Source of the DNA: Alphaproteobacteria bacterium
Lineage (GTDB): Bacteria; Pseudomonadota; Alphaproteobacteria; SP197
Length of the DNA: 64,000 bases
Direction of reading: 5' to 3'
NCBI GenBank assembly: GCA_964291415.2
Contig: OZ219920.1
Location: forward strand, 320,001 to 384,000
Shown: positions 1-64,000 of the stretch, one piece after another
Position numbering within the stretch: position 1 is the first letter of the stretch
Layout of the letters: each line of letters begins with the position of its first letter
Made by a program: the position numbers and the translations under genes
Notes under the pieces: generated by a model
Databases searched by the model: none
Told to the model about the DNA's origin: nothing
Seen by the model: the letters and a program-made list of their open reading frames with translations, nothing else

Positions 1-154
1 CACCACGCACGCCATCCCTCACCGCATCGAGATCCTTCCCGGAACGCGCCACGGCTATTCCTTTCCCGAACGCGACGCGTACGTCGAGGAGGCGGCTGAA
101 GCGGGCTGGAAGGGCATGCTCGATCTCTTCTCACGGCGCCTGCATCCCCAATAA
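1..154 (+). CDS. Dienelactone hydrolase family protein, 3' end (cut by window edge)
   Basis: Frame 2 reads ...HRIEILPGTRHGYSFPERDAYVEEAAEAGWKGMLDLFSRRLHPQ*; HG[YF] catalytic His motif of the DLH family. Confidence 0.75.
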   Translation, partial: TTHAIPHRIEILPGTRHGYSFPERDAYVEEAAEAGWKGMLDLFSRRLHPQ

Positions 155-240
155 CCATGGCCGCATGATGCGCTGTGGTCTGCAGACAACCACATCCAGG
201 GCCGCGCCGGCGGTACATTCCTGAACCTGTAGGCACGATC

Positions 241-284
241 ATCCATAGTTTCTATTGATATGTGCCTGGCACTACCCATATCAT
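241..284 (+). promoter_or_regulatory. Putative hicAB promoter/operator
   Basis: TTGATA (255-260), 18 bp spacer, TATCAT (279-284); inverted repeats atccatag..ctattgat (241-259, one mismatch) and gtgcc-t-ggcac (262-272). Confidence 0.5.
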
Positions 285-288
285 CCAT

Positions 289-471
289 ATGAAGCGCAGG
301 GACGTCGTCAGGAAGCTGGCCAAGGCCGGGTTCGTGGCCAAGGAAGGCGCGAACCACACCAGGATGGTCCACGCTGACGGGCGCTGGACGGTGATCGGCC
401 GTCATGCCGAGATACCAACCGGAACAGTTCGTGCGATAGAGCGGCAGACCGGCGTCAAGCTGCGCGATTGA
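289..471 (+). CDS. hicA: HicA family mRNA interferase toxin
   Basis: 60 aa, basic; MKRRDVVRKLAKAGF..EGANH..GRHAEIPTGTVRAIERQ, typical HicA pattern with catalytic His. Confidence 0.9.
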   Translation: MKRRDVVRKLAKAGFVAKEGANHTRMVHADGRWTVIGRHAEIPTGTVRAIERQTGVKLRD

Positions 472-484
472 GAGAGGATTGACG

Positions 485-877
485 ATGCCCCGCAGACATT
501 ATCCCGCGATCGTTCGCACCGACGATGGCAAGACCTTCGGCGTCTCGTTTGTCGACTTTCCGGTCCATGCCGGTGGCAATTCGGTCGAGACCGCCATCGC
601 TGACGCCGAGGTCGTGATTGCCGAAGTTGTTGAGGACCAGTTGCGGTCCAAGGCGTCAATTCCGACTGCTACCGCTGTTGCTGCGATCCCGAAGGAGGAA
701 CTGGCCGACGCCGAACTTGTCACCTTGGTGCCGGTTCATCTTCCAGGGAGGTCCAAGGTCATTTCCATTACCATGGACGAGGAACTGGTTGCTCGGATCG
801 ACGCCGTGGCCTCGAACCGTTCCGGCTTCCTGACCGAGGCCGCGAGAGCGCAATTGGGACGCCGCTCGGCGGAGTAA
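485..877 (+). CDS. hicB: HicB family antitoxin with C-terminal ribbon-helix-helix
   Basis: YPAIV..FGVSFVDFP..GNSVETAIADAE N-domain; ISITMDEELVARID..NRSGFL RHH; RBS gagagga; directly after hicA. Confidence 0.9.
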   Translation: MPRRHYPAIVRTDDGKTFGVSFVDFPVHAGGNSVETAIADAEVVIAEVVEDQLRSKASIPTATAVAAIPKEELADAELVTLVPVHLPGRSKVISITMDEELVARIDAVASNRSGFLTEAARAQLGRRSAE

Positions 878-891
878 GCATCCATGTTTGG

Positions 892-1272
892 TTGCCAGTC
901 CGCTACTGCATGAGCGGCCAGTACGTGCTGGCTGCCGCCTGCCGGTTCCCGGAACGGGTCGTGGCGGTCGCCGCGTTTCACGGCGTGCGCATGGTGACCG
1001 AAGAGTCCGATTCACCGCAGCTCGGGGCGGCGGCGGTCCGCGCCGAGATGTTTCTGGGTTTCGCCTCGGACGATCCCCTGGTTCCCGACAATGTCATTCC
1101 CGCGTTGCGCGACGCCTTCACCACGCACGCCATTCCTCACCGCATCGAGACCTTGCCCGGAACGCGCCACGGCTATTCGTTCCCCGAACGCGACGTTTAC
1201 GTCGAGGAGGCGGCTGAAGCGGGCTGGGAAGGGATGCTCGATCTCTTCTCACGGCGCCTGCATCCCCGATAG
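892..1272 (+). pseudogene. 5'-truncated dienelactone hydrolase (second copy of the 3' half)
   Basis: Starts at the nucleophile motif (RYCMSG, cf. GYCMSG) with no N-terminal half; 1119-1272 matches 1-154 with ~13 mismatches. Confidence 0.75.
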
Positions 1273-1638
1273 CCTAGGCCTCGTGACGGGCCGCAGCGTG
1301 CAGGCGACCACACCCACCCGGGGCCGGTGGTATTGGTGTTCTGGATCAACGTCTCTGGACAGTTGTCATGCCACCAAACCATGCTGTATGCCATGCGCAG
1401 ACTGCGGATCAATCTGGACACAACTACGCCCTGACCAGCAGGCATTCCGGGAGCCGGCCCAGGCGATGCTCGTTGCATCCAGACGAGATTCTTCGTTGTC
1501 ACCGGTGGAGATCTTGCTCGAAGTCGCCGCCGCCGATGTGCATGGCAGAAGTTGGAACTTAAGGACGCTCGCCGTCAATCGAGACTGCTTCGCCAACCAG
1601 TATCTGGAGTATCGCCTCGGGAAGAGACGGGAGATGGC

Positions 1639-2880
1639 ATGGAATTCTGGCTGTTTGTCCTGCCTGCGCTGGCAGGGGCGGCGCTGGTTTGGTTCGTCTT
1701 CGCCGCACCGGCCCGAAGCCGGGCCGACAGGGCGGAGGCGCGTCTGGCAGAAATCGATAACGCAGCCGGGAGCCGCTTCGCCGAACTTGCCGCCGGGGTG
1801 CTCAGGAACAACAGCGAGTCTTTCCTGCAGCTGGCAAGTGAACGATTACGCTCGCACCAGGTTGAGGCGGACAAGGACTTGAAAGCACGCGAGGAGGCTG
1901 TTGCCGCGTTGATCAAACCGATCCGGGAGGAATTGAAGAAGGTCGAGGAGCGGGCGCAGGAGTTGGAAAAGTCACGGGTGGACGCCTACCGGGGAATCAG
2001 TGAACAGGTAAAGCACCTGGCCGAAGGGCAGGTTCGGCTGCGCACGGAGACAGGGCGCCTGGCGCAGGCATTGCGCCGGCCGGGAACGCGCGGCAGGTGG
2101 GGCGAGTACCAGCTCCGCAATGTGCTCGAAATGGCGGGCATGACGAAACACGTGGATTTCGTCGAGCAGAAGACAACACAGGGGACCGACGGCGCTCAGC
2201 GCCCCGACGTCATCCTGCGGCTGCCGGGCGGCAAGTCGATTGTCGTGGATGCGAAGGCGCCGCTGGACGCCTATCTCGCGGCCATCGAGGCGGAGGACGA
2301 GACGAAACGCGGCGAATTCATGACGGAGCATGTGCGCCATATGCGCAGCCACGTACGCACGCTGGCGTCGAGGGAGTACTGGCAGGCACTGGCAAACGAT
2401 ACGCCGGACTTCGTGGTGATGTTCATTCCGGGGGAGGCATTCGTTTCAGTCGCACTGGAAAACGATCCGGACCTTTTCGAGGATGCGGTTTCGAACCGGG
2501 TGCTGATCAGCACACCGACCACGTTGATCGCGCTCGTGAAGGCCGTGGCTTACGGCTGGCAGCAGGAGAAGCTGACGCAGAACGCCCGCACAATCGCGGC
2601 AGCAGGCCGGGAGCTCTATGGGCGCATCTCGGTGTTCGGAGAACATATGTCGGGCCTTGGCCAGTCGCTGAAGCAGGCGACAGAGCGCTACAACCGAAGC
2701 GTCGGCTCGCTCGAGGGGCGGGTGTTGCCATCAGCCCGCCGCTTCGAAGAGCTGGGCGCGGCGCCGGATGGAGCGGCACTTCCGAATCTTGATCCGGTCG
2801 AAACGGAACCTCGCTGCGTGCAGGCGCCGGAGCTGAAGGGGCCGGTCGCGGAGGCGGAGTCAGACAAGGACACGGTGTGA
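1639..2880 (+). CDS. rmuC: DNA recombination protein RmuC
   Basis: N-terminal TM, coiled coil, RGRWGEYQL, RPDVILRLPGGKSIVVDAKAPL, DFVVMFIPGE. Confidence 0.93.
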   Translation: MEFWLFVLPALAGAALVWFVFAAPARSRADRAEARLAEIDNAAGSRFAELAAGVLRNNSESFLQLASERLRSHQVEADKDLKAREEAVAALIKPIREELKKVEERAQELEKSRVDAYRGISEQVKHLAEGQVRLRTETGRLAQALRRPGTRGRWGEYQLRNVLEMAGMTKHVDFVEQKTTQGTDGAQRPDVILRLPGGKSIVVDAKAPLDAYLAAIEAEDETKRGEFMTEHVRHMRSHVRTLASREYWQALANDTPDFVVMFIPGEAFVSVALENDPDLFEDAVSNRVLISTPTTLIALVKAVAYGWQQEKLTQNARTIAAAGRELYGRISVFGEHMSGLGQSLKQATERYNRSVGSLEGRVLPSARRFEELGAAPDGAALPNLDPVETEPRCVQAPELKGPVAEAESDKDTV

Positions 2881-3151
2881 CCGGCATCCCGCCGTCCGTG
2901 GGTACCTCTCCTGAGGCATCTTTCGCGCTGTGCTGTTTCGTTCGGCACCACATCACGCCAGCCTTGGGTTTCAACATGGTCCTGACCGCACCCCGTCGAG
3001 GGCGGCGATGTCCGGATTGATCTTCGATGTGGCACCTTGCATCGTGGTGATCTGCATCCAGGGCCAGACAACACCTTCGCCTTGATCAACGGCCATCAAA
3101 CGAAACTGCGTCATCCACAGGCACGTTTCATTGAATCGGCAGGGGAAAGTC

Positions 3152-4345
3152 ATGAACCGCAAGCCAGACGTGATGCGGACGTTTCCTGCAGCACAGGGCG
3201 AACAGGTCACGCTCGCCAACTTGCTGTCTGGCCCCTACAACCGTTGGGCGTTCCGCAACATGCGCCGTTTGTTGCCCACGGCGAATGTCTGGCGCGGAAA
3301 TGGCCCGGCACCTGTCCCGCTCGTCGAACCTGTCCATCTGGGTGACGTCGAATTCTTGGACCGGGACGGCGCCCCGCACACCGTCGCGGAGAACATCGTC
3401 GATGGGTATACCGATGGCCTGGTGATACTGCACCGCGGCAAGATCGTGACGGAGTACTATGCCGAAGGCGTTGAGCCGCACGAACCCCATCTTCTCATGT
3501 CCGTGACGAAGTCATTCGCGGGATCACTCGCGGGCATTCTGGTGGAACAGGGCCGGTTGAAGCCGGACGATCGTGTCACGGACATCGTCCCTGAGGTGAA
3601 GGGCTCCGCCTATGACGGAGCGCTCGTGCACCATGTCCTGAACATGACTGTCGGCATCGATTTCGACGATGATTATGACAACCCTGACAGCGACAACGTG
3701 CTTCTTGATGTCGCTTCAGGATGGCGCCCGCCGCGTGACGGTGCACCGGACAATCTTCGTGACTACATCACGACGATGCGACCTGCAGGGGAACACGGTT
3801 CGACCTTTCACTACGTGTCGACCAACACGGACCTTCTTGGATGGATACTCGAGCGGGTCTCAGGCACCGATTTCGCAACGCTTCTCAGCCGGGAAGTCTG
3901 GCAACCCATGGGCGCCGCGCATGACGCTTACGTGACTCTCGACAGGCTCGGCGCTCCCCAGACCGATGGCGGCCTGTGTGTCACCACGAGGGATCTTGCG
4001 CGCTTCGGCCAACTCCACCTGCAGAACGGCATCATGAATGGCCGCCGCATAGTTCCAGAGTGGTGGATTCGGGATTTTCGCGACAACGGCGATGCGGATG
4101 CGTGGGACCGGGGCAGTTTCGCGGACCTCTTTCCGGGTTGCCACTACCGTTACCAATGGTTCACGGACCTGAAGTGTGAACGCCGGCCGTTCTTCGGCAT
4201 CGGCATTCATGGACAGATGCTGTTCGTCGATTCAGTTGCAGGCGTCGTGGGCGCCAGACACTCGAGCCACCCGATGCCGGTGGACGACAAGTATCTCGAC
4301 GACATGGAACGCGCCTTCGGGGCCGTTGCGGATATCCTTCAATAG
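3152..4345 (+). CDS. Serine hydrolase, beta-lactamase/6-aminohexanoate-dimer hydrolase (NylB-like) family
   Basis: HLLMSVTKS (SxxK), FHYVSTNTDLLGW, GIGIHGQ. Confidence 0.88.
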   Translation: MNRKPDVMRTFPAAQGEQVTLANLLSGPYNRWAFRNMRRLLPTANVWRGNGPAPVPLVEPVHLGDVEFLDRDGAPHTVAENIVDGYTDGLVILHRGKIVTEYYAEGVEPHEPHLLMSVTKSFAGSLAGILVEQGRLKPDDRVTDIVPEVKGSAYDGALVHHVLNMTVGIDFDDDYDNPDSDNVLLDVASGWRPPRDGAPDNLRDYITTMRPAGEHGSTFHYVSTNTDLLGWILERVSGTDFATLLSREVWQPMGAAHDAYVTLDRLGAPQTDGGLCVTTRDLARFGQLHLQNGIMNGRRIVPEWWIRDFRDNGDADAWDRGSFADLFPGCHYRYQWFTDLKCERRPFFGIGIHGQMLFVDSVAGVVGARHSSHPMPVDDKYLDDMERAFGAVADILQ

Positions 4346-4391
4346 AAGAGAGCCCGCGGCACCGTTTCCTGATGACACCGCGGTCGATCCT

Positions 4392-4551
4392 CAGAGCAGG
4401 CATGTACATGTCCGCCCGTCTCGCTGTTCCACCACGCCTCGAACGTCCAGGCGCTTGCTGGCAGTCGTGCTTCGATGATCGACTCGATCTCGCGAAACCG
4501 CAGCTTGCACGACTCCCCCTCGATGCCTCGAAGATAGTCTTCAAGCGTTGC
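4392..4551 (-). pseudogene. Remnant of a small conserved domain (DUF7662-like)
   Basis: LEDYLRG..LRFREIESIIEARLPASAW..AWWNS..GHVHA resembles the 'FxEIExIxGxxLPxSA..WWxN' domain by recall; no good start, C-terminus degenerate. Confidence 0.4.
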
Positions 4552-4607
4552 CAACTGCTCAAAGGCAAGAACGCCAGAGGGGCAACTGCCGGGCACAAAG
4601 GTCCGCA

Positions 4608-5099
4608 TCATGACGCCGATGTGAACAAACGCAGATCCCACCAAACCGGCGTTTCCAGCGACACCTCCATGTTCCCGAATTCAGGGTGTCGGCTGTTGAT
4701 GATGACATTGCGTTCCATGCGCGCGACAAGTGACGGAACGAAGAGGATCGCACTGCGCGTTTCCTCGTACCACGCGTTGGCGAAGCTGCGCGAGACCTTG
4801 CAGTCCTGACTGTCCCAACCCGGCAAGGCGTCGGACGTTGCAACCTCGTAGGATGTCCCCCGAGGAATCGTGATCTCCACGAAATGCTGATTGTCCGGGA
4901 CGATGCCGTTCCAATGTGCCAGCTTCTCGAGCATCGCTGTCGAATAGGCTTCGCTGGCGTAAATCACGGCAGCGCCCACCTCATGCCACCGGCCCGCGAC
5001 TCGTCGAGCGCCTTCGGGACTCCAGACGGGAAACCTGCCGTGCGGATCACCAATTCGGTAGGCAGATTTGGTCTTCGGAAGTTGACGAACAGCGGTCAG
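4608..5099 (-). CDS. RES domain toxin (NAD+ phosphorylase/ParT-like)
   Basis: YRIGD..GRWH..IYAS..TAMLE..VPS..ERNVIINSRHPEF; coupled to the antitoxin stop via CTGA overlap. Confidence 0.88.
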   Translation of the reverse strand: MTAVRQLPKTKSAYRIGDPHGRFPVWSPEGARRVAGRWHEVGAAVIYASEAYSTAMLEKLAHWNGIVPDNQHFVEITIPRGTSYEVATSDALPGWDSQDCKVSRSFANAWYEETRSAILFVPSLVARMERNVIINSRHPEFGNMEVSLETPVWWDLRLFTSAS

Positions 5100-5590
5100 G
5101 GTGAGACGCCCGCCTCTGCACGGCGAATGAGATTGAGGACCGCATCCGCGCCAGCCGAACTGGAACACGCCATCTCGAGAGGGGTCTCTCCTGCCAACAG
5201 GGGATGAGGGCGTGTCAGAAATGCCTCGAACCGGTCCCGATCACCCCGGTAGGCTAGGATGACGGCAATCAAAACGCGGCCGATCTCGTAGAGCCGTTCA
5301 CTATGTTGTTTCGACAGCTTGCCGGCTTTCTTCGCGCGTCGGAACGTCGCTTCCGGCACTATCGGGCCTACGATGCGGTTTGTGTTTCCTCCGAACACTT
5401 TGGCCATAGCCGTCACGGCGGATGGGCGGAGGCCACTGGCAACACGCTGTGCCAGACGTACGTCACTGCAGGTACTGGGGTTGGCAACATCAAGAAGCTT
5501 CGCCAACCGCGTCGATTCACTCTCGGTGTGCGAGAGGAAGACGAAGGGTATGTTCTCCGGACTTGTTGTCCGGAGGGCGCCGTTTGGCAT
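5096..5590 (-). CDS. Xre/MbcA/ParS antitoxin of RES toxin
   Basis: IVPEATFRR..LSKQHSERLY..FLTRPHPLLAGETPLEMA..GADAVLNLIRRAEAG; RBS ggag. Confidence 0.88.
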   Translation of the reverse strand: MPNGALRTTSPENIPFVFLSHTESESTRLAKLLDVANPSTCSDVRLAQRVASGLRPSAVTAMAKVFGGNTNRIVGPIVPEATFRRAKKAGKLSKQHSERLYEIGRVLIAVILAYRGDRDRFEAFLTRPHPLLAGETPLEMACSSSAGADAVLNLIRRAEAGVSP

Positions 5591-5919
5591 GGTGCGCTCC
5601 CTGAATGAATCGTCGCATGACGAAACATAGGGGATCAGATGGCGCCCGGCAAGAATAGGATGGAACGAAGTGGCAAAGCCATCGCGTCGCACAGTATCGG
5701 GTGGATCAACCCACCGGAGTCATTCTACCGTACGAGCGGTCACCTGGGTCTCGTCATGCATTCGTCGGCACCACCAGCATGTCGCGGCTGATGGTTGCGA
5801 CAGCCGGACCGTTGACCGTTCCAGCCCGAATGGAAATCCGGCGAAGGTGGCGGACGCGGATGCCGGAAGGGCCGTCGCCTGGCGACATCCCGGTCGCCGG
5901 CTGACGGCCCCCCGAACAA

Positions 5920-5995
5920 TGGCTCCGCGAGCAGGACTCGAACCTGCGACCCAGTGGTTAACAGCCACTTGCTCTACCAACTGAGCTATCGCGGA
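5920..5995 (-). tRNA. tRNA-Asn (GTT)
   Basis: TCCGCGATAGCTCAGTTGGTAGAGC..AGTGG CTGTTAA CCACT..GGTTCGAGTCC..CGCGGAGCCA; 76 nt cloverleaf with encoded CCA. Confidence 0.97.
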
Positions 5996-6116
5996 TCAGG
6001 TTTGACCTGATGTTTATGCCAAGTGCCGGCGAGGGTCAATGTTGACCGCAACCGGATTGCGGCCCCTCGGCAACCCCCGTAGGGTCGGGGACCATCCGTC
6101 TGGGGAGTGTGTCACG

Positions 6117-7754
6117 ATGAATGGCGCCGATCTCATTGCCCGCATCCTGGCCAGGGAAGGTATCGAAATTCTTCCCGCCTTTCCGCACAGCGATCTCATC
6201 GATTCCGCGGCCAAGGTGGGCATCCGGCCCGTGATCGTGCGCCAGGAACGCCAGGCCCTCCACATTGCCGACGGCTATGCCCGCGTCACGGGAGGCCGCA
6301 GGATCGCCTGCACCACCGTGCAGTACGGGCCCGGATCGGAGAACGCCTTCGGAGCCGTCGCCCAGTGCCATGCCGACAACGTGCCCGTGCTCCACATTCC
6401 CTTCGGCTACGACCGCATGAGACAGCCGCTCGATTCCCACTTTCAGGCCAGCCAGAGCATGCAGCATGTCGCCAAGTGGTGCGCCATGGTGCCGGATGTG
6501 GAGCGCATTCCGCAGATGATGCAGAACGCCTTCGCCATGCTGCGCAATGGCCGTCCCGGGCCGGTGGTCCTCGAGGTGCCCAAGGACGTGGCCAACACCG
6601 TTGCCGATCCCGGCCTCGAGGAGAGCTACCGCCCCCAGAAGGCGTCGCGGCCCGTGGCTGCCGATGCCGAGATCCGCGAAGTCCTTGCCTGTCTGAAGAA
6701 GGCCTCGTCGCCTGTCATCGTGGCGGGGCAGGGCATTCTCTACGCCGGAGCATCGCAGGCGCTGACAGAGTTCGCCGAAAGCACCGGCACTCCGGTTCTC
6801 ACGACCCTGAACGGCAAGAGCGCCTTTCCGGAGAACCACCCGCTCTCCCTGGGATGTGCGGGCCGCACGCGGCGCGGCGAAGCGGCTCATTTCCTCGCAA
6901 GCTCCGACCTCATCCTCGGTCTCGGCACAAGCTTCACGAAGTCGGAGTACATCACGCCATTTCCGACGGGCCGCCGCTGCTTCATCCAGCTGACGAACTG
7001 GGAAGGTGACGTGTCCAAGGACTATCCGGTCGACATCGGCATCATCGGCGATGCCCGCGCGACCCTGGAGAGGATGGTGGAGATAGTCGGCAAGGATCCC
7101 GGCGTCCGGCGCGACGCGGTGGCCGACGAGGTGGCAAGCCGCCGCAGGGCCTTCATGGATCTCTGGGAGCCACGGCTGCATTCCGACGAGGTGCCCGTCA
7201 ATCCCTACCGCATCGTTCATGACCTCATGAGAACGGTCGACCGCGAAACGACCATCGTCACCCATGATGCCGGATCGCCGCGCGACCAGATGACGGCCTT
7301 CTACGAGACGCTCGTGCCTCACGGGTACATCGGCTGGGGCAAGACAACGCAGCTCGGTCTCGGCCTCGGCCTTGTCCAGGGCGCCCGGCTGGCGCGGCCT
7401 CATCACCACTGCATCAACGTCATGGGCGATGCGGCGATCGGCATGGTGGGAATGGACCTCGAGACCTCGGTGCGCAACCGCCTCGCCACGGTCACCATCG
7501 TTCTGAAGAACGCGGTCATGGGTGGCTATGTCAACCATCATCCGGTGGCGGCGCGCGATTACGGCATTCATGAACTCGGTGGGGACTATGCCGGTGTGGC
7601 GGCGGCTCTTGGCGCACACGCCGAACGGGTGAGCGCTCCGGCGGATTTCGTGCCGGCTCTCGAACGGGCGCTGGCACTGACCGATCGCCCGGCGCTGATC
7701 GAGGTCGTCAGCTCCGAAGAGAAGCACTTTGCGGACGATCCCGTGGAAGGTTGA
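6117..7754 (+). CDS. Thiamine pyrophosphate-dependent enzyme (acetolactate synthase large-subunit-like)
   Basis: RQER..HIADGY, QYGPG, GRPGPVVLEVPKD, GDAAIGM..VLKN TPP-binding motif. Confidence 0.9.
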   Translation: MNGADLIARILAREGIEILPAFPHSDLIDSAAKVGIRPVIVRQERQALHIADGYARVTGGRRIACTTVQYGPGSENAFGAVAQCHADNVPVLHIPFGYDRMRQPLDSHFQASQSMQHVAKWCAMVPDVERIPQMMQNAFAMLRNGRPGPVVLEVPKDVANTVADPGLEESYRPQKASRPVAADAEIREVLACLKKASSPVIVAGQGILYAGASQALTEFAESTGTPVLTTLNGKSAFPENHPLSLGCAGRTRRGEAAHFLASSDLILGLGTSFTKSEYITPFPTGRRCFIQLTNWEGDVSKDYPVDIGIIGDARATLERMVEIVGKDPGVRRDAVADEVASRRRAFMDLWEPRLHSDEVPVNPYRIVHDLMRTVDRETTIVTHDAGSPRDQMTAFYETLVPHGYIGWGKTTQLGLGLGLVQGARLARPHHHCINVMGDAAIGMVGMDLETSVRNRLATVTIVLKNAVMGGYVNHHPVAARDYGIHELGGDYAGVAAALGAHAERVSAPADFVPALERALALTDRPALIEVVSSEEKHFADDPVEG

Positions 7755-9358
7755 TGACGGCATTTGATTACATCATTGCCGGCGGTGGCACCGCGGGCTC
7801 GGTGCTCGCGGCGCGTCTGACCGAAGATCCGGCGGTCCGCGTTCTCGTGCTCGAAGCCGGCACCGGCAAGAGGTCCCTGATGCACCGCATCCCGGCAGGC
7901 GTCCTGGCTCTCTATCAGTCGGGCCGCTACCACTGGGACTACAGGTCGGAACCCGAAGGACTGGCCGGAGGCAGAACCTATCCCTACAAGATGGGCAAGG
8001 GTCTTGGAGGATCCTCCTCGATCAATGCCCTGCTGTGGGTGAGGGGCGCGCCCGGTGTCTTTGACAGCTGGGCAGAGGACGGCGCCGTCGGTTGGTCCTG
8101 GCGGGATGTCGAGCCGTTGTTCCGGCGCATCGAGACCTTCGACGATGCCGACGATCCCCACATGGGGCAATCGGGTCCCATCGCCGTCGCGCGCGGCAAT
8201 CCCCGATCCTCGATGTTCAACGAGGCCTTTCTCGAGGCGGGAGTCGAGGCCGGTCTGGCCTTCAACGGCAACTACAACGGCCCGGATCAGGAAGGGATCG
8301 CCGTCCTGCACCGCAACACGCGCGGTGGCGAGAGGAGCGACGTTTGGACCGAGTATCTCAAGCCCTGCCTCAGCCGGCCCAATCTTGTCATCCGCTGCGA
8401 TACCCCTGTCGATCGTCTCGTCATCGATGGGGGCCGGGTTACCGGCGTTGCTGTCAGAAGGGGCGGACGCCAGGAGGTCATTCAAGCGGCGAGGGAAGTC
8501 CTGCTCTGTGCCGGCGCGATCGCTTCGCCGCAGCTGCTCATGCTGTCGGGGATCGGTGATCCCGATGCACTCGCGCCGCACGGAATCGAGGTACGCCACG
8601 AGCTTCCGGGCGTTGGCGCCAACCTCCACACCCACCCGACCATCCGCTGCGGCTACACCGCCACGAAAGCGGAGAGACTGGCCTCGTGGACAAGGCCACC
8701 CAAGAAGTGGCTGGCAGGTGCGCGATGGCTTGCCGACCGCAAGGGTGTCGCCTCCACCAACCACATGGACGTCGGCTGCTTCCTGCGATCCGGCGCCGAT
8801 GCCCCCTGGCCCGATATCCAGATGACCTTCACGCCCATGCTGGTGGGCATGACCTATGATGATGCGCTGACGGACGGTTTCGGGGTCTACACGGAACTCG
8901 TCGGCATCAAGAGTCGTGGAACCGTAAGGTTGCGTTCGGCCGACCCGCAGGCCCTGCCGCGGTTCGGTTTCAACTTTCTTGCCGAAGAGCGCGACCGCGA
9001 AACGTTCCGTGCCGGCGTCGGCGTGATCCGCGACATCGTCTCGCAGCCGGCATTCGACGGGCTGCGGGGGCGCGAGATCGGGCCTGGCGCGAGCGTGACG
9101 TCACCGAGCGACCTCGACCGGTGGGTGAGCGGGAACATCGGCATAACCCACCACCTCGCCGGCACCTGCCGCATGGGTGCTCCCGGTGATCCGCGCTCAG
9201 TCGTCGGCCCCGATCTGAGGTTCCTGGGTCTCGACGGTCTTCGCATTGCCGACAACTCGATCATGCCCTGTGTCACCAGCGGCAACACCCACGCCCCGGC
9301 CATCATGATTGGCGAAAAGGCGAGCGACCTCATCACCGGCGAGCGCAACGTTCCATGA
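7754..9358 (+). CDS. GMC family oxidoreductase (choline dehydrogenase-like)
   Basis: DYIIAGGGTAG, GKGLGGSSSIN, SPQLLMLSGIG, HHLAGTCRMG, GNTHAPAIMIGEK. Confidence 0.93.
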   Translation: MTAFDYIIAGGGTAGSVLAARLTEDPAVRVLVLEAGTGKRSLMHRIPAGVLALYQSGRYHWDYRSEPEGLAGGRTYPYKMGKGLGGSSSINALLWVRGAPGVFDSWAEDGAVGWSWRDVEPLFRRIETFDDADDPHMGQSGPIAVARGNPRSSMFNEAFLEAGVEAGLAFNGNYNGPDQEGIAVLHRNTRGGERSDVWTEYLKPCLSRPNLVIRCDTPVDRLVIDGGRVTGVAVRRGGRQEVIQAAREVLLCAGAIASPQLLMLSGIGDPDALAPHGIEVRHELPGVGANLHTHPTIRCGYTATKAERLASWTRPPKKWLAGARWLADRKGVASTNHMDVGCFLRSGADAPWPDIQMTFTPMLVGMTYDDALTDGFGVYTELVGIKSRGTVRLRSADPQALPRFGFNFLAEERDRETFRAGVGVIRDIVSQPAFDGLRGREIGPGASVTSPSDLDRWVSGNIGITHHLAGTCRMGAPGDPRSVVGPDLRFLGLDGLRIADNSIMPCVTSGNTHAPAIMIGEKASDLITGERNVP

Positions 9359-10518
9359 CACTCGACAGGCGGTTCCCCTCGATCCACGCGATGCAGGAGT
9401 GCGCAGCCCGGCGGGTGCCGCGCTTCGCCTTTGGCTATCTGGAGGGAGGCATCGACAGGGAAGTCTGCCTGGCTGCCAACATGAATGCCTTGCGCCGGGT
9501 CGTTCTCGCACCCCGTGCAATCGTTGACGAGGCCTTTGAACCGGATCTCTCCGTCACCCTGTTCGGCCGCACCTGGCCGCTTCCCTTCGCTCCCGCCCCG
9601 CTGGGACTGACGGGGCTGATCTGGCCGAACGCCCCGGCGCTCATCGCACGCGCCGCCATTGGCCATGGCCTGCCTGCGTGCCTGAGCAGCTTTGCCACCA
9701 TGTCCGTCGAGGAAATCGGCGCCATCGCCGGGAGCAATCTCTGGTTCCAGCTCTACTGCACCGTGGATCCCGCCATCGAGAACGACATCGTGGATCGGGC
9801 TGAAGCCGCCGGCGCCTCGGTGCTCATCGTGACGGTCGACGTCCCCACGCGTACCAGACGCGAACGCGACATCGCCAGCGGCCTTTCCGTGCCTCCGCGG
9901 ATCGATCGCACGACGCTCACGGACATCATCGCCCGCCCTGCCTGGGCCGTGGCCATGCTGCGGGCTGGCACGCCACGGTTCCGCACGCTCGAGCGCTACC
10001 TGCCCAAGGGGCTGCCTCTGTCGGCCATGGGGGAGCATCTGGCGAGCATGACGGACGGCCGGGTGACGGCGGGAAAGCTCGAACGTCTGCGGAATCGCTG
10101 GAAGGGCTCCATGATCGTCAAGGGACTCCTCGATCCCGATGATGCCGTGAGGATGCGTGACATGGGCGTTGATGCCGTGGCGGTCTCCAACCATGGCGGC
10201 CGCCAGTTCGATGCGGCGCCGGCTCCGGTCGAGGTGCTGACGGCCATCCGCGAGGCCGTTGGCCCAGACTACCCCCTGCTGGCCGACGGTGGCGTACGCT
10301 CGGGAATTGACGTCGCCCGCATGATCGCCTGTGGCGCCGACTTCGTTCTCTTGGGCCGGGCCTTCGCCTATGCGGTCGCTGCCGGGGGCGAGGCCGGGGT
10401 CGACCATGCCATCAGCATCATGCGGGCAGACCTGAGGCAGGGGATGATGCAGGCCGGGACACCACGCCTCGATGGTCTCGCCGCCTGCCGGGCGACGGGG
10501 GTACGCCGCGGCGCCTGA
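9355..10518 (+). CDS. FMN-dependent alpha-hydroxy acid dehydrogenase (LldD/mandelate DH-like)
   Basis: WFQLY, VTVDVP, VKG, SNHGGRQFD, DGGVRSG, LLGRAF. Confidence 0.93.
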   Translation: MTLDRRFPSIHAMQECAARRVPRFAFGYLEGGIDREVCLAANMNALRRVVLAPRAIVDEAFEPDLSVTLFGRTWPLPFAPAPLGLTGLIWPNAPALIARAAIGHGLPACLSSFATMSVEEIGAIAGSNLWFQLYCTVDPAIENDIVDRAEAAGASVLIVTVDVPTRTRRERDIASGLSVPPRIDRTTLTDIIARPAWAVAMLRAGTPRFRTLERYLPKGLPLSAMGEHLASMTDGRVTAGKLERLRNRWKGSMIVKGLLDPDDAVRMRDMGVDAVAVSNHGGRQFDAAPAPVEVLTAIREAVGPDYPLLADGGVRSGIDVARMIACGADFVLLGRAFAYAVAAGGEAGVDHAISIMRADLRQGMMQAGTPRLDGLAACRATGVRRGA

Positions 10519-10521
10519 GGG

Positions 10522-12057
10522 TCAGTTGTCGTGGACGCCGCCTTCGGCCTTGCGGCGGGCGACAAAGTCCTCGAGCTCCTCGCGTATTGCAGGATCGAGA
10601 GGCGGCTCCTGGAAGTCCGCCAGAAGCTTCTTCCAGACGCGGTTGGCGCGCCGGGTGGCATCGGGGCTTCCCGCCTCGACCCAGGTCTCGAAGTTGCGCC
10701 AGTCCGAGAGAAGCGGCGCATAGAAGGCGGTCTCGTAACGCTCCAGGGTGTGGCCGGTGCCGAAGAAGTGACCGCCCGGACCGACGTCCTCCATCGCTTC
10801 CATGCCGATTTCGGCGTCGTTGACGACGATCGGCTCCATGATCTCGAACATGCCCTGGATCATTTCGGCATCGACGATCATCTTTTCGAAACTGGCCACC
10901 AGACCGCCCTCCATCCAGCCGGCGCCGTGATGGATGAGGTTGCCGTGAGCGAGGAAGGCCGCCCACAGGGACATGCCGCTCTCGTAAGCCGCCTGGGCGT
11001 CCACGGCGTTGGACGCGCTGACGTTGCTGGTCCTGAAGGGGATGTTGTAGCGGCGCGCCAGTTGTCCGCTGGCAAGGGTTGCCCTGACGTATTCCGGGGT
11101 GCCGAAAGCCGGCGCTCCCGACTTCATGTCGACGTTGCTGGTGAACCCGCCGTAGACGGATGGAGTGCCGGGCCTGACGATCTGAACCAGCGTCAGGGCG
11201 GCCAGGGCTTCGGCGTTCTGCTGCACGAGGGACCCGGCAAGGGTGGAGGGCGCCATGGCGCCCTGCAGTGTGAACGGCGTGATGGCGACCGCCTGACCGG
11301 CCCGGGCCATCTCGATGAGACCCTGGCTCATGGGTTCGTCAAGGCGTAGCGGCGAGTTGGTGTTGATGAGCGTGATGAGGCCCGGCCGGGCGATCATCTC
11401 GTCCATGTCGATGCCCCGGGCAATGCGGTTCATCTCGATGCCGTCCCGGCTGCGTTCGGCGCCCAGGGCATAGGTCCGCCAGACACGGTCGGTCTCGGTG
11501 ATGAAGGTCATGTAGCAGTCGAGATGCCTGGTGGGCACCGGCAGATCGATGGGTTCCACCGGATATCCGGCGAAGAAATGCACGGCGTTGAGACCGCTGG
11601 CCACTCTCACCAGGTTGCGGAAGTCCTGAAAGCTGCCGGGACGCCGGCCGTTGTCAAGATCGGAGACGTTCGGGGGACTCGACACCGCCGTGGTAACGAT
11701 GTGGTTGCCTCCAAGCGTGATGGAGCGCTCCGCGGTCCGGCTGTGGAGGGTGAACTCAGGCGGCACCGTCGCCATCGCCTGCTCGACGAGACCACGGTCG
11801 AACCGCACGCGCATGGAGCTGTCGTCGACATCGGCGCCTGCCTCGCGGTAGAGCTGCCGCGCGTCTCCGCCCAGAATCTCCATGCCGAGTTCCTCGAGAA
11901 CGTCGAGGGATGCGTTGTGGACATGTTCGATCTGGTCTGCCGAGAGAATGTCGAGCGGGGGAAAGGGATTGTGGACCTCGCGCCAGGGAAGCTGGCGGGG
12001 CGCAGCCGAGCGCGATCGCTCACTGCCCCTGCGTCGGGACCGGGTACGGCGTGCCAT
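10522..12057 (-). CDS. Trimethylamine methyltransferase (MttB) family, non-pyrrolysine
   Basis: INTNSPLRLD, TPFTLQGAMAP, SNVDMKSGAPAFGTPE, AGWMEGGLVASFEK; no in-frame TAG. Confidence 0.92.
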   Translation of the reverse strand: MARRTRSRRRGSERSRSAAPRQLPWREVHNPFPPLDILSADQIEHVHNASLDVLEELGMEILGGDARQLYREAGADVDDSSMRVRFDRGLVEQAMATVPPEFTLHSRTAERSITLGGNHIVTTAVSSPPNVSDLDNGRRPGSFQDFRNLVRVASGLNAVHFFAGYPVEPIDLPVPTRHLDCYMTFITETDRVWRTYALGAERSRDGIEMNRIARGIDMDEMIARPGLITLINTNSPLRLDEPMSQGLIEMARAGQAVAITPFTLQGAMAPSTLAGSLVQQNAEALAALTLVQIVRPGTPSVYGGFTSNVDMKSGAPAFGTPEYVRATLASGQLARRYNIPFRTSNVSASNAVDAQAAYESGMSLWAAFLAHGNLIHHGAGWMEGGLVASFEKMIVDAEMIQGMFEIMEPIVVNDAEIGMEAMEDVGPGGHFFGTGHTLERYETAFYAPLLSDWRNFETWVEAGSPDATRRANRVWKKLLADFQEPPLDPAIREELEDFVARRKAEGGVHDN

Positions 12058-12140
12058 GAAACGCTCCCTTCAGGGGCAGGTTCCCATGCCCCTACTATGG
12101 AAGCAGGTCCCGCCCTGTGACAAGACACCCACGGCGTCGC

Positions 12141-13661
12141 TCACCCGCTCAGGATCTCCGCCTTGCGGCGGGAGACGAAGGCATCGAGTTCCGCTGCGGT
12201 GTCGGCTGAGAGCGCAGGCGCTTCCCAGGCGTCGATGAGCGTGCGGGCAAGGCCCGAGGCGCGTCCGGATGCGTCGATGCCGCCGGCATCACTCCAGCTC
12301 TCGAAATTCGTCCAGTCCGACACCATCGGTTCGTGGAAGGCCGTCTCGTAGCGCTCGAGTGTGTGGTCGGCGCCGAAGAAATGCCCCCCCGGACCGACGT
12401 CCGCCATGGCCGACATGCCGATTTCCTCGTCGGTCACCTTCACCGGCTCCAGAACCTGGCTGATCATCTCGATGGTATCCGCGTCGATCACCATCTTCTC
12501 GAAGCTGGCCACCAATCCGCCTTCAAGCCATCCGGCTGCGTGCAGCACGATGTTGGCGTGGCTCATCACGGCACTCCACAGGGAAATCTGGCTTTCGTAG
12601 GCGGCCTGGGCATCGACCGACGTGGAGGCGTTGACGTTGCTCGAACGATAGGGAACTCCGTTGAGACGGGCGAGCTGGCCACCGATCATCGTCGCCCGGG
12701 CGTATTCGGGCGTGCCGAAGGCGGGGGCGCCCGTCTTCATGTCCACATTGCTGGTGAATCCACCATAGACCACCGGAGCGCCCGGGTTGACGAGTTGCAC
12801 CAGTGTCATGCCGGCAAGCGCCTCGGCATTCTGCTGGGTGACGGCCCCGGCAACACTGGCAGGCGCCATGGCGCCTGCCAGCGTGAAGGGCGTGACGATG
12901 ACCGGCTGGTTGTGTTCGGCCATGGTCATCATGCCGTCGAGCATCGGTGTGTCGAACCTCAGGGGCGAGTTTGCATTGACCACGGTGACGATGCTCGGTT
13001 GTTCCTTCAGTTCCTGGCGCGACAGGTTTCTGGCGATGCAGATGATGGACAGCGCGTCATCGATGCGTTCAGTGCCGAGTGAATAGGCGTGCCACGCCCG
13101 GTCGGTGAGCGTGACAAAGGCGGCGAGACAGTCGAGATGGCGGGTGGCGGCCGGAAGGTCGGTCGGCTCCACCGGGTAGCCGCCGAAGAAATGCAGGCAG
13201 TTGAGCCCCTGAGCAAGGCGCAGGAAATCGCAAAAGTCCCGGAAGTTGCCTTCGCGGCGCCCCCTTTCGAGATCGTGGGCGAAGGGCGGGCTGGCAACCG
13301 GCGTGAAGGCGATGCGGTTGCCGCCGATGGTGAGCGAGCGTTGCGGATTGCGGGCATGGAGCGTGAAGGTGCGGGGTGCGGAGGCCATGGCATGCGCGAC
13401 GAGCTGCCGGGGCAGGCGCACTCTCGACGTGCCGCGGTCCACGTCGGCGCCCGCGTCATGGAACACCGCACGTGCCCGCTCGTGCAGGAACTCGATGCCG
13501 ATTTCCTCGAGAACGGCAAGGGACCGGTCCTGGATGTGGTCGATTTCATCCCGGGACACCGCCTCGAGGGGCGCAAAGGGATTGACCGGCAGGCGCCAGG
13601 CCGGTTGTTGACGGGCGCCCTTCGTGCGTCGCTGACGGCCTCTTCGTGACACTCGTGCCAT
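12141..13661 (-). CDS. Trimethylamine methyltransferase (MttB) family, non-pyrrolysine, paralogue 2
   Basis: VNANSPLRFD, TPFTLAGAMAP, SNVDMKTGAPAFGTPE, AGWLEGGLVASFEK; Arg-rich N-terminus like its neighbour. Confidence 0.92.
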   Translation of the reverse strand: MARVSRRGRQRRTKGARQQPAWRLPVNPFAPLEAVSRDEIDHIQDRSLAVLEEIGIEFLHERARAVFHDAGADVDRGTSRVRLPRQLVAHAMASAPRTFTLHARNPQRSLTIGGNRIAFTPVASPPFAHDLERGRREGNFRDFCDFLRLAQGLNCLHFFGGYPVEPTDLPAATRHLDCLAAFVTLTDRAWHAYSLGTERIDDALSIICIARNLSRQELKEQPSIVTVVNANSPLRFDTPMLDGMMTMAEHNQPVIVTPFTLAGAMAPASVAGAVTQQNAEALAGMTLVQLVNPGAPVVYGGFTSNVDMKTGAPAFGTPEYARATMIGGQLARLNGVPYRSSNVNASTSVDAQAAYESQISLWSAVMSHANIVLHAAGWLEGGLVASFEKMVIDADTIEMISQVLEPVKVTDEEIGMSAMADVGPGGHFFGADHTLERYETAFHEPMVSDWTNFESWSDAGGIDASGRASGLARTLIDAWEAPALSADTAAELDAFVSRRKAEILSG

Positions 13662-13727
13662 GGATTGCGGCCCCATCACTGTCTTGTGTTCATAGGCCAT
13701 GCGGCGGTTGCGGGCAAACCGGAGCTC

Positions 13728-15098
13728 TCATCGGGCCATCGAGTGCATCACCGCCGCGAAGTCATGGGCAATCCGGTCTTCCATGGCGTGGTGGCCCCCG
13801 TTGATGACGTGACGGCCACGGACGAACACGTCGCGAACGGGGTTGCCGTTGCCGGAAAGGATGAAGCTGTCGAGAAGCTGGCCGTGTCTGCGGGCGACGA
13901 GCGCCGGGTGATCGGCATCCAGGACCACGACATCCGCTGGCGCGCCGGGCTGCAATCCGGCGACCGTCTGCCCCAGCGCCCGGGCGCCGCCGACAAGGCC
14001 CGACCGCCACAGGGCCTCGCCGGTGTGAGGAACGTCCCGGGTCGAGACCACGCAGCGCCGCCTGCGGCGCAGCCGTTGCACATACTCCAGCCACCGCAGT
14101 TCCTCGACCGGGCTCGTCGACACGTGGCTGTCGGAGCCGATGCCGAAGACGCCGCGCTGCTTCAGATATGACCCCAGGGGGAACATGCCGTCGCCCAGGT
14201 TCGCTTCGGTCGTCGGACACAGGCCGACCACGGCCCCGCTTGCCGCCATCCGGGCGACCTCGCCTGCTGTCACGTGGGTTGCGTGGACGAGGCACCATCG
14301 CCTGTCGACAGGGACATGCTCGAGGAGCCAGTCGACCGGCCGTTTTCCCGACCAGGCGAGACACTCCTCCACTTCACGCCCTTGTTCGGCGATGTGGATG
14401 TGGACGGGCATGTTGTCGTCAACGAACGCCAGTACCTCCGTCAGTCCGGTCCTGCCGACGGCGCGCAGGGAATGAGGTGCGATTCCCAGCCTGACTCCAC
14501 TGTCGCGGGCACGGCCAAGCGTCTGCATGAGCCGCAGGTAGGCATCGCTGTCATGGACGAACCGGCGCTGGCCCGGTTCCGCAGGGGCTTCGCCAAACCC
14601 GCCGAAGGTGTAGAGGACCGGGAGCAGTGTCAGCGCGATTCCGGTATGGCGCGCGGCGTCGACGAGGCGCCAGGAGATTTCAGCGGGATCGTCGTAGGGC
14701 ATGCCGTCCTGCTGGTGGTGCAGGTAGTGAAACTCGCCAACCGCCGTGTAGCCGGCCTTGAGCATCTCGAGGTAGAGCTGGGCGGCGATGGCGCCGACGT
14801 CGTCGGGTCCGAGGCGCGCCAGAAAGAGATACATCGCCTCGCGCCAGCTCCAGAAGCTGTCCGCTGTTCCCGATCCCGCCCTTTCCCCCAGTCCCGCCAT
14901 GGCCCGCTGGAAGGCATGGCTGTGGAGATTGGCCATTCCCGGAAGAACCGGTCCCGCAAGGCGAACCGATCCGGGCGGCGCAGGCGTACCGGTGCCCACG
15001 GACTCGATCATCCCGTCGGCGTCGATGGTGATCTGGACATCATCGGCCCAGCCGTCGATCAGCATCGCCGACGGCGCGTGAAGGACGGTACTGGGCAT
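13728..15098 (-). CDS. hutF: Formimidoylglutamate deiminase
   Basis: PGMANLHSHAFQRAMAG, EFHYLHH, APHSLRAV, HIHIAEQ, CPTTEANLGDG, IGSDSH. Confidence 0.95.
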   Translation of the reverse strand: MPSTVLHAPSAMLIDGWADDVQITIDADGMIESVGTGTPAPPGSVRLAGPVLPGMANLHSHAFQRAMAGLGERAGSGTADSFWSWREAMYLFLARLGPDDVGAIAAQLYLEMLKAGYTAVGEFHYLHHQQDGMPYDDPAEISWRLVDAARHTGIALTLLPVLYTFGGFGEAPAEPGQRRFVHDSDAYLRLMQTLGRARDSGVRLGIAPHSLRAVGRTGLTEVLAFVDDNMPVHIHIAEQGREVEECLAWSGKRPVDWLLEHVPVDRRWCLVHATHVTAGEVARMAASGAVVGLCPTTEANLGDGMFPLGSYLKQRGVFGIGSDSHVSTSPVEELRWLEYVQRLRRRRRCVVSTRDVPHTGEALWRSGLVGGARALGQTVAGLQPGAPADVVVLDADHPALVARRHGQLLDSFILSGNGNPVRDVFVRGRHVINGGHHAMEDRIAHDFAAVMHSMAR

Positions 15099-15463
15099 GC
15101 CGGTCGCTCCTCGAACACCAGGCGACAGCAATAGTCGGCACAGTCCGGCGTGCGCAAGTCTCCCGTCGCTCACCGGGCAAGAACGCATGCACCGCCATGC
15201 AGGCGTCAACGGCGTCCCACACGCGACTCTCGCCCTTGGCCCAAGTGTCGAACAGAGCGCAGGTCCTTGCATGACCGGGCTCCGCTCCCGGCATGTCGCA
15301 GGGAAGGGTGGTTCGAAACAGTCGGAGCCGGTCTGGACGGGTCACTCCCAATCGGCACACTGGATCACCTGCCTCCTAGGGGATCCCGGGCCGGCCATCG
15401 AAACGGCGTCCCGGAAAATCGGGGACATCGTCGCAACGAAACGCCGCGGGGAGCTGAACACTC

Positions 15464-16009
15464 GTGAAGGACACGATCCGCACCGGCACAGTCGAACTCG
15501 TCGAGGCGACACGCGACGACATTCCCCTCGTGCAGGACCTGGCGCGCTTCTACCTCTACGACATGGCGCGCCAGATCGGTCCCCGTGAAGAGTGGGTCGC
15601 CAACGCCACGTGGCGGTGCGAGCAGATGGATCTCTCGTACGCGTGGAACGAAGGCAACCACCCGTTTCTCATTGAAGTTGACGGCAACATCGCGGGTTTC
15701 TGCCTGATTGATCGCTACCGCCTCGTGCCCGGCGTCGACTGGAACATGAGCGAGTTCTACGTGTCGGGCCCCTGGGCGGGACGCGGCGTGGGGCGCCGGG
15801 CCGCCGAAGCCGCCTTCGATCGCTTCACGGGATGCTGGCAGGTGGTGCAGTTCCCTCAAAACAGGGCTGCCGTGCTCTTCTGGCGGCGGGTGATCGAGAC
15901 CTATTCGGGCGGAGCCTTCACGGAACGTCTCATTCCGGATCCGGATGGAGACGGTGCCCAGCTCAACGTCATGACCTTTGCCGTATCGGACATGAAGCCC
16001 CGATCATGA
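15464..16009 (+). CDS. GNAT family N-acetyltransferase
   Basis: FLIEVDGNIAGF, MSEFYV..GRGVGRRAA acetyl-CoA motif, NRAAVLFWRRV. Confidence 0.85.
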   Translation: MKDTIRTGTVELVEATRDDIPLVQDLARFYLYDMARQIGPREEWVANATWRCEQMDLSYAWNEGNHPFLIEVDGNIAGFCLIDRYRLVPGVDWNMSEFYVSGPWAGRGVGRRAAEAAFDRFTGCWQVVQFPQNRAAVLFWRRVIETYSGGAFTERLIPDPDGDGAQLNVMTFAVSDMKPRS

Positions 16010-16070
16010 AGAACCGCTTCAACTCTAGGTCGACTTTCCGTTCATCGCTGATGATGCGAAAGTGACATCC

Positions 16071-17297
16071 ATGTGGGATACGCTCTGGCTGGACGTTCGC
16101 CTCGCCACCATGGAGGAGGGCCGTGGCGCCTATGGCGTGATCGATGACGGTGCGCTCGGCGTCAGCGACGGTCGCATCGTGTTCTGCGGCAGGCGCGATG
16201 CCTTGCCGGGTCACGCCGGAGCGCTCGCCCGCGAGGTGTACCGCCTTGACGGACGCTGGATGACGCCTGGCCTCATCGATTGCCACACCCATCTCGTCTA
16301 CGGCGGCGACCGGGCCGACGAGTTCGAGGCCCGTCTCGAAGGCGCGTCCTACGAGGATCTTCTCAAGGCCGGGCACGGCATTCTCTCCACGGTCCGCGCG
16401 ACGCGTGCAGCCGATTGCGAAGCACTGGTCAACGCGGCCCTGCCGCGGCTCGACGCGTTGCTGGCCGAGGGTGTGACCACAGTCGAGATCAAGTCGGGCT
16501 ACGGCCTCGACCTCGACACGGAATGCACCATGCTGCGGGCGGCAAGGCACCTCCAGACGATGCGTCCGGTCAGCGTCGTGACCACGTTCCTGGGCGCCCA
16601 TGCCCTGCCGCCCGAGTTCAACGACAGAAGGGACGACTACGTGGAATTCGTCTGCGCAACGGTGATGCCGGAGGTGGTCGCCTGCGGACTGGCGGATGCC
16701 GTCGACGTCTTCTGTGAACACGTTGCCTTCACGGCCGCGGAAACGGATCGCATCCTTGCCAGGGCCCGCCATCTCGGTTTGCCGGTCAAGCTCCACGCCG
16801 GACAGCTCTCGGAGTGCGGCGCCGTCGAGGTCGCCGCCCGCCATGGCGCGCTCTCATGCGATCATCTCGAGTATCTCTCGCCGGACGGCGCTCAAGCCAT
16901 GGCGCGCGCCGGAACCGTTGCGGTGCTGCTTCCCGGTGCGGCCTACGTGCTGCGCGCCGACACCATGCCATCGATCGATCTCATGCGCCGCCACGACCTT
17001 GCCATGGCCGTGTCGACAGACTGCAATCCGGGCAGTTCCCCGGTGACGTCGCTGCTGCTCATGCTCAACATGGCGTCGACCCTCTTTCTTCTCACTCCCG
17101 AAGAGGCTCTCGCCGGTGCGACAAGACAGGCCGCAAGGGCGCTCGGTCTCCTGGGCGACCGCGGCACGCTCAGTGTCGGCAAACGGGCGGATCTGGCCGT
17201 CTGGGACATCAACCACCCCAATGTCCTTGCCTATCAGGTGGGATTCAATCCGCTCCACGCCGTCATCAAGGGCGGCAACGTGGCAACACGGAATTGA
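16071..17297 (+). CDS. hutI: Imidazolonepropionase
   Basis: [44 protein letters not shown]. Confidence 0.95.
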
Positions 17298-17347
17298 CAA
17301 ACTCCCTTGCGTGATCTGCTACACTCCACGGACCTGACAAACGGGAG

Positions 17348-17878
17348 ATGGTCATGACACGCTGCAAGACCCTGAGTGCCGTCCTGGTCGTGTTCAGCCT
17401 CGCTGTGGGCGGTCACGCTGCGGCGGAGATGCAGACATCGGTCAACATCACTCCTCAGGGGGTGGCGATCGGCGGCTGGGACACCGTTGCCTACTTCACG
17501 GAGAATCGCGCCGTCATGGGATCGGCGGAATTCTCACACGACTGGCAGGGAGCCACCTGGCATTTTGCCTCGGCTGCCAACCGCGACCTCTTCGCGGGCG
17601 ATCCCGAAGCCTACGCCCCGCAGTTCGGCGGCTGGTGTGCCTATGCCCTGACGCAGGGCGAGTACGCGGCAGAGGTCGACCCCCAACAGGCCTGGACCGT
17701 TCACGAGAACCAGCTGTTCCTCAACTGGAATGCCAAGATTCGCAAGAAATGGGTCAACAATGGCATCGAGGACGGTGTGACCGTCGGCCGCGAGAACTGG
17801 GTTGAGGTCGAGCAGCAGATCCTCGACGGCGAAGCGGAGTATTCGCGCAAGGGGAATTCCCCGTGGAACGATTTGTAA
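17348..17878 (+). CDS. Exported YHS-domain (seleno)protein family member, Cys form
   Basis: Signal peptide; AIGGWDTVAYF..WHFASAANRDLF..YAPQFGGWCAY. Confidence 0.85.
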   Translation: MVMTRCKTLSAVLVVFSLAVGGHAAAEMQTSVNITPQGVAIGGWDTVAYFTENRAVMGSAEFSHDWQGATWHFASAANRDLFAGDPEAYAPQFGGWCAYALTQGEYAAEVDPQQAWTVHENQLFLNWNAKIRKKWVNNGIEDGVTVGRENWVEVEQQILDGEAEYSRKGNSPWNDL

Positions 17879-17888
17879 TCATCGCGCC

Positions 17889-18629
17889 ATGACGACGCCT
17901 CGCGTCCTCGTCTTCCAGCATATCGCCATCGAACATCCCGGCGTATTCCGGGACTTCCTTGCGGAGGACGGAATCCCCTGGACTGCCGTTGAGCTCGACG
18001 AGGGGGCGGCGATTCCGGACCTCTCGGACTTCGACGTGCTGTGGGTCATGGGTGGTCCCATGGACGTCTGGCAGGACGATCTCCACCCCTGGCTCGAACC
18101 CGAGAGGCAGGCCATTCGCGAGGCCGTTGTGTCGCGCAGGATGCCGTTCCTGGGCTTCTGCCTGGGTCATCAGCTCCTGGCCCAGGCGCTCGGCGGCGAG
18201 GTGGGACCGGCTGCCGAGCCGGAAATCGGCATCCTCGAGGTGGAGCTTGAACCGGCCGGCATCGCAAGTCCCCTCTTCGCGGGCCTCCCGGCGGTTCATC
18301 GCACCCTGCAGTGGCATGGCGCGGAAGTCCTCGACGTTCCGCCCGAAACGCAGGTGCTGGCGAAGTCCGGCGCCTGTGCAACGCAGTCGCTCGGGTACGG
18401 CGATCACGCCTTCAGTATCCAGTACCACATCGAGATCACGTCCGAGACGGTGAGCCAATGGGCCAGGGTGCCGGAATACAAGCGCGCCCTCGAGGACAAC
18501 CTCGGCTCCGGAGCCCTGCCCCGGCTCGAGACCGAGGCGGCGGCCGCGATGGCCGAGTTCAACGCGAGCGCCCGCATCGTCTACGACAACTTCATGGGCA
18601 TGGTCCGCAGCCGCCTGCAGGCTCCGTGA
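17889..18629 (+). CDS. Type 1 glutamine amidotransferase-like protein
   Basis: VFQH..EHPG, MGGPMDV, LGFCLGHQLLA, QWHG, QYHIE. Confidence 0.9.
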   Translation: MTTPRVLVFQHIAIEHPGVFRDFLAEDGIPWTAVELDEGAAIPDLSDFDVLWVMGGPMDVWQDDLHPWLEPERQAIREAVVSRRMPFLGFCLGHQLLAQALGGEVGPAAEPEIGILEVELEPAGIASPLFAGLPAVHRTLQWHGAEVLDVPPETQVLAKSGACATQSLGYGDHAFSIQYHIEITSETVSQWARVPEYKRALEDNLGSGALPRLETEAAAAMAEFNASARIVYDNFMGMVRSRLQAP

Positions 18630-18761
18630 ATCCCTGCTTCGCGCCGCCCTGCCACTGGCAACTGGATAGGGCATGACCCAGGGTTGATCAGACGTGATCG
18701 ATGAAGCCGGACCGGTCACGTTGCCAGGTCGGTCAGACCGCCTGTGTCTTCCCGGGGGTGG

Positions 18762-19190
18762 TCAGAGCAATCCGGCCGGGATGGCGAAGGCATCTCGCGT
18801 AAGTCTGGTTCCGGTTTCCTTCAGGCAAACCACGGCTCCCGTTCCGAGTGGCCTGCCCAGCCTGGTCAGGGTCGAGAGGTTCCTCGCGGCGGCGAGTCCC
18901 GGGGATGCCGTCTTCTTGAACTCGAAGGGATGAATTCTGTTGTCGCGCTCGACCAGCAGATCCACTTCCCGGTTGTCCCGGTCCCGGTAGAAGCGAACAG
19001 CGGCGTGCAATCCGCCATGCCAGTAGCTCTTGAGAATCTCGGCGAACATCCAGGTCTCCAGGATGGCGCCGGACATCGCACCGGTCACCGCGTTGATCAC
19101 CAGTCGCCCGGACGTTTCTCAAGCACCCATGTCCAAGCATCGACATTTCCGCGAGGCGTGCCTGACGAAGACTCCCGTGCTGTACGGCCT
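18762..19190 (-). pseudogene. 3' remnant of AAA_14/DUF4143 ATP-binding protein
   Basis: GAMSGAILETW..EILKSY..FYRDRDNREVDLLVE..PFEFKKTASP; upstream degenerate RPYS..CLDMGA* with a stop; no ATPase domain. Confidence 0.75.
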
Positions 19191-19245
19191 GCCGCTGCGC
19201 ATCGATCGCCAGCGAGGCCGGGAGTGCCCCGAAGTCGCCGGGAAT

Positions 19246-19959
19246 TCAGCCCGCAATGGTGCGCAGGCGGGCGATCTGGCTTTCCACCGAGATACCCTCC
19301 TGCGAGGTGATTTCCAGTTTCTTGTCCTGGAAGGTGTCTCCGGGATGAGCCTGCCTCCATTCCTCGACGACCCTGTCGCGTTCGCGCACCAGGTCCTTCA
19401 CCAGCGGTCGAAACAGGCGCAGCATGCCGGTGATCCAGCGGTTGACGGGCCAGGATGGCCGGGCGTGATCGATCACGAAGTCGTCGACCATCTCGCAGAC
19501 ATCGTCGGCCGCATACCAGGCTTCTCCCGTGACCCACCGATTGACGGTGAAGAGGCCTATGGCGAATCCCTTGGAATCCATCGAGATGGCGATGAGGTGA
19601 CTGAGCGCGTCGTTGCCCGTCGGCCACTCCGCTTCGCCGTCGTAGGCCACCGGAACGACGCCCGGCTTCATGCCCTTGGTGCGCATGAAGGTGTGAAAGT
19701 GGCCGTGTTCTCCAGGCCTCTGTGCCTTGGGATGGGCATGGTAGTAGTACTGGCTGTGGCTCGTGCGGTCGAAGACATCGCCCTTGGGATAGTGCCGCCA
19801 CTGGTAGAACGTGCCGGCGTCCCGCAGCAGTTCGCCAACGATGTTGTCATTGGTCCGGCGCAGGACGCGATGGCATTCGAGAACGTCGTTGCCTGCCGCG
19901 ATCATCGCCTCGAGTTCGTCATGCGGGAGATCTTCAAGGCGGGTCCGTTCTGTCGTCAT
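19246..19959 (-). CDS. His-motif hypothetical protein (DUF6969-like by recall)
   Basis: 237 aa; HYPKGDV, QYYYHAH, EHGHFHTF, SHLIAISMD, LFTVNRWVTGE; begins 34 bp after the FGE gene. Confidence 0.75.
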   Translation of the reverse strand: MTTERTRLEDLPHDELEAMIAAGNDVLECHRVLRRTNDNIVGELLRDAGTFYQWRHYPKGDVFDRTSHSQYYYHAHPKAQRPGEHGHFHTFMRTKGMKPGVVPVAYDGEAEWPTGNDALSHLIAISMDSKGFAIGLFTVNRWVTGEAWYAADDVCEMVDDFVIDHARPSWPVNRWITGMLRLFRPLVKDLVRERDRVVEEWRQAHPGDTFQDKKLEITSQEGISVESQIARLRTIAG

Positions 19960-19993
19960 GGCGAGCCCTCTCGGGTGGATGTCCGGGCCATGG

Positions 19994-20875
19994 TCAGTCG
20001 TCTTCCAGGGCGAGTCTGAAGCCGATGAGGATGTGGCGGATGTCCTCGGGCCGGCCGTGCCGGTCAGCCGGGCGGCAGACACCGCAACCGCGATCATCCC
20101 AGGAACCACCCTTGACCCAGTATCGCCCGGGGCGCTGCTCATCGGCGGTCCACTCGAACACCTGTCCGGCGGCATCCAGCATGCCGAAGGGACTCGTCCC
20201 TTCCGGAAACGAGCCCACCGGCATCGTCGAGAAGGGGCCGCGGTCATGGGTGTTGAGTTTCGTGGCGTCCCACGCGTTGCCCCAGGGGAACATCCGGCCA
20301 TCCGTGCCGCGTGCGGCCTTCTCCCACTCGAGCGCCGTCGGCAGGCGCCACAGGCGCCCTGTTTCCCCGGACATCCAGCGGGCATAGGCCATCGCGTCGG
20401 CATGGCTCACGAGAACAACCGGATGGTCGAGCCTGTCGGCCGGTGGTACGCCATCAGTCCAGGCATAGGGCCGTGTGCGGCGGTAGGGATGGATCAGTCC
20501 ATAGCCGTCCCAGGTCTCATTGTCGACGTCGGGCGCGGCGTGGCCCGTGGCCTCGACAAACAGGGCGTAGTCGGCCTGGGTGACGAGGTTCTTCATGATG
20601 AAGAAGGTGCCAAGCTCGACGACGTGACGATCCATGTCATCGTCATACCAGCCCCATTGCCTGGTCCGCGAATGACCATAGGCTTCCTCGTCGAGACGAT
20701 AGGCCCATTCCCTCTCATCCGCGTCGGACCCGGCGATGAAGGATCCCCCGTCGATCCTGACGACCTCGGGGTGAGGCGTATCGTCTGCCGCGGATGAAGC
20801 GTACTGCGACAGAACAAGGAGAGTGACGCAGAGAAACGTGCGCAAGGGACCAGGAACCTTCCTGACAACACCCAT
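19994..20875 (-). CDS. Exported formylglycine-generating enzyme (FGE/SUMF1) family protein
   Basis: Signal peptide; [61 protein letters not shown]. Confidence 0.88.
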
Positions 20876-21019
20876 AGTGGACCGCATACCATGGGAGCGC
20901 CACAGCGTCATTTCCAGCTTACCATCCTGCCGGGATCAGGGTATCATGGTGGTTTACGTGCGGTGCGCTCCATGAGCGCACTCCCTTCAAGATCTCGAAA
21001 CCGGAGGGTCTCTAACTCC

Positions 21020-21931
21020 ATGGGCAAGCTGAGAAGGAAACTGTTGACGACCACCATGATTCCGGCGGTCGTTGGTCTCGGGAGCGTCATGGCATTCGAT
21101 GCGTCGGCCTGCATGTGCCAGCGCAAGGCGGCTGCCAAGGCCTACACCATGGCCCTCGAAAACCCGGAGGCCGTGGCAGATCCCGCAACGGGCCTGGCTG
21201 CCGGCTGTGATGCCTGCGGCGGCTGTGGAGCGGGCTGCGGCGCTTGCGGTGGCTGTGGTGCCTGTGGAGCGGGCTGTGGAGCCTGCGGCGGTTGCGGAGC
21301 CTGCGGAGCGGGCTGCGGGGCCTGCGGCGGTTGTGGAGCCTGCGGAGCGGGCTGCGGGGTCTGCAATCCCTGCGCGGCCGAGTGCGAGGAGGATCCGTGC
21401 AATCCGTGTGCGGTCTGCGAGGATCCGTGCGGCGCCAGCCTTGAGACGGCGACGGGCCTGGCTGCCGGCTGCGGAGCCTGCGGCGGCTGTGGTGCCTGTG
21501 GAGCGGGCTGCGGAGCTTGCGGCGGCTGTGGTGCCTGTGGAGCGGGCTGTGGAGCCTGCGGCGGTTGCGGAGCCTGCGGAGCGGGCTGCGGGGTCTGCAA
21601 TCCCTGCGCGGCCGAGTGCGAGGAGGATCCGTGCAATCCGTGTGCGGTCTGCGAGGATCCGTGTGGCGCCAGCCTTTGGCAGCCCGATGACGAAACCAGG
21701 GTTGCCTGGAGTGTCCTGACGGGCGAGCCGAGCGCTGCCTATGTTGCCGGACTGCTGCCCCAGGGTGATGTGCCGGCGATGCTTGACGGGAACGTGGAGC
21801 ATGTTGCCGGACTGGCCGACGAGGGCATCGGTGCGGTTGGCACGGGCGCCACAGGTTCTGGCTCACGGTTCGTTCCGGACGATGCGGCGTCCGACATCGG
21901 CTACTGGCGTTACACACTGCTGGTGTCCTGA
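21020..21931 (+). CDS. Exported Cys/Gly/Ala-rich repeat protein (~45 Cys)
   Basis: RBS ggagg; LRRKLL + hydrophobic stretch + ASA cleavage site; repeats vary at third codon positions, as expected for this frame being coding. Confidence 0.8.
21188..21676 (+). repeat. Nested repeat: two cassettes (21188-21442, 21452-21676), each with three 39-bp CGACGGCGACGAG units plus a CNPC block
   Basis: Seen directly in DNA and in translation. Confidence 0.92.
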
Positions 21932-21945
21932 TTACCGGGCGCTCC

Positions 21946-22446
21946 GTGCCTGGTGGTGACAGACTCCGTCGTCGCGGCCACGCCGCTGGATACCATGACA
22001 AGGGCCGGATCGGCATCGCTGCCGGCTCGGCCCTTGTCGTTCTTGTGCTCTTCATGGCGCTGGGCCGTGCCGGAGACGGGACGTTGGCAGCCGACAGCGC
22101 CTGGGCGCTGGCTGGCGGTGATTCCCTTCTCGTCATCGACGTGAGAACCGTCCGCGAATGGCGGACCACCGGTCTGCCGGAAAAGGCGGTGGGCATCAGC
22201 CTTGCCGGTCAAGGTGTTGCCTCCTTTGTCGACGCGGTGCTTGAAGCGGTTGACGGCGACCGCTCGCATCCCCTTGCGACGATATGCGCCTCCGGTGTGC
22301 GTTCGGCTCGGGCAGCCGATATCCTGCAGCGTCACGGGTTTGTGGACGTTTACGACATTGCCGAGGGCATGATGGGGAACGGGCACGGCCCAGGCTGGAT
22401 CGGACGCGGACTGCCGCTTCGTGCCATGGACGGCAGCGATTCATGA
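21946..22446 (+). CDS. Rhodanese-like domain protein with N-terminal hydrophobic segment (start uncertain)
   Basis: LVIDVRTVREW, ICASGVRS active-site loop, GFVDVYDIAEGM..GW..GLP. Confidence 0.85.
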   Translation: MPGGDRLRRRGHAAGYHDKGRIGIAAGSALVVLVLFMALGRAGDGTLAADSAWALAGGDSLLVIDVRTVREWRTTGLPEKAVGISLAGQGVASFVDAVLEAVDGDRSHPLATICASGVRSARAADILQRHGFVDVYDIAEGMMGNGHGPGWIGRGLPLRAMDGSDS

Positions 22447-22523
22447 TCACGTCTCCCGCTGCCTCCCTTCATACTCCATGTCCGCACCTGTTCACTGACT
22501 GAATTCAAGAGAGGAGAATCAGT

Positions 22524-23663
22524 ATGTTTCGCAAGTCCAAAGCCACGCGTCTCGTGGACGACCTTGTTGGCGGTGAGATGTCCAGGCGGGAGTTTCACCG
22601 CACCCTCGCTGCCACAGGCATCGGTCTCGGCGGGACAACCCTGCCATTGTCCGGGGCTTCGGCGAACACCGATCCCGCGGCGCTCAGCGTCTTCGAGTGG
22701 GCGGGGTACGAACTGCCCGAGTTCTATCCGGGATACACCGAAAAGCACGGTGTCCCTCCGACATTCACGCTCTTCGCCGAAGAGGAAGAAGCCCTTCAGA
22801 AGCTGCGCTCCGGGTTCCCGTCGGACATCTCGCATCCGTGCAGCGGTTCGGTGGCGCGCTGGAGGGACGCGGGCGCATTGCGTCCGCTCGATATCGCTCG
22901 CATCGAGGCCTGGGACGACATCTTCCCGACCACCAAGGAGATCCGTGGCGTCAAGATCGAGGACGAGTACTATTTCCTGCCCTGGGACTGGGGGAACAGT
23001 TCCATTCTCTACAGGCCCGACCTGCTTCCGCTCGGCGAGGACGAACAGTCCTACGACGTCCTGCTGAGGCCGGAGTTGCAGGGCAAGATCGCGATGTTCG
23101 ATTCGGTCGACTCGACCTTCGCGGTCGGTGGTCTCCTGACCGGGGCTGAGAACATCTTCGCGATGACAGACGACGAAATCGAAGCCGCCGCCGAAGTTGT
23201 CCGTGCCCTTCACCACAACATGAGGTTCTACTGGTCGTCTCCAACCGAGTTCGAGCAATCCATGGCCGCAGGGGAAGTGGTGGCAGCATGGTCGTGGAAC
23301 AGTTCGATCATCGAGATGAAGAACCAGGACATCGAGGTCGTCTTCATGAATCCCAAGGAGGGGATCATGACCTGGATCTGCGGATTCACGGTCATGTCGA
23401 GCGGCGAGTCGGTAGATGACCTCATATACGACTACCTCAACGCCGCCATGGAACCGCGCGTCGGCAAATACCTCATCGAGGCTTATGGTTACGGTCACTC
23501 GAACGAGCACACCTATGGTCTGGTGGCCCAGGACGTGCTCGAAGCCCTCGGTATCGTCGACCCTGTCGCGCTCATGGCCCAGGGCAACTTCTACGATGAG
23601 ATCCCTGCCGATATCCGGGAAAAGATGATCGTCAAGTTCGACGAGATCAAAGCCGGTTTCTGA
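22524..23663 (+). CDS. PotD/PotF-like ABC substrate-binding protein, Tat-exported
   Basis: SRREF twin-arginine motif; WAGYE, PWDWGNSSILYR, PKEG; strong RBS aggag. Confidence 0.88.
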   Translation: MFRKSKATRLVDDLVGGEMSRREFHRTLAATGIGLGGTTLPLSGASANTDPAALSVFEWAGYELPEFYPGYTEKHGVPPTFTLFAEEEEALQKLRSGFPSDISHPCSGSVARWRDAGALRPLDIARIEAWDDIFPTTKEIRGVKIEDEYYFLPWDWGNSSILYRPDLLPLGEDEQSYDVLLRPELQGKIAMFDSVDSTFAVGGLLTGAENIFAMTDDEIEAAAEVVRALHHNMRFYWSSPTEFEQSMAAGEVVAAWSWNSSIIEMKNQDIEVVFMNPKEGIMTWICGFTVMSSGESVDDLIYDYLNAAMEPRVGKYLIEAYGYGHSNEHTYGLVAQDVLEALGIVDPVALMAQGNFYDEIPADIREKMIVKFDEIKAGF

Positions 23664-23668
23664 TGATC

Positions 23669-23711
23669 ACGAGTGGAGACGCCGGTTACAGTCGCCGGTG
23701 TCTCCACTCGT
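23669..23711. terminator. 17-bp stem hairpin between convergent genes
   Basis: acgagtggagacgccgg / ccggtgtctccactcgt, one G-T pair; no clear U-tract. Confidence 0.55.
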
Positions 23712-23908
23712 CCAGCTGATCCCCTTGTCGCCCGCCCCTTGCCATCGCGTCTGCTCGAATGGCAGGTGTCGGCGCCGTGACGTTCGCAGACCGGATGCGC
23801 TGTCACGGCGGTCCGGCGGGCAGACGGAACACGTTCGTGCGGTTTGCACCGGACGCCCTTGTCCTCCGCCCAGGGCGATGCCGTTCGCGAGAATGGAGAA
23901 TTCGGCGC

Positions 23909-25099
23909 TCAGGCGGCGTGGCGCAGAACCTCGTCGCGGGTCTCCTGGAGGAGGTCGAGGTCGAACCCGAAGAGTTCTGCGGCGTTGGCGCAGAGCACCC
24001 GGTGGGCCGCTTCGGGATCGAGTTCCGAACGGATCCGGTTGATGAAGGGCTGGCTCTTCGGCCAGGACCCCTCGTCGTGGGGGTAGTCGTTGCCCCACAT
24101 CAGGATGTTGCTGCCCGTGAACGTCACGTTGTTCAGAGCCACCGGATCGTCAGTGATGGTGATGGCGCCCTGGCGCAGGAAGTACTCGCTGGGACGTAGG
24201 TTGAGTTTCTTCATGCCGAGGTGACGCTGTCTCTGCATCTGGTCCATGGCGTGGAGAACCCAGGCCAGCCAGCCGCATTCCGCCTCCGTGACGACGACCC
24301 TGAGGTTCGGGTGATTCTCGAGGACGCCGGCGCCCGTCAATTCGACGATCGGCGCCATGCCCGCGGCCATGCCCAGCACCGTGGAATTGAGCATTTCCGG
24401 CCAGTCGCGCTGTCGCTCCACGACTCCTGAGTAGGCGGCGAATCGGTCCGCGTCCATGGCGCCGAGATCGGCGAAGTCCGCGTGCAGGGCGAGGTTGCCG
24501 CTGAAGACGTGGAAGTTGAGCGGTATGCCCGCTTCCTCGGCCAGCGACCACAGGGGTTCGTAGTCGGGCATGCGGTAGGGCCGCCAGGGAACGTTGGCCG
24601 GCAGGAAGAGTGTGCAGAATCCGAGCCCGATGGCGCGTTCGGCTTCCCTCATCATCTCGTCGATATCGTCGACGGCGATCATGGCCACGGGCTTGAGGCG
24701 GTGCTGCCAGGGACCGAAGGTATCCCGCATGAAGTCGTTCCAGGCCCGTGCCCAGGCGTGGTGGAACTGAGTGGGCCCCCTGCCGCCGGAGAGCGAAAGT
24801 CCGATGTTGGGGAAGAGCACGGCGGCATCGACCCCCTCCAGCGCCATGTCGCGCAGGCGCCTGTCGATATCGGTGCCTTGCGAAGGATCGGTGCGAAACT
24901 CCTTCATAAGGTCGATCTCGCCGAGCGATTCGGCGGTGGAGTTCCTGAGATCCTCTCCGGCCAGCGTGACCTTGAAATCGCCGTTCACGTCGCTCTCGAG
25001 GCGCGGCAGCAGATCGCGGTAGCGTTCCGGAAGCCTTTCCCGCATGGCATCGGGTTCACCCACGTGGGCATCGGCGGAAATGATCACATCATGCAGCAT
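23909..25099 (-). CDS. Amidohydrolase family 2 protein
   Basis: ISADAHV, YEPLW..PLNFH, EAECGW, MWGNDYPHDEGSWP. Confidence 0.88.
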   Translation of the reverse strand: MLHDVIISADAHVGEPDAMRERLPERYRDLLPRLESDVNGDFKVTLAGEDLRNSTAESLGEIDLMKEFRTDPSQGTDIDRRLRDMALEGVDAAVLFPNIGLSLSGGRGPTQFHHAWARAWNDFMRDTFGPWQHRLKPVAMIAVDDIDEMMREAERAIGLGFCTLFLPANVPWRPYRMPDYEPLWSLAEEAGIPLNFHVFSGNLALHADFADLGAMDADRFAAYSGVVERQRDWPEMLNSTVLGMAAGMAPIVELTGAGVLENHPNLRVVVTEAECGWLAWVLHAMDQMQRQRHLGMKKLNLRPSEYFLRQGAITITDDPVALNNVTFTGSNILMWGNDYPHDEGSWPKSQPFINRIRSELDPEAAHRVLCANAAELFGFDLDLLQETRDEVLRHAA

Positions 25100-25222
25100 G
25101 AGCAGAGTGGCCTTCCATGTGCTGGCGCCATTCTTGCATCTGGCCGGCGCCGGGTAAAACACTGTCGGCCAGTGCACCAGACACTATAGTGGCGGCCGGT
25201 GATGCCGGTGACGGGAGGAGAC

Positions 25223-26011
25223 ATGACGAACAGGGGACTGCTGGACGGACGACGGGCCCTCGTGACAGGAGCGGCCCGGGGAATCGGTCTTGCCATCGCC
25301 AGGGCCTTCCATGACGAGGGGGCACAGGTGGCGCTGAGCGACATCGACGGCGGGGCGGCCGTCACCGCGGCCGCGGATCTCGGATCACGGGCTCGCGGCT
25401 ACGCTCTCGATGTCACCGATGCCGTCGCCACCGAGCGAGTCTTCAACGAAGCTGCGCAATGGACGGGAGGGCTCGATCTCGTCGCCGCCAATGCCGGCAT
25501 CTCCACCATGAATGCCGTCAGGGATCTGACGGAAGAGGAATGGGCAACATGGACGTCAACGCCAAGGGTGTCTTCCTCACCAATCGCGAGGCTGTCCGGC
25601 ACTTTCGCGAGGCTGTCCGCCACCGGGACCGAGGGCGTCATCGTCAACACCGCCTCGCTCGCCGCCAAGATCGGAGCGCCCTACCTCGCCCACTATGCCG
25701 CCAGCAAGTTTGCCGTCATCGGTTTCACGCAGTCACTGGCCAGGGAGGTCTCCGACCGAGGCATCCGCGTCAACGCCGTGTGCCCCGGTTACGTCAGGAC
25801 GTCGATGCAGGAGCGGGAGGTCGAGTGGGAAGGCAGGCTGCGAGGCATGACGCCCGAGGCCGTGCGCGATGAGTACATTGCCGCCACACCGCTGGGCCGT
25901 CTCGAGGAGCCCGACGATGTCGCCTCGATCGCCGTCTTCCTGGCGAGTGATCTCTCCCGGTTCCTGACCGGGGAATCGATCAATGCCAGCGGCGGCGTCC
26001 TGATGGACTGA
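25223..26011 (+). CDS. SDR family oxidoreductase containing an internal compensated frameshift
   Basis: TGAARGIG, NAG, YAASK, VNAVCPG; the expected NMDVNAKGVFL segment lies in another frame (25544-25617). Confidence 0.8.
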   Translation: MTNRGLLDGRRALVTGAARGIGLAIARAFHDEGAQVALSDIDGGAAVTAAADLGSRARGYALDVTDAVATERVFNEAAQWTGGLDLVAANAGISTMNAVRDLTEEEWATWTSTPRVSSSPIARLSGTFARLSATGTEGVIVNTASLAAKIGAPYLAHYAASKFAVIGFTQSLAREVSDRGIRVNAVCPGYVRTSMQEREVEWEGRLRGMTPEAVRDEYIAATPLGRLEEPDDVASIAVFLASDLSRFLTGESINASGGVLMD

Positions 26012-26032
26012 ATTTGACCGGGAGACCAGGAA

Positions 26033-26839
26033 ATGGGTTGGCTTGCGCAACAATTGGGAAGCAGGAAACCGGTGATCGCCATGGCGCATCTTCCGGCGTT
26101 GCCGGGATCACCGTTGCATGATGCCGCGGGAGGCATGGCCGCCATCATCGAACATGTGTCGCGCGACATCGAGGCCCTTCAGGCGGGAGGTGTCGACTGC
26201 ATCATGTTCGGCAACGAGGGCGACAGGCCCTACCTGCTCGAGGCCTCGCCGGAATCGCTCGCCGCCATGACCGCCGCCGTCGAAGCGGCCAAGGAATGCA
26301 TCACCGTCCCCTTCGGTGTCGACTACCTGTGGGACCCGGTGGCAACCGTGGCTATTGCCGTGGCCACGAACGCCGTCTTTGCCAGGGAGATATTCACCGG
26401 AGTCTATGATTCCGACATGGGCCTGTGGCAACCGGATGCCGCCCGGGCACTCAGAATGCGTCACGACCTGGGCCGGGACGACCTCAAACTCCTCTTCAAC
26501 ATCAATGCAGAATTCGCGTCACCGGTGGGCGCGAGATCGATCGAGTCACGCGCCGAGAGCGCCGTCTTCTCCTCTCTGGCCGACGCCGTCCTGGTCTCGG
26601 GCCCCATGACCGGACAACCTGTCGATGCATCCGAACTCTCGCGGGTCAAGGACGCTGTCGGCGAGACGCCGGTCCTTGCCAACACCGGCTGTACGGCGGA
26701 GAACATCGCCGGCATCCTCGCCGTGGCGGACGGCTGTATCGTCGGCACGCATTTCAAGGTGGGGGGCGACACCTGGAATCCGGTCGATCGCGACCGGGTT
26801 GCCCGATTCATGGAGGTCGTGTCCAGGAGCCGTTCCTGA
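26033..26839 (+). CDS. BtpA/SgcQ family protein
   Basis: IAMAHLPALPGSP, MFGNEGDRPY, VSGPMTG, ADGCIVGTHFK. Confidence 0.9.
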   Translation: MGWLAQQLGSRKPVIAMAHLPALPGSPLHDAAGGMAAIIEHVSRDIEALQAGGVDCIMFGNEGDRPYLLEASPESLAAMTAAVEAAKECITVPFGVDYLWDPVATVAIAVATNAVFAREIFTGVYDSDMGLWQPDAARALRMRHDLGRDDLKLLFNINAEFASPVGARSIESRAESAVFSSLADAVLVSGPMTGQPVDASELSRVKDAVGETPVLANTGCTAENIAGILAVADGCIVGTHFKVGGDTWNPVDRDRVARFMEVVSRSRS

Positions 26840-28362
26840 TGAGCGTTCTGCTTGGTCTCGACATCGGCACCACGTCAACAATCGGCATCCTTGCCGACTG
26901 CAGAGGCGGTGTTCTCGCCCTGGCCTCAAGGCCCAGCGAGCTTCTGTCGCGCCATCCCAACTGGGCCGAGGAGGACCCGGACCTGTGGTGGGCCAATGTC
27001 TGCGCCATCGTGCCGGAGCTGATCACCGCCGGCGGCATCCACGCGAGCGACATTGCCGGTGTCGGTGTGACGGGCATGGTTCCCACCCTCATCCTTCTCG
27101 ATGACGACGGTCTGGCTATTCGTCATTCGATCCAGCAGAACGATGCCCGGGCCATCGACGAGATCGCCGCGATGGCGCGGGACGTGGATGCCGACGCGTT
27201 CCTTGCCCTGACGGGTGGCAGCATCAACCAGCAGATCCTTGCACCCAAACTGCGCTGGCTTGAACGTCATGAACCCGGCAATCGGGATCGCACGCACACC
27301 ATCACGGGCTCCTACAGCTACATCACCGCCAGGCTGTGCGGATCCCTGACCATCGAGCGGAACTGGGCCCTGGAAGCGGGATTCATGGATCTTGCCACCG
27401 GTGCCCTTGACGACCGTCTTCTCGCTCACGCCGGCCTGGTGCCGGGCGCTCTCCCGCCGCTCCACGCCTCCCATGACGTCGTCGGGGAGGTGACATCCCA
27501 TGCCGCGTCACAGACGGGGTTGGCCGCCGGCACGCCCGTCGTGGCGGGGTGTGCCGATCACATCGCCTCGGCTTTCGTTGCAGGGGCATCGCGGGACGGC
27601 GATCTGGTCGTCAAGTACGGGGGAGCAGGGGACATCCTGCTGTCATGCACCAGCCCGGTGACCGATCCGCGCATGTTCATCGATTACCACATTGTCCCCG
27701 GTCTCCACTTCTCCAATGGCTGCATGGCTGCCAGCGGCAGCGTGCTGAACTGGATTGCCACCCACCTGGCAAAGGCCGAGGCAGGACAGGCAGCGCAGGA
27801 GGGACGGTCCGTCCATGCCTTGCTGGACGCCATGGCCGCAATCCTGCCGCCGGGGGCCGGCGGCGTTCTCCTGCTTCCCTACTTTCTGGGCGAGAAGACA
27901 CCTCTCAACGACCCCCATGCGCGTGGCACCCTGACCGGTCTCGGGCTGCACCACGGGCTGGCTCACGTCTGGCGTGCGGCTCTGGAATCGGTGGCCTTCG
28001 GTTTCCGGCACCATGCCGATGTGTTCGACGACATGGGTCTGGAGATCACCAGGATTGTCGCCTGCGACGGAGGCGCGGCAAGCGATCTGTGGGTCCAGAT
28101 CACGGCCGATGTTCTCGAGCGGCCCATCGAGAGGCTGCTCGACCACCCGGGGTCGTGTCTCGGCGCCGCCTTTGTCGCCGGCATGGGAGTCGGAGTCATG
28201 GACGACTGGGCCGACATCAAGGCCTATGTCGCGACGGACCGAGTCTTCGAACCGGACGGTGTTGCGTCATCGGTCTACCGGGAGGCTTACGGCCTCTACA
28301 GGGAACTCTACGAACGCCTCGAAACCCTCTACCCACGTGTCGGCCAGCTTCCGGTGGCCTGA
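26839..28362 (+). CDS. FGGY-family carbohydrate kinase
   Basis: LGLDIGTT, PKLRWL, VVAGCADH, LPYFLGEKTP, DGGAAS. Confidence 0.92.
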   Translation: MSVLLGLDIGTTSTIGILADCRGGVLALASRPSELLSRHPNWAEEDPDLWWANVCAIVPELITAGGIHASDIAGVGVTGMVPTLILLDDDGLAIRHSIQQNDARAIDEIAAMARDVDADAFLALTGGSINQQILAPKLRWLERHEPGNRDRTHTITGSYSYITARLCGSLTIERNWALEAGFMDLATGALDDRLLAHAGLVPGALPPLHASHDVVGEVTSHAASQTGLAAGTPVVAGCADHIASAFVAGASRDGDLVVKYGGAGDILLSCTSPVTDPRMFIDYHIVPGLHFSNGCMAASGSVLNWIATHLAKAEAGQAAQEGRSVHALLDAMAAILPPGAGGVLLLPYFLGEKTPLNDPHARGTLTGLGLHHGLAHVWRAALESVAFGFRHHADVFDDMGLEITRIVACDGGAASDLWVQITADVLERPIERLLDHPGSCLGAAFVAGMGVGVMDDWADIKAYVATDRVFEPDGVASSVYREAYGLYRELYERLETLYPRVGQLPVA

Positions 28363-28376
28363 CACCGTGTCACCGT

Positions 28377-29318
28377 TCAGCCGGCGTCGAGGGCGGCGAT
28401 CGGAGAACCCGAGATCAGTCGGGAGAGGGTGCCGTCGATTCCGCGGCGCGGTTCACCCAACAGCGTGACGCGGTAGAGCTGCCGGTCGAAATCGAGATCG
28501 AAGATATCGGGCGTCGCGAGATGCAGGCAGGACCGGTTGTCCCAGAAGGCCACGCTGCCCGGTTCCCACCTGAACCGCACCATGAACTCGGGCCTGAGGG
28601 CATGTTCGTAGAGCAGCTCGAGGAGTCTGTCGCTCTCGAAGGGCGACAGTCCGACCACATTCCGGACGAACTCCGGATTGACATAGAGAACGCGCTTGCC
28701 GGACTCCGGATGGACCACCACCATGGGGTGTTCGGCCATCAGCGCGGCGTGTTCCACGCGCTGATCATACTGGCGGCTGACGTCGGCGCCCGATGGCGGT
28801 TCGAACCGGTGAATGCAGCTCAAGTGATCGATGAACCCGCGGAGAACAGGTGACAGGGCCTCGTAGGCCCGGGTCATGTCGAGCCACAGGGTGTCGCCGC
28901 CATGGGGAGGAATGATGTCGCCCCTCAGGATCGTGGCAAACGGCGGATTGACCGCCGGCGTGACGTCGGCATGCCAGCCCTTCCAGGCGCGGCGCGGTTT
29001 TTCGCCTCCCCGGGTGATGGCCACGCGAAACTTGGTCACGGGATAGATTTCCGGGGGCAGGCCTTCCCTTGTGCCGAACACCACGTGGGCCGGCGTCAAT
29101 TCGCCGAACTGCCGGGCAAAGCGGCTGTGCTGTTCGTGGTCCAGTGACTGGTTTCTGAAGAAGATCACCTTCCATGTGACAAGCGCTTCGCGTATCGCCG
29201 TCACCGCGTCCGCCGGCAACGGCCGGGAAAGATCGACACCGGCAATCTCGGCGCCGATATGCGCCGTCATGGGGCGAACGTCGGGCCGGACGGCGGAAGA
29301 ATGCTTGCGACGTGTCAC
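28377..29318 (-). CDS. TauD/TfdA family Fe(II)/2-oxoglutarate dioxygenase
   Basis: IGAEIAGVDL, WHADVT (HxD), GGDTLW, WDNRSCLH; GTG overlaps the ATPase stop. Confidence 0.92.
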   Translation of the reverse strand: MTRRKHSSAVRPDVRPMTAHIGAEIAGVDLSRPLPADAVTAIREALVTWKVIFFRNQSLDHEQHSRFARQFGELTPAHVVFGTREGLPPEIYPVTKFRVAITRGGEKPRRAWKGWHADVTPAVNPPFATILRGDIIPPHGGDTLWLDMTRAYEALSPVLRGFIDHLSCIHRFEPPSGADVSRQYDQRVEHAALMAEHPMVVVHPESGKRVLYVNPEFVRNVVGLSPFESDRLLELLYEHALRPEFMVRFRWEPGSVAFWDNRSCLHLATPDIFDLDFDRQLYRVTLLGEPRRGIDGTLSRLISGSPIAALDAG

Positions 29319-30496
29319 ACGGGGGTTCCCGGACTGGGTGCGTCTTCCTTCAGATAGCTGCCGAGGTCCGGGCGAACCGGTCCGCTCGCCCCGCCATGGA
29401 GGATGGCGAGTCCACTGTCGGCTTCAAAGAAGTGAAGCTGCTCAAGGTCGATGTAGAGAGGAATTCGGGCCCCGGGAACCGCCTGGAAGGTTGGCCCCTG
29501 CCTCACCGAGATTTCCTGTCCGTCGCCAAGGTCAGCGACGAGGATGACCTCCGGTCCGAGGACTTCGACAGCAACCACGCTGATATCGACCCTGTGATGG
29601 GTGCCGTCGGCAGGCTCCTCCGTGTGGACGTCCTCGGGTCGGATGCCGACCACGATCTCGGAACCGGCATGCCGTCTCAGCGGCGCCTGTCGGTGGCGCG
29701 GAATGGGCAGGTTGATCGCTGACAGTCCGACCTCGTCGACGCCGTGATGGCCTGTCAGCCGCGCCTTGAGGAGATTCATCGGCGGGCTGGCGAGGAAACC
29801 GGCGACGAAAGAGTCCGCCGGGTGCCGATAGACTTCGAGGGGTGGTCCGACCTGGATGATCCGGCCTTCCCGCATGATGCAGATACGCTCTCCCATGGTC
29901 ATGGCCTCGACCTGATCATGGGTGACATGCACGACGGTCTTGCCGAGCATGCGATGGATCTTGATGAGTTCCGTGCGCATGGCGGCGCGCAGTTTGGCGT
30001 CGAGGTTGGACAGGGGCTCGTCGAGAAGGAAGGCCTCGGGGTCACGGACCAGTGCCCGGCCCAGCGCCACCCGCTGTTGCTGGCCGCCGCTCAATTCACT
30101 GGGGCGGCGGTCCAGCAGGTCGTCGATTCCGAGCATGGCCGTGGTGTCGCGGATGCGCCTGTCAATGACGTCCCTTGGCGTCTTGCGGAGCTTCAGGCCA
30201 AAGGCAAGATTGCGTTCCACCGTCATGTGCGGATAGAGCGCGTAGTTCTGGAACACCACGGCAAGGTCGCGGTCTGCCGGATCGACGTCGTTGACGATCT
30301 CGCCATCGATCTTCAGGTTGCCCGCGGTCACTTCCTCGAGGCCGGCGATCATCCGAAGCGTGGTTGACTTGCCGCAGCCCGAAGGACCCAGCAGGACCAT
30401 GAACTCACCCTCACGGATTTCGAGATCGATGTTGTCGACCGCGAGAATGTCCTGGCCGTAGACCTTGGTCACACCTTCAAGAACGATGTTGGCCAC
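29315..30496 (-). CDS. Carbohydrate ABC transporter ATPase (MalK/UgpC-like)
   Basis: GPSGCGKST, LSGGQQQR, LLDEPLSNLD. Confidence 0.95.
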   Translation of the reverse strand: MANIVLEGVTKVYGQDILAVDNIDLEIREGEFMVLLGPSGCGKSTTLRMIAGLEEVTAGNLKIDGEIVNDVDPADRDLAVVFQNYALYPHMTVERNLAFGLKLRKTPRDVIDRRIRDTTAMLGIDDLLDRRPSELSGGQQQRVALGRALVRDPEAFLLDEPLSNLDAKLRAAMRTELIKIHRMLGKTVVHVTHDQVEAMTMGERICIMREGRIIQVGPPLEVYRHPADSFVAGFLASPPMNLLKARLTGHHGVDEVGLSAINLPIPRHRQAPLRRHAGSEIVVGIRPEDVHTEEPADGTHHRVDISVVAVEVLGPEVILVADLGDGQEISVRQGPTFQAVPGARIPLYIDLEQLHFFEADSGLAILHGGASGPVRPDLGSYLKEDAPSPGTPV

Positions 30497-30509
30497 GGGT
30501 GAGGTCCTC

Positions 30510-31406
30510 CTACTTCAGCGAGTTCATGTACCGGTAGAGATAGGCCGTCAGGGCCAGGATGATCACCAGGAGGCCGGCCGCCATGGCGGAGGCGCGCCCG
30601 ATATCGAGCCCGAAGAACGCGGCCCGGTAGATGTAGTAGCTGATGAGATCGGTGGCCGTGCCCGGTCCACCCTTGGTCATGATGAAGACGATGTCGAAGG
30701 TCTTGATGGCAAAGATCAGCCGCAACAGGACCGCCACTGCGATCACCGGCCGCATCAGGGGCAGGGTGATGTGGATGAAGCAGCTGATGGTCGAGGCGCC
30801 ATCCATGCGCGCCGCTTCGTAGGGTTCCCGTGGCAGTGCGGCCAGCCCGGCGACCAGCAGGATGGCCATGAAGGAGACCTGGTGCCAGATATCGGTCAGC
30901 ACCACGGTCCAGAAGGCGACATCGGCATCGCCGAGCCAGCTCACCGGCGAGATTCCGACGAGGCCGATGGCGTAGTTGACGATGCCGAGTTCCGAATGGA
31001 GCAGCATGCGCCACAGGAGACCGACGACGACGGGATTGATGAGAAGGGGGGCGAGCAGGATGAGGTAGTAGATCGATTGAAAGCGCCGGGTGGCATGAAG
31101 TGACAGGGCCACCGCAAAACCGATGATGAACTCGATGACGACGGATGCCAGGACGAACTTCGTCGTCACCCAGAGCGAGCCTGGCAGATACTCCTCGTCG
31201 AGCGCCTCCTGGTAATTCTCCAGGCCGACAAAGGTGTCGTAGTTGGGCGTCAGGAGCGTGTAGTCGTGGATGCTCGTGAACAGGGTGAAGAACAGCGGGA
31301 ACGTGATGACAAGGAGAAGGGCCAGGAGACCCGGCGCCGTGAGCAGAAGCCCGAAGCGCCGGTCTCTCCCGGCAAGTGTCAGTCCGCCAGCCGAGGCCAC
31401 GGACAT
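30510..31406 (-). CDS. Carbohydrate ABC transporter permease
   Basis: Multiple TMs; YEAARMDGAS EAA motif; TKGGPG. Confidence 0.93.
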   Translation of the reverse strand: MSVASAGGLTLAGRDRRFGLLLTAPGLLALLLVITFPLFFTLFTSIHDYTLLTPNYDTFVGLENYQEALDEEYLPGSLWVTTKFVLASVVIEFIIGFAVALSLHATRRFQSIYYLILLAPLLINPVVVGLLWRMLLHSELGIVNYAIGLVGISPVSWLGDADVAFWTVVLTDIWHQVSFMAILLVAGLAALPREPYEAARMDGASTISCFIHITLPLMRPVIAVAVLLRLIFAIKTFDIVFIMTKGGPGTATDLISYYIYRAAFFGLDIGRASAMAAGLLVIILALTAYLYRYMNSLK

Positions 31407-31424
31407 GATACGATGTCTCTGGGC

Positions 31425-32705
31425 CTACTCCTCGATCTTGCCGTCCTTGACGAGCAGGGCGTGCAGCTTCTCCTGGGCCGCGGCCATCGCCTCGGCAACC
31501 GGCTTTTCGCCGGTGGCCGCAAGATTGAGTTCCAGACCCACCTGTTCGACGAACTCCGTGGTGTACGTGAACACCGGGAAGTCCTTCGTTCCGGCAAGGA
31601 TCTCGCCCAGGATCGGGTAATAGGGCCGCGCGGCCATGACATCGGGATCGGTGAAGATCTGGGCCTGGGTCGGCGCTCCGCCGAGCATGGCCCGTTCCTT
31701 GGCCACCGCCGGTGATTCGGCCCACTTCATGAAGGTCCACGCGGCGTCCTTGTTCGGGCTGGAATTGGGAATCGCCCAGCCCCATCCACCATTCAGGCCG
31801 CCGCCCGGATTGGGCGTGATGCCGACCTTGCCGGCGACTTCGGAGGATTCAGGATCCTCGAAACCGGCATAGAGGATGTTGAAGGTCACGAAGCTGTAGG
31901 CCCGGCCCTGCGCCATCACGTTGAAGGCCTCATCGAAGCAGTACGCTTCGGAACCGGCCGGACTGTAGTTCTCCACGGCCTCCCGGTAGTACTCCATCGC
32001 CCGGATTGCTTCCGGAGAATCGAGCAGCGGATTCCAGTTCTCGTCGTGATAGAGGCCGCCCTGCGAATAGAGGTAGTTGGCCCACTGCATCGAGATGCAG
32101 TCACCTCGCTGGCCCTGGATGACCGTGCCGTAGAGGTCCCGGTTGCCGTCCCCATCGGTGTCGCGGGTGAAAAACTCGACCTGCTTCCAGTACTCGTCCC
32201 AGGTTTGCGGCACCCTGAGTTCCATGCCGTAGGCTTCCTGGAAGGCCGCCTGCTCGTCGGCATCGTCGATCAGGTCCTGGCGATAGATGAGCGCCATCGA
32301 GTAGTTGTAGAAGGGCAGCATGTAGAGAACGCCGTCGACCCTGCCCACCAGATCCATGAGCTTGGGCACATAGACGTCGACATCCACGCCGTCGCGTTCG
32401 ACAAGGTCGTCGAGCGGCATCAACCAGCCGGCCTTGGTGAACTCGCCGACCCAGTAGAAGTCGACCACGATGAGATCGTAGCTTCCTTCCGGGGCAATGA
32501 GCTGCGGCACCAGCTTCGAGTGCATGTCGATGTAGCTGATGGCCTCGATTTCGACATTGATGCCGGTTTCCTCCTCGAACTGAGGCAACAGCTCCTGGAT
32601 GTACCGGGTATCGGGAACCGTCTCCATGAGGATTCGGATGGTCTGTGCCTGGGCGGCGCTGACGACGAGGGCCAGCGCGGCCATGACAGAAAGGAACAAT
32701 CTCAT
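31425..32705 (-). CDS. Carbohydrate ABC transporter substrate-binding protein
   Basis: Sec signal (AQA); FEEETGINVEIE, PQTWDE, GGWGWAI. Confidence 0.92.
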   Translation of the reverse strand: MRLFLSVMAALALVVSAAQAQTIRILMETVPDTRYIQELLPQFEEETGINVEIEAISYIDMHSKLVPQLIAPEGSYDLIVVDFYWVGEFTKAGWLMPLDDLVERDGVDVDVYVPKLMDLVGRVDGVLYMLPFYNYSMALIYRQDLIDDADEQAAFQEAYGMELRVPQTWDEYWKQVEFFTRDTDGDGNRDLYGTVIQGQRGDCISMQWANYLYSQGGLYHDENWNPLLDSPEAIRAMEYYREAVENYSPAGSEAYCFDEAFNVMAQGRAYSFVTFNILYAGFEDPESSEVAGKVGITPNPGGGLNGGWGWAIPNSSPNKDAAWTFMKWAESPAVAKERAMLGGAPTQAQIFTDPDVMAARPYYPILGEILAGTKDFPVFTYTTEFVEQVGLELNLAATGEKPVAEAMAAAQEKLHALLVKDGKIEE

Positions 32706-32769
32706 GATCCACCTCCACTAGTTGTTGAACAGTAACGACGCAATGACGACTCCGTTGATCGATTGATGC

Positions 32770-33621
32770 CTACTTCAATGCCCCCAGTGAGAGGCCCTTG
32801 ATGAGGTAGCGGCGCAGGAAAGGCAGCAGCACGATGGCCGGCAGAATGGCGCAGATCGTCGCCGCCGACAGCAGCGCGATGTCGACTCCCCGGTGGGTCT
32901 GGAATGACGACAGGCCAACCGGCAATGTGTTCGTGTGCGGACCGCTCAGGATGAGGGCATAGAGGAACTCGTTCCAGCTGAGCAGGAAGGCGAGCAGTCC
33001 GGCCGCCAGAATTCCCGGGGCGGCCACGGGCAGCGTGATGCGTACCAGCGCCTGGAAGCGGGTGGCGCCATCGGTGCGCGCGGCCTGCTCGAGTATGGCC
33101 ACCTCGCCGTCGAAGAAGGCGACCAGGAGCCATGCAAGAAAGGGCAGGCTGAGCGTCATGTGCGCCAGGATGAGGCCGGGGAGCGTGTTGATGAGCGACG
33201 CCTTGAGGAAGAGCGTGAAGAGCGGCAGGACGAGGATGACCGGCGGCAGCATCTGACTCGACAGGACGAACAGGCGCAGCGACAGGCCGCCGGTGTTGTA
33301 GCGGGCAAAGGCGTAGGCCAGTCCCACCGCCAGCGGCAGGGCGAACATCGTGGCGCCGAGGGCGACCGTGGCGCTGTTGAGGAAGTAGCTGAAGAAGGGG
33401 TAGCCGGTGAAGATCTCGATGAAGTTGTCGAGATTCGCCTGACCCCACTCGGGCGGAATCTTGTAGGCGGTCGACTTGTCGGTCAGGGCGACCCGGAGCA
33501 GCCACAGAAGGGGAAGCAGAATCACCGCGCTGAACACCACAAGGATGCTGTGGGGCAACAGCCAGGAAAGGAATCTCCAACGTCCTCGTTTCCTCATGGC
33601 GCCACGGATGTTCGCAGTCAT
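32770..33621 (-). CDS. Carbohydrate ABC transporter permease
   Basis: LEQAARTDGA, SWNEFLYA, IKGLSLGALK. Confidence 0.93.
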   Translation of the reverse strand: MTANIRGAMRKRGRWRFLSWLLPHSILVVFSAVILLPLLWLLRVALTDKSTAYKIPPEWGQANLDNFIEIFTGYPFFSYFLNSATVALGATMFALPLAVGLAYAFARYNTGGLSLRLFVLSSQMLPPVILVLPLFTLFLKASLINTLPGLILAHMTLSLPFLAWLLVAFFDGEVAILEQAARTDGATRFQALVRITLPVAAPGILAAGLLAFLLSWNEFLYALILSGPHTNTLPVGLSSFQTHRGVDIALLSAATICAILPAIVLLPFLRRYLIKGLSLGALK

Positions 33622-33797
33622 TCCCTCATCGACATCCAGGCGCGCTCAGAAGCTCCCCCAAGGCTCTGGAAGCACGAAGTCTGCGACATGGCGAGGGCTT
33701 CTTCAACAGCAAATCGGCCGTCAAGGATCACTCTTGCATGTGAACCGCGGGCGGCTGCCTCTATGCTGGTTGCGGGTCAGCGGGAACTGTCAGCGGG

Positions 33798-34901
33798 ATG
33801 CCGGAAGTCTTCGCCAGCGGTCATGCGGTCGCATCGGACTGGCAGGAAGCGGTGCGATCGGTCGCCGCTCAGCTTGGCGACCTCGATGACGACGACATCG
33901 GTTTTGTCTATGTCACGGACCATGTCGCCCATCATCTGCACGATGTCGTCAGTTTTCTGGCCGCGGCGACCGGGCTTGATCAATGGTGCGGAACCGTGGG
34001 CATCGGCGTCCTGTCCAATCCGGTCGAGTCGTTTGACAAACCGGCGATCGTCGCGCTTGCGTGCCGCCTGCCGGGCGCCAGGGCCCACGTCTTTCGCAGT
34101 GTCGACGAGGCGGTCGGGAGGTGGCGGCAGCCGGATTCCGGCGATACGGCCGGGTTCGGCATCGTCCATGGTGATCCGCGCCACGCCGATGTCCTCGACG
34201 GCCTCGTCCGCCTTGCCCGCGAGACGGGCAGCTATCTGGTGGGCGGTCTCGCTTCATCGCGGGCCGGATCTCCCACCCATGCCGGCGGCGCCGCCGGTGA
34301 CGGTCTTTCGGGCGTGCTGCTGAGCGGGGCTCGGGTCGCCACGGCGCTGACCCAGGGATGTTCACTGCTCGACGGCTCCCACGAAGTCACAAGGGCCGAC
34401 GGCAACGCGGTCCTCGAACTGGATGGCCGGCCCGTGTTCGACGTGCTCGGGGAGAGATTCTCCGGCGCCCGGGGGTCTGAGCGGCCCGTCGACCCGGCGT
34501 CACTCCATGTGGCATTGCCCATTGCCGGATCGGACGCCGGCGCGTTTGTGGTCCGCAACATCGTCGGCATCGATCCCGACCAGCATGCGATGCTGTTGGC
34601 AGAAGACGTCAGCCGCGGCGACGTGCTGATGTTCTGTGTGCGTGACCATGAAGCTGCCGAGGCGGACTTGAGACGCATGCTGCAATCCCTCAAGTCCCGG
34701 GTGTCCCGGCCTCTCGGCGGGCTCTACTTCAGCTGCCTTGCCCGCGGGCCCCACATGTTCGGCGCCGTCAATCGGGAGATGGAGATCATCCGTGATGTCC
34801 TGGGCGACGTGCCGGTGGCCGGCTTCTTCTCCAACGGCGAAATCTCGCTCGACCGTCTCTACGCCTATACCGGAGTTCTCACCCTGTTCAGGGACGATTG
34901 A
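33798..34901 (+). CDS. FIST signal-transduction domain protein
   Basis: GTVGIGV, LVGGLASS, TQGC, YFSCLARG, AGFFSNGEI..LYAYTGVL. Confidence 0.9.
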   Translation: MPEVFASGHAVASDWQEAVRSVAAQLGDLDDDDIGFVYVTDHVAHHLHDVVSFLAAATGLDQWCGTVGIGVLSNPVESFDKPAIVALACRLPGARAHVFRSVDEAVGRWRQPDSGDTAGFGIVHGDPRHADVLDGLVRLARETGSYLVGGLASSRAGSPTHAGGAAGDGLSGVLLSGARVATALTQGCSLLDGSHEVTRADGNAVLELDGRPVFDVLGERFSGARGSERPVDPASLHVALPIAGSDAGAFVVRNIVGIDPDQHAMLLAEDVSRGDVLMFCVRDHEAAEADLRRMLQSLKSRVSRPLGGLYFSCLARGPHMFGAVNREMEIIRDVLGDVPVAGFFSNGEISLDRLYAYTGVLTLFRDD

Positions 34902-34907
34902 GCAGGA

Positions 34908-35942
34908 TCACTCCTCCAGGGTCGTGCGGACGGGGGAGTCGGGAAAGAAGGCGTGCCAGGCGAAGGCGAAGTCGACCATGTAGACGACATCGACCGGGCC
35001 GGACTGCGTCATGCGCTGCACGGTGACATTGCCCACATCGACTCCGGACGCGATATCGCGGGTGTCGAGTGCCGACGCCTGGCCGGGCTCCCATGTGATG
35101 ACGAGGTCGCCCTCGACGAGCTGCCCCTCCTGGCGGAGAAGATCGAGGGACCATGCCGTGTCGTCCACGCGCACCACCCGCGCCAACGGCGCGATGTCCG
35201 GCGGAAGGTCGCCCCGGAAGAAGCCGAGGGGGCTGGTTCTGCTGTCGTAGCCGGCGTAGGGCGTCCAGCCGTAGGGCCGCTGGAAGGCGTCGCCGGCGAC
35301 CAGCACCGTGCCGTCGGGGTGTCGTTGGCGGAATCGGTCATAGGACTCGAGCCTCGAGGGCCAGGCCTCGAGCTTCGTTCCGGTCATCGCGCCGACGATG
35401 GCACGACCGGTGAACTGCTGCCACCAGCTCTCGGTCTGGCGGTCGTACATGACAAGATCGGAATGGCGCAGCTTTCCGGTGACGCCAAAGTCAAGAACGG
35501 TGCCGTCAACCTCCCTCTTGAACACGATTCCCGTGTTGCAGAGCGGGCAGTAGGTCACGGACAGAGGCACACCGTTGATGTCATCGTTGACGATTTCGTG
35601 CCAGACCAGGATGCGCAGGGGATAGGCCCGCGCCGCGCCATCGACCGTGACGGAGATCACCGGTTCGACGCCGGGAAGACCGTCATGGTCGGCAACGGAA
35701 ACGGTGCGCGGGTCGTCGATGGCCGGAATGCCGTCCTTCGGCGGTCCGCCGGAGAGGATGTCTGCGAGATCGATCGCGTGCCGGGAGAAGTCCGTGTTCG
35801 GCCATTCGTGGCGCCACAACTCCTCGCTGGCGGACGCCCACGGTGCCTGCGCGAGGACGAACGCCGCTGCGAGCATCAGCGTGCGGGCCCTAGGCCGTCC
35901 CGGTGGTCGCGTTTCACGTACGATCCCGTTCCCGGAATTCAT
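34908..35942 (-). CDS. Exported DUF3179 family protein
   Basis: WPNTDFS..SGGPPKDGIPAID, WHEIVND, TYCPLCN, FGVTGKL, FAFAWHAF. Confidence 0.88.
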   Translation of the reverse strand: MNSGNGIVRETRPPGRPRARTLMLAAAFVLAQAPWASASEELWRHEWPNTDFSRHAIDLADILSGGPPKDGIPAIDDPRTVSVADHDGLPGVEPVISVTVDGAARAYPLRILVWHEIVNDDINGVPLSVTYCPLCNTGIVFKREVDGTVLDFGVTGKLRHSDLVMYDRQTESWWQQFTGRAIVGAMTGTKLEAWPSRLESYDRFRQRHPDGTVLVAGDAFQRPYGWTPYAGYDSRTSPLGFFRGDLPPDIAPLARVVRVDDTAWSLDLLRQEGQLVEGDLVITWEPGQASALDTRDIASGVDVGNVTVQRMTQSGPVDVVYMVDFAFAWHAFFPDSPVRTTLEE

Positions 35943-36163
35943 GATGCAGCGCTGAAGCTGGAGACGGGCGAGAATGGCCCGATGTACCCGGTCGACAAGA
36001 CCGCCGCCGCCCAGTCGTCCGCATCGGCGTCGGTCATGAGAGTTGTCACCATTGCGGGCGGTCTCCATGGGCGCGACCGTCTCGCGGAGGAGGCAGCCGT
36101 CCTTTCGCTGCCCGAGCAAGGTCGCCGGGCGAACCGTACAGTGTAACCGGCGACCTTGTCAGC

Positions 36164-37264
36164 TTACATGCCGAGCGTGACCTCTTCCCAGAGCCTCACG
36201 TACTTTTCGTCGAACTCTTTCGGTATCGGCTTCAGGAAGTTGCCGATCTCCAGGAACCTGTTGGGATCGGGCAAACCGACTTCCTCAAGACGTTCTGCCG
36301 GAACCAGATCGAAAGCCTTGGCGTTGCCGTGACCATAACCGTACTCACTGATCAAGAAGGCCCCGGCCTCGGGCGACATCATGGCGTCAAGAAAGTCATA
36401 GACACGTTCGTCGCTGCTGACTCGGAGTTCCGGAACGGTGAGGACGAGGCCGCAGACCCAGGTGCGCGCGCCTTCCTTGGGAGTCATGAATTTGACCTGA
36501 AGACCCTCGTCTTTCATCGGCTTGACAAGACTGTTCCAGGCGTAGGTCGCGACTATCTCGCCGGCAGCCATGGCCTGGCCGGCCTCCGACTGGCTGTCCC
36601 AGTAGAACCGAAGCAATCCACGCTGCTTCACAAGGAGCTTCCTGATCTCTTCGAGCTGCGCGTCGGTCAGCGTTTCGAGATTCTCGTAGCCGAGTATCAT
36701 GGCCGGGACCTGCACGCCGGGGTATGGCGCGTTGTAGGTCGCGAGCTTGCCCTCATAGCGCTCGTCAAACAGCAGACTCCAGGACTCTTCCTCGATTTCG
36801 ACAATATCGGTACGGTAGAGGATCGACGAATTGCCCCATTCAAACGGAATGAACAGGTTTTCGCCGTCAGCGGTGAGGGTTTCGTCGATCTGCGCGAATA
36901 CCTCGAAGTAGTCCTCCCAGTGCTTCAGCCGCTCGGTGTCGATCGGCGCAAGGAGTCCGGCTTCGTACCACGGAGTGACGTTGTCCGAACAGGGATGGGA
37001 AACGTCGGCGCGGTAGCCTGCGCGGAGTTTCTGCATGGCTTCATTCACACTGGCGAAGTACCCGATGTCCGGCGAGACGCCGTACTTGTCGATGTAGCTC
37101 TGATGGAGCTCGGGCAGCTCGTAGCCCGCCCAGGTCAAGTAGTGCGCTTCCGCGTCCTGGGCCGAGGCGTTGCGCGTCACCAATGGCACGGTCGCGACGC
37201 CCAGCCCCAACGAGGCGAGTGTCTGGCTGAACTCACGCCGGCCCATGCGGCCCGACAGCAACAT
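36164..37264 (-). CDS. PotD/PotF-like ABC substrate-binding protein, Tat-exported
   Basis: GRREF; TWAGYE, PFEWGNSSILYR, PKEG; paralogue of 22524-23663. Confidence 0.87.
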   Translation of the reverse strand: MLLSGRMGRREFSQTLASLGLGVATVPLVTRNASAQDAEAHYLTWAGYELPELHQSYIDKYGVSPDIGYFASVNEAMQKLRAGYRADVSHPCSDNVTPWYEAGLLAPIDTERLKHWEDYFEVFAQIDETLTADGENLFIPFEWGNSSILYRTDIVEIEEESWSLLFDERYEGKLATYNAPYPGVQVPAMILGYENLETLTDAQLEEIRKLLVKQRGLLRFYWDSQSEAGQAMAAGEIVATYAWNSLVKPMKDEGLQVKFMTPKEGARTWVCGLVLTVPELRVSSDERVYDFLDAMMSPEAGAFLISEYGYGHGNAKAFDLVPAERLEEVGLPDPNRFLEIGNFLKPIPKEFDEKYVRLWEEVTLGM

Positions 37265-37508
37265 GTCAATAGGATCCCTTGTTGAGGCTTCTGCGTTGTA
37301 GCGATTTTGGCGCGGTGCGGCATGAGCCTTGGCTCTGCGGTCGCCGGTGAGTCACCTTCCACGGGCCCTGGGGCCGGCGTCAGGCGACCGGTTTGACGTT
37401 GTGGCGCGGGATGTCGGGCGCTGTTGAGACCCGGCGGCGGCGTTCAGGCGTGCGGAAGCCGTCCGCGTGATGGATCTCGCGGACGCCGGGCGGTCGTGTC
37501 CGCCGGGA

Positions 37509-38975
37509 TCAGCCTGGATCGGGTGGGGCTGCTGCCCGCACGAGACTCCGCATCAGGTGTGGCTGCCGTTCTTCGGCGCTGGCATGAGCCAGGGCCATCA
37601 TGACGGCAAGGGCGAGGTTGATCCGCGCCGTCATCCGGCCCAGGCCGCGGATGTGGTGATGCTCGAGGCCGAAGTTCTGGTCGAGGCGGGCGTTGATGCG
37701 TTCCAGAGCCGTGCGCCCGCGGTAGCGGCGTTGCCAGGTCAGCGAGCTGCGCGGCGTCGGGGTGAAGATGCGGCGGTCGGTGTCGAGGGGAACACGGACG
37801 ATGCGGCCGTAGCCTTGTGAGTGACAGTCGCCGGCGGCCTCGCAGTCCTTCCGGCCCTGGCATGCGAACCCGTAGGTCGCTGCGGGGCAGCGGTACTTCA
37901 GAGTTCCCCTCGTCGCCTCGAAGCCGTGGAAGGCGAGATCGCGCTCGGTGCCGGTCTCGGGGCAGATGCAGCGCACCTCGCCGCGTTCCGTGTAGACGAT
38001 GGTGTCGGCCTTCCCGGCATGGAGCGGCCGGGTGATGGGCTTCGTGCGGTCATGGCCGGGCTCGGCCTTCTCGTCGCGCCACATCTGGCGCACATCGATG
38101 ATCGGGCGGACCCGCCAGGTCTCCCACAGGGTCTGCTTGAGAGGCCCGCTGTCGTAGCCCCGGTCGGCACTCATGTCCTGGCAGCGCAAGGCCAGGTCCG
38201 GAGTGTCCTCGAACACGTCCTCCAGCAGCGTCTCGAAGGTCGTCACCTCCGAGGCCGACGCCTTCGTCACCGCCGCCGCCACGGGGATCTCGTAGGTGGT
38301 GTCGGCGATCAGGTGAAGGGTGTAGCCGAACCACGTCTTGACCTTGGTCCACGCCTTGCCCTCGGCGGTCACGCCCCTGGTCTCGTGCCGGCCCCAGTCG
38401 GCATCGCGATCCGACGTCTGTCCTGTTGCCGCGTTGACCGTGCCCGTTGACTTGCTCGCCACCGCCGTGCCGTCGCAGCCCAGATGGGCGCCGAAGTCGG
38501 GGATGAGATCGATCAGGCGATGACGCAGCTCGACGATCATCTCGGACAGCAGTCCCTCCTCCTCTTCAACCTTGAGCAGGGAGGCGACGAAGCGCGAGAC
38601 GTTCCAGCTCGAGGGGATCGACGAACGCTCCGGGGGACGGATGATGTGGATCACCTTGCTGTGCGGATCCTGGACAAGCTTGCGCCGGCCCCGCGTCGGC
38701 ACCGGATGGAAGCCGCAGGCATCGAGCAGGGCCGGGTTGCGGTTGAGCTCTCTCAGGAGAGCCTCGATGGAGGGATGCTGGAACACCATGCCGGCCACCA
38801 GGGCCCGCCACATGGCGCGAACCGGATAGTCGTTGCGGCCGCGGCTGCGGCGCCTCTCGAGGGCCGCGATGAGCGCCTCGTCGGGCAGGGCGTCGAGGAC
38901 CCGCCTGAGGCGCTCGAGATCGCCAAGGCTCTCGACGTGGGACCAGGAAAGAAGTAAAGGAGTGTGTGTCGTCAT
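37509..38975 (-). mobile_element. Insertion sequence DDE transposase (IS1182/IS5-like; ends not identified)
   Basis: GRNDYPVRAMW N-domain; CDGT, WFGYTLHL, ADRGYD, YRGRTALERINARL; RBS ggagg. Confidence 0.85.
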
Positions 38976-39539
38976 GGCGCGTGTCGGACCTCCTTCGCGA
39001 GGTGGGCTTTGACACTCGAGACATAGCCCATGGCGACACTTTTTGTCCACATGAACAGCCAGTTATTCCACACCGCGCGATACGTGACGGATCTGGATCG
39101 CATCGCGCGCGAACGCTCCGGGACGGCGTGTGGGAAGCCTGTGGGGTGGAATCCCGACGGATGAGCCGGCGCCGGTAAGGCGAATCGCGTCTTCTCAGGC
39201 AGTTGCCGAGCGCCGGTTGGGGTAACAAATATTCCGGACCCCAACTTCCCTGCATCATCTCAGTGAATTACAAACAACGCAGAGGTCTCTTGTTGTCATG
39301 GTTTCCTCCCAATCATTGTCAAATTGGAATTCTTCCAAGAATAGCACCACGGCCGGTAGGCAACAAGGAAACCGGCCGGCGATCCCTTCATCCGGAACAA
39401 CCGCTGACGGCTCTACTGCGCGGGCCATTGTCGAACGCGCCAGAACCGCAGCCTCGGCGCAGCCGGAACGATGGGGGATCGGGCCCGTAGGCCTGAGGCA
39501 TCTCTTCTGACGACGGCCGAGTTTCGATACCATGCGTCG

Positions 39540-40397
39540 ATGTCGTCGGAACCTGTCACGGATGAGATCGGCGATCTGGTCGACCTCGAACGCTACCCGC
39601 TCGAGCGGACCGACAGCCAGGAGTACTTGGCGCTGGTCGAACGGTGCCGTGAGGTGCACCGGGAGAACGATTGCGTCAACCTCCCCGGTTTCGTGAGGGC
39701 CGATGCGCTTGCTGCCTTTGCCAGGGAAGCTTCGGTGCTCCTCGAACGGCACGGCTACCGGAAATCCCATCAGCGGACGGCGCTCTTCAACCAGGGCGAT
39801 CCGTCGAAACCCTCCGGCCACCCGGCCAACCGCCTCTTTCGCGAGAGATCGCTCCAGGTCGCCAACGACCAGATCGGCGATACCCTGATCCGCCGTATCT
39901 ACGAGTGGCAGCCACTGACCGACTTCATCGCTGCCGTCGAAGACTGCGAACGGCTCTACCGCATGGCCGACGAGTTCCAGGCATTGAACATCATCGCGCA
40001 CGAAACGGGCAACGGCCTACCCTGGCATTTCGACGTCAACAACTTCACCGTCACGCTGCTGCTTCAGGCGAGCGAAGCAGGTGGCGAGTTCGTCTTCGTT
40101 CCCGAGATGCGCTCCGGACGGGATGTCGACTTCGTCCGCATGGAGAGACTCTTCGAAGGCGACGGGTCCTTCGTTCACACCACGGAACGATCAGGCGGCA
40201 CACTCACCCTGTTTCGCGGCCGCAACGCGCTCCATGCGGTGACGGCCGTCAAGGGACCCACGTCCCGGATCACCGCCGTTCTGACCTACGACGAGAAGCC
40301 CGATTGCGTTGCCAGCGAACGGGGGAACGCGTTCGTCTACGGCCCGCGGGTCGAGGCGATCTACAGGGAACGCAGGGAACGCGCACGATTGCCTTGA
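39540..40397 (+). CDS. Fe(II)/2OG oxygenase, BesD/HalD-like fold, HxD (hydroxylase-type)
   Basis: LPWHFDVNNFTVTLLLQ..GGEF..LFRGRNALHAVT..RITAV. Confidence 0.75.
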   Translation: MSSEPVTDEIGDLVDLERYPLERTDSQEYLALVERCREVHRENDCVNLPGFVRADALAAFAREASVLLERHGYRKSHQRTALFNQGDPSKPSGHPANRLFRERSLQVANDQIGDTLIRRIYEWQPLTDFIAAVEDCERLYRMADEFQALNIIAHETGNGLPWHFDVNNFTVTLLLQASEAGGEFVFVPEMRSGRDVDFVRMERLFEGDGSFVHTTERSGGTLTLFRGRNALHAVTAVKGPTSRITAVLTYDEKPDCVASERGNAFVYGPRVEAIYRERRERARLP

Positions 40398-40429
40398 CTT
40401 GGCGCAGGGGAACGACAAGGGAGGATGAC

Positions 40430-41725
40430 ATGCTAAGGGATTCGCACGAAGCGAAGGGGCTCTATGCGTACTTCGCGGAGAATCCGGACGAGGCGCGCCG
40501 GCAGTTCTTCGAGCCTGCGCCGGGTGTGAGCCGGCGCGGCTTCTTCGCCGGTGCGGGGTTGGCGACCTCGGGCGCCCTGCTCGGCATGGCGATCCCGTTT
40601 TACGCCGACATGCCGCGTGGGTTGGTTCCGGCAGCCTTTGCTGCGGAGGACGTGCTGGTCGGCAAGGACGGCCTGACGTTGCTGAACGATCGGCCAATCA
40701 GTGCCGAGACACCGGCGCACCTGCTGGACGACGCGATTACGCCCACCGCCCGGCACTTCATCCGCAACAACGGCCTGCCGCCGGAGGACGTCGATCCTGA
40801 GAGCTGGATTCTCACTGTCGACGGGCTGGTGGAGAACCCGATGGAACTCTCCATCAGGGACCTTCGCACACAGTTCGAGGTGGTGGCCATGGCGCTCGCG
40901 ATCGAGTGTGGCGGCAACGGTCGGGCTTTCTTCGATCCACCGGCCAGGGGCAACCAGTGGACGGTGGGCGCGGTGGGCTGCTCGGAATGGACCGGGGTGC
41001 GGCTCGCCGATGTGCTGAGGAAGGCCGGGGTCAAGTCGGACGCGGTCTATACCGCGCACTACGGCGCCGACACCCATCTCTCCGGCAAGGAGGGCAAGCT
41101 TCCGATCTCGCGCGGAGTGCCGATCGCGAAAGCCCTGACCGACAACGTGCTGATCGCGTTTGCGATGAACGGCAGTTCGCTGCACCTGCAGAACGGAGCG
41201 CCGCTGCGCCTCGTTGTGCCGGGCTGGCCGGGCTCCTGCTCGCAGAAGTGGCTCACCCGCATCCAGCTTCGCGACATGGTGCATGACGGGCCGAAGATGA
41301 CCGGCACGGCCTACCGGGTGCCGCGCTACCCGGTCGCCCCCGGCGACGAGGTAGCGAGGGAGAATCTCGAAATCATCGAGCGCATGCCGGTGAAGTCACT
41401 CGTGACGTCGCCGGAAAGCAACAGCGCTGCCGGCAGGGAAGTGGAAGTGCGCGGTCACGCCTGGTCGGGTGACCGCACGGTATCGGCGGTCGATCTCACG
41501 ATCGACTTCGGCAGAAGCTGGATGGCGGCCGAACTGGACGGGCCGGTCAATCCCGGCGCATGGCAGAATTGGCGCCGCACGGTTGCCTTCCCGGAAGCCG
41601 GCTACTACGAGGTCTGGGCGCGCGCCACCGACGTCCAGGGCGAGATGCAGCCCTTCGCCATCGCCTGGAACCCGAAAGGCTATCTCAACAACACCATGCA
41701 TCGGGTGGCGCTGCGTGTCACCTGA
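40430..41725 (+). CDS. Periplasmic molybdopterin sulfite oxidase/dehydrogenase (SorT/SoxC-like)
   Basis: Tat SRRGFF; HFIRNN, IECGGNGR (Mo-Cys), WTGVRL, NGAPLRLVVPGW, WNPKGY. Confidence 0.92.
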   Translation: MLRDSHEAKGLYAYFAENPDEARRQFFEPAPGVSRRGFFAGAGLATSGALLGMAIPFYADMPRGLVPAAFAAEDVLVGKDGLTLLNDRPISAETPAHLLDDAITPTARHFIRNNGLPPEDVDPESWILTVDGLVENPMELSIRDLRTQFEVVAMALAIECGGNGRAFFDPPARGNQWTVGAVGCSEWTGVRLADVLRKAGVKSDAVYTAHYGADTHLSGKEGKLPISRGVPIAKALTDNVLIAFAMNGSSLHLQNGAPLRLVVPGWPGSCSQKWLTRIQLRDMVHDGPKMTGTAYRVPRYPVAPGDEVARENLEIIERMPVKSLVTSPESNSAAGREVEVRGHAWSGDRTVSAVDLTIDFGRSWMAAELDGPVNPGAWQNWRRTVAFPEAGYYEVWARATDVQGEMQPFAIAWNPKGYLNNTMHRVALRVT

Positions 41726-41750
41726 CCGCCGGCGCGGACGGGCCGCTTTG

Positions 41751-42449
41751 ATGCGGTCCGCCATTGCCGTGACGCTGCTGCTGTTCGCCTGTGCCGCGGC
41801 GCCCGTCGGCGCGGCCGATCTGGAGGCGCGTCTCACCGCAGCCGATCCCGGCCGGGGCGAGAAGATCTTCCGCAAATGCGTGGCCTGCCATACGGCCGAA
41901 GAGGACGGTCGCAGGAAGACAGGCCCCAACCTCTGGGGCATTGTGGGCGCGCCCGTGGCCGCCGGGGAAGGGTTCCGTTACTCCGGGGCGCTGGCGGAGT
42001 TCGGCGGCAACTGGACCTTCGAACGCCTTGACGCCTACCTGGCGAATCCACGAGCGCTGGTGAAGCGCACTTCCATGATCTTCTCCGGCCTCAGGCGCGA
42101 GGCCGACCGCGCCGACGTGATCGCCTTCCTGAACCGGATGAGCGACAGCCCGGTCGAGTTCGGGCCGCGGCCGGCAATGCCGGCGGTTCCCCTGACACCG
42201 GAGCCGGAAGAGTTCGGCGTCATGGTGGCGGCGCCCGGGGCCTCGGAGACCTTCGACGCCTGCGCGTCCTGCCACTCGGAGCGGATCGTCGCCCAGCAGG
42301 GGTTGACGTGGGAGCAATGGGACGAGCTGCTCGACTGGATGGTCGACGAGCACGAAATGGAGCCGATGGAAGGAAGCGCCCGCACGATCGTCCTCGACTA
42401 TCTGGCGGAGCACTACGGCCCGGACCGTCCGAACTTCCCGGGAAACTAG
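41751..42449 (+). CDS. Diheme c-type cytochrome (cytochrome c2-like plus SorU-like domain)
   Basis: Signal peptide; CVACH..GPNLWG..M; second CASCH..W..MV..M..YLAEHYGP. Confidence 0.88.
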   Translation: MRSAIAVTLLLFACAAAPVGAADLEARLTAADPGRGEKIFRKCVACHTAEEDGRRKTGPNLWGIVGAPVAAGEGFRYSGALAEFGGNWTFERLDAYLANPRALVKRTSMIFSGLRREADRADVIAFLNRMSDSPVEFGPRPAMPAVPLTPEPEEFGVMVAAPGASETFDACASCHSERIVAQQGLTWEQWDELLDWMVDEHEMEPMEGSARTIVLDYLAEHYGPDRPNFPGN

Positions 42450-42670
42450 ATGGCCGCGGCTGCCCGTCGGAGATTCAGCGCCCGGAGAAAGAGGAACGCA
42501 TGCTGGAGAAGATGGCCGACGAGATCGGCGGCTGCGTCTACTCCGATCGCTTCTGCCCCGCCGGGCTCCTGCCGACATCATACCCGCTGCCCCGGATGAA
42601 CGGTCGCCACCTCAGAAGACGGGACGGGTCCGGCCGGAAGATGGAGACGATCGGCGGGACCGGCGGCCGA

Positions 42671-43144
42671 AACGAAACCCTGCTTCGGGTTCTCTGTTAC
42701 GATTGCCCGCCCTAGCGGGCTCATCGGAGGCTGCCGGTATCGGGCGAGTCGGCGCTGTTCCAGGGCTCGGACGAATGGCTGAAGCTGCTGGCGGCGAAAT
42801 CGCCTCTTGCGGTTCGTCTCGGCTCGCTCAAGTTCCGGGGTTTCGAGCCGAAACGAATCCCCATCGCTTCAGCGGCGCTGTCGGACGAGGACTTCAAGCC
42901 GCGATTCGAGCAGAAGGGAGTCGACATGCGGCTCGGCCTGGATGTTGCCTTCTATGCTGCCGACCGGTCTATCGACCGGGTTATCCTGGTCACCGGTGAT
43001 ACGGATTGCCTGCCGGTGATGAAGCGCGCGAGAACGGCCGGACTGCAAGTCGTGCTCGTTCAATTCCCGAAGCAGCGTCTCGCAAGGGAACTCATGTGGC
43101 ACTCCGACTTTCAAAGACCGGTCGAGTGGATCCAGCAGGATTGA
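42671..43144 (+). pseudogene. NYN/LabA-DUF88 (PIN-fold) nuclease pseudogene
   Basis: LLRVLCYDCPP*..EQKGVDMRLGLD..LVTGDTD..HSDF; in-frame TAG at 42713-42715; N-terminus missing. Confidence 0.8.
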
Positions 43145-43158
43145 TAAGGATGGCGAGA

Positions 43159-43275
43159 CTAGAATTCCCGGGCCCTGGTCCTGGCATCCTCTGCGCTCAG
43201 GGAGGCAGCATCGCCGACGATCTTCCAGACCCTCTTTTCTCGTGCTGGCCATGGAAGAAAAAGCACTTGCGCACT
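43159..43275 (-). pseudogene. Possible tyrosine-integrase arm-binding domain remnant
   Basis: KRVWKIVGDAASLSAEDARTRARE* resembles the Arm-DNA-bind motif by recall; very short. Confidence 0.4.
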
Positions 43276-43357
43276 GACAGGTGGAGTCTCCCCGCAGTTG
43301 CGGTCGAGAGAGGGAATTAATGGCGTTATTACAATATCGTAGTAGAGATGATGTGCA

Positions 43358-44716
43358 TCAAGATTTCGCTGCGTCGGATGATGCCGGGAAGATGGTGCCC
43401 GGTGTGAAGGAGGCGATGGCCTCATCGATGGTGTGACGAAGAAGGTCGACGATGGTGTCGAGTTCGTCCGTTGTCGCATTGTAGGGGGGTGCGATGATGA
43501 TCTGGTCGCCCTTGATGCCGTCCACGTTGCCGCCTGTCGGATAGACGATGAGGCCATTGTCGAAACCCGTCCGCATGATCCGGTAGAACATGCGGGCATC
43601 GGGGCTGAACGGCTCCGCGATTTCCCGGTCCTCGACAATCTCGACGCCCTGGAAGAACCCCCGGCCACGGATGTCCCCGACATGGGGATGCTGGCCAAGG
43701 CTTTCCTCGAGACGCGACCGCAGCAGTTCGCCGTTGGCAGCGACCCTGGCCACGAGATCATCGCGCTCGATGATCTTCTGCACGGCCACCGCGGCGGCGC
43801 AGCATGTGGTGTGGGCGGTGAATGTGTGGCCGGTGATCGGCAGCCCGTCCACAGCGTAGATGGGTTCGGCGACGCGCCGCGAGAAGACGGCGGCGCCCAG
43901 GGGGAGGTAACCGCCACTCAGGCCCTTGGCAATGGACATGATATCGGGTTCGACGCCGTCGTGTTCCAGGGCCCGCCAGGTTCCGCAGCGTCCGACTCCG
44001 CACATCACCTCGTCGGCGATCATCAGCACTCCGGTCCTGTCGCAGATCTCGCGGATGCGGCGCGCGTAGCCGTCAGGAGCGGGAACGGCGCCTCCGGCGG
44101 CGCCGACGACCGGTTCGAAGATGAAGGCGGCGACATTCTCCGCTCCCAGCCGGGCAATCTCGTTCTCGAGTTCCGCGGCGCAGTATTCGGCAACGTCGCC
44201 GGCAGCAACCCCGGCCGGTGGCCGGTAGGTGTTCACCGGCGAAAGACGGCTCGTCTCGATCAGCGAGCCCCGGTAGGGACGCTGGCGCTGGTGGAACCCG
44301 GAGACGGAGAGCGCTCCGAGAGTGTTGCCATGCCATGAACGTTCACGGCTGATGAAGCGGACCCTTGAGGTCTCGCCCCGCGCCTGGTGGTACTGCAATG
44401 CCAGCTTGAGACAACTCTCGACGGCCTCCGAACCCCCGGTGGTGAAGATGACGTGATCGAGGTCGCCTCCCGCCTGGCGGGTGATGATCTCCGACAGCTC
44501 CTCCGCGGCGTCGCTGCGAAAGTGGAAGCGATAGCCGAAGGCAATGTCGTCGAGTTGTCTCTTGATCGCGTCGTTGACCTCGCGGTTGCCGTGACCGATG
44601 CTGAAGGCTGCCGGCCCGCCCGACGCATCGATGTAGCGCTTGCCGTCGCGGTCCCAGACGTGAATGCCCCGCCCGGATGCGATCTTCGGGAGCGTCGAGA
44701 GGGGATCGTTGATCAT
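43358..44716 (-). CDS. Class III aminotransferase (start uncertain)
   Basis: YIDASGG, GGSEAVE, WHGNT, FIFEPVVG, IADEVMCGVGRCG, IAKGLSGGYLP, GHTF. Confidence 0.92.
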   Translation of the reverse strand: MINDPLSTLPKIASGRGIHVWDRDGKRYIDASGGPAAFSIGHGNREVNDAIKRQLDDIAFGYRFHFRSDAAEELSEIITRQAGGDLDHVIFTTGGSEAVESCLKLALQYHQARGETSRVRFISRERSWHGNTLGALSVSGFHQRQRPYRGSLIETSRLSPVNTYRPPAGVAAGDVAEYCAAELENEIARLGAENVAAFIFEPVVGAAGGAVPAPDGYARRIREICDRTGVLMIADEVMCGVGRCGTWRALEHDGVEPDIMSIAKGLSGGYLPLGAAVFSRRVAEPIYAVDGLPITGHTFTAHTTCCAAAVAVQKIIERDDLVARVAANGELLRSRLEESLGQHPHVGDIRGRGFFQGVEIVEDREIAEPFSPDARMFYRIMRTGFDNGLIVYPTGGNVDGIKGDQIIIAPPYNATTDELDTIVDLLRHTIDEAIASFTPGTIFPASSDAAKS

Positions 44717-44799
44717 GTCGGGAAGTCCGCTGGCCGTACCGCCGTCGATACAGCGGGCCGGACCTGCGTTCAAGCGCATCGCCGGCTCATGAGGGGTGA

Positions 44800-44876
44800 T
44801 GGTCGGAGTGGGAGGACTTGAACCTCCGGCCCCTGCCTCCCGAAGACAGTGCTCTACCAGGCTGAGCTACACTCAG
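44800..44876 (-). tRNA. tRNA-Pro (CGG), degenerate copy (probable pseudo-tRNA/att remnant)
   Basis: 77 nt; differs from the 46460 copy by G2->T (acceptor-stem mismatch) and one T-loop change; no promoter seen upstream. Confidence 0.7.
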
Positions 44877-45329
44877 CCGACACGGGGCGTGACGTGTTGA
44901 CTGGAGACTACCCTGAGTTCAGCCCGATACTGGATCTTTGTGTTCTCGCTTCTTCAGCTATTCGGGAGAGTTGTCCAAGACGAACTCTTGCGGCGCCGCA
45001 ATGTTCGGAGAACCGGAGATCGGCCAGTCGACCGCTCCGCCGGCGATCATCATGCCCTGGATCATCGGACTCCAGGCAAGCGATAGCATGGACACCGTTT
45101 CCTCCGTCGTGGCTTTGACTGCTCCGCCTTCCTGGCGCATCACGATGCTACCGGGTGGATCGTCAGTCCCACCGGTGCAGAACCTCAGCGGTGCCATGGC
45201 GTCCACATGTTCGCCTGACGATGCACCTGACAGAACGGGCGGGAACCCGACCATCTTGCCATACCGGACGACAACGGTGCGGGGCTCAGTGCCTTGATCG
45301 GGACCCAACCCGACAGTCTTGGATCTTGG

Positions 45330-45983
45330 TCAGTCCGTCTTCGGCGGCTCTTCGAGAGTAATTCGTTCGGCAGGGTGAACCTTCGGAAATCGGCTATAGC
45401 GCTCACACCAATCTGCGGCGGCTGGGGAAAGCCAGCGGGTGAGCTGCATGATGTTCGCGTAGTGTTGGATGAGATGCCACTGAAGTATCGGTTCGTGATG
45501 GGCGACGCGGTTCCGGAGCGTCCTGATTTGTCTCAGCGGCCGGGAGAAGTCCTTGCGGCGGAGACCCTTGCCATCCTCCCGGCGTGCGATGTCATGGAGG
45601 ATTTGCTGCCAGAGAGTTTCGTAGCTCGGCGACAGCATCGAGGTCCAGAAGCTGAAGGTCAAAGCGGACACGATCCGCCCGGGAGTCGGGTTCTTCCGGT
45701 CGTCGGTGAGATCTTCACGCGCCTTGACAAGCTGACGGCGTTGATTGTCGACAAGCAGGAAACCGGCGTCGTCGAACCAACATTCATGTAAGGCATTCCC
45801 GAGGACGGCGTGTATCCGGTTCCGGAGCACAACTTCCAGGACCTGCAAGGGTGTGTACAGGGCTTCGGAAAGCTGCATGTTGAGGGCGTAGAGTTCGAGG
45901 GCGCGCGCCCGGTTCCCTCCCGCCCATTCAATATAGCGGGCGAAACGCTCGAGCGACAGGGCTGCTTCGAAGTCGTCGATCAC
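45330..45983 (-). CDS. Abi_2/AbiF-like HEPN domain protein
   Basis: LSLERFARY..ALELY..LQVLEVVLRNRIH; LTFSFW; RNRVAHHEP (RxxxxH HEPN motif). Confidence 0.85.
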   Translation of the reverse strand: MIDDFEAALSLERFARYIEWAGGNRARALELYALNMQLSEALYTPLQVLEVVLRNRIHAVLGNALHECWFDDAGFLLVDNQRRQLVKAREDLTDDRKNPTPGRIVSALTFSFWTSMLSPSYETLWQQILHDIARREDGKGLRRKDFSRPLRQIRTLRNRVAHHEPILQWHLIQHYANIMQLTRWLSPAAADWCERYSRFPKVHPAERITLEEPPKTD

Positions 45984-45996
45984 CAGGACAATCCCC

Positions 45997-46025
45997 TTGC
46001 AATTCGGTGGAGGCAGGCCTATATC
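45997..46025 (+). promoter_or_regulatory. Sigma70-like promoter pointing away from the Abi gene
   Basis: TTGCAA (45997-46002), 17 bp spacer, TATATC (46020-46025). Confidence 0.6.
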
Positions 46026-46030
46026 TGGTC

Positions 46031-46083
46031 ACGGAAACCCCGGTACCGTCTCTGCCCTAGGCACGCGGCCGGGGTAATTTTTT
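46031..46083 (+). ncRNA. Putative ~50-nt structured small RNA (candidate Abi antitoxin)
   Basis: accccgg(46037-43)/ccggggt(46069-75) stem, inner tgcc/ggca hairpin, T6 tract at 46078-83; lies directly after the promoter. Confidence 0.55.
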
Positions 46084-46459
46084 GGGGCTCGGCTTCACGG
46101 CGTCCGCGTCCGACGGGCGATTCGACGCGGTGCCGAGCCTCCCGGCGTTGTTCCTTCGCTTCCGTAAAGTCGGTTCGAGCTTCTGGATGCGCTTCACCTG
46201 CCCATCAAGATGGTAGGTGTTGCCGTTCCAGTCCCCGGCCGGGGTTATTCTCAGCTCACGGCGAACCAGGCCTGCTTTCTCGAGTTTTCTGATGCTGTTC
46301 TGAATGGTCTTGTCGGAAACGCTGATCCTTCTGGCGAACTCTTTCCTCGAGGGGACGGCCGACGTTCAGTTTCCTGCCAGTAGTCCAAGAGCTCGATGAG
46401 ATGTTCATCTGCAGCGGACTGCTGCCGAGATGGCTCCGTGCTTGGATCATGAGGTGTGA

Positions 46460-46536
46460 TGGTCGGAGTGGGAGGATTTGAACCTCCGGCCCCTGCCTCC
46501 CGAAGACAGTGCTCTACCAGGCTGAGCTACACTCCG
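46460..46536 (-). tRNA. tRNA-Pro (CGG), intact copy
   Basis: CGGAGTGTAGCTCAGCCTGGTAGAGCA CTGTC TTCGGGA GGCAG..GGTTCAAATCC..CTCCGACCA. Confidence 0.96.
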
Positions 46537-46563
46537 CCGACATGGGTCGTCCGCAGAGCCGGC

Positions 46564-46592
46564 CTTATACCGGCTGCCCTGTCAGCCCGCAA
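46564..46592 (-). promoter_or_regulatory. Promoter of the intact tRNA-Pro
   Basis: TTGCGG, 17 bp spacer, TATAAG on the minus strand. Confidence 0.6.
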
Positions 46593-48321
46593 CCGCGGCG
46601 CCGTTTCTCAGGGCATCGGTCGCCGGCTGGTCGACGGTACCGTCGCTGTCGAGGACCACGCCATAGGACCGGCGGGCCGCCTCGATGCTGACCAGGCCGT
46701 CCCTGACGTCGTGAGCGACGTCGAGGGCAGGGCGCCGGAAGGGATCACCCCATCCGCCGCCGCCGGGCGACAGGGCGTGGTAGGTGCAGGGTCCGTAGTC
46801 ATGACTGCCGTAGGCCGCGGGAAGGTGCTGGCGGCCATTGCGTTCCGTGATCGCCATGGCGCCGCCGGCCCCGTCCATGCCCCCGGCGGCGCCGTGGCCG
46901 CTGGGCCGCCCGAGCCCCTCGCTGCGGAAGTGGAAGGTCGAGGGGTCCTCAACTTCGACGAGGTAGTCCACGCCGCACCCGCCCCTCCAGGCGCCGGGCC
47001 CGCCGCCGTCGCGGCGCAGTTCGTGCCTGATGTATCGGATGGGGTAGAGCTGCTCGTAGTCCTCGAGGTTGGGAATGGTGAGCCCGCCCAGCGAAATCAG
47101 GTGGCCGATCTGCTCGAAACCGTCGCGACCCTCCACCGCGCCGCCGCCGGGCATCGCATGCCAGTGATACATGATGAAGCCGCGGTCGCGGGACTGGTCG
47201 TGCCCGGCCGCAATGGGATGAACGCTCCTGCCCCAGCCGGCGCAGGCGAGGTCCGGCCTCGCCTCGCCCAGGGCGCGCCAGATGGCATGGACGATGTGGT
47301 GGGCGATGAAGACCGTGTTCATGGTCATGGGCGCCGGAGGCCGGGGATTGACGATCGATCCCTCGGGCATCACCAGGTCAACCGAACGGAAGGTGCCCTC
47401 GTTTCGCGGCAGGTCCACGGGAAAGAACGATCCCAGCGCCATGTAGGTCGCCGACATGGTGTTGGCGACCGAACTGTTCTTGAAGCCCCGGATCTGCGGT
47501 CCGCAGCCCGAGAAATCGACCGTGATGCGGTCGCCTCGAACGATCAGCTTCACCTCGATTTCGGTGCGCCTGTCCTCGAAGCAGTCGTTGTCCGTCGCGT
47601 CGCTGCCGCGCCATGTGCCGTCAGGCAGGCTGTCGATGCAGGTGCGCAGCATCCGGTCGCCGTGGTCGAGGATCCCCTCGAAGCAGGCGAGGGCGTCGTC
47701 GCGTCCGGCGTCTCTCACCAGGGCCTGGAGACGTTCCATGCCAATCCGGGTCGAGCCCAGCATGGCGCGCAGGTCGCCGTCGAGCAGGTCCGGGGTGCGC
47801 GAGTTGAGGAGCAGAAGATTCCAGACATCCTGGCGCATCACGCCCGCCTCGACGAGCTTGAGCGGCGGAATGCGCAGCCCCTCGTGAAAGATCTCCGTCG
47901 CCATGGGGTTGTAGGTTCCGGCGGCGCCGCCACCGATGTCCGACTGGTGCGCCCGGTTGCAGGCGAAGGCGATGCGCTCGCCGTCATGAAAGACCGGACG
48001 CGCGATGACCCAGTCCGGCAGGTGGTTGCCTCCGGCGACATAGGGGTCATTCAGCAGAAACACGTCCTCGTCCTCGATGGCGTCGCCGAAGGCTTCGATC
48101 AGGGTTCGCAGCGCCAGACCGCCGCCGCCCGTGTGGATGGGGATGCCATCGGCCTGACTGATGAGAACGCCGTCCGCGTTGCCCAGAAAACACGAGAAAT
48201 CGTGACTCTGGCTGAAGATCGGGCTGCGTGCCGTGCGTGTCATGACCCGGCCCATCTGCCGGGAGATGTGATCCAGGCGGTTCTGTATGAGAGTCAGCCG
48301 AACGGGGTCGGGGGCAGGCAT
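46582..48321 (-). CDS. Hydantoinase B/oxoprolinase family protein
   Basis: RTARSP, IPIH, LNDPYVAGGNHLPD, AHQSDIGG, GGGGWGDP. Confidence 0.92.
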   Translation of the reverse strand: MPAPDPVRLTLIQNRLDHISRQMGRVMTRTARSPIFSQSHDFSCFLGNADGVLISQADGIPIHTGGGGLALRTLIEAFGDAIEDEDVFLLNDPYVAGGNHLPDWVIARPVFHDGERIAFACNRAHQSDIGGGAAGTYNPMATEIFHEGLRIPPLKLVEAGVMRQDVWNLLLLNSRTPDLLDGDLRAMLGSTRIGMERLQALVRDAGRDDALACFEGILDHGDRMLRTCIDSLPDGTWRGSDATDNDCFEDRRTEIEVKLIVRGDRITVDFSGCGPQIRGFKNSSVANTMSATYMALGSFFPVDLPRNEGTFRSVDLVMPEGSIVNPRPPAPMTMNTVFIAHHIVHAIWRALGEARPDLACAGWGRSVHPIAAGHDQSRDRGFIMYHWHAMPGGGAVEGRDGFEQIGHLISLGGLTIPNLEDYEQLYPIRYIRHELRRDGGGPGAWRGGCGVDYLVEVEDPSTFHFRSEGLGRPSGHGAAGGMDGAGGAMAITERNGRQHLPAAYGSHDYGPCTYHALSPGGGGWGDPFRRPALDVAHDVRDGLVSIEAARRSYGVVLDSDGTVDQPATDALRNGAAVAG

Positions 48322-50399
48322 CACGGCTCCAGGGAGATCAGGTAGTTTCCGAAACGATCGATGGTGACATGATCCAGGGGACCGGCGTGAATCGTCGTGG
48401 TTGCCTCCTCGATGAGAAGGGGCCCTTCGAGCACCATCCCCGGTGCCAGAGACTCAGCCCGATAGACAGGCGTATCAGGAGCACCCTGGCCGGCACCTGC
48501 GAAGACGGGCCGGCGCGTGACGGGATCCGGACGGGCCCCCTGTCGCCGGTCGTTGGCGACAACGATGCGCGGCACCACGCCGCGCCCGGTGACATGGAGG
48601 GAGGTGATCTCAAGGGTGCCGCCTGGCTGGATATGGCCGTACATGCGCTGATGCGCTTCCTCGAAGGTGGCCCGCAGTTCAGCCCTGCTGAATCGGGGCG
48701 CGTGAATCCGCACGGACCATTGCTGGCCCTTGTACCTGAGATTCATGGAGCGGGTGATCGTGATGTGGTCCGCGGCAAAGCCCTCGTCGGCGAGAACGCC
48801 GGTCGCCTCGTCCTCGAGGAGCGTGTATGTCCGGGCGACGTCCGCTTCCTCGATGTGATCGAGTTCGCCGAAGAGGACGCGCAGAAAATCGTGCCGGACA
48901 TCGGTATTGAGCATGCCAAGGGCACACAGCGCGCCTGCCTGGCGTGGAACGTAGACGGTGCGGCAACCGATGAGACGGGCGATCGCCGCGCCATGCATCG
49001 GTCCTGCGCCGCCTCCGGCCACCAGGATCGAGTTCGCCGGATCGTAGCCTCGTTCGATGCTGATCCGCTCCACGGCATGGAGGAGGTTCTGCTCGAGGAG
49101 GGTAACGACGCCGGCGGCGGCCTCGGAGGTGGTGATGGCCAGCGGCTCGGCCACGTCCCGTGCCAGCGCCGTGGCAGCTCGCTCCGGGGCGAGCGTGATC
49201 TCGCCTGCCGCAAAGGTCTCGGCACTCAGGCGCCCGAGCACCACGAGGGCATCGGTGACGGTGGGTCGGGTACCGCCCTGATCGTAGCAGGCGGGTCCAG
49301 GGTACGCCCCGGCGCCCTGTGGCCCCAGCCTGATCATCCCTCCGGCATCCACCGAGGCGATGGTTCCGCCCCCGGCTCCCACCGTGTGGACATCGACGGC
49401 GGGCACGGCGACGTGGTAGCCGGCGATCATCAGATCGTCGCTGAGCGCCACCTCGCCGGCGTGCATCATGGCCACGTCACAGCTGGTGCCGCCGATATCC
49501 ATGGAGATGAGGTGGTCATGGCCTGTCTGCCCTGCCACGAGATCGAGAGCGCCGACGCACGCGGCCGGCCCTGAGAGCAGCAGGCTGACCGGTCGTTCGC
49601 GCATCTGGGCGACGGACGCCGCACCGCCGTTGCTCTGGACCAGGTGCAGCGGACGGCCGAGTCCACCCTGTTGCAGTGTGCTGTCGAGGCGCACGAGATG
49701 GGGAACGACCTTCGGTGCGAGGGCGGCGTTGATGACCGTTGTCGAACTGCGTTCATACTCGCCGATGATGGGCGCGACCTCACAGGAGAGACTGACGGCA
49801 TCGGCGCCGAATGTCTCCTCGAGGATTCCGGCCGCCTCACGTTCGTGGCATGGCTCCATGAAACTGTTGAGAAAGCACACGGCCACGGCGTCCACGCCTT
49901 CGGACTTCATGAAGAGCGCTGCTTCCCTCACCGCATCGCGGTCCAGGCCGACAACGATCCTGCCGTCGCGATCGATGCGTTCGGGAATGCCGATACGCAG
50001 ATAGCGCGGAACCAGAACCGGCGCAAAGGGAGTGCGGTGGTCCCACATGTCCTCGCGCACGCCGCGCCGGATGACCAGGGTGTCCCGAAAGCCCTCGGTG
50101 ACAAGGAGACCGACGCGGGCGCCGGAGTGCTCCAGCATGGTGTTGGTGGCGATGGTCGATCCATGCACGAACATGCTGCATTGTGCGAGCACGCGTCCGG
50201 AATCGATGCCAAGGCGTCCGGCCACGAGGTGAAGGGCCTGCATGACGCCCTTCGAGACATCATCTGGTGTTGACAGCGTCTTGGCAATCAACAGGGCGCC
50301 ATCGCCGTCCTGCAGAACGAGATCGGTGAACGTTCCTCCGACATCGACCGCGATGCGGTAGACGTCAGCGGACCCGTTCGCGTGCGGAGTTCCCTCCAT
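48321..50399 (-). CDS. Hydantoinase A/oxoprolinase family protein
   Basis: DVGGTFTD, HGSTIATN, LLSGPAA, DIGGTS, VGAGGGT, GGAGPMH. Confidence 0.93.
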   Translation of the reverse strand: MEGTPHANGSADVYRIAVDVGGTFTDLVLQDGDGALLIAKTLSTPDDVSKGVMQALHLVAGRLGIDSGRVLAQCSMFVHGSTIATNTMLEHSGARVGLLVTEGFRDTLVIRRGVREDMWDHRTPFAPVLVPRYLRIGIPERIDRDGRIVVGLDRDAVREAALFMKSEGVDAVAVCFLNSFMEPCHEREAAGILEETFGADAVSLSCEVAPIIGEYERSSTTVINAALAPKVVPHLVRLDSTLQQGGLGRPLHLVQSNGGAASVAQMRERPVSLLLSGPAACVGALDLVAGQTGHDHLISMDIGGTSCDVAMMHAGEVALSDDLMIAGYHVAVPAVDVHTVGAGGGTIASVDAGGMIRLGPQGAGAYPGPACYDQGGTRPTVTDALVVLGRLSAETFAAGEITLAPERAATALARDVAEPLAITTSEAAAGVVTLLEQNLLHAVERISIERGYDPANSILVAGGGAGPMHGAAIARLIGCRTVYVPRQAGALCALGMLNTDVRHDFLRVLFGELDHIEEADVARTYTLLEDEATGVLADEGFAADHITITRSMNLRYKGQQWSVRIHAPRFSRAELRATFEEAHQRMYGHIQPGGTLEITSLHVTGRGVVPRIVVANDRRQGARPDPVTRRPVFAGAGQGAPDTPVYRAESLAPGMVLEGPLLIEEATTTIHAGPLDHVTIDRFGNYLISLEP

Positions 50400-50430
50400 G
50401 CATCATCGCCCGGCGATGGCGCCGCCCGGA

Positions 50431-51441
50431 TCAGAACTTCCGGTCAATGCAGAACCCGATGAGATCCATGAGCGCATCGCGGTAGGCGTTCCCGGCAAGG
50501 TTCGCGAGGGCATCGCGCGCCATCACGGCATGGTGCCTTGCCTCATCCAGGGTGGCCTGCAGGGTGTTGTGGCGGGCGAGAAGTGTCATCGCGTGCTCGA
50601 GGTCGCCGTCGCGCTGGTCCACCTGGGCAAACGTGCGCTCCCAGAACCGCCGTTCCTCCGGCGTGCCGCGATCGAATGCCAGCAGGACCGGCATGGTGAT
50701 CTTTCCCTCGCGGAAGTCGTCGCCGATCGTCTTGCCAAGGTCGTGCTGCAATGCCGAGTAGTCGAGAACATCGTCAACGAGCTGAAAGGCGGTACCGAGA
50801 GAAAGACCGTAGTCACGCATGGCCTTGCGTGCACTCCCCTCCTCGCCGGCAACCACGGCGCCGATCTCGCTTGCCGTGGCAAAGAGCGTTGCCGTCTTTG
50901 CCTGGAGCACGTCCATGCAGGCATCCGGCGAGACGGCAAGATCGTTGGCAATGGCGAGTTGCCTGATTTCACCCTCGGCGATGACAGCCGCCGCCTCGGT
51001 GAGAATGCCAAGGATTTCCAGGGAACCATCCCTGACCATCAGGCGAAAGGCACGGCTCAGCAGGAAGTCGCCGACCAGGACGGGGGGCTTGTTGCCCCAC
51101 AGGGCGTTGGCCGTCGCCACGCCGCGTCTCAGCGTGCTGCCGTCGACCACGTCATCGTGAAGCAGTGTCGCCGTGTGAATGAACTCGATGCAGGCCGCAA
51201 GGGCGATGTGGCGGGCGCCGTCATAACCGAACATCCGGGCCGTCAGCAGGGTGAGCGTGGGGCGGATGCGCTTGCCTCCTGACGAAACGATGTGCCCGGC
51301 GATCTTCGGGATCATGGCCACCGGACTGTCGAGGAGTTCGACAATGACGCGGTCGACGGCCGCGAGATCGTCGGCAACCAGACGTCTCAGGTGCTCGATG
51401 GAATGCCCGACGGGCTCGGGGTGGGGGCGTGCAACGGACAA
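50431..51441 (-). CDS. ispB: Long-chain trans-polyprenyl diphosphate synthase
   Basis: GGKRIRP, LLHDDVVD..RRG, KTA, FQLVDDVLD, GDDFREGK; TTG start after ggag. Confidence 0.92.
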   Translation of the reverse strand: MSVARPHPEPVGHSIEHLRRLVADDLAAVDRVIVELLDSPVAMIPKIAGHIVSSGGKRIRPTLTLLTARMFGYDGARHIALAACIEFIHTATLLHDDVVDGSTLRRGVATANALWGNKPPVLVGDFLLSRAFRLMVRDGSLEILGILTEAAAVIAEGEIRQLAIANDLAVSPDACMDVLQAKTATLFATASEIGAVVAGEEGSARKAMRDYGLSLGTAFQLVDDVLDYSALQHDLGKTIGDDFREGKITMPVLLAFDRGTPEERRFWERTFAQVDQRDGDLEHAMTLLARHNTLQATLDEARHHAVMARDALANLAGNAYRDALMDLIGFCIDRKF

Positions 51442-51587
51442 TGGACGCTCCGGACTGCGGCACGATCGCCGGATGCGGTCCGCCGATGGACGAATCCTAT
51501 CAGCATGGGGGTCTACAATAAAGGCGCACGTGTCATCGGGTGTCACAACACGGTAAGGTCAACCGGCATGGCAGGGGACCGGCATCC

Positions 51588-51806
51588 ATGAAGGAGATTC
51601 TGCGGACCAACGACGTGGTGACGCTCTCCTGGGCGAGCGCCGTCCTCAAGGATGCTGACGTTCCCCACCACGTGTTCGATCAGCACACCAGTGCGCTCCA
51701 GGGCAGCATTCTTGCCATCGAGAAGCGTCTGCTGGTGGGCGATGATGATGAAGGTCTCGCCCGTGGTCTGCTGCGTGACGCCGGGATCGATGTCCGGGGC
51801 GACTGA
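51588..51806 (+). CDS. DUF2007 family small protein
   Basis: MKEILRTNDVVTLS..DQHTSALQGSI..RLLV; usual position between ispB and the methyltransferase. Confidence 0.85.
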   Translation: MKEILRTNDVVTLSWASAVLKDADVPHHVFDQHTSALQGSILAIEKRLLVGDDDEGLARGLLRDAGIDVRGD

Positions 51807-52530
51807 AGCGGGCGAAACGCTGTTGGGCGGCAGGGTGCGCATGGCCGGCCAGGAGCATGGCCTGAAGACGACAACCGACACCGTCATGCTCGCCGCTGCG
51901 GTTGCGGCGCGGCAAAAGGCCCGTGTTCTGGATGCCGGATGCGGTGCGGGGGGCGCGATGCTGTGCCTTGCCAGGCGCCTGCCGTCGACCTGCATCACCG
52001 GGCTGGAACGTGACCCCGTTCTCGTCAACCTGGCGAGGCGCAACATCGCGCTCAATGGTGCTGCGACGCGTGTCACCGTTCGCGAAGGGGATGTTGCGGC
52101 TCCGCCCCACGACGGCGAACCGTTTGACGTCGTCATGACCAATCCGCCCCACCTCGACGCACGCCAGTCCAGGGCGCCGCAGGATCCGCACCGTGCCGGC
52201 GCCATGGTCGAGACGATGCCGCTGGAGGACTGGATCGGCCATTGCCTGAAGCGTCTCGCCCACAAGGGCTCGATCGTTCTCGTGCACCGGGCAGAAAGAC
52301 TCGGCGACATCCTTGGCATCCTGGCAAGGCGGACAGGCGCCATCGACATCATGCCGCTGCTGCCCCGCGGCGACGGGTCACCAGCGAAACGGGTACTGGT
52401 ACGTGCCACGAAGGGGTCTGCGCGACCGCTCAGACTCCTGCCGGGTCTGGTGCTGCACGGATCGGACGGCAGCTACAGTTCCCGGGCGCGGCGTGTTCTC
52501 GACGACGGGGCCGCCCTGGAGTGGTGCTGA
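51790..52530 (+). CDS. tRNA1(Val) A37 N6-methyltransferase-like SAM methyltransferase
   Basis: VLDAGCGAG, FDVVMTNPP, KRVLVRA. Confidence 0.85.
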   Translation: MSGATEAGETLLGGRVRMAGQEHGLKTTTDTVMLAAAVAARQKARVLDAGCGAGGAMLCLARRLPSTCITGLERDPVLVNLARRNIALNGAATRVTVREGDVAAPPHDGEPFDVVMTNPPHLDARQSRAPQDPHRAGAMVETMPLEDWIGHCLKRLAHKGSIVLVHRAERLGDILGILARRTGAIDIMPLLPRGDGSPAKRVLVRATKGSARPLRLLPGLVLHGSDGSYSSRARRVLDDGAALEWC

Positions 52531-52543
52531 CCCCGAAAGGCAA

Positions 52544-52573
52544 CAGGGACCGGGAGTCGCCTCCCGGTCCCTG
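52544..52573. terminator. 13-bp perfect hairpin between convergent genes
   Basis: cagggaccgggag-tcgc-ctcccggtccctg. Confidence 0.55.
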
Positions 52574-52604
52574 CCGATCCGGTGTTCTAAGGTGTCGAGG
52601 GGGT

Positions 52605-53792
52605 CTAGAGACCGGCCTTGACGTCCTCGAACATGATCTGGATCTTGTCTTCCGGCGTCATCGCAATCTGGAAGATGCCGGTCGACAGGAGTTCGTCCGG
52701 ATTCTTCGAGAGGCCGCGCTCGGCAAGCTGTTGTTCCGACACCATCTCGTAGGCCTTCACGTTGGCATGGCCGTATCCGTAGGACACGATCTCAAAGGCG
52801 CCCGCTTCGGCCGAGAGATAGGAGTCGATGACCTCGTGCGCCTTGAGAATCATCTCGTCACCGTGGTCGTCGTTCATCGTGCTGCGCGACAGGCCGCACA
52901 CCCAGGTCATGGCGCCTTCCTTGGGCTTCATGAAGGCGACAGGGAGGCCCTGGCCGCTCAGCGCCACGATGGAACTGTTCCAGGTAGCGGCCGCGACGAG
53001 TTCGCCCGACGCCAGGGAGTTTTCGACGTCGGTCATGCTGTTCGAGTAGTAGCGCAGCAGCGGCAGCTGTTCGCGAAGCAGGTTGGCGACGGTCTCCATG
53101 TCGGCAGGATCCGAGAGATCGTAGGGATTCTCGAGCCTGGCGTAGATCCCGGCGACGGCGACACCGTCGATCAGGCTGTCGATCATCGACAGGCGGCCGG
53201 CGTACTTCGGATCCCAGAGAATGCCCCAGGAGTGGTTCTCCTCGTCGACGTATTCCGGCGCCAGGTCGGTGCGGAACGTGACCGAAGTCTGGCCCCAGTC
53301 CATCGGGACAAAGATGCGCTTGCCATCGATGACGGCGTCATCGACGTTCTTCAGCGACGGCAGGATGTCATCCCAGTTGCTGAGCAGGCTGGTATCGATG
53401 TTGCCCAGGAGCCCGGCGTCGTACCACTGGCGCAGCTTGTAGGTGCAGGGCGCCATGACGTCGGGCGAAAAGCCGGCCCGCATCTTGGCGAAGGCCTCTT
53501 CCTCGTCACCCCAGAAGGCGAAATTGGAGGCGCAGCCGTACTTGTCGATGTACTGCTGGTGGAACTGGACTACGTCGTAGCCGGACCATGTGAAGGTCAG
53601 CGGCGTGTCGCTGCCACCGCAACTCTGCGCCGGAACCTCTCCGTCCTGTGCCGAGGAGGCCAGGGGCACCATGACGGTGGAGATGCCGAAGGCTCCGAGG
53701 ATGGCATTCATCTGGCGACGGTCGTACTTGCCGCCGCGGATGCCATCGGTGATCCGGTTGATGTCCAACCGGGTCGGATCGAGATGTGTCAT
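52605..53792 (-). CDS. PotD/PotF-like ABC substrate-binding protein (twin-Arg DRRQM)
   Basis: TWSGYD, PMDWGQTSVTFR, PKEG; RBS gggagg; third paralogue. Confidence 0.87.
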   Translation of the reverse strand: MTHLDPTRLDINRITDGIRGGKYDRRQMNAILGAFGISTVMVPLASSAQDGEVPAQSCGGSDTPLTFTWSGYDVVQFHQQYIDKYGCASNFAFWGDEEEAFAKMRAGFSPDVMAPCTYKLRQWYDAGLLGNIDTSLLSNWDDILPSLKNVDDAVIDGKRIFVPMDWGQTSVTFRTDLAPEYVDEENHSWGILWDPKYAGRLSMIDSLIDGVAVAGIYARLENPYDLSDPADMETVANLLREQLPLLRYYSNSMTDVENSLASGELVAAATWNSSIVALSGQGLPVAFMKPKEGAMTWVCGLSRSTMNDDHGDEMILKAHEVIDSYLSAEAGAFEIVSYGYGHANVKAYEMVSEQQLAERGLSKNPDELLSTGIFQIAMTPEDKIQIMFEDVKAGL

Positions 53793-53923
53793 GGATAATG
53801 ACCTCCCTGTCATCAATTTGTGGGACACCCAAGTCAACTGATCGGCCATGTTCCATGATCGGCCCCGCCCTTTCAAGGGAAGAAGCGCTGATCGCGGCAA
53901 TAGCCTCAGGCGCCCCGGTGGGC

Positions 53924-55144
53924 TCAACGGCCCTGCAGGCGGGACTTGAGGCCTTCCTCGAGCTTGAGGAGGAAGGCGTTCGTGGTGAGCCATGGGTGGT
54001 CCGGATCGATCAGGATGGCGAGGTCCTTCGTCATGTGGCCCTGTTCGACGGTGGCGACGCAGACGTCCTCCAGGGTCTCGGCGAACCCGGTGACGTCCGG
54101 CGTTCCGTCGAACTCGCCCCTTGACCTCAGACCGCGCGTCCAGGCGAAGATCGAGGCGATGGGGTTGGTCGAGGTCTCGCGGCCCTGCTGGTGCTGGCGG
54201 AAGTGACGCGTCACCGTGCCGTGGGCTGCCTCGGCCTCCACCGCCGAGCCGTCGGGTGTCATCAGCACCGACGTCATCAATCCAAGAGAGCCGAATCCCT
54301 GGGCGACGGTGTCCGACTGCACGTCACCGTCGTAGTTCTTGCAGGCCCAAACGAAGCCGCCCTCCCACTTCAGGGCCGCAGCCACCATGTCGTCGATGAG
54401 ACGGTGTTCGTACGCGATGTCCCGGGAAGCAAACCGCTCCGCGAATTCGTTGTCGAAGACCTCCTGGAAGAGGTCCTTGAAGCGTCCGTCGTAGGCCTTG
54501 AGTATGGTGTTCTTGGTCGACAGGTAGACGGGCCAGCCAAGGCTCAAGCCATAGTTCATGCAGGCCCGCGCAAAGCCGCGGATCGACTCGTCGAGATTGT
54601 ACATGGCAAGGGCCACGCCGCCTGCCGGGAAGTCGTGGACTGTCCGTTCGATGGCCTCGCCGCCATCGGCGGGGGTGAACGTGACGGTGAGCGTGCCGGC
54701 TCCCGGCACCACGAAATCCGTCGCCCGGTACTGGTCACCGAAGGCGTGACGGCCGATGACGATGGGCTTGGTCCAGCCGGGAACAAGGCGGGGGACGTTG
54801 GAGCAGATGATGGGCTGACGGAAGACCGTGCCGCCGAGAATGTTGCGGATCGTGCCATTGGGCGACAGCCACATTTTCTTCAGCCCGAATTCCCTGACCC
54901 GCGCCTCGTCGGGCGTGATGGTGGCGCACTTGACGCCGACGCCGTGCCGCTTGATGGCCTGGGCAGCCTCGACGGTGATGCGGTCGTCCGTTGCATCCCG
55001 TGATTCGATCCCGAGATCGTGGTAGAGAAGCTCGACATCGAGCCAGGGAAGGATCAGCCGGTCCCTGATAAACCCCCAGATGATGCGGGTCATCTCGTCG
55101 CCGTCGAGCTCGACCACCGGGTTCTTCACCGGAATTCTCGCCAT
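53924..55144 (-). CDS. icd: NADP-dependent isocitrate dehydrogenase
   Basis: [46 protein letters not shown]. Confidence 0.97.
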
Positions 55145-55368
55145 GGCCTTTGTCTCCGCCTCATGCTGCGGTGCAACATAGTGAATTCGCGTGACCGGAC
55201 AACCGGAATGAGCGGCCTCGCACATTTGGCATGTCGATGGTAGTCTTGCCGCCACCATGCGCCCGGTTGTTTGTCCGTGACATCTGCCTTGAGGAACGCA
55301 TCCCTGCCGCCACCGTCCGCTTCCTCTCCTGACGAGGGGAGCATCCTTGATCGTCCGGGAACTCCGAC

Positions 55369-57522
55369 ATGAAGAAATTCAGCGCCGTGATCGTCGTGCT
55401 GGCCGTTCTGCTCCTTGTCCTGTGGCTTGTGATGCGCGACGACCGAGGACCCGGCGACGCCGTCACCACCGCCCCCGCCGAGCCTGAGACGGAGACCATC
55501 GACACTGCGGCCTCCGACACGGATGGCGCGCCCGAGGAGGACGCCGCTGCCGTTGCCGTGAGCGAGGAGGACACCGCGGTCGCCGAGGACGAGGAGATGG
55601 TGACCGATGCGGATGGCGCGCCCGAGGAAGACGCCGCCGCCGTTGCCATGAGCGAGGAAGACGCCGCGGTTGCCGAGGACGAGGAGTTGGTGGTCGACGC
55701 GGATGGCGCGCCCGAGGAGGACGCCGCTGCCGTTGCCGTGAGCGAGGAGGACGCCGCGGTCGCCGAGGACGATGAGATGGTGGCCGATGCGGATGGCGCG
55801 CCCGAGGAAGACGCCGCTGCCGTTGCCGTGAGCGAGGAAGACGCCGCGGTCGCCGAGGACGATGAGATGGTGGCCGATGCGGATGGCGCGCCCGAGGAAG
55901 ACGCCGCTGCCGTTGCCGTGAGCGAGGAAGACGCCGCGGTCGCCGAGGACGATGAGATGGTGGCCGATGCGGATGGCGCGCCCGAGGAAGACGGCGCCGC
56001 CGTTGCCATGAGCGAGGAAGACGCCGCGGTCGCCGAGGACGAGGAGTTGGTGGCCGACGCGGATGGCGCGCCTGAGGAGGACGCCGCTGCCGTTGCCATG
56101 AGCGAGGAAGACGCCACGGTCGCCGAGGACGAGGAGTTGGTGGCCGACGCGGACGGCGCGCCCGAGGAAGACGGCGCCGCCGTTGCCGTGAGCGAGGAGG
56201 ACGCCGCGGTCGCCGAGGACGAGGAGTTGGTGGCCGATGCGGATGGCGCGCCCGAGGAAGACGGCGCCGCCGTTGCCGTGAGCGAGGAGGACGCCGCGGT
56301 CGCCGAGGACGAGGAGTTGGTGGCTGATGCGGACGGCGCGCCCGAGGAAGACGCCGCTGCCGTTGCCGTGAGCGAGGAGGACGCCGCGGTCGCCGAGGAC
56401 GAGGAGTTGGTGGCTGACGCGGACGGCGCGCCCGAGGAAGACGCCGCTGCCGTTGCCGTGAGCGAGGAGGACGCCGCGGTCGCCGAGGACGAGGAGCTGG
56501 TGGCCGATGCGGATGGTGCGCCTGAGGAAGACGGCGCCGCCGTTGCCATGAGCGAGGAAGACGCCGCGGTCGCCGAGGACGATGAGATGGTGGCCGACGC
56601 AGAAGACGGCGCCTCCGTTGCCTCGAGTGAGGATGGCGCCACGATCGCTGATGACGAAGACGTGATGTTGGGAGAAGATTCCGGGGAAGCGGCCGATCCT
56701 GACTTCGATGTGGTGAGGGTCGAGGTCACCGGAGACACGGTGATGGCAGGCGTGGCGGAGCCCGGAGCCACCATTGTCGTGACGTCAGGCGACGACTTGA
56801 TCGGCGAGACTGTGGCCGACGATGCCGGTTCCTGGGTGATCGTCACCGAGGACCCCCTGGATCCCGGGGCCCACGAATTGAAACTCACATCCGAGAACGG
56901 GCATGGCGAGACCACGCAGTCCGACACGGTCGTTGTGGTTTCGGTGCCGCAGGAATCGGAGGATGGCGAGACTGGCGATGTTCTGACGGTGATGATGAAC
57001 GACGAGGATGGCGGCGAGGTCGAGATCATCCAGGGGGGAGACGACGGGATCGGCATCTCCGGCGGCGGCGACCTGGCTCTCGAGAGCCTCAGCTACGACG
57101 AGGAAGGCAATGTTTCCATGGGTGGCCAGGCGACAGCGGGTGACACGGTCGTCGTCTACGTCGATGACCGCGTCGCCGGCGTGGCAGATGCCGAGGACGG
57201 CGAGTGGACGGTGGAACTCGACGAGTCAGTTGACGAGGGCACCCATGCCCTGAGGGTTGACGAGATCAACGAGGAAGGTGATGTCGTCGCCCGGCTCGAG
57301 ACGCCATTCGTGCGTGCCGTCTTCATCATGCCGGATGCCTCTGATCAACTGATCGTGATCCAGCCTGGCAACAACCTTTGGCGGATAGCCCGCCGGTCTT
57401 ACGGCCGCGGTATTCTCTATACCCTCATCTACGAGGCCAACAGAAGCCAGATCGCCGATCCCCATCTCATCTATCCCGGCCAGATCTTCGTCATGCCGCA
57501 GGACAGGGTGGCGGTGAACTGA
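55369..57522 (+). CDS. Membrane-anchored LysM protein with acidic tandem repeats and Ig-like domains
   Basis: N-terminal TM; [16 protein letters not shown]; C-terminal Lys[33 protein letters not shown]. Confidence 0.88.
55521..56600 (+). repeat. 12 x 90-bp tandem repeat ([30 protein letters not shown])
   Basis: Unit start gga[tc]gg[ct]gcg recurs every 90 bp from 55521 to 56511. Confidence 0.95.
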
Positions 57523-57769
57523 AGGCGGCACGCCTGATGAACGAACAAGGCCGGAGCGTCTACGAACCTGCCGGACCGGCCAGCGAGGCGCTGTCGTCCT
57601 GGTATGTCAGGAATCTCGTGCAGCGCACCATTGACCAGGCTTTCAAGGCGTCGCCGCCGGCCGATGACGGGGCGCCGGAGACCGGCGGGACTGGAAATCG
57701 CCGCCGCAGCAACGTATAGACACGCCACCGGAACAACGGAGCCATCCCCGGATGGCTCGCGAGGACGTC

Positions 57770-59149
57770 ATGACCGCACATTGGACACCGTCAGGCTGGC
57801 GCGACTTCCCTGTTCGGCAGATGCCGGACTATCCCGACCGCGACGAGTTGAAGGTCGTGGAGGACCGACTGCACGGTTGTCCGCCCCTGGTGTTCGCCGG
57901 CGAGGCACGTTCACTCAAGCAGGCCCTGGCGCGGACGGCGGCCGGCGAAGCCTTCCTTCTCCAGGGTGGCGACTGCGCCGAGAGCTTTGCCGAGTTCCAC
58001 CCCGACACGATCCGCGACACCTTCAGGGTGCTTCTGCAGATGGCTGTGGTCCTCACGTTCGGTGCGGCCTTGCCGATCGTCAAGGTCGGCCGCATGGCAG
58101 GCCAGTTCGCCAAGCCGCGTTCGGCGCCCGTCGAGGCCCAGGGTGATGTCGAGCTGCCGAGCTACCGGGGCGACATCATCAACGCCATCGGATTTTCCGA
58201 AGACGCCCGCCGGCCCGATCCCCAGCGCATGCTGCAGGCCTATCATCAGGCGGCCTCGACGCTGAACCTGCTGCGCGCCTTCGCCCAGGGCGGTTTTGCC
58301 GATCTGCAGCGCGTGTCGAGCTGGAACAACGACTTTGTCGCGGACAGCCCCCAGGGTCATCGCTACGCTGAAATCGCCGAGCGTATCCAGGAGGCGCTTT
58401 CCTTCATGAACGCCTGCGGCCTGACGCCCGAGAATGTGCCGCAGATGCGCGAGACCGACTTCTACACGTCCCATGAAGCGCTGCTGCTCCCCTACGAGGA
58501 GTCGATGACGCGCATCGATTCGACCACAGGAGGGTGGTACGACACCTCGGCCCACATGCTCTGGGTCGGTGACCGCACACGCCAGAGCGACCATGCGCAT
58601 GTTGAGTTCCTGCGCGGCATCAACAACCCGCTCGGCATCAAGTGCGGGCCGTCGCTGGAAGCAGACGACCTGCTGCGCCTGCTCGATATCCTCAATCCCG
58701 ACAACGAGGCCGGCCGCATCACGCTCATCACCCGAATGGGCGCTGGTCAGGCGGCGGACCATCTGCCCAGGCTGATTCGCCAGGTCGAAAGGGAGGGACG
58801 CATTGTCGTCTGGTCCTGCGATCCCATGCATGGCAACACGATCAAGGCCGCAAACGGATACAAGACCCGGCCCTTTGACAGGATCCTGACAGAAGTGCGC
58901 GAGGTGTTCGCCATTCACCGGGCCGAAGGGACCCATGCCGGCGGCGTCCATTTCGAGATGACGGGGCGCGATGTCACGGAGTGTATCGGTGGCGCCCAGG
59001 CGATCTCGGATGACGATCTCTCGGACCGCTACCACACTCATTGCGATCCGCGCCTCAACGCCAGCCAGGCCCTCGAACTTGCGTTTCTCATCGCCGAACA
59101 GTTGAGAACTGAGCGTGAACAGACATTCAGGGCGGTTGCAGCGGAGTGA
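57770..59149 (+). CDS. Class II DAHP synthase
   Basis: [50 protein letters not shown]. Confidence 0.96.
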
Positions 59150-59200
59150 TCGTTCGCATGTCGGTCGCCTGAGGCGTCGTCCACCGGAAGGACTGCCGTG

Positions 59201-60367
59201 ATGCCGGCCGTGGACCGGGAATGCCCGCAATGGCTTCGTGACGGGGAGGTGAGCAGGTGGACGGACACCTATCTCAACCGCACGAGAAAGGCCGTTGCCT
59301 CCTTTGGCGACTGCCAGGTGACGTATGCCGTCTTCATGCGCCGGCCGGTGGTATCGGCCCCCCGCCTGATGACCGACTGGCTGCGTGCGATCGCCCGCAC
59401 GCGAGGCGTGACGATCGGCATCGACCTCGAATACGAGGAAGGCCGCTGGATCGGCGCCGGTGAACCCATCGCCTACATCACGGGTTCCTTCGAGCATCTC
59501 GTGGATCTCGAGACCCTGTTCCTGCAGAAGCTCGGGCCGGCGTGCGTGGCCGCCTACAACGCCTACACCATGTGCGTCGACATGCCGCAGACCGACTTCC
59601 TCGCCATGGATGCTCGCCACTGTGCGGGCACGGAGATGGCAGAGATCATGGCCTACGCTGCCGCCGTCGGGTCCATGCGGGCGCGCCGCAAGGTCGGTGC
59701 CCGGGGCTTTGTCGGCAACGCGACCGATGCCACGAGCCACTACTTCGGCAATGAGCGCGGCTTTGGCACCATGCCCCATTCACTCGTCGGCTATGCCGGC
59801 AGCACGGTGGCGGCCGCGGAGATGTTCCACGAGGTCCATCCCGACCTCCCCATGACCGTTCTGGTCGACTACTTCGGCCGGGAAATCAGCGATTCCCTTG
59901 CAGTCTGCCGGCGATTTCCGGACATGGCGGCGTCCGGTGACCTCGCCTTGCGCATCGATACCGGCGGTGGCCGTTTCGTCGAGGGTCTCGATCCGCCGCG
60001 CAGCTATGCCGTTCTCGAGCGCAACCGTCCCGACGCGATTCGCGGGTACCGTTCCGAAACGGAACTGCGCTACCTGATCGGCACGGGCGTCTCGGCAGCC
60101 GCCATCTGGCACCTGCGCGAGCAGCTCGATGGCGCGGGCTTTGCAAGGGTCAGGATCGTCGCATCGTCAGGTTTCGACCCTGCCAAGTGCAAGGTCATGG
60201 CCGTCGCCGCCGCGCCGGTGGACGTCATCGGCACCGGAAGCTATCTGCCCGAACGGTGGAGCGAGACCTATGCCACCGCCGACATCGTGGCCTACGACGG
60301 CACGCCCCGGGTCAAGGTTGGACGCGAGTTCCTGTTGCGTCACGAGGGGCGATCGTCAGGCGAATGA
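59201..60367 (+). CDS. pncB: Nicotinate phosphoribosyltransferase
   Basis: TDTY, MDARHC, GTMPH, VLVDY, RIDT, ASSGF; coupled to nadE. Confidence 0.85.
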   Translation: MPAVDRECPQWLRDGEVSRWTDTYLNRTRKAVASFGDCQVTYAVFMRRPVVSAPRLMTDWLRAIARTRGVTIGIDLEYEEGRWIGAGEPIAYITGSFEHLVDLETLFLQKLGPACVAAYNAYTMCVDMPQTDFLAMDARHCAGTEMAEIMAYAAAVGSMRARRKVGARGFVGNATDATSHYFGNERGFGTMPHSLVGYAGSTVAAAEMFHEVHPDLPMTVLVDYFGREISDSLAVCRRFPDMAASGDLALRIDTGGGRFVEGLDPPRSYAVLERNRPDAIRGYRSETELRYLIGTGVSAAAIWHLREQLDGAGFARVRIVASSGFDPAKCKVMAVAAAPVDVIGTGSYLPERWSETYATADIVAYDGTPRVKVGREFLLRHEGRSSGE

Positions 60368-62019
60368 CCGACACCCTGAGAATTGCCCTCGCCCAGCTCA
60401 ATCCGGCCGTCGGTGACGTCGACGGCAATGTGGCGAAGTTGCTGGCGGCGCGCGGCGAGGCCGCGGAAGCGGGAGCCGATCTCATGGTCGCATCGGAGCT
60501 CGTGATTGACGGCTATCCGCCCGAGGACCTGGTATTGCGCCCGGCCTTTCAGGACGATGTTGCAAGAGGGGTGGCCGCAGTCGCTCGCGAGACCGCGGAT
60601 GGTGGACCGGCGGTGGTGCTGGGCGCCAGTCACGTGGAGGATGGCAGGCTCTTCAACGCCGCCCACCTCATCGACCGTGGAACGGTGCGCCACACGCGCC
60701 TCAAGCACGACCTTCCGAACTACGGCGTCTTTGACGAGAAGCGCGTTTTCTGCCCGGGACCCCTGCCTGGTCCTGTCCCGTTCCGCGATACCCTGCTCGG
60801 CATCATGATCTGCGAGGACATGTGGAGCGGTGAGGTCACCGAGTGCCTGGAGGAGAACGGCGCCGAGATCATGGTCGTGCTCAACGGTTCACCCTTCGAC
60901 GTGGAGAATGTGGCCCGGCGCATGAATCAGGCCGTGGCCCGTGTCACCGAGTGCCGCCTGCCCCTCATCTATGTCAACCAGGTCGGTGGCCAGGACGAAC
61001 TGGTGTTTGATGGGGCCTCCTTCGTCCTCGATGCTTCCTGGGCGCTGCGCTCCCAGCTTCCCTCGTGGTCGTCGTCGGTGGTCACCACCACCTGGCACCG
61101 CCTCGAGACAGGTTGGAGCTGCGAGGCGGGGCTGATCGCGGCGGAACCGGATCGACTGGAGTCCATGTACAGGGCGCTTGTCACGGGGCTTGCCGACTAT
61201 GTGGCCAAGAACGGTTTCGCCGGTGTTCTCATCGGCCTCTCGGGAGGGATCGACTCCGCGCTTTCGGCGGCCATCGCCACCGATGCCCTCGGGTCTGACA
61301 GGGTGTGGTGCGTCATGATGCCGTCGCGTTACACGAGCCAGGAGAGTCTCGACGATGCGACGGCCTGCGCCGGGCTGCTCGGGACGCGTCTTGACTCCGT
61401 TCCGATTCATGGCGCCGTCGATGCCCTGGACGGCATGCTCGCAAGCCATTTTGCCGGCCGCGATCCCAACGAGGCGGAAGAGAACATCCAGGCCCGCAGC
61501 AGGGGCATGGTCCTGATGGCGCTCTCCAACAAGTTCGGCCACATGGTGCTTTCAACCGGGAACAAGTCCGAAATGTCGGTTGGTTACGCGACCCTCTACG
61601 GTGACATGTGCGGCGGGTTCTCGGTGCTGAAGGATGTCTACAAGACGGATGTCTATCGCCTCGCGCACTGGCGCTCCTCCCATTCGGGCGACGGTTTCCT
61701 GGGGCCGGCAGGACCTGTCATTCCCGCTTCCATCATCACCAAGGCGCCAACCGCCGAACTGCGGGCGAACCAGAAGGACCAGGACAGCCTGCCGGCCTAT
61801 GAGGATCTCGACGACATTCTGGGTCGCCTGGTCGAACAGGAGATGACCTTCGACGAGATTGCCGCCGGGGGCCACGACCGTGCCCTTGTCGAAGAGGTCT
61901 GGACCATGCTGATGCGGGCTGAGTACAAGCGCCGCCAGGCGCCGCCGGGGGTCAGGATCACACCGCGGGCCTTTGGCCGCGACCGCCGCTATCCCGTGAC
62001 CAACCGGTTCCGCAGGTAA
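60364..62019 (+). CDS. nadE: Glutamine-dependent NAD+ synthetase
   Basis: Nitrilase domain (GYPPEDL, ICEDMW); GLSGGIDSA, ENIQAR, TGNKSE, EYKRRQAP. Confidence 0.96.
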   Translation: MTDTLRIALAQLNPAVGDVDGNVAKLLAARGEAAEAGADLMVASELVIDGYPPEDLVLRPAFQDDVARGVAAVARETADGGPAVVLGASHVEDGRLFNAAHLIDRGTVRHTRLKHDLPNYGVFDEKRVFCPGPLPGPVPFRDTLLGIMICEDMWSGEVTECLEENGAEIMVVLNGSPFDVENVARRMNQAVARVTECRLPLIYVNQVGGQDELVFDGASFVLDASWALRSQLPSWSSSVVTTTWHRLETGWSCEAGLIAAEPDRLESMYRALVTGLADYVAKNGFAGVLIGLSGGIDSALSAAIATDALGSDRVWCVMMPSRYTSQESLDDATACAGLLGTRLDSVPIHGAVDALDGMLASHFAGRDPNEAEENIQARSRGMVLMALSNKFGHMVLSTGNKSEMSVGYATLYGDMCGGFSVLKDVYKTDVYRLAHWRSSHSGDGFLGPAGPVIPASIITKAPTAELRANQKDQDSLPAYEDLDDILGRLVEQEMTFDEIAAGGHDRALVEEVWTMLMRAEYKRRQAPPGVRITPRAFGRDRRYPVTNRFRR

Positions 62020-62145
62020 TGCGAACGGTCACGTCCGACTGACGCCGGCAGGTTTGCCATCCAGCGTGGCGGCGGCTATTGAACAGCAGACCTGAGGGAT
62101 CGGGCTGACGAGGGGAATGGGGCCCTCGTTCCGGGGATCTGCTTC

Positions 62146-63489
62146 ATGACGCTTTCGTTCCACAATACTCTCTCCCGGCGCAAGGAGACTCTGGTTCCCG
62201 TCGAGGCGGGCAAGGCCGGACTCTACGTGTGCGGGCCAACCGTCTACGACCTCATTCATCTTGGCAACGCCCGGCCGCTGGTGGTCTTCGATGTTCTCTT
62301 CCGCCTGCTGCGCCACCACTTCGGCGACGTTCATGTCACGTATGTGCGCAACATCACGGACATCGACGACAAGATCAACGCAGCGGCCCTGGAACGGGGC
62401 ATCCGGATCAGGGACTTCACGGCCGACACCATTGTCGCCTTTCACCGCGATGTCCGCGCGCTTGGATGTCTCGAACCGTCGGTCGAACCCCGCGCGACGG
62501 ACCACGTGGCGGCGATGATCACCCTCATCGGCCAACTCATCGAAAGGGGCCATGCCTACGAGGCCGAAGGCCACGTTCTCTTTGATGTGCCGTCATGGCC
62601 GGACTATGGCCGGCTCTCCGGCAACACGATGCAGGACATCATTGCCGGAGCCCGTCTGGATGTGGCTCCCTACAAGAGGAATGATGCCGACTTCGTGCTC
62701 TGGAAACCGTCCACGGGCGATCTTCCCGGATGGGAGAGCCCCTGGGGTTACGGGCGTCCGGGCTGGCACCTCGAGTGCTCCGCCATGAGCGCCTGCCATC
62801 TCGGACTGGACTTCGACATCCATGGCGGCGGCCACGACCTTGTCTTTCCACACCACGAGAACGAGATTGCCCAGACCTGTGCGGCACATCCTGACGCCGG
62901 ATTTGCCCGGATCTGGATGCACAACGGCTTTGTGACCGTCGACGGCGAGAAGATGGCCAAGTCTCTGGGCAATTTCCACACCGTGCAGGACCTCCTTGAA
63001 GACTGGTCGGGCGAGGTCCTGCGCCTGACCCTTCTCGGCACCCACTACCGCAAGCCCCTCGACTTCGGTTTCGAACTGCTGAGGCAGGCCAGGTCCCAGG
63101 TCACCCGCTTCTACCGCGCCCTTCTGGAGGCGGGGGACCCCCCGGCCGCGTCTCCTCCAGACGAGGTGGTCGAGGCGCTCGGCGATGATCTCAACACGCC
63201 GCGCGCGCTTGCCGTGATGCATGGTCTCGAGAGTCGGGTGCGCACTGGCGAAAGCGGAGCCGGCGGCGCGTTGCGTGGGGCAGGGGGGCTTCTTGGAATT
63301 CTCCAGGAGCCGGCAGAATCCTGGTTCCGGGGGACGATGGACGACGACATCGCCGAGGCGATTGCCAGGCGAGACGAAGCCCGGGCGAAAAAGGACTTCT
63401 GCATGGCGGACCGCATCCGCGATGAACTCAGGGACAGGGGAATCGAACTCATGGACGGCCCCGGGGGAACGACCTGGAGGCGAATCTGA
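62146..63489 (+). CDS. cysS: Cysteine--tRNA ligase
   Basis: [36 protein letters not shown]. Confidence 0.97.
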
Positions 63490-64000
63490 TGGGAGAGCGG
63501 GTCTACCTGTTCGACACAACCCTGCGCGACGGCGCCCAGACTCATGGCGTGTCGTTTTCCCATGCCGACAAGATCCAGATCTCCGAGGCTCTCGATCGCC
63601 TCGGCGTCGACTACATCGAGGGTGGATTTCCCGGAGCCAATCCCGTGGATGACGCCTTCTTCGCCGCGCCGCCGTCGTTCGCCCGGGCACGGTTTACCGC
63701 CTTTGGCATGACGCGCCGCGCCGGGCGCAGCGCCGCCAACGATCCGGGTCTCGCCGGTGTCATGGCCCCCGGTACGCCTGCAGTCTGTCTGGTCGGCAAG
63801 GCCTGGGGCTTTCACGTTGATCTGGCCCTCGGGATCACCAGGGACGAGAACATCGCCATGATCGCCGATTCCATGGCGCACATCGTTGCCAGCGGCGCCG
63901 AGGCCCTCTTCGATGCGGAGCACTTCTTCGATGGCTACAAGGCCGACAGCGGCTATGCCCTGGCCTGCGCCGAGGCGGCCCTCGAGGCGGGAGCGCGATG
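63489..64000 (+). CDS. cimA: Citramalate synthase (5' part, cut by window edge)
   Basis: [47 protein letters not shown]. Confidence 0.9.
   Translation, partial: MGERVYLFDTTLRDGAQTHGVSFSHADKIQISEALDRLGVDYIEGGFPGANPVDDAFFAAPPSFARARFTAFGMTRRAGRSAANDPGLAGVMAPGTPAVCLVGKAWGFHVDLALGITRDENIAMIADSMAHIVASGAEALFDAEHFFDGYKADSGYALACAEAALEAGAR

What the first reader, a model, noticed from the sequence alone, without database searches (positions are those of the whole stretch)
19246..22446. Candidate undescribed system: Cys-repeat exported protein with FGE-family enzyme, His-motif protein and rhodanese
Seen: two divergent gene pairs share a ~145-bp intergenic region. Leftward are an exported FGE/SUMF1-family protein (C-terminal GCGVCR) and, 34 bp later, a protein with YYYHAH/EHGHFH metal-ligand-like motifs. 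Rightward are the ~45-Cys protein and a membrane-anchored rhodanese (CASGVR loop). Known: FGE converts Cys to formylglycine in sulfatases, other family members are non-heme/Cu oxidative enzymes, and rhodaneses transfer sulfane sulfur. No sulfatase is encoded in this window. Inference: the four genes form an extracytoplasmic Cys-modification module, such as RiPP-like maturation of a metal-binding protein, persulfide/sulfur storage, or metal detoxification.
Basis: partly seen in the sequence, partly recalled or inferred. Interest (0 to 1): 0.82.

Follow-up and report, generated by a model that had tools for sequence, protein, structure and literature searches.

The report
Secreted poly-cysteine protein with conserved partner enzymes
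A secreted protein built almost entirely of cysteine repeats sits in a widely conserved but undescribed gene cassette with a remodelled formylglycine-enzyme relative, a histidine-rich protein of unknown fold and a rhodanese, most likely to bind or process copper-like metals or reactive sulfur outside the cytoplasm.

Summary
All four genes are real: DUF6969 (19246-19959, -), an exported FGE-family protein (19994-20911, -), a 303-aa, 45-Cys secreted protein (21020-21931, +) and a membrane-anchored rhodanese (21946-22446, +).

The Cys frame is under purifying selection. All 13 differences between its two internal repeats fall on third codon positions, and every length variant is in frame.

Of 60 DUF6969 loci with full flanks from Alpha-, Beta- and Gammaproteobacteria, 36 carry this FGE clade, 38 a secreted Cys-repeat ORF and 32 both. 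The background rate is 1 such ORF in 59,846 in the host genome.

New findings:
- The Cys-repeat proteins form a large unnamed family, usually fused to c-type haem domains (cytochrome P460-like or SoxA/TsdA-like). The window's copy keeps only a remnant.
- The FGE clade has lost one catalytic Cys and carries an invariant CxxC. In Arenicellales it is fused to a multihaem cytochrome.
- DUF6969 has no signal peptide and no known fold.
- The FGE-like protein is probably not the sulfatase maturase, because the genome's Cys-type sulfatases lack signal peptides.

Function is inferred only. My best guess is a periplasmic thiolate ladder for Cu(I)-like metals, with a sulfur-carrier role as the close rival. 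No literature was found.

The parts
19246..19959 (-). DUF6969 protein, 237 aa, His-rich (H56, H74, H76, H85, H87, H89, H121 conserved), no signal peptide
   Evidence: Pfam PF22308, E 7e-84. Conserved columns. AF2 model pLDDT 88.5. No PDB fold match: Foldseek best E 0.33 and VIA best Z 3.3.
19994..20911 (-). Exported FGE-family protein, 305 aa, with the clade signature [15 protein letters not shown][PA]A. Alternative starts lie at 20887 and 20875.
   Evidence: Pfam PF03781, E 2e-40. Both Cys of the CxxC are present in 52 of 52 clade members. Aligned with three canonical FGEs, the first catalytic Cys is deleted and the second is retained.
20919..20947 (+). Promoter-like TTACCA-17-TATCAT upstream of the Cys gene
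   Evidence: Consensus scan found 1 site against 0.4 expected. TATCATG is invariant in 9 of 9 aligned genus intergenic regions. This is a consensus match only.
20962..20982 (+). Inverted repeat (GTGCGC...GCGCAC) in the presumed 5' leader of the Cys gene
   Evidence: Conserved in most genus orthologues and deleted in L032. The RNA fold is no better than shuffles, z -0.40. There is no Rfam match.
21020..21931 (+). Secreted Cys-ladder protein, 303 aa, 45 Cys
   Evidence: No Pfam or NCBIfam family. AF2 mean pLDDT is 33, so the protein is predicted disordered.
21020..21109 (+). Signal peptide [30 protein letters not shown]
   Evidence: Read from the sequence. It is invariant in 7 of 7 genus orthologues. 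The related motif LKxKLLSTTVIP recurs in distant alphaproteobacterial homologues.
21185..21676 (+). Two repeat modules (aa 56-141 and 142-219). Each is a CxxC ladder (GCGACGGCGAC...) ending in [27 protein letters not shown].
   Evidence: TRF finds period 234, 1.9 copies, 93% matches at 21233-21676. Module number is 2-4 in the 7 genus orthologues aligned; a further copy (L028) with about one module and 15 Cys was seen.
21677..21928 (+). C-terminal tail ending WRYTLLVS. It is probably a remnant of a cytochrome P460-like domain and has no CxxCH.
   Evidence: Full-length relatives carry PF16694 and CxxCH at this position. The pairwise match to that domain is only weak, E 0.012. The genome has no P460 hit.
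21946..22446 (+). Single-domain rhodanese with an N-terminal membrane anchor and active-site loop CASGVRS
   Evidence: Pfam PF00581, E 6e-8. It starts 14 bp after the Cys gene. A homologue lies beside the Cys gene in 12 of 19 relatives and in 12 of 80 wider loci.

Best explanation
The cassette is built around a Sec-exported, intrinsically disordered poly-cysteine protein, which I call a Cys ladder.

**Proposed mechanism**
- After export, the ladder's thiolates bind a thiophilic ligand in the periplasm. Cu(I) or a similar soft metal is the most likely ligand. The ladder would act like a secreted metallothionein or bufferin.
- The neighbouring periplasmic FGE-derived protein has an invariant CxxC in place of FGE's copper-binding Cx4C pair. 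It would act on or with the ladder's cysteines as an O2- and electron-dependent oxidase. It is fed by c-type cytochromes, which are fused to it in Arenicellales, encoded next door in many Alphaproteobacteria, and built into most ladder proteins as P460-like or SoxA/TsdA-like haem domains.
- The periplasm-facing rhodanese is an optional helper that supplies or removes sulfane sulfur, or keeps thiols reduced.
- DUF6969 is a cytoplasmic His-rich metalloprotein. It would serve the same pathway on the inside, either handling the precursor before export or handling the ligand.

**Shown**
- The genes are real and the Cys frame is selected.
- Gene linkage holds across three classes.
- Haem-domain fusions occur in the ladder family.
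- The FGE active-site loop is remodelled.
- The localisation signals are present.

**Inferred**
- Metal binding.
- Any catalytic action on the ladder.
- The role of DUF6969.
For: **Linkage**
- DUF6969 relatives were found at 585 of 599 candidate stretches in species-representative genomes, and the best 80 loci were analysed.
- Of 60 loci with full flanks, 36 have the FGE clade, 38 a Cys-repeat ORF, 32 both and 18 neither.
- The same Cys-repeat criterion picks 1 of 59,846 ORFs in the host genome, which is the finding itself.
- Five same-genus genomes without DUF6969 also gave no hit to the Cys protein. In G002 the conserved flanks lie about 490 bp apart.
- More distant DUF6969 genes also sit beside secreted Cys-repeat peptides. 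Examples are Skermanella (NPCAAK repeats), Ciceribacter (APCAAA repeats) and a Burkholderia plasmid (KCAP repeats).

**Metal reading**
- The ladder is made of CxxC units and is predicted disordered, pLDDT 33.
- FGE is a copper enzyme that uses two Cys (passages in bioRxiv 10.1101/2021.05.21.445229).
- The clade keeps an invariant CxxC in 52 of 52 members.
- Neighbouring genes include a bufferin DUF2282 gene plus an MNIO enzyme in 2 of 80 loci, HMA plus a Cu-type P-type ATPase in 1, and thioredoxin plus DsbD/CcdA in 4 and again in Burkholderia.
- ECF sigma and anti-sigma pairs lie beside DUF6969 in Skermanella and Burkholderia.
- The copper-chelating bufferin family is reported to include Buf1|Cytochrom_C|FGE-sulfatase fusions and repeat precursors with up to 58 Cys (PMC12452194, passages).

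**Electron supply**
- L081 encodes a multihaem cytochrome fused to the FGE domain. L070 and L097 encode the multihaem cytochrome alone at the same position.
- A class I cytochrome c gene is present in 34 of 80 loci.

**Weak hint of transcription**
- Contigs of one RNA library cover parts of all four genes at about 95-98% likeness. DNA carry-over is not excluded.
Against: - No experiment or metal-binding prediction supports chelation.
- Direct copper genes are rare near the cassette (3 of 80 loci). Sulfur-related neighbours are about as frequent: rhodanese 12 of 80, SoxA/TsdA-type haem domain in at least 6 of 80, and YeeE/YedE in 3 of 80 plus Rhizobiaceae.
- An exported ladder of CxxC units would be expected to form disulfides in an oxidising periplasm unless it is kept reduced.
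- DUF6969 also occurs without any Cys-repeat ORF in 22 of 60 full-flank loci: the 18 with neither partner (for example Azospirillum) and the 4 with the FGE gene only. Five such genomes have no NPCAAxNPC-coding DNA. DUF6969 is therefore not dedicated to the ladder.
- G023 has a 63-Cys ladder-P460 protein and DUF6969 but no FGE-family hit. The FGE-like enzyme is therefore not essential.
- Loci are phylogenetically related, so the counts overstate independence.
- In the window's genus the haem domain is lost, so the cytochrome part of the model does not apply directly here.
Confidence: 0.4

Rival explanations
1. Sulfur carrier. The ladder cysteines carry sulfane sulfur or thiosulfonate, as persulfides, polysulfide bridges or Cys-S-thiosulfonate, much like the SoxY swinging arm. 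They would be loaded by the rhodanese or by the built-in SoxA/TsdA-like haem domain. DUF6969 would process imported thiosulfate or persulfide in the cytoplasm.
For: - The rhodanese is co-operonic with the ladder gene in the window and lies beside it in 12 of 19 relatives and 12 of 80 wider loci.
- Ladder proteins of Beta- and Gammaproteobacteria embed a SoxA/TsdA cytochrome domain above Pfam's cut-off: L070 43 bits and L068 30 bits against a cut-off of 27.
- YeeE/YedE (Sulf_transp) lies next to DUF6969 in L070, L113 and L114. It also does so in Sinorhizobium, in the order sulfurtransferase, YeeE, DUF6969, and in Ciceribacter thiooxidans.
- Carriers include the sulfur-oxidiser genus Sulfuritalea.
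Against: - It explains neither the FGE-like enzyme nor the bufferin, CopA and ECF-sigma neighbours.
- Rhodanese and YeeE are each in a minority of loci.
- The P460-type domain has no known sulfur role (recalled).
- There is no homology to SoxY or SoxZ.
Confidence: 0.25
2. Covalent tailoring is the point, which is the first reader's RiPP-like reading. The FGE-like oxidase converts ladder cysteines, especially the first Cys of C-x-P-C, to formylglycine or to a thioaldehyde-derived product. The modified residues, not free thiols, would carry the function.
For: - C-N-P-C matches the first three positions of FGE's C-x-P-x-R motif (motif as quoted).
- The share of PC motifs preceded by Cxx is higher where the FGE gene is present: median 0.56 in 34 loci against 0.08 in 8 loci.
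- The clade keeps the Cys that aligns with canonical FGE's second catalytic Cys and the following R-P-A-x-R-H.
- Fusion to a multihaem cytochrome fits an oxidase that needs electrons.
Against: - The canonical Cx4C pair and the motif Arg at +4 are absent.
- Many repeats (AKNPCAAK, CGAC) have no C-x-P.
- G023 has CNPC repeats but no FGE gene.
- The FGE-positive and FGE-negative groups are not phylogenetically independent.
- FGE-domain proteins can be non-enzymatic, as Tsi3 is.
Confidence: 0.15
3. Sacrificial redox buffer. The ladder thiols, wired to a haem domain, scavenge oxidants or NO in the periplasm and are re-reduced through DsbD/thioredoxin.
For: - Ladder proteins carry P460-like or SoxA/TsdA-like haem domains.
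- Thioredoxin plus DsbD/CcdA lies next to the cluster in 4 of 80 loci and in Burkholderia.
- A universal stress protein gene lies upstream in Thalassospira-type loci.
Against: - It gives no role to the FGE-like enzyme, DUF6969 or the rhodanese.
- The window's own protein has no haem site.
- Thioredoxin/DsbD linkage is seen in a minority of loci.
Confidence: 0.1
4. Coincidental neighbours. The FGE-like gene is simply the genome's sulfatase-maturing enzyme.
For: The genome has six sulfatase-family genes, five of them with a Cys-type CxPxR motif. It has no anaerobic sulfatase-maturing enzyme. This gene is its only full-length FGE-domain gene.
Against: - None of the six sulfatases shows a signal peptide, whereas the FGE-like protein does (and the sequence).
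- Same-genus genomes G003, G005, G007, G015 and G016 have 5-11 sulfatase hits but no full FGE domain.
- Canonical FGEs in relatives sit beside sulfatases and score 233-272 bits against Pfam. This clade scores about 138 bits, sits beside DUF6969 and lacks the first catalytic Cys.
Confidence: 0.05
5. The Cys ORF is an untranslated artefact of GC-rich tandem-repeat DNA.
For: Long ORFs are open in several frames over the repeat.
Against: - Third-position bias: 13 of 13 repeat differences fall on third codon positions.
- Synonymous changes exceed non-synonymous changes in all six orthologue comparisons.
- All length variants are in frame.
- The RBS and signal peptide are conserved.
- Homologues carry haem domains in the same frame.
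Confidence: 0.01

Closest known systems
Bufferins and oxazolins (MNIO-modified, Sec-exported, copper-chelating Cys peptides and proteins)
   Same: - Signal-peptide-bearing Cys-rich precursors, some with many repeats (up to 58 Cys).
- Periplasmic destination.
- Occasional fusion to Cytochrom_C and FGE-sulfatase domains (PMC12452194, passages).
- A bufferin cluster lies directly beside the DUF6969/Cys-repeat genes in L070 and L093.
   Different: - No MNIO or DUF2063 partner lies in the cassette. The genome's only MNIO gene is about 46 kb away.
- The ladder protein matches no bufferin or other Pfam/NCBIfam family.
- The partners are DUF6969 and a stand-alone FGE-like protein.
- No thiooxazole or other modification is known.
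Formylglycine-generating enzyme (FGE/SUMF1)
   Same: - FGE-sulfatase fold.
- It works in the export compartment on an unfolded Cys-bearing client, as eukaryotic FGE does (recalled).
- It retains the Cys aligning with the second catalytic Cys and the RPAxRH stretch.
   Different: - The first catalytic Cys is deleted and a new Cys lies three residues downstream, giving CxxC instead of Cx4C.
- It has clade-specific insertions and lacks long loops of canonical FGE.
- It has no sulfatase neighbour and no exported sulfatase client.
Metallothioneins and copper storage proteins (Csp)
   Same: Very high Cys content with CxxC spacing. The protein is disordered without ligand, as metallothioneins are (the metallothionein property is recalled).
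   Different: The ladder protein is exported by a Sec-type signal, far larger and repetitive, and linked to haem domains and dedicated enzymes. It shows no sequence similarity to these proteins, and Csp is a folded four-helix bundle (recalled).
SoxYZ carrier with SoxAX, and TsdA
   Same: Flexible Gly/Ala-flanked Cys next to a SoxA/TsdA-type cytochrome domain in the Beta- and Gammaproteobacterial ladder proteins. A rhodanese and YeeE are neighbours.
   Different: There is no homology to SoxY or SoxZ. The ladder has dozens of Cys rather than one. The SoxA equivalog score is far below its cut-off, 36 against 110 bits. The window's protein has no haem domain.
Cytochrome P460 / c'-beta family
   Same: Alphaproteobacterial ladder proteins end in a P460-like domain with CxxCH.
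   Different: The domain is divergent: 2 of 4 tested reach Pfam's cut-off. It is preceded by 8-160 Cys in repeats. In the window it is reduced to a tail without CxxCH.
Tsi3-type FGE-like proteins (T6SS immunity)
   Same: An FGE-domain protein that has left sulfatase maturation (passages).
   Different: Tsi3 lacks both catalytic Cys and works by binding a toxin. This clade keeps an invariant Cys pair and has no effector neighbour.

Membership tests
Canonical FGE (sulfatase-maturing) | FGE-sulfatase domain | tested here: met
   PF03781, E 2.4e-40, 139 bits, covering profile positions 3-254 of 255.
Canonical FGE (sulfatase-maturing) | Two active-site cysteines (Cx4C) that hold copper | tested here: not met
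   Three canonical FGEs from relatives, each next to a Cys-type sulfatase where flanks were read, show GGSFLCAxNYC. The clade shows GGSW--DDxGCGxC. The first Cys is deleted, the second is retained, and a new Cys lies at +3. The clade pair is invariant in 52 of 52.
Canonical FGE (sulfatase-maturing) | A CxPxR sulfatase client in the same compartment or neighbourhood | tested here: not met
   The six sulfatase genes all lie outside the window and none shows a signal peptide. Genus genomes with sulfatases but no FGE domain exist.
Canonical FGE (sulfatase-maturing) | Cys-to-formylglycine activity | not testable with these tools
   This needs enzyme assays and mass spectrometry.
Bufferin/oxazolin MNIO RiPP systems | Cys-bearing precursor with a Sec signal peptide | tested here: met
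   Signal-peptide-like N-terminus and 45 Cys.
Bufferin/oxazolin MNIO RiPP systems | Adjacent MNIO (PF05114) enzyme with a DUF2063 partner | tested here: not met
   None of the four genes matches. The only PF05114 gene of the genome is at C4:293200-293997, about 46 kb from the cassette.
Bufferin/oxazolin MNIO RiPP systems | Precursor signature (DUF2282, BUF_6/12Cys or EGKCG repeats) | tested here: not met
   The ladder protein has no Pfam or NCBIfam hit. Its repeats are CxxC and NPC, not EGKCG.
DUF6969 (PF22308) | Match to the family profile over its full length | tested here: met
   E 7.3e-84, profile positions 2-199 of 201.
Cytochrome P460 | P460 domain with a CxxCH haem site | tested here: not met
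   The window protein has no PF16694 hit and no CxxCH. It has only a weak pairwise match to relatives' domain, E 0.012. Relatives L023 and L021 do meet the feature.
Rhodanese sulfurtransferase | Rhodanese domain with an active-site Cys loop | tested here: met
   PF00581, 33.5 bits against a cut-off of 22.2. The loop is CASGVRS. That this six-residue loop type marks sulfurtransferases is recalled, and activity was not tested.
Metallothionein | Metal-thiolate cluster formation | not testable with these tools
   Only composition and predicted disorder are available.

The most novel reading that the evidence does not exclude
This would be a second, MNIO-independent pathway to exported poly-cysteine chelators.
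- DUF6969 would be a new cytoplasmic His-rich metalloenzyme with a new fold. It would act on Cys-repeat precursors before Sec export.
- The remodelled CxxC FGE clade would be a cytochrome-fed periplasmic cysteine oxidase that finishes or recycles them.
- The Cys-ladder-haem fusion proteins would be a new class of periplasmic metal or sulfur redox proteins spread through Alpha-, Beta- and Gammaproteobacteria.
Probability: 0.2. Interest if true: 0.88.

Novelty: new variant of a known kind. Interest (0 to 1): 0.78.

Why it matters
- It would define a large, so far unnamed family of secreted proteins carrying 8-160 cysteines. Many of them are fused to haem domains.
- It would give a first functional context to DUF6969, which has 5,666 hits at E <= 0.001 in the protein search and 0 papers in the library searched.
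- It would show a new direction of evolution for the formylglycine-generating enzyme fold: a remodelled copper site with a fused multihaem cytochrome.
- Together with the bufferins, it suggests that Gram-negative bacteria use several independent enzyme sets to equip the periplasm with cysteine-based chelators or carriers. That bears on copper tolerance, sulfur cycling and host association.
- Contigs 90-99% alike were laid from two runs labelled sponge metagenome.
- Culturable carriers such as Thalassospira, Skermanella and Ciceribacter make it directly testable.

Tried and rejected
- **Complex prediction.** FGE-like residues 44-305 with ladder residues 96-150 gave no answer, score 0.02. This is not evidence either way.
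- **DUF6969 fold.** Foldseek against PDB found nothing at E <= 0.001. VIA-align wide found nothing at Z >= 5. The ESM Atlas returned only DUF6969 clusters.
- **Ladder protein structure.** AF2 gave no fold, pLDDT 33.
- **NCBIfam.** No family reached its cut-off for any of the four proteins.
- **RNA elements.** Rfam gave no match in 18500-22800. The leader hairpin folds no better than shuffles.
- **Distant-homologue scan.** Alignment A2 was too diverse for the search for related loci, so A1 was used.
- **Literature.** Searches for DUF6969, for 'cytochrome P460' with 'cysteine-rich' and for four repeat-motif strings found nothing. The ToxD/toxoflavin search gave nothing on the biochemistry of the best PDB sequence hit, 7spq.
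- **Lipoprotein reading** of FDASAC was considered and dropped, because relatives have PCGR at that position with no lipobox.
- **Ferredoxin-like CxxCxxCxxxC spacing** was noticed but dismissed for a Sec-exported disordered protein.
- **RNA cover.** Parts of the stretch had no contig in the RNA run (bins around 20904-21191 and 21336-21479). No conclusion is drawn.
- **Supplementary tables** of PMC12452194 could not be seen. They may list the Buf1|Cytochrom_C|FGE fusion proteins and their neighbours.

Full report
**1. What is in the window**

The region 19246-22446 holds four genes in two divergent pairs.

- **DUF6969, 19246-19959 (-).** It matches Pfam DUF6969 over its whole length (E 7e-84). 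It contains the motifs YYYHAH and EHGHFH and has no hydrophobic N-terminus.
- **FGE-family protein, 19994-20911 (-),** 34 bp upstream of DUF6969. It matches the FGE-sulfatase domain (E 2e-40). It has a signal-peptide-like N-terminus, and its C-terminus reads [13 protein letters not shown].
- **Cys-rich gene, 21020-21931 (+).** It encodes 303 aa with 45 Cys. It opens with a signal peptide and is preceded by a conserved GGAGG.
- **Rhodanese, 21946-22446 (+),** 14 bp downstream of the Cys gene (PF00581). It has one N-terminal hydrophobic segment and the loop CASGVRS.

NCBIfam places none of the four in a named family.

**2. The Cys ORF is a real gene**

- The repeat DNA has period 234 bp, 1.9 copies and 93% matches. 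It opens several frames, but only the Cys frame behaves as coding.
- All 13 differences between the two internal copies are at third codon positions.
- Against six genus orthologues, synonymous codon changes outnumber non-synonymous ones (58-84 against 11-56).
- Seven aligned orthologues keep every Cys, the signal peptide and the C-terminus while the module number varies from 2 to 4.
- Length variants in public contigs change the length by net multiples of three.
- AF2 predicts no fold (mean pLDDT 33). That fits a protein that is disordered without a ligand.

**3. Linkage test**

*Close relatives.* DUF6969 is in 15 of 22 other genomes of the genus. In 19 relatives' loci, the FGE gene lies next to it in 16. 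A Cys-repeat gene also lies in 16, and the rhodanese in 12.

*Wider sample.* DUF6969 relatives were confirmed at 585 of 599 candidate stretches in one-genome-per-species contigs. The best 80 loci came from Alpha-, Beta- and Gammaproteobacteria. I called an ORF a Cys-repeat ORF if it had at least 3 NPC motifs or at least 8 small-residue CxxC motifs.

| Set of loci | n | FGE clade | Cys-repeat ORF | Both | FGE only | Cys-repeat only | Neither | Rhodanese |
|---|---|---|---|---|---|---|---|---|
| All | 80 | 51 | 45 | 37 | 14 | 8 | 21 | 12 |
| Full flanks | 60 | 36 | 38 | 32 | 4 | 6 | 18 | 9 |

The same criterion picks 1 of 59,846 ORFs in the 4.44-Mb host genome, which is the finding itself. The loci are related to each other, so these are not independent trials. 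The enrichment is nevertheless far beyond chance.

*Presence and absence within the genus.* Five genus genomes that lack DUF6969 gave no hit to the Cys protein. In G002 the conserved flanks lie about 490 bp apart. G005 carries a deletion that runs into the next gene. The block therefore behaves as an accessory cassette.

*More distant DUF6969 genes.* These again sit beside secreted Cys-repeat peptides with different repeat units:
- NPCAAK in Skermanella.
- APCAAA in Ciceribacter thiooxidans.
- KCAP on a Burkholderia plasmid.

**4. The Cys-ladder family**

- Relatives carry 8 to about 160 Cys. The repeat units seen are CNPC, CGAC, CDAC, CGPC and NPCAAK.
- In Alphaproteobacteria most end in a cytochrome P460-like domain with CxxCH. 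Four were tested against Pfam, and two reach the cut-off.
- In Beta- and Gammaproteobacteria the repeats flank a SoxA/TsdA-type cytochrome domain.
- Short stand-alone peptides are also common.
- The window's protein ends in WRYTLLVS, where relatives have DWRYTLV inside the P460 domain. It has no CxxCH, and the pairwise match is weak (E 0.012). I read the tail as a probable remnant.
- The database search found 24 homologues. None has a name beyond 'hypothetical protein'.

**5. The FGE clade**

- All 52 members, from 51 loci plus the window, share [15 protein letters not shown][PA]A with both Cys invariant.
- Signal-peptide-like N-termini were visible in 37 of 51. The remainder were cut off by my extraction window.
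- I aligned the clade with three canonical FGEs from related genomes. Two of these sit directly beside Cys-type sulfatases.
  - The clade lacks the first catalytic Cys through a two-residue deletion.
  - It keeps the Cys aligned with the second catalytic Cys and the following RPAxRH.
  - It has a new Cys three residues on, giving CxxC in place of Cx4C.
- In Arenicellales the FGE domain is fused to a multihaem cytochrome c. In Betaproteobacteria that cytochrome stands alone in the same position.
- A class I cytochrome c gene is present in 34 of 80 loci.
- The best solved sequence relatives are ToxD and CalU17, not FGE.

**6. Is it the sulfatase maturase?**

The case for: the genome has six sulfatase-family genes, five with CxPxR. 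It has no anaerobic maturase and no other full FGE domain.

The case against:
- None of the six sulfatases shows a signal peptide, whereas the FGE-like protein does.
- Five genus genomes have 5-11 sulfatase hits without any full FGE domain.
- Canonical FGEs in relatives score much higher against Pfam and sit beside sulfatases.

I rate this rival at 0.05.

**7. DUF6969**

- The AF2 model is confident (pLDDT 88.5, pTM 0.90), but no solved structure resembles it.
- Seven His and several acidic residues are invariant or nearly so among close relatives. H74, H87 and H89 stay invariant among distant ones.
- The family is large: 5,666 hits and 983 cluster representatives. The literature search returned 0 papers.
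- Some members have an N-terminal membrane anchor. Others have a coiled coil, a transmembrane segment and an SH3 domain after DUF6969.
- DUF6969 also occurs without either partner, for example behind an Mla-type operon in Azospirillum. Five such genomes lack NPCAAxNPC-coding DNA. It is therefore not restricted to the ladder system.

**8. What the neighbours say about function**

Metal-related neighbours:
- A bufferin precursor and MNIO enzyme lie directly after DUF6969 in L070 and L093.
- HMA plus a copper-type P-type ATPase lie upstream in L064.
- Thioredoxin plus DsbD/CcdA occur in four loci and in Burkholderia.
- ECF sigma and anti-sigma pairs occur in Skermanella and Burkholderia.
- A YHS-domain protein is a neighbour in the window's own lineage.
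- The MNIO survey (PMC12452194, passages read) reports copper-chelating bufferins with signal peptides. It also reports repeat precursors with up to 58 Cys and rare Buf1|Cytochrom_C|FGE-sulfatase fusions. That is the same triad of Cys peptide, cytochrome and FGE domain.

Sulfur-related neighbours:
- The rhodanese.
- The SoxA/TsdA-type domain.
- YeeE/YedE beside DUF6969 in L070, L113 and L114, in Sinorhizobium (with a sulfurtransferase) and in Ciceribacter.

The two themes are about equally frequent. Neither is proven.

**9. Mechanism and odds**

- **Best explanation (0.4).** The exported ladder presents thiolates that bind Cu(I)-like metals. The FGE-derived CxxC protein, supplied with electrons by c-type cytochromes, acts oxidatively on or with these cysteines. 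The rhodanese is an optional helper. DUF6969 works on the cytoplasmic side.
- **Rivals.** Sulfur carrier (0.25). Function resides in covalently modified residues made by the FGE-like enzyme (0.15). Sacrificial redox buffer (0.1). Plain sulfatase maturase (0.05). Artefact (0.01).
- **What is shown.** Gene reality, selection on the Cys frame, linkage, domain fusions, active-site remodelling and localisation signals.
- **What is inferred.** Ligand identity, catalysis and the role of DUF6969.

**10. Expression**

One run labelled as a sponge metatranscriptome holds contigs about 95-98% alike. They cover parts of DUF6969, the FGE gene, the 3' part of the ladder gene and the rhodanese. DNA carry-over cannot be excluded, so this is only a weak hint of transcription in a close relative.

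**11. Novelty**

None of the literature searches turned up a description of the repeats, of DUF6969 or of this FGE clade. The kind of system, secreted Cys-rich proteins with dedicated enzymes, is known from the bufferins. The enzyme set and the haem-fused ladders are different. I therefore file it as a new variant of a known kind. I put the chance that it is a mechanistically new maturation pathway at 0.2.

Noticed in passing
window 17348-17878 (+) and 17889-18629 (+): An exported YHS-domain protein (PF04945, just under the cut-off) with a GGWC motif, followed by a class I glutamine amidotransferase. Both are syntenic with the cassette in the genus. The YHS gene is also near it in L044, L046, L048 and L049.
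   Followed up: partly
window 18762-19100 (-): A truncated DUF4143 fragment, the C-terminal part of an ATPase-associated domain, lies between the flank and the cassette. Together with the cassette's absence from 7 of 22 genus genomes, it suggests past insertion or deletion activity at this site.
   Followed up: partly
host genome C1:632758, C4:1559395, C4:1534600, C2:261241, C4:170839: Five Cys-type (CxPxR) sulfatases have no signal peptide. The genome has no canonical FGE and no anaerobic sulfatase-maturing enzyme. How these sulfatases acquire formylglycine is unexplained.
   Followed up: partly
host genome C4:293200-293997: An MNIO (MbnB/TglH/ChrH family) gene lies about 46 kb from the cassette. 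The same genome may therefore also have a bufferin-type system.
   Followed up: no
L095:6987-7841; L029 (G018) 3460-6430; L024 (G011) 6027-6855: The FGE gene of L095 has two in-frame stops. The very long ladder genes of L029 and L024 are split by frame changes inside the repeats. These could be assembly errors in repeats, pseudogenes or length and phase variation.
   Followed up: no
L070:8722-9171 and eight other loci: A conserved secreted protein of about 149 aa with no Pfam family follows DUF6969 in 9 of 80 loci (Beta, Gamma and a few Alpha). It is often followed by a DUF302 gene.
   Followed up: partly
L132 (Burkholderia glumae plasmid) 2035-9021: A KCAP-repeat secreted peptide and a DUF6969 homologue sit inside a cluster annotated for arsenosugar biosynthesis (ArsS, two glycosyltransferases). 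Thioredoxin, CcdA and an ECF sigma/anti-sigma pair lie upstream.
   Followed up: partly
L130 (Sinorhizobium meliloti pSymB-type replicon) 4389-7579: A distant DUF6969 homologue (36% identity) closes an apparent operon of sulfurtransferase, YeeE/YedE and DUF6969, with no Cys-repeat ORF nearby. DUF6969 hits lie in 105 Sinorhizobium plasmid records; only a few neighbourhoods were inspected. The species is a tractable model for DUF6969 alone.
   Followed up: partly
ladder proteins of L021, L022, L023, L035, L051, L080, L114 and the window: The signal peptides of alphaproteobacterial ladder-P460 proteins share an unusually conserved motif (LKxKLLSTTVIPxVVGxG) across families. This hints at recognition by a specific partner.
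   Followed up: no
loci L054-L119 (24 of 80): A DUF2336 gene lies next to DUF6969 in 24 of 80 loci, often with a class I cytochrome c gene. This holds also where the FGE gene and the ladder are absent. It may be an older conserved neighbourhood of DUF6969.
   Followed up: no

Follow-up and report, generated by a model that had tools for sequence, protein, structure and literature searches.

The window, by which we mean the whole 64,000-nucleotide stretch of DNA that was analyzed, codes for an exported 303-aa protein (P0001) with 45 cysteines and two cassettes of nested repeats. Its reading frame is a genuine gene under purifying selection, and the likeliest single reading of its product, to which we give a probability of about 35%, is a disordered periplasmic metallothionein-like poly-thiolate buffer for soft metal ions. 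Judged from sequence, P0001 is a descendant of a widespread alphaproteobacterial family that combines a signal, NPC/CxxC repeats, and a P460-like c-heme domain; its own tail is a truncated relic of that domain, with the CxxCH motif lost, and the gene belongs to a conserved module with a cytoplasmic DUF6969 protein, an exported FGE-like protein with a CGVC motif, and an exported rhodanese. The family appears undescribed: neither Pfam nor NCBIfam has a model for the repeats, and a literature search of main texts returned no paper on DUF6969 or on a cysteine-rich cytochrome P460 and nothing relevant on P460 with rhodanese or formylglycine. Among the 20 papers listed of 78 that contain strings from the repeats, the matches were unrelated acronyms only.

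These observations define a family of periplasmic poly-Cys (NPC/CxxC) repeats that belong to a recurrent module and either stand by themselves or are joined to a P460-like heme domain. They also offer the first clues to what DUF6969 and a clade of exported FGE-like proteins may do. High-capacity binding or redox chemistry based on cysteine is unusual in the oxidizing periplasm and, if true, a Sec-exported metallothionein-like protein or a heme-coupled thiol carrier would be new envelope biochemistry. The genus is a natural experiment, since a single locus holds forms that bear heme, have an internal deletion, or are truncated, and cassette number ranges from one to four; the purpose of the repeats is thus directly testable.

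Reading frame, cassettes, and export signal

The gene and its upstream signals are arranged as follows.

20919..20947, plus strand: promoter-like site TTACCA-17-TATCAT between the two divergent genes, identified by its match to the consensus alone
20963..20981, no strand: inverted repeat GTGCGCTC-CAT-GAGCGCAC, which follows the promoter-like site and precedes the ribosome-binding site
21003..21008, plus strand: ribosome-binding site GGAGGG, with AAACCGGAGG invariant at 8/8 aligned loci
21020..21931, plus strand: coding sequence of the Cys-repeat protein P0001, 303 aa, stop codon within the range
21020..21109, plus strand: signal peptide or anchor, aa 1-30, as read from the sequence, with ASA/C the likely signal-peptidase site
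21110..21184, plus strand: conserved leader, aa 31-55, with an invariant C33 and an ENP motif common to distant relatives
21185..21442, plus strand: cassette 1, aa 56-141, made up of ATGLAAG, an extra 10-aa unit, three copies of CGACGGCGACGAG, and an acidic CNPC block ending GASL
21449..21676, plus strand: cassette 2, aa 144-219, made up of ATGLAAG, three copies of CGACGGCGACGAG, and an acidic CNPC block ending GASL
21677..21928, plus strand: Cys-free 84-aa tail, a vestigial cytochrome P460-like domain that ends just past the WRYTL strand, without CxxCH

The start is placed at the ATG at 21020 because a conserved GGAGG lies 12 nt 5' of it; an upstream ATG at 20891 was rejected, being absent from the orthologs as a conserved codon. 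The promoter-like site occurs once against 0.2 expected in shuffles, and its TATCAT hexamer is unchanged in all eight aligned orthologous upstream regions. The inverted repeat is a candidate operator or 5'-UTR hairpin and is kept, with few substitutions, in seven of the eight regions and deleted in L018. Orthologs are present in 14 of the 22 other genomes of the genus, and both ends of the protein are under constraint, with a dN/dS of 0.04 for residues 1-62 and of 0.36 for the tail (45 pairs each); the 84-aa length of the tail is invariant and the frame intact in all 10 clade members examined.

Translation reproduces the architecture described in the original prediction: a 303-aa protein, two ATGLAAG cassettes of three units each with an extra unit in the first and an acidic close, some 45 cysteines by hand count (exactly 45), and a Cys-free tail of about 85 residues (84 aa, no Cys). 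The CGACGGCGACGAG unit occurs six times (aa 73, 86, 99, 151, 164, and 177), ATGLAAG at aa 56 and 144, the extra 10-aa unit at aa 63, the acidic 30-aa closing block at aa 112 and 190, and CNPC four times, each reading C-N-P-C-A. Cysteines are at positions 31, 33, and 63-215, and 28 of the 44 Cys-Cys gaps are of 3 residues. The 153-residue repeat region (aa 63-215) has 43 Cys (28%), 45 Gly, 30 Ala, and no Arg, and there is a single Tyr and no His, Phe, or Trp within aa 31-219.

Tandem Repeats Finder reports a 234-nt period with 1.9 copies, 93% matches, and a score of 797. Cassettes 1 and 2 share 69 identical residues despite DNA differences at 13 sites, all 13 of them synonymous third-position changes, and orthologs in nine other, independent assemblies have one, two, three, or four cassettes. 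The two-cassette structure is therefore better explained as real than as chance or as an assembly artifact, which had been named as grounds for discarding it. We note that none of the short-read contigs from the probable source run (X1) spans both cassettes, so that the copy number here rests on the assembly itself and on the orthologs. The cassettes evolve in concert (96.2% identity within genes versus 87.3% between genes), a related strain has a shorter allele (joint 21221>21547), and we infer that unequal recombination raises or lowers cassette number between strains.

No Pfam or NCBIfam family matches P0001 (whole protein, Pfam E <= 0.01), a profile of its clade has no match among PDB sequences, and the best ESM Atlas score (0.79, to unnamed clusters) is below the meaningful level; longer fused homologs were looked for and none found, which is weak evidence. 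An AF2 model built with 16 sequences has a mean pLDDT of 33.5, too low for a structural argument, and contains only three short helices (H5-8, H33-47, and H227-234), with no helical bundle predicted. A ferredoxin-like Fe-S reading of the closing block (CxxCxxCxxxC twice) was set aside, as there is no Fer4 Pfam match and the ancestral heme forms cross the membrane unfolded.

The N-terminal motif LLxTTV(I/L)PxxVGxG is common to P0001 and to heme-bearing relatives across the class. The twin-Arg-like signal proposed earlier is real as a motif, R5 and R6 being invariant and followed by K-L-L in all 16 sequences of the P0001 clade, but Tat export is doubtful, because heme-bearing relatives with the same N-terminal region have no RR (they and more distant relatives have KRN, KAR, or KKK in its place) and because Sec export is the norm for c-type heme proteins. 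A lipoprotein reading of ASA/C or LAAG/C was rejected, as C31 is not conserved (P0005-P0008 have S or G there) and none of L, V, or I occupies position -3.

The tail and the heme-bearing relatives

Three syntenic genes of the same genus (L028, 622 aa; L026, 498 aa; and L023) have the same leader, cassettes ending GASL plus TG(L/M)AAGC, and a full heme domain with FCIDCH. An alignment of the P0001 tail matches the heme-domain alignment with an hhalign probability of 91.4% (E 9.3e-7, 37 columns), and BLASTP too aligns the tail to the heme domain of the relatives. The relatives have FC(I/V/A)(D/E/A)CH about 25 residues past WRYT, and P0001 ends 5 residues past it. The tail alone has no Pfam match at E <= 10, PF16694 included; the full-length relative P0012 scores 30.4 bits against PF16694, for which the cut-off is 27. 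Tail homology, together with a locus, leader, and cassettes like those of the heme-bearing members, argues for P0001 as a relic and not a working P460 member. Its hydrophobic and aromatic C-terminus, which had been suggested to be a sorting signal, corresponds instead to the conserved beta-strand (D/N)WRYT(L/M) of the truncated domain. A PF16694 search of the source genome (G000) found no P460 domain anywhere, so that the Cys-repeat part works without heme. Searched against the PDB, the heme domain of L028 alone has no match, and its profile finds 7s5o (E 0.002).

At E <= 1e-30 the heme-domain subfamily comprises 160 representative clusters, and its members with the NPC/CxxC extension (P0012, P0026, and the L028, L075, and L084 ORFs) are annotated "hypothetical protein" or "cytochrome P460 family protein"; NCBIfam searches with full-length relatives, short relatives, and DUF6969 gave nothing useful. 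The subfamily shares the signal or anchor motif and the ENP leader with P0001, and the members of the same genus also share the cassette framing (GASL ... TGxAAGC), the locus, and the neighbors. P0001 differs in having neither CxxCH nor about half of the domain, in its Gly/Ala/acid-rich repeats with only four NPC units, in contrast to Lys-rich NPC repeats elsewhere, and in missing the single C-x-(V/I)-P-R-(L/I) motif found between cassettes in the heme-bearing members.

The wider relatives are rich in Cys, Ala, Lys, Asn, and Pro, and the Asn-Pro next to Cys (NPC) is conserved family-wide; the net charge of the repeats is strongly basic in other lineages and acidic in this genus, and heme-bearing relatives have many more cassettes than the one to four of the P0001 clade. 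The heme domain is lost and the repeats kept in several lines, namely the P0001 clade, the P0010 type (which keeps only ...FLPREYRLN), and L024, and short NPC proteins without a heme domain are found in 11-12 of 40 DUF6969 loci. At three loci a heme-fused form adjoins a short repeat-only paralog, in L081 and L088 the NPC repeats sit within a hairpin loop of the heme domain, and in P0021 the repeats are joined to another c-heme domain. L068 has Met/His/Lys-rich spacers (KKMHMMR and KKMKKMH) between its NPC units, as is typically seen at Cu(I) sites in the periplasm. Two relatives look disrupted, G020 having a TGA inside the match and L023 being split over two frames.

A module with DUF6969, an FGE-like protein, and rhodanese

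Three neighboring genes recur with P0001.

19246..19959, minus strand: DUF6969 protein (PF22308), 237 aa from MTTERTR, without a signal peptide and with a cluster of invariant histidines
19994..20911, minus strand: exported FGE-sulfatase-domain protein (PF03781), transcribed divergently from P0001, with a C-G-V-C pair in a C-terminal loop
21946..22446, plus strand: exported or anchored single-domain rhodanese with the active-site loop ICASGVRS, starting 15 nt past the P0001 stop

The rhodanese gene is probably cotranscribed with P0001, no terminator-like site having been found between the two, and lies directly downstream of the P0001 ortholog in 9 of 10 loci (L013-L022); the FGE-like and DUF6969 genes are upstream in 8 of these 10. 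The FGE-like protein has CG(V/I)C in 13 of 14 aligned orthologs. Its best PDB matches are ToxD (E 5e-32) and CalU17, with FGEs at only E ~1e-11, and an alignment with SUMF2 puts the Cys pair in the loop of the FGE catalytic cysteines, but with CxxC spacing; the two catalytic cysteines of true FGEs are spaced wider. DUF6969 has six invariant His and an AF2 model with a pLDDT of 92. Foldseek finds nothing for this model in the PDB at E <= 0.001, VIA-align gives a best Z of 6.0 over a 55-residue helical hairpin, without implying that the fold is new, and a profile search of PDB sequences gives a chance-level match only. A complex prediction for DUF6969 with P0001 residues 1-145 scores 0.10 (mark, 0.32) and carries no weight either way.

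A full DUF6969 gene is present in all 15 genomes of the genus that have the Cys-repeat gene, and among the eight genomes that do not, seven have none and one has a fragment. DUF6969 is found in 90 of 401 sampled alphaproteobacterial genomes. Of 40 DUF6969 loci taken from other alphaproteobacteria, 22 have an NPC-rich ORF or P460 gene no more than 3 kb away, 13 an FGE-like gene, 7 a rhodanese, and 15 a class-I cytochrome c gene, these module counts being drawn from 40 loci and from non-independent kin. The source genome has one such NPC-rich ORF in 4.44 Mb. Its only PF05114 (MNIO) match is at C4:293200-293997, 47 kb from P0001 (C4:341020). Among the recurrent neighbor clusters, few of which were given Pfam names, there is no metal transporter or metal regulator and no sox, dsr, sqr, or dsb gene, and the module has no protease, transporter, or known RiPP maturase.

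Possible functions of the repeats

As a poly-thiolate buffer, close to the metallothionein-like metal sponge of the original prediction, P0001 would have unstructured cassettes that act stoichiometrically through their thiolates after export and buffer soft metal ions in the periplasm, Cu(I) being the foremost candidate. The number of cassettes would determine capacity, which unequal recombination would change between strains, and the nearby rhodanese and FGE-like oxidase may keep or reset the thiol state. We favor this reading because the repeats are Cys/Gly/Ala-rich with almost no aromatics or His, because the relatives share a richness in Cys, Ala, Lys, Asn, and Pro as in metallothioneins, because AF2 gives no confident fold, because several lines lost the heme domain yet kept the repeats, because cassette number varies with concerted evolution, and because the L068 spacers resemble Cu(I) sites. 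Metallothioneins are cytosolic proteins of under 10 kDa, Cys-rich, poor in aromatics and His, and unfolded without ligand. P0001 has the same composition (Cys, CxxC/CxC, few aromatics or His), although metal binding is putative, and resembles both the eukaryotic proteins and bacterial SmtA/BmtA in its very high Cys content, CxxC spacing, and near absence of aromatics and His, as well as in having no stable fold without ligand, with which the AF2 model is consistent; internal duplication could tune capacity. It differs in being exported, with a mature size of ~27 kDa, in having no sequence or Pfam relation to metallothionein families and no PDB relative, and in the Asn-Pro next to Cys that is conserved across its wider family.

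Several observations count against a buffer. Periplasmic metal sites are usually Met/His, since DsbA oxidizes exposed cysteines, and the default fate of a CxxC ladder exported by Sec would be a series of disulfide loops. There is no metal transporter or regulator among the recurrent neighbors, the repeat charge flips from basic elsewhere to acidic in this genus, NPC is not a usual feature of metallothioneins and hints at a defined turn or at recognition by an enzyme, the repeats inside the heme-domain hairpin suggest coupling to heme chemistry and not passive storage, and the putatively cotranscribed rhodanese points to sulfur or thiol-redox chemistry. It is quite conceivable that P0001 is instead a thiol-redox or sulfane-sulfur carrier, its Gly/Ala-flanked cysteines holding persulfide or polysulfide or cycling between dithiol and disulfide, with the periplasmic rhodanese loading or resetting them. 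In the ancestral form the P460-like heme would oxidize or reduce the cysteines in cis and exchange electrons with a c-type cytochrome, and the heme-less P0001 would be just the carrier or capacitor, or would serve to absorb oxidants sacrificially. The repeats are joined to the heme domain, or even lie within it (L081 and L088), P0021 has them on another c-heme domain, the three loci with both forms look like enzyme plus carrier, and CxxC is the default periplasmic redox-active motif. The rhodanese keeps an intact ICASGVRS loop and directly follows the ortholog in nine of ten loci, although it adjoins DUF6969 in only 7 of 40, a minority at class level; the cytochrome c gene in 15 of 40 loci also fits, but may be mere conserved synteny with DUF6969. 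SoxY is a sulfur carrier that pairs with SoxZ and has one carrier Cys in a GGCGG arm at the C-terminus of a folded protein. The GGCG context in P0001 recalls this arm, and the two systems have in common cysteines in a flexible Gly-rich setting, a periplasmic rhodanese, and, in P0001 relatives, a c-type heme enzyme; they differ in the single carrier Cys on a folded protein in SoxY and in the absence of sox genes from the recurrent P0001 neighbors. The absence of dsr, sqr, and dsb, and of any heme partner in the source genome, also argues against a carrier.

The invariant divider TG(L/V/I)AAG indicates that the cassette boundary matters, and an unlikely reading takes P0001 as a RiPP-like substrate in which the leader and TG(L/V)AAG dividers would be recognition or cleavage sites and the cassettes cores, possibly released as separate peptides, with cysteines modified by the FGE-like oxidase, rhodanese, and/or DUF6969. 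This would account for the very strong constraint on the leader (dN/dS 0.04), for divider residues T57, G58, A60, A61, and G62 being invariant in 16 of 16 sequences with every cassette framed alike, for the retention of CG(V/I)C (13 of 14) by the exported FGE-like protein in the loop that holds the catalytic cysteines of true FGEs, and for a DUF6969 with six invariant His and no known fold; Sec-exported RiPPs exist, namely the bufferins (PMC11626156). CNPCA matches the first three positions of the FGE motif CxPxR, but the Arg is missing, and with no Arg in the repeats P0001 lacks the substrate motif C-x-P-x-R altogether. The FGE-like gene is absent from 12 of the 22 class-level loci with repeat or P460 genes, 14 of 40 DUF6969 loci have no repeat gene nearby, and in relatives the cassettes belong to a 400-1100-aa enzyme and not to a small precursor. 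The multi-core precursor cut at LAAG/C put forward in the original prediction is weakened, as the cassettes precede an enzyme domain in the same polypeptide of these relatives, no evidence for such cleavage was found, the module has no protease or RiPP maturase, and the sole MNIO gene is 47 kb away. More unlikely still is a structural role, as a disulfide-laddered, protease-resistant spacer or cross-linked envelope component that ancestrally kept the heme domain tethered a fixed way off the inner membrane and persists as a remnant in the P0001 clade. The class-wide LLxTTVIPxxVGxG segment is more in keeping with a membrane anchor than with a disposable signal peptide, the repeats vary greatly in length, one relative has a weak Pfam resemblance to cornifin/SPRR, and P0048 has a LysM-like segment in its repeat region, though this was seen by eye in one sequence. 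However, many loci encode short proteins that consist of repeats without cargo behind an ordinary, cleavable Sec signal, and the strict retention of repeats after repeated loss of the cargo domain implies that the repeats themselves are the function. Slow decay of a pseudogene with no function of its own after heme-domain loss would explain the missing heme site, the relaxed tail (dN/dS 0.36), and the disrupted-looking G020 and L023, but is highly improbable, as the selection data already refute it for the most part. All 10 clade members examined have an intact frame and an invariant 84-aa tail, the N-terminus is at dN/dS 0.04, the cassette differences are 13/13 synonymous, the cassettes have expanded rather than eroded, and the gene strictly co-occurs with DUF6969 in the genus.

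A broader scheme, which we regard as doubtful, makes the cassettes the substrate of an undescribed periplasmic thiol-modifying pathway comprising an exported FGE-like copper oxidase with CGVC, the rhodanese, and DUF6969 with its many histidines. This pathway would yield modified cysteines (aldehyde, persulfide, or cross-linked), either in a polymer or in cassettes set free from it, and the product would function as a metallophore or redox capacitor. The ancestral polymer, wired in cis to the P460-like heme and then to cytochrome c, would form a relay from thiols to the respiratory chain, and P0001 would be a version without heme that acts as carrier only and that grew by cassette duplication in bacteria associated with sponges.

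Exported metal-binding and sacrificial proteins offer further comparisons. Csp1 copper storage proteins are exported by Tat. They are reported to be Cys-lined four-helix bundles (10.1101/2022.01.05.475036, PMC9484137), which P0001 resembles as a proposed high-capacity thiolate store outside the cytoplasm and in the twin arginine of its clade; it differs in having no predicted helical bundle or relation to solved structures and in that RR is not conserved in the wider family. Bufferins are reported to be Sec-exported, MNIO-modified, Cys-containing copper-binding RiPPs (PMC11626156); like P0001 they are periplasmic products that bear Cys and a Sec-type signal, have a leader-like region that is conserved, and are proposed to buffer soft metals, whereas P0001 is far larger and repetitive, is matched by no bufferin Pfam family, and has FGE-like, DUF6969, and rhodanese neighbors in place of an adjacent MNIO (DUF692) or DUF2063. 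MrpX is reported to be a periplasmic methionine-rich sacrificial peptide for hypochlorite (PMC4436054). It is like P0001 in being a low-complexity exported peptide whose side chains would act stoichiometrically, with dedicated redox partners adjoining, and unlike it in using Met and not Cys, in having a Met-sulfoxide reductase as partner, and in bearing no sequence relation to it.

An RNA library (X2) has a 307-nt contig in the P0001 gene (21550-21856) and others over the DUF6969, FGE-like, rhodanese, and SBP genes, all at 95-99% identity, but DNA can occur in RNA libraries, and these contigs cannot show transcription and are a weak hint at most; the absence of X2 contig cover from 21012-21464 is uninformative. 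Contigs that are 90-99% identical to the window come from runs labeled sponge metagenome, and in a sponge setting selection could plausibly come from metals, from sulfide, and from oxidants alike.

Anatomy and reality of the cysteine-repeat gene

The cysteine-repeat gene coding for P0001 is real and unusual, and its anatomy is explained: P0001 is a heme-less, cassette-expanded derivative of an undescribed periplasmic poly-cysteine protein family, and its gene belongs to a conserved four-gene module. The features are as follows.

19246-19959, minus strand: DUF6969 protein (PF22308, E 3e-83)
19994-20911, minus strand: exported protein with an FGE-sulfatase domain (PF03781, E 2e-40), divergent from the cysteine-repeat gene and overlapping the DUF6969 ORF
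20963-20981: perfect 8-bp inverted repeat with a 3-nt spacer, GTGCGCTC-CAT-GAGCGCAC, between a promoter-like site and the RBS of the cysteine-repeat gene
21020-21931, plus strand: ORF of the cysteine-repeat protein P0001, 303 residues
21946-22446, plus strand: rhodanese with an N-terminal hydrophobic segment, starting 15 nt past the cysteine-repeat stop codon

The two-cassette build of the original prediction is borne out by script counts. P0001 has 45 cysteines, 43 of them within residues 63 to 215 (28% of that stretch), six copies of the CGACGGCGACGAG unit, two ATGLAAG openers, two identical acidic 30-residue closing blocks that together contain four CNPC, an extra 10-residue element in cassette 1, and an 84-residue tail with no cysteine. 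The repeat DNA has a 234-nt period at 93% identity (Tandem Repeats Finder, score 797), and the 153-residue repeat region contains 45 Gly, 43 Cys, 30 Ala, and 14 Glu plus Asp residues, with no Lys or Arg. Among relatives (the wider NPC/CxxC-repeat family, with or without a P460-like heme domain) the repeats of other lineages are abundant in Lys and have no acidic residues, and a Cys-Cys spacing of three is dominant in P0001 and relatives alike. The AF2 model has a mean pLDDT of 33.5, with 302 of 303 residues below 50. P0001 is probably unstructured without a ligand or cross-links.

An open frame is no proof of coding here, because the G+C-rich repeat is open in all six frames. Other evidence nevertheless shows that this frame is the coding one and that the cassette duplication is not an artefact. 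Cassettes 1 and 2 encode 69 identical residues with 13 DNA differences, all 13 at third codon positions; residues 1 to 62 have a median dN/dS of 0.04 at dS 0.32 (10 members of the clade of P0001 and close orthologues, 45 pairs); and the GGAGG preceding the ATG at 21020 is conserved in all eight aligned loci, whereas the longer-ORF start at 20891 is not conserved. Over the same 45 pairs, dN/dS for the tail is 0.36, and the tail never departs from 84 residues in length. Public protein sets contain close homologues (P0002-P0008, E 1e-59 to 6e-97), as do 14 of the 22 remaining genomes of the genus.

Independent assemblies carry one cassette (L020, L021), two (the window, L013, L014), three (L015, L016, L018), or four (L017, L019). 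Copies of the conserved 69-nt cassette block share 96.2% identity when they come from one gene (24 pairs), compared with 87.3% between genes (276 pairs); recombination thus drives concerted evolution of the cassettes. In run X3, which is labelled as a sponge metagenome, one contig passes from 21221 to 21547 by way of 10 other letters and leaves out 325 nt, and a related strain thus has a shorter allele, with a repeat region ∼325 nt shorter. The probable source run has short-read contigs that cover the repeat with no differences, and none spans both cassettes. Upstream, seven of eight orthologous regions conserve the inverted repeat, which L018 has lost by deletion; an operator and a 5'-UTR hairpin are both possible roles for it, and there is no regulator gene in the four-gene module.

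A truncated heme domain and the wider family

The hydrophobic, aromatic C-terminus had been suggested as a sorting signal, and we reject this. Weaker homologues in the public protein search carry the Pfam domain Cytochrome_P460, in the order N-terminal hydrophobic segment, ENP-containing leader, at least two CGACNPCAAKK-type repeat blocks, and a heme domain that contains ...NWRYTM... and terminates in ...LPDEYRxN. Fuller gene versions lie at the same locus in two genomes of the window's genus (G008, L028, 622 aa; G018, L023, split over two frames) and in a neighbouring genus (G023, L026, 498 aa); all three have a P0001-type leader, numerous cassettes that end in GASL and restart with TG(L/M)AAGC, and the complete domain DWRYTLVMPNG...FCIDCH...FIPEEFRN. 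BLASTP aligns the P0001 end, GSRFVPDD....GYWRYTLLV, with GPLFLMEK....GNWRYTMVL of P0012, and profile-profile comparison of 11 tails with 10 heme domains gives 91% probability (E 9e-7). The P0001 tail by itself has no Pfam match. The aromatic C-terminus is therefore a truncated beta-strand, the WRYT strand, of a lost P460-like enzyme domain. No heme can be attached to the tail because it has no cysteine, and a PF16694 profile search of the window's own genome found nothing anywhere in it. By descent P0001 belongs to a P460-family subgroup, yet it fails both features that make a P460 protein work.

The repeats are the part kept by selection, and the heme domain has been lost in different ways in other lines: in the P0010/P0014 type all but its last nine residues (FLPREYRLN) are gone, and the G009 gene (L024) stops directly after the repeats. 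The largest version, L023 (G018:C1, about 1317400-1320500), has >200 Cys and >50 NPC units, and its split into two overlapping frames (440 aa and 752 aa) reflects either a genuine frameshift or an assembly indel error within the repeat.

The P0001 N-terminus has a KLRRK n-region and a 19-residue h-region, then ASA↓C, and a LLxTTV(I/L)PxxVGxG region is common to P0001 and heme-bearing relatives. A c-type heme is attached outside the membrane, and the family is therefore periplasmic. The twin arginine is invariant in the P0001 clade, with KRN, KAR, or KKK in relatives instead, a distribution by which Tat export would be possible for the clade and not ancestral.

NPC repeats (CHPCNPCAAKNPCAARNPC...) also occur inside the heme domain (L081:1527-2162 and L088:2-466), in a hairpin between the KDSF and GPLF strands, and are thus not only an N-terminal extension. 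Short repeat-only proteins, in which a signal peptide precedes (A)CNPCAAK repeats and whose length from the likely start is typically ∼80 to 130 residues, are present at 11 of 40 DUF6969 loci, with L077 as a twelfth; the heme-fused and short forms are adjacent in three loci. The heme-domain profile finds 1325 representative proteins at E <= 1e-3, 469 at 1e-10, and 160 at 1e-30. Source records call them 'hypothetical' or 'cytochrome P460 family protein', and those that are named all come from MAGs; among solved structures it reaches a P460-domain protein only at E 0.002. In the best 150 representatives an approximate sequence anchor was located in 85; 70 extend at the N-terminus by 25 residues or more, of which 23 have at least three NPC/CxPC motifs and 43 have none. 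We note a single conserved C-x-(V/I)-P-R-(L/I) motif between two repeat blocks in the heme-bearing relatives L067, L068, L071, L075, L080, L082, L084, L086, L089, L023, L026, and L028. It is offset by one residue from the FGE motif CxPxR, and P0001 and its clade lack it. By eye, P0048 (481 aa) has a LysM-like segment, YTIRAGDSL...VGQVIRIP, within the NPC-repeat region, upstream of the heme domain.

The four-gene module

The module is conserved. Genes for the FGE-like and DUF6969 proteins are upstream in 8 of the 10 loci L013-L022 (L013 has a contig end at its start, and L020 is an isolated second copy), the rhodanese is downstream in 9 of 10, with no terminator-like site between it and the cysteine-repeat gene in the window, and these partners are also found at the more distant L023, L028, and L029. 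Within the genus, a full DUF6969 occurs in the same 15 genomes as the cysteine-repeat gene and in no others; among the remaining eight, seven have no DUF6969 and G007 has a 57-residue fragment, a pattern that carries no statistic because kin are not independent.

Of 401 alphaproteobacterial genomes sampled, 90 have DUF6969 (counting the window's own and the unpublished G262), against none of 14 controls. Among 40 DUF6969 loci with 7-kb flanks, an ORF with at least four NPC/CxPC motifs lies within 3 kb at 18, such an ORF or a P460-like gene at 22, an FGE-like gene at 13, a rhodanese at 7, and none of the other module genes at 14. The adjacency is not chance, because the window's genome has one such NPC-rich ORF in 4.44 Mb.

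The FGE-like protein is nearest to ToxD and CalU17, not true FGEs; CG(V/I)C is present in 13 of 14 orthologues, within a loop whose counterpart in alignments to SUMF proteins is their catalytic loop region. DUF6969 lacks a signal peptide; its histidines H56, H74, H76, H87, H89, and H121 are invariant and cluster in a confident AF2 model (pLDDT 92); Foldseek and VIA-align gave no convincing structural match in the PDB. The rhodanese retains its active-site loop. Orthologues outside the genus (L062, L070, L072, L073, L082, L087) have two conserved C-terminal cysteines, ...P(C)xx-C, absent from the window's rhodanese, which ends RAMDGSDS.

No Pfam or NCBIfam model covers the repeats, and no published description of them or of DUF6969 was found in the literature searched; the module, taken together, has a real chance of being novel. 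The surroundings are an ordinary metabolic context conserved in the genus, with an MttB-family gene (trimethylamine methyltransferase-like, PF06253, E 2e-196; 12141-13700, minus strand), adjoined by at least one paralogue in orthologous loci, and a HutF-like amidohydrolase (13728-15272).

Possible roles of the cassette cysteines

The cassette cysteines would act in bulk, stoichiometrically, and not as a catalytic site, because the repeats outlast repeated heme-domain loss and show copy-number plasticity, disorder, and metallothionein-like composition. Soft metal ions would be the single most likely ligand class, and we thus tentatively favor a periplasmic metallothionein-like buffer for these ions, at roughly one chance in three; the Met/His-rich spacers between repeats in the relative L068 would fit copper. 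Counted against such a buffer are the oxidation of exposed thiols in the periplasm, the lack of metal genes among recurrent neighbours, and the Asn-Pro conserved beside Cys. The repeats inserted in the heme domain and the probably co-transcribed rhodanese likewise point to redox or sulfur chemistry, and hence it is possible, if rather unlikely, that P0001 is a carrier of persulfide/disulfide or a sink for oxidants, one that the rhodanese serves and that was coupled in ancestral forms to heme and cytochrome c.

The invariant leader and dividers could instead be recognition sites, with cassettes modified by the FGE-like protein, rhodanese, or DUF6969, an altered form of the earlier precursor idea; the module has no known maturase or protease, the genome's only MNIO gene is 47 kb from the cysteine-repeat gene, and we consider this improbable. 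A purely structural role fits less well and is more doubtful still, and a decaying relic, which also fits less well, is very unlikely. The metal-buffer reading proposes a likeness in thiol-based buffering to metallothioneins and, in the periplasm, to Csp1 copper storage proteins (PMC9484137 and 10.1101/2022.01.05.475036) and bufferins (PMC11626156); P0001 belongs to none of these three groups. The MNIO gene (MbnB_TglH_ChrH, PF05114; G000:C4:293200-293997, 27 kb before the window) is by position unrelated to the cysteine-repeat gene and may mark a bufferin-type RiPP cluster.
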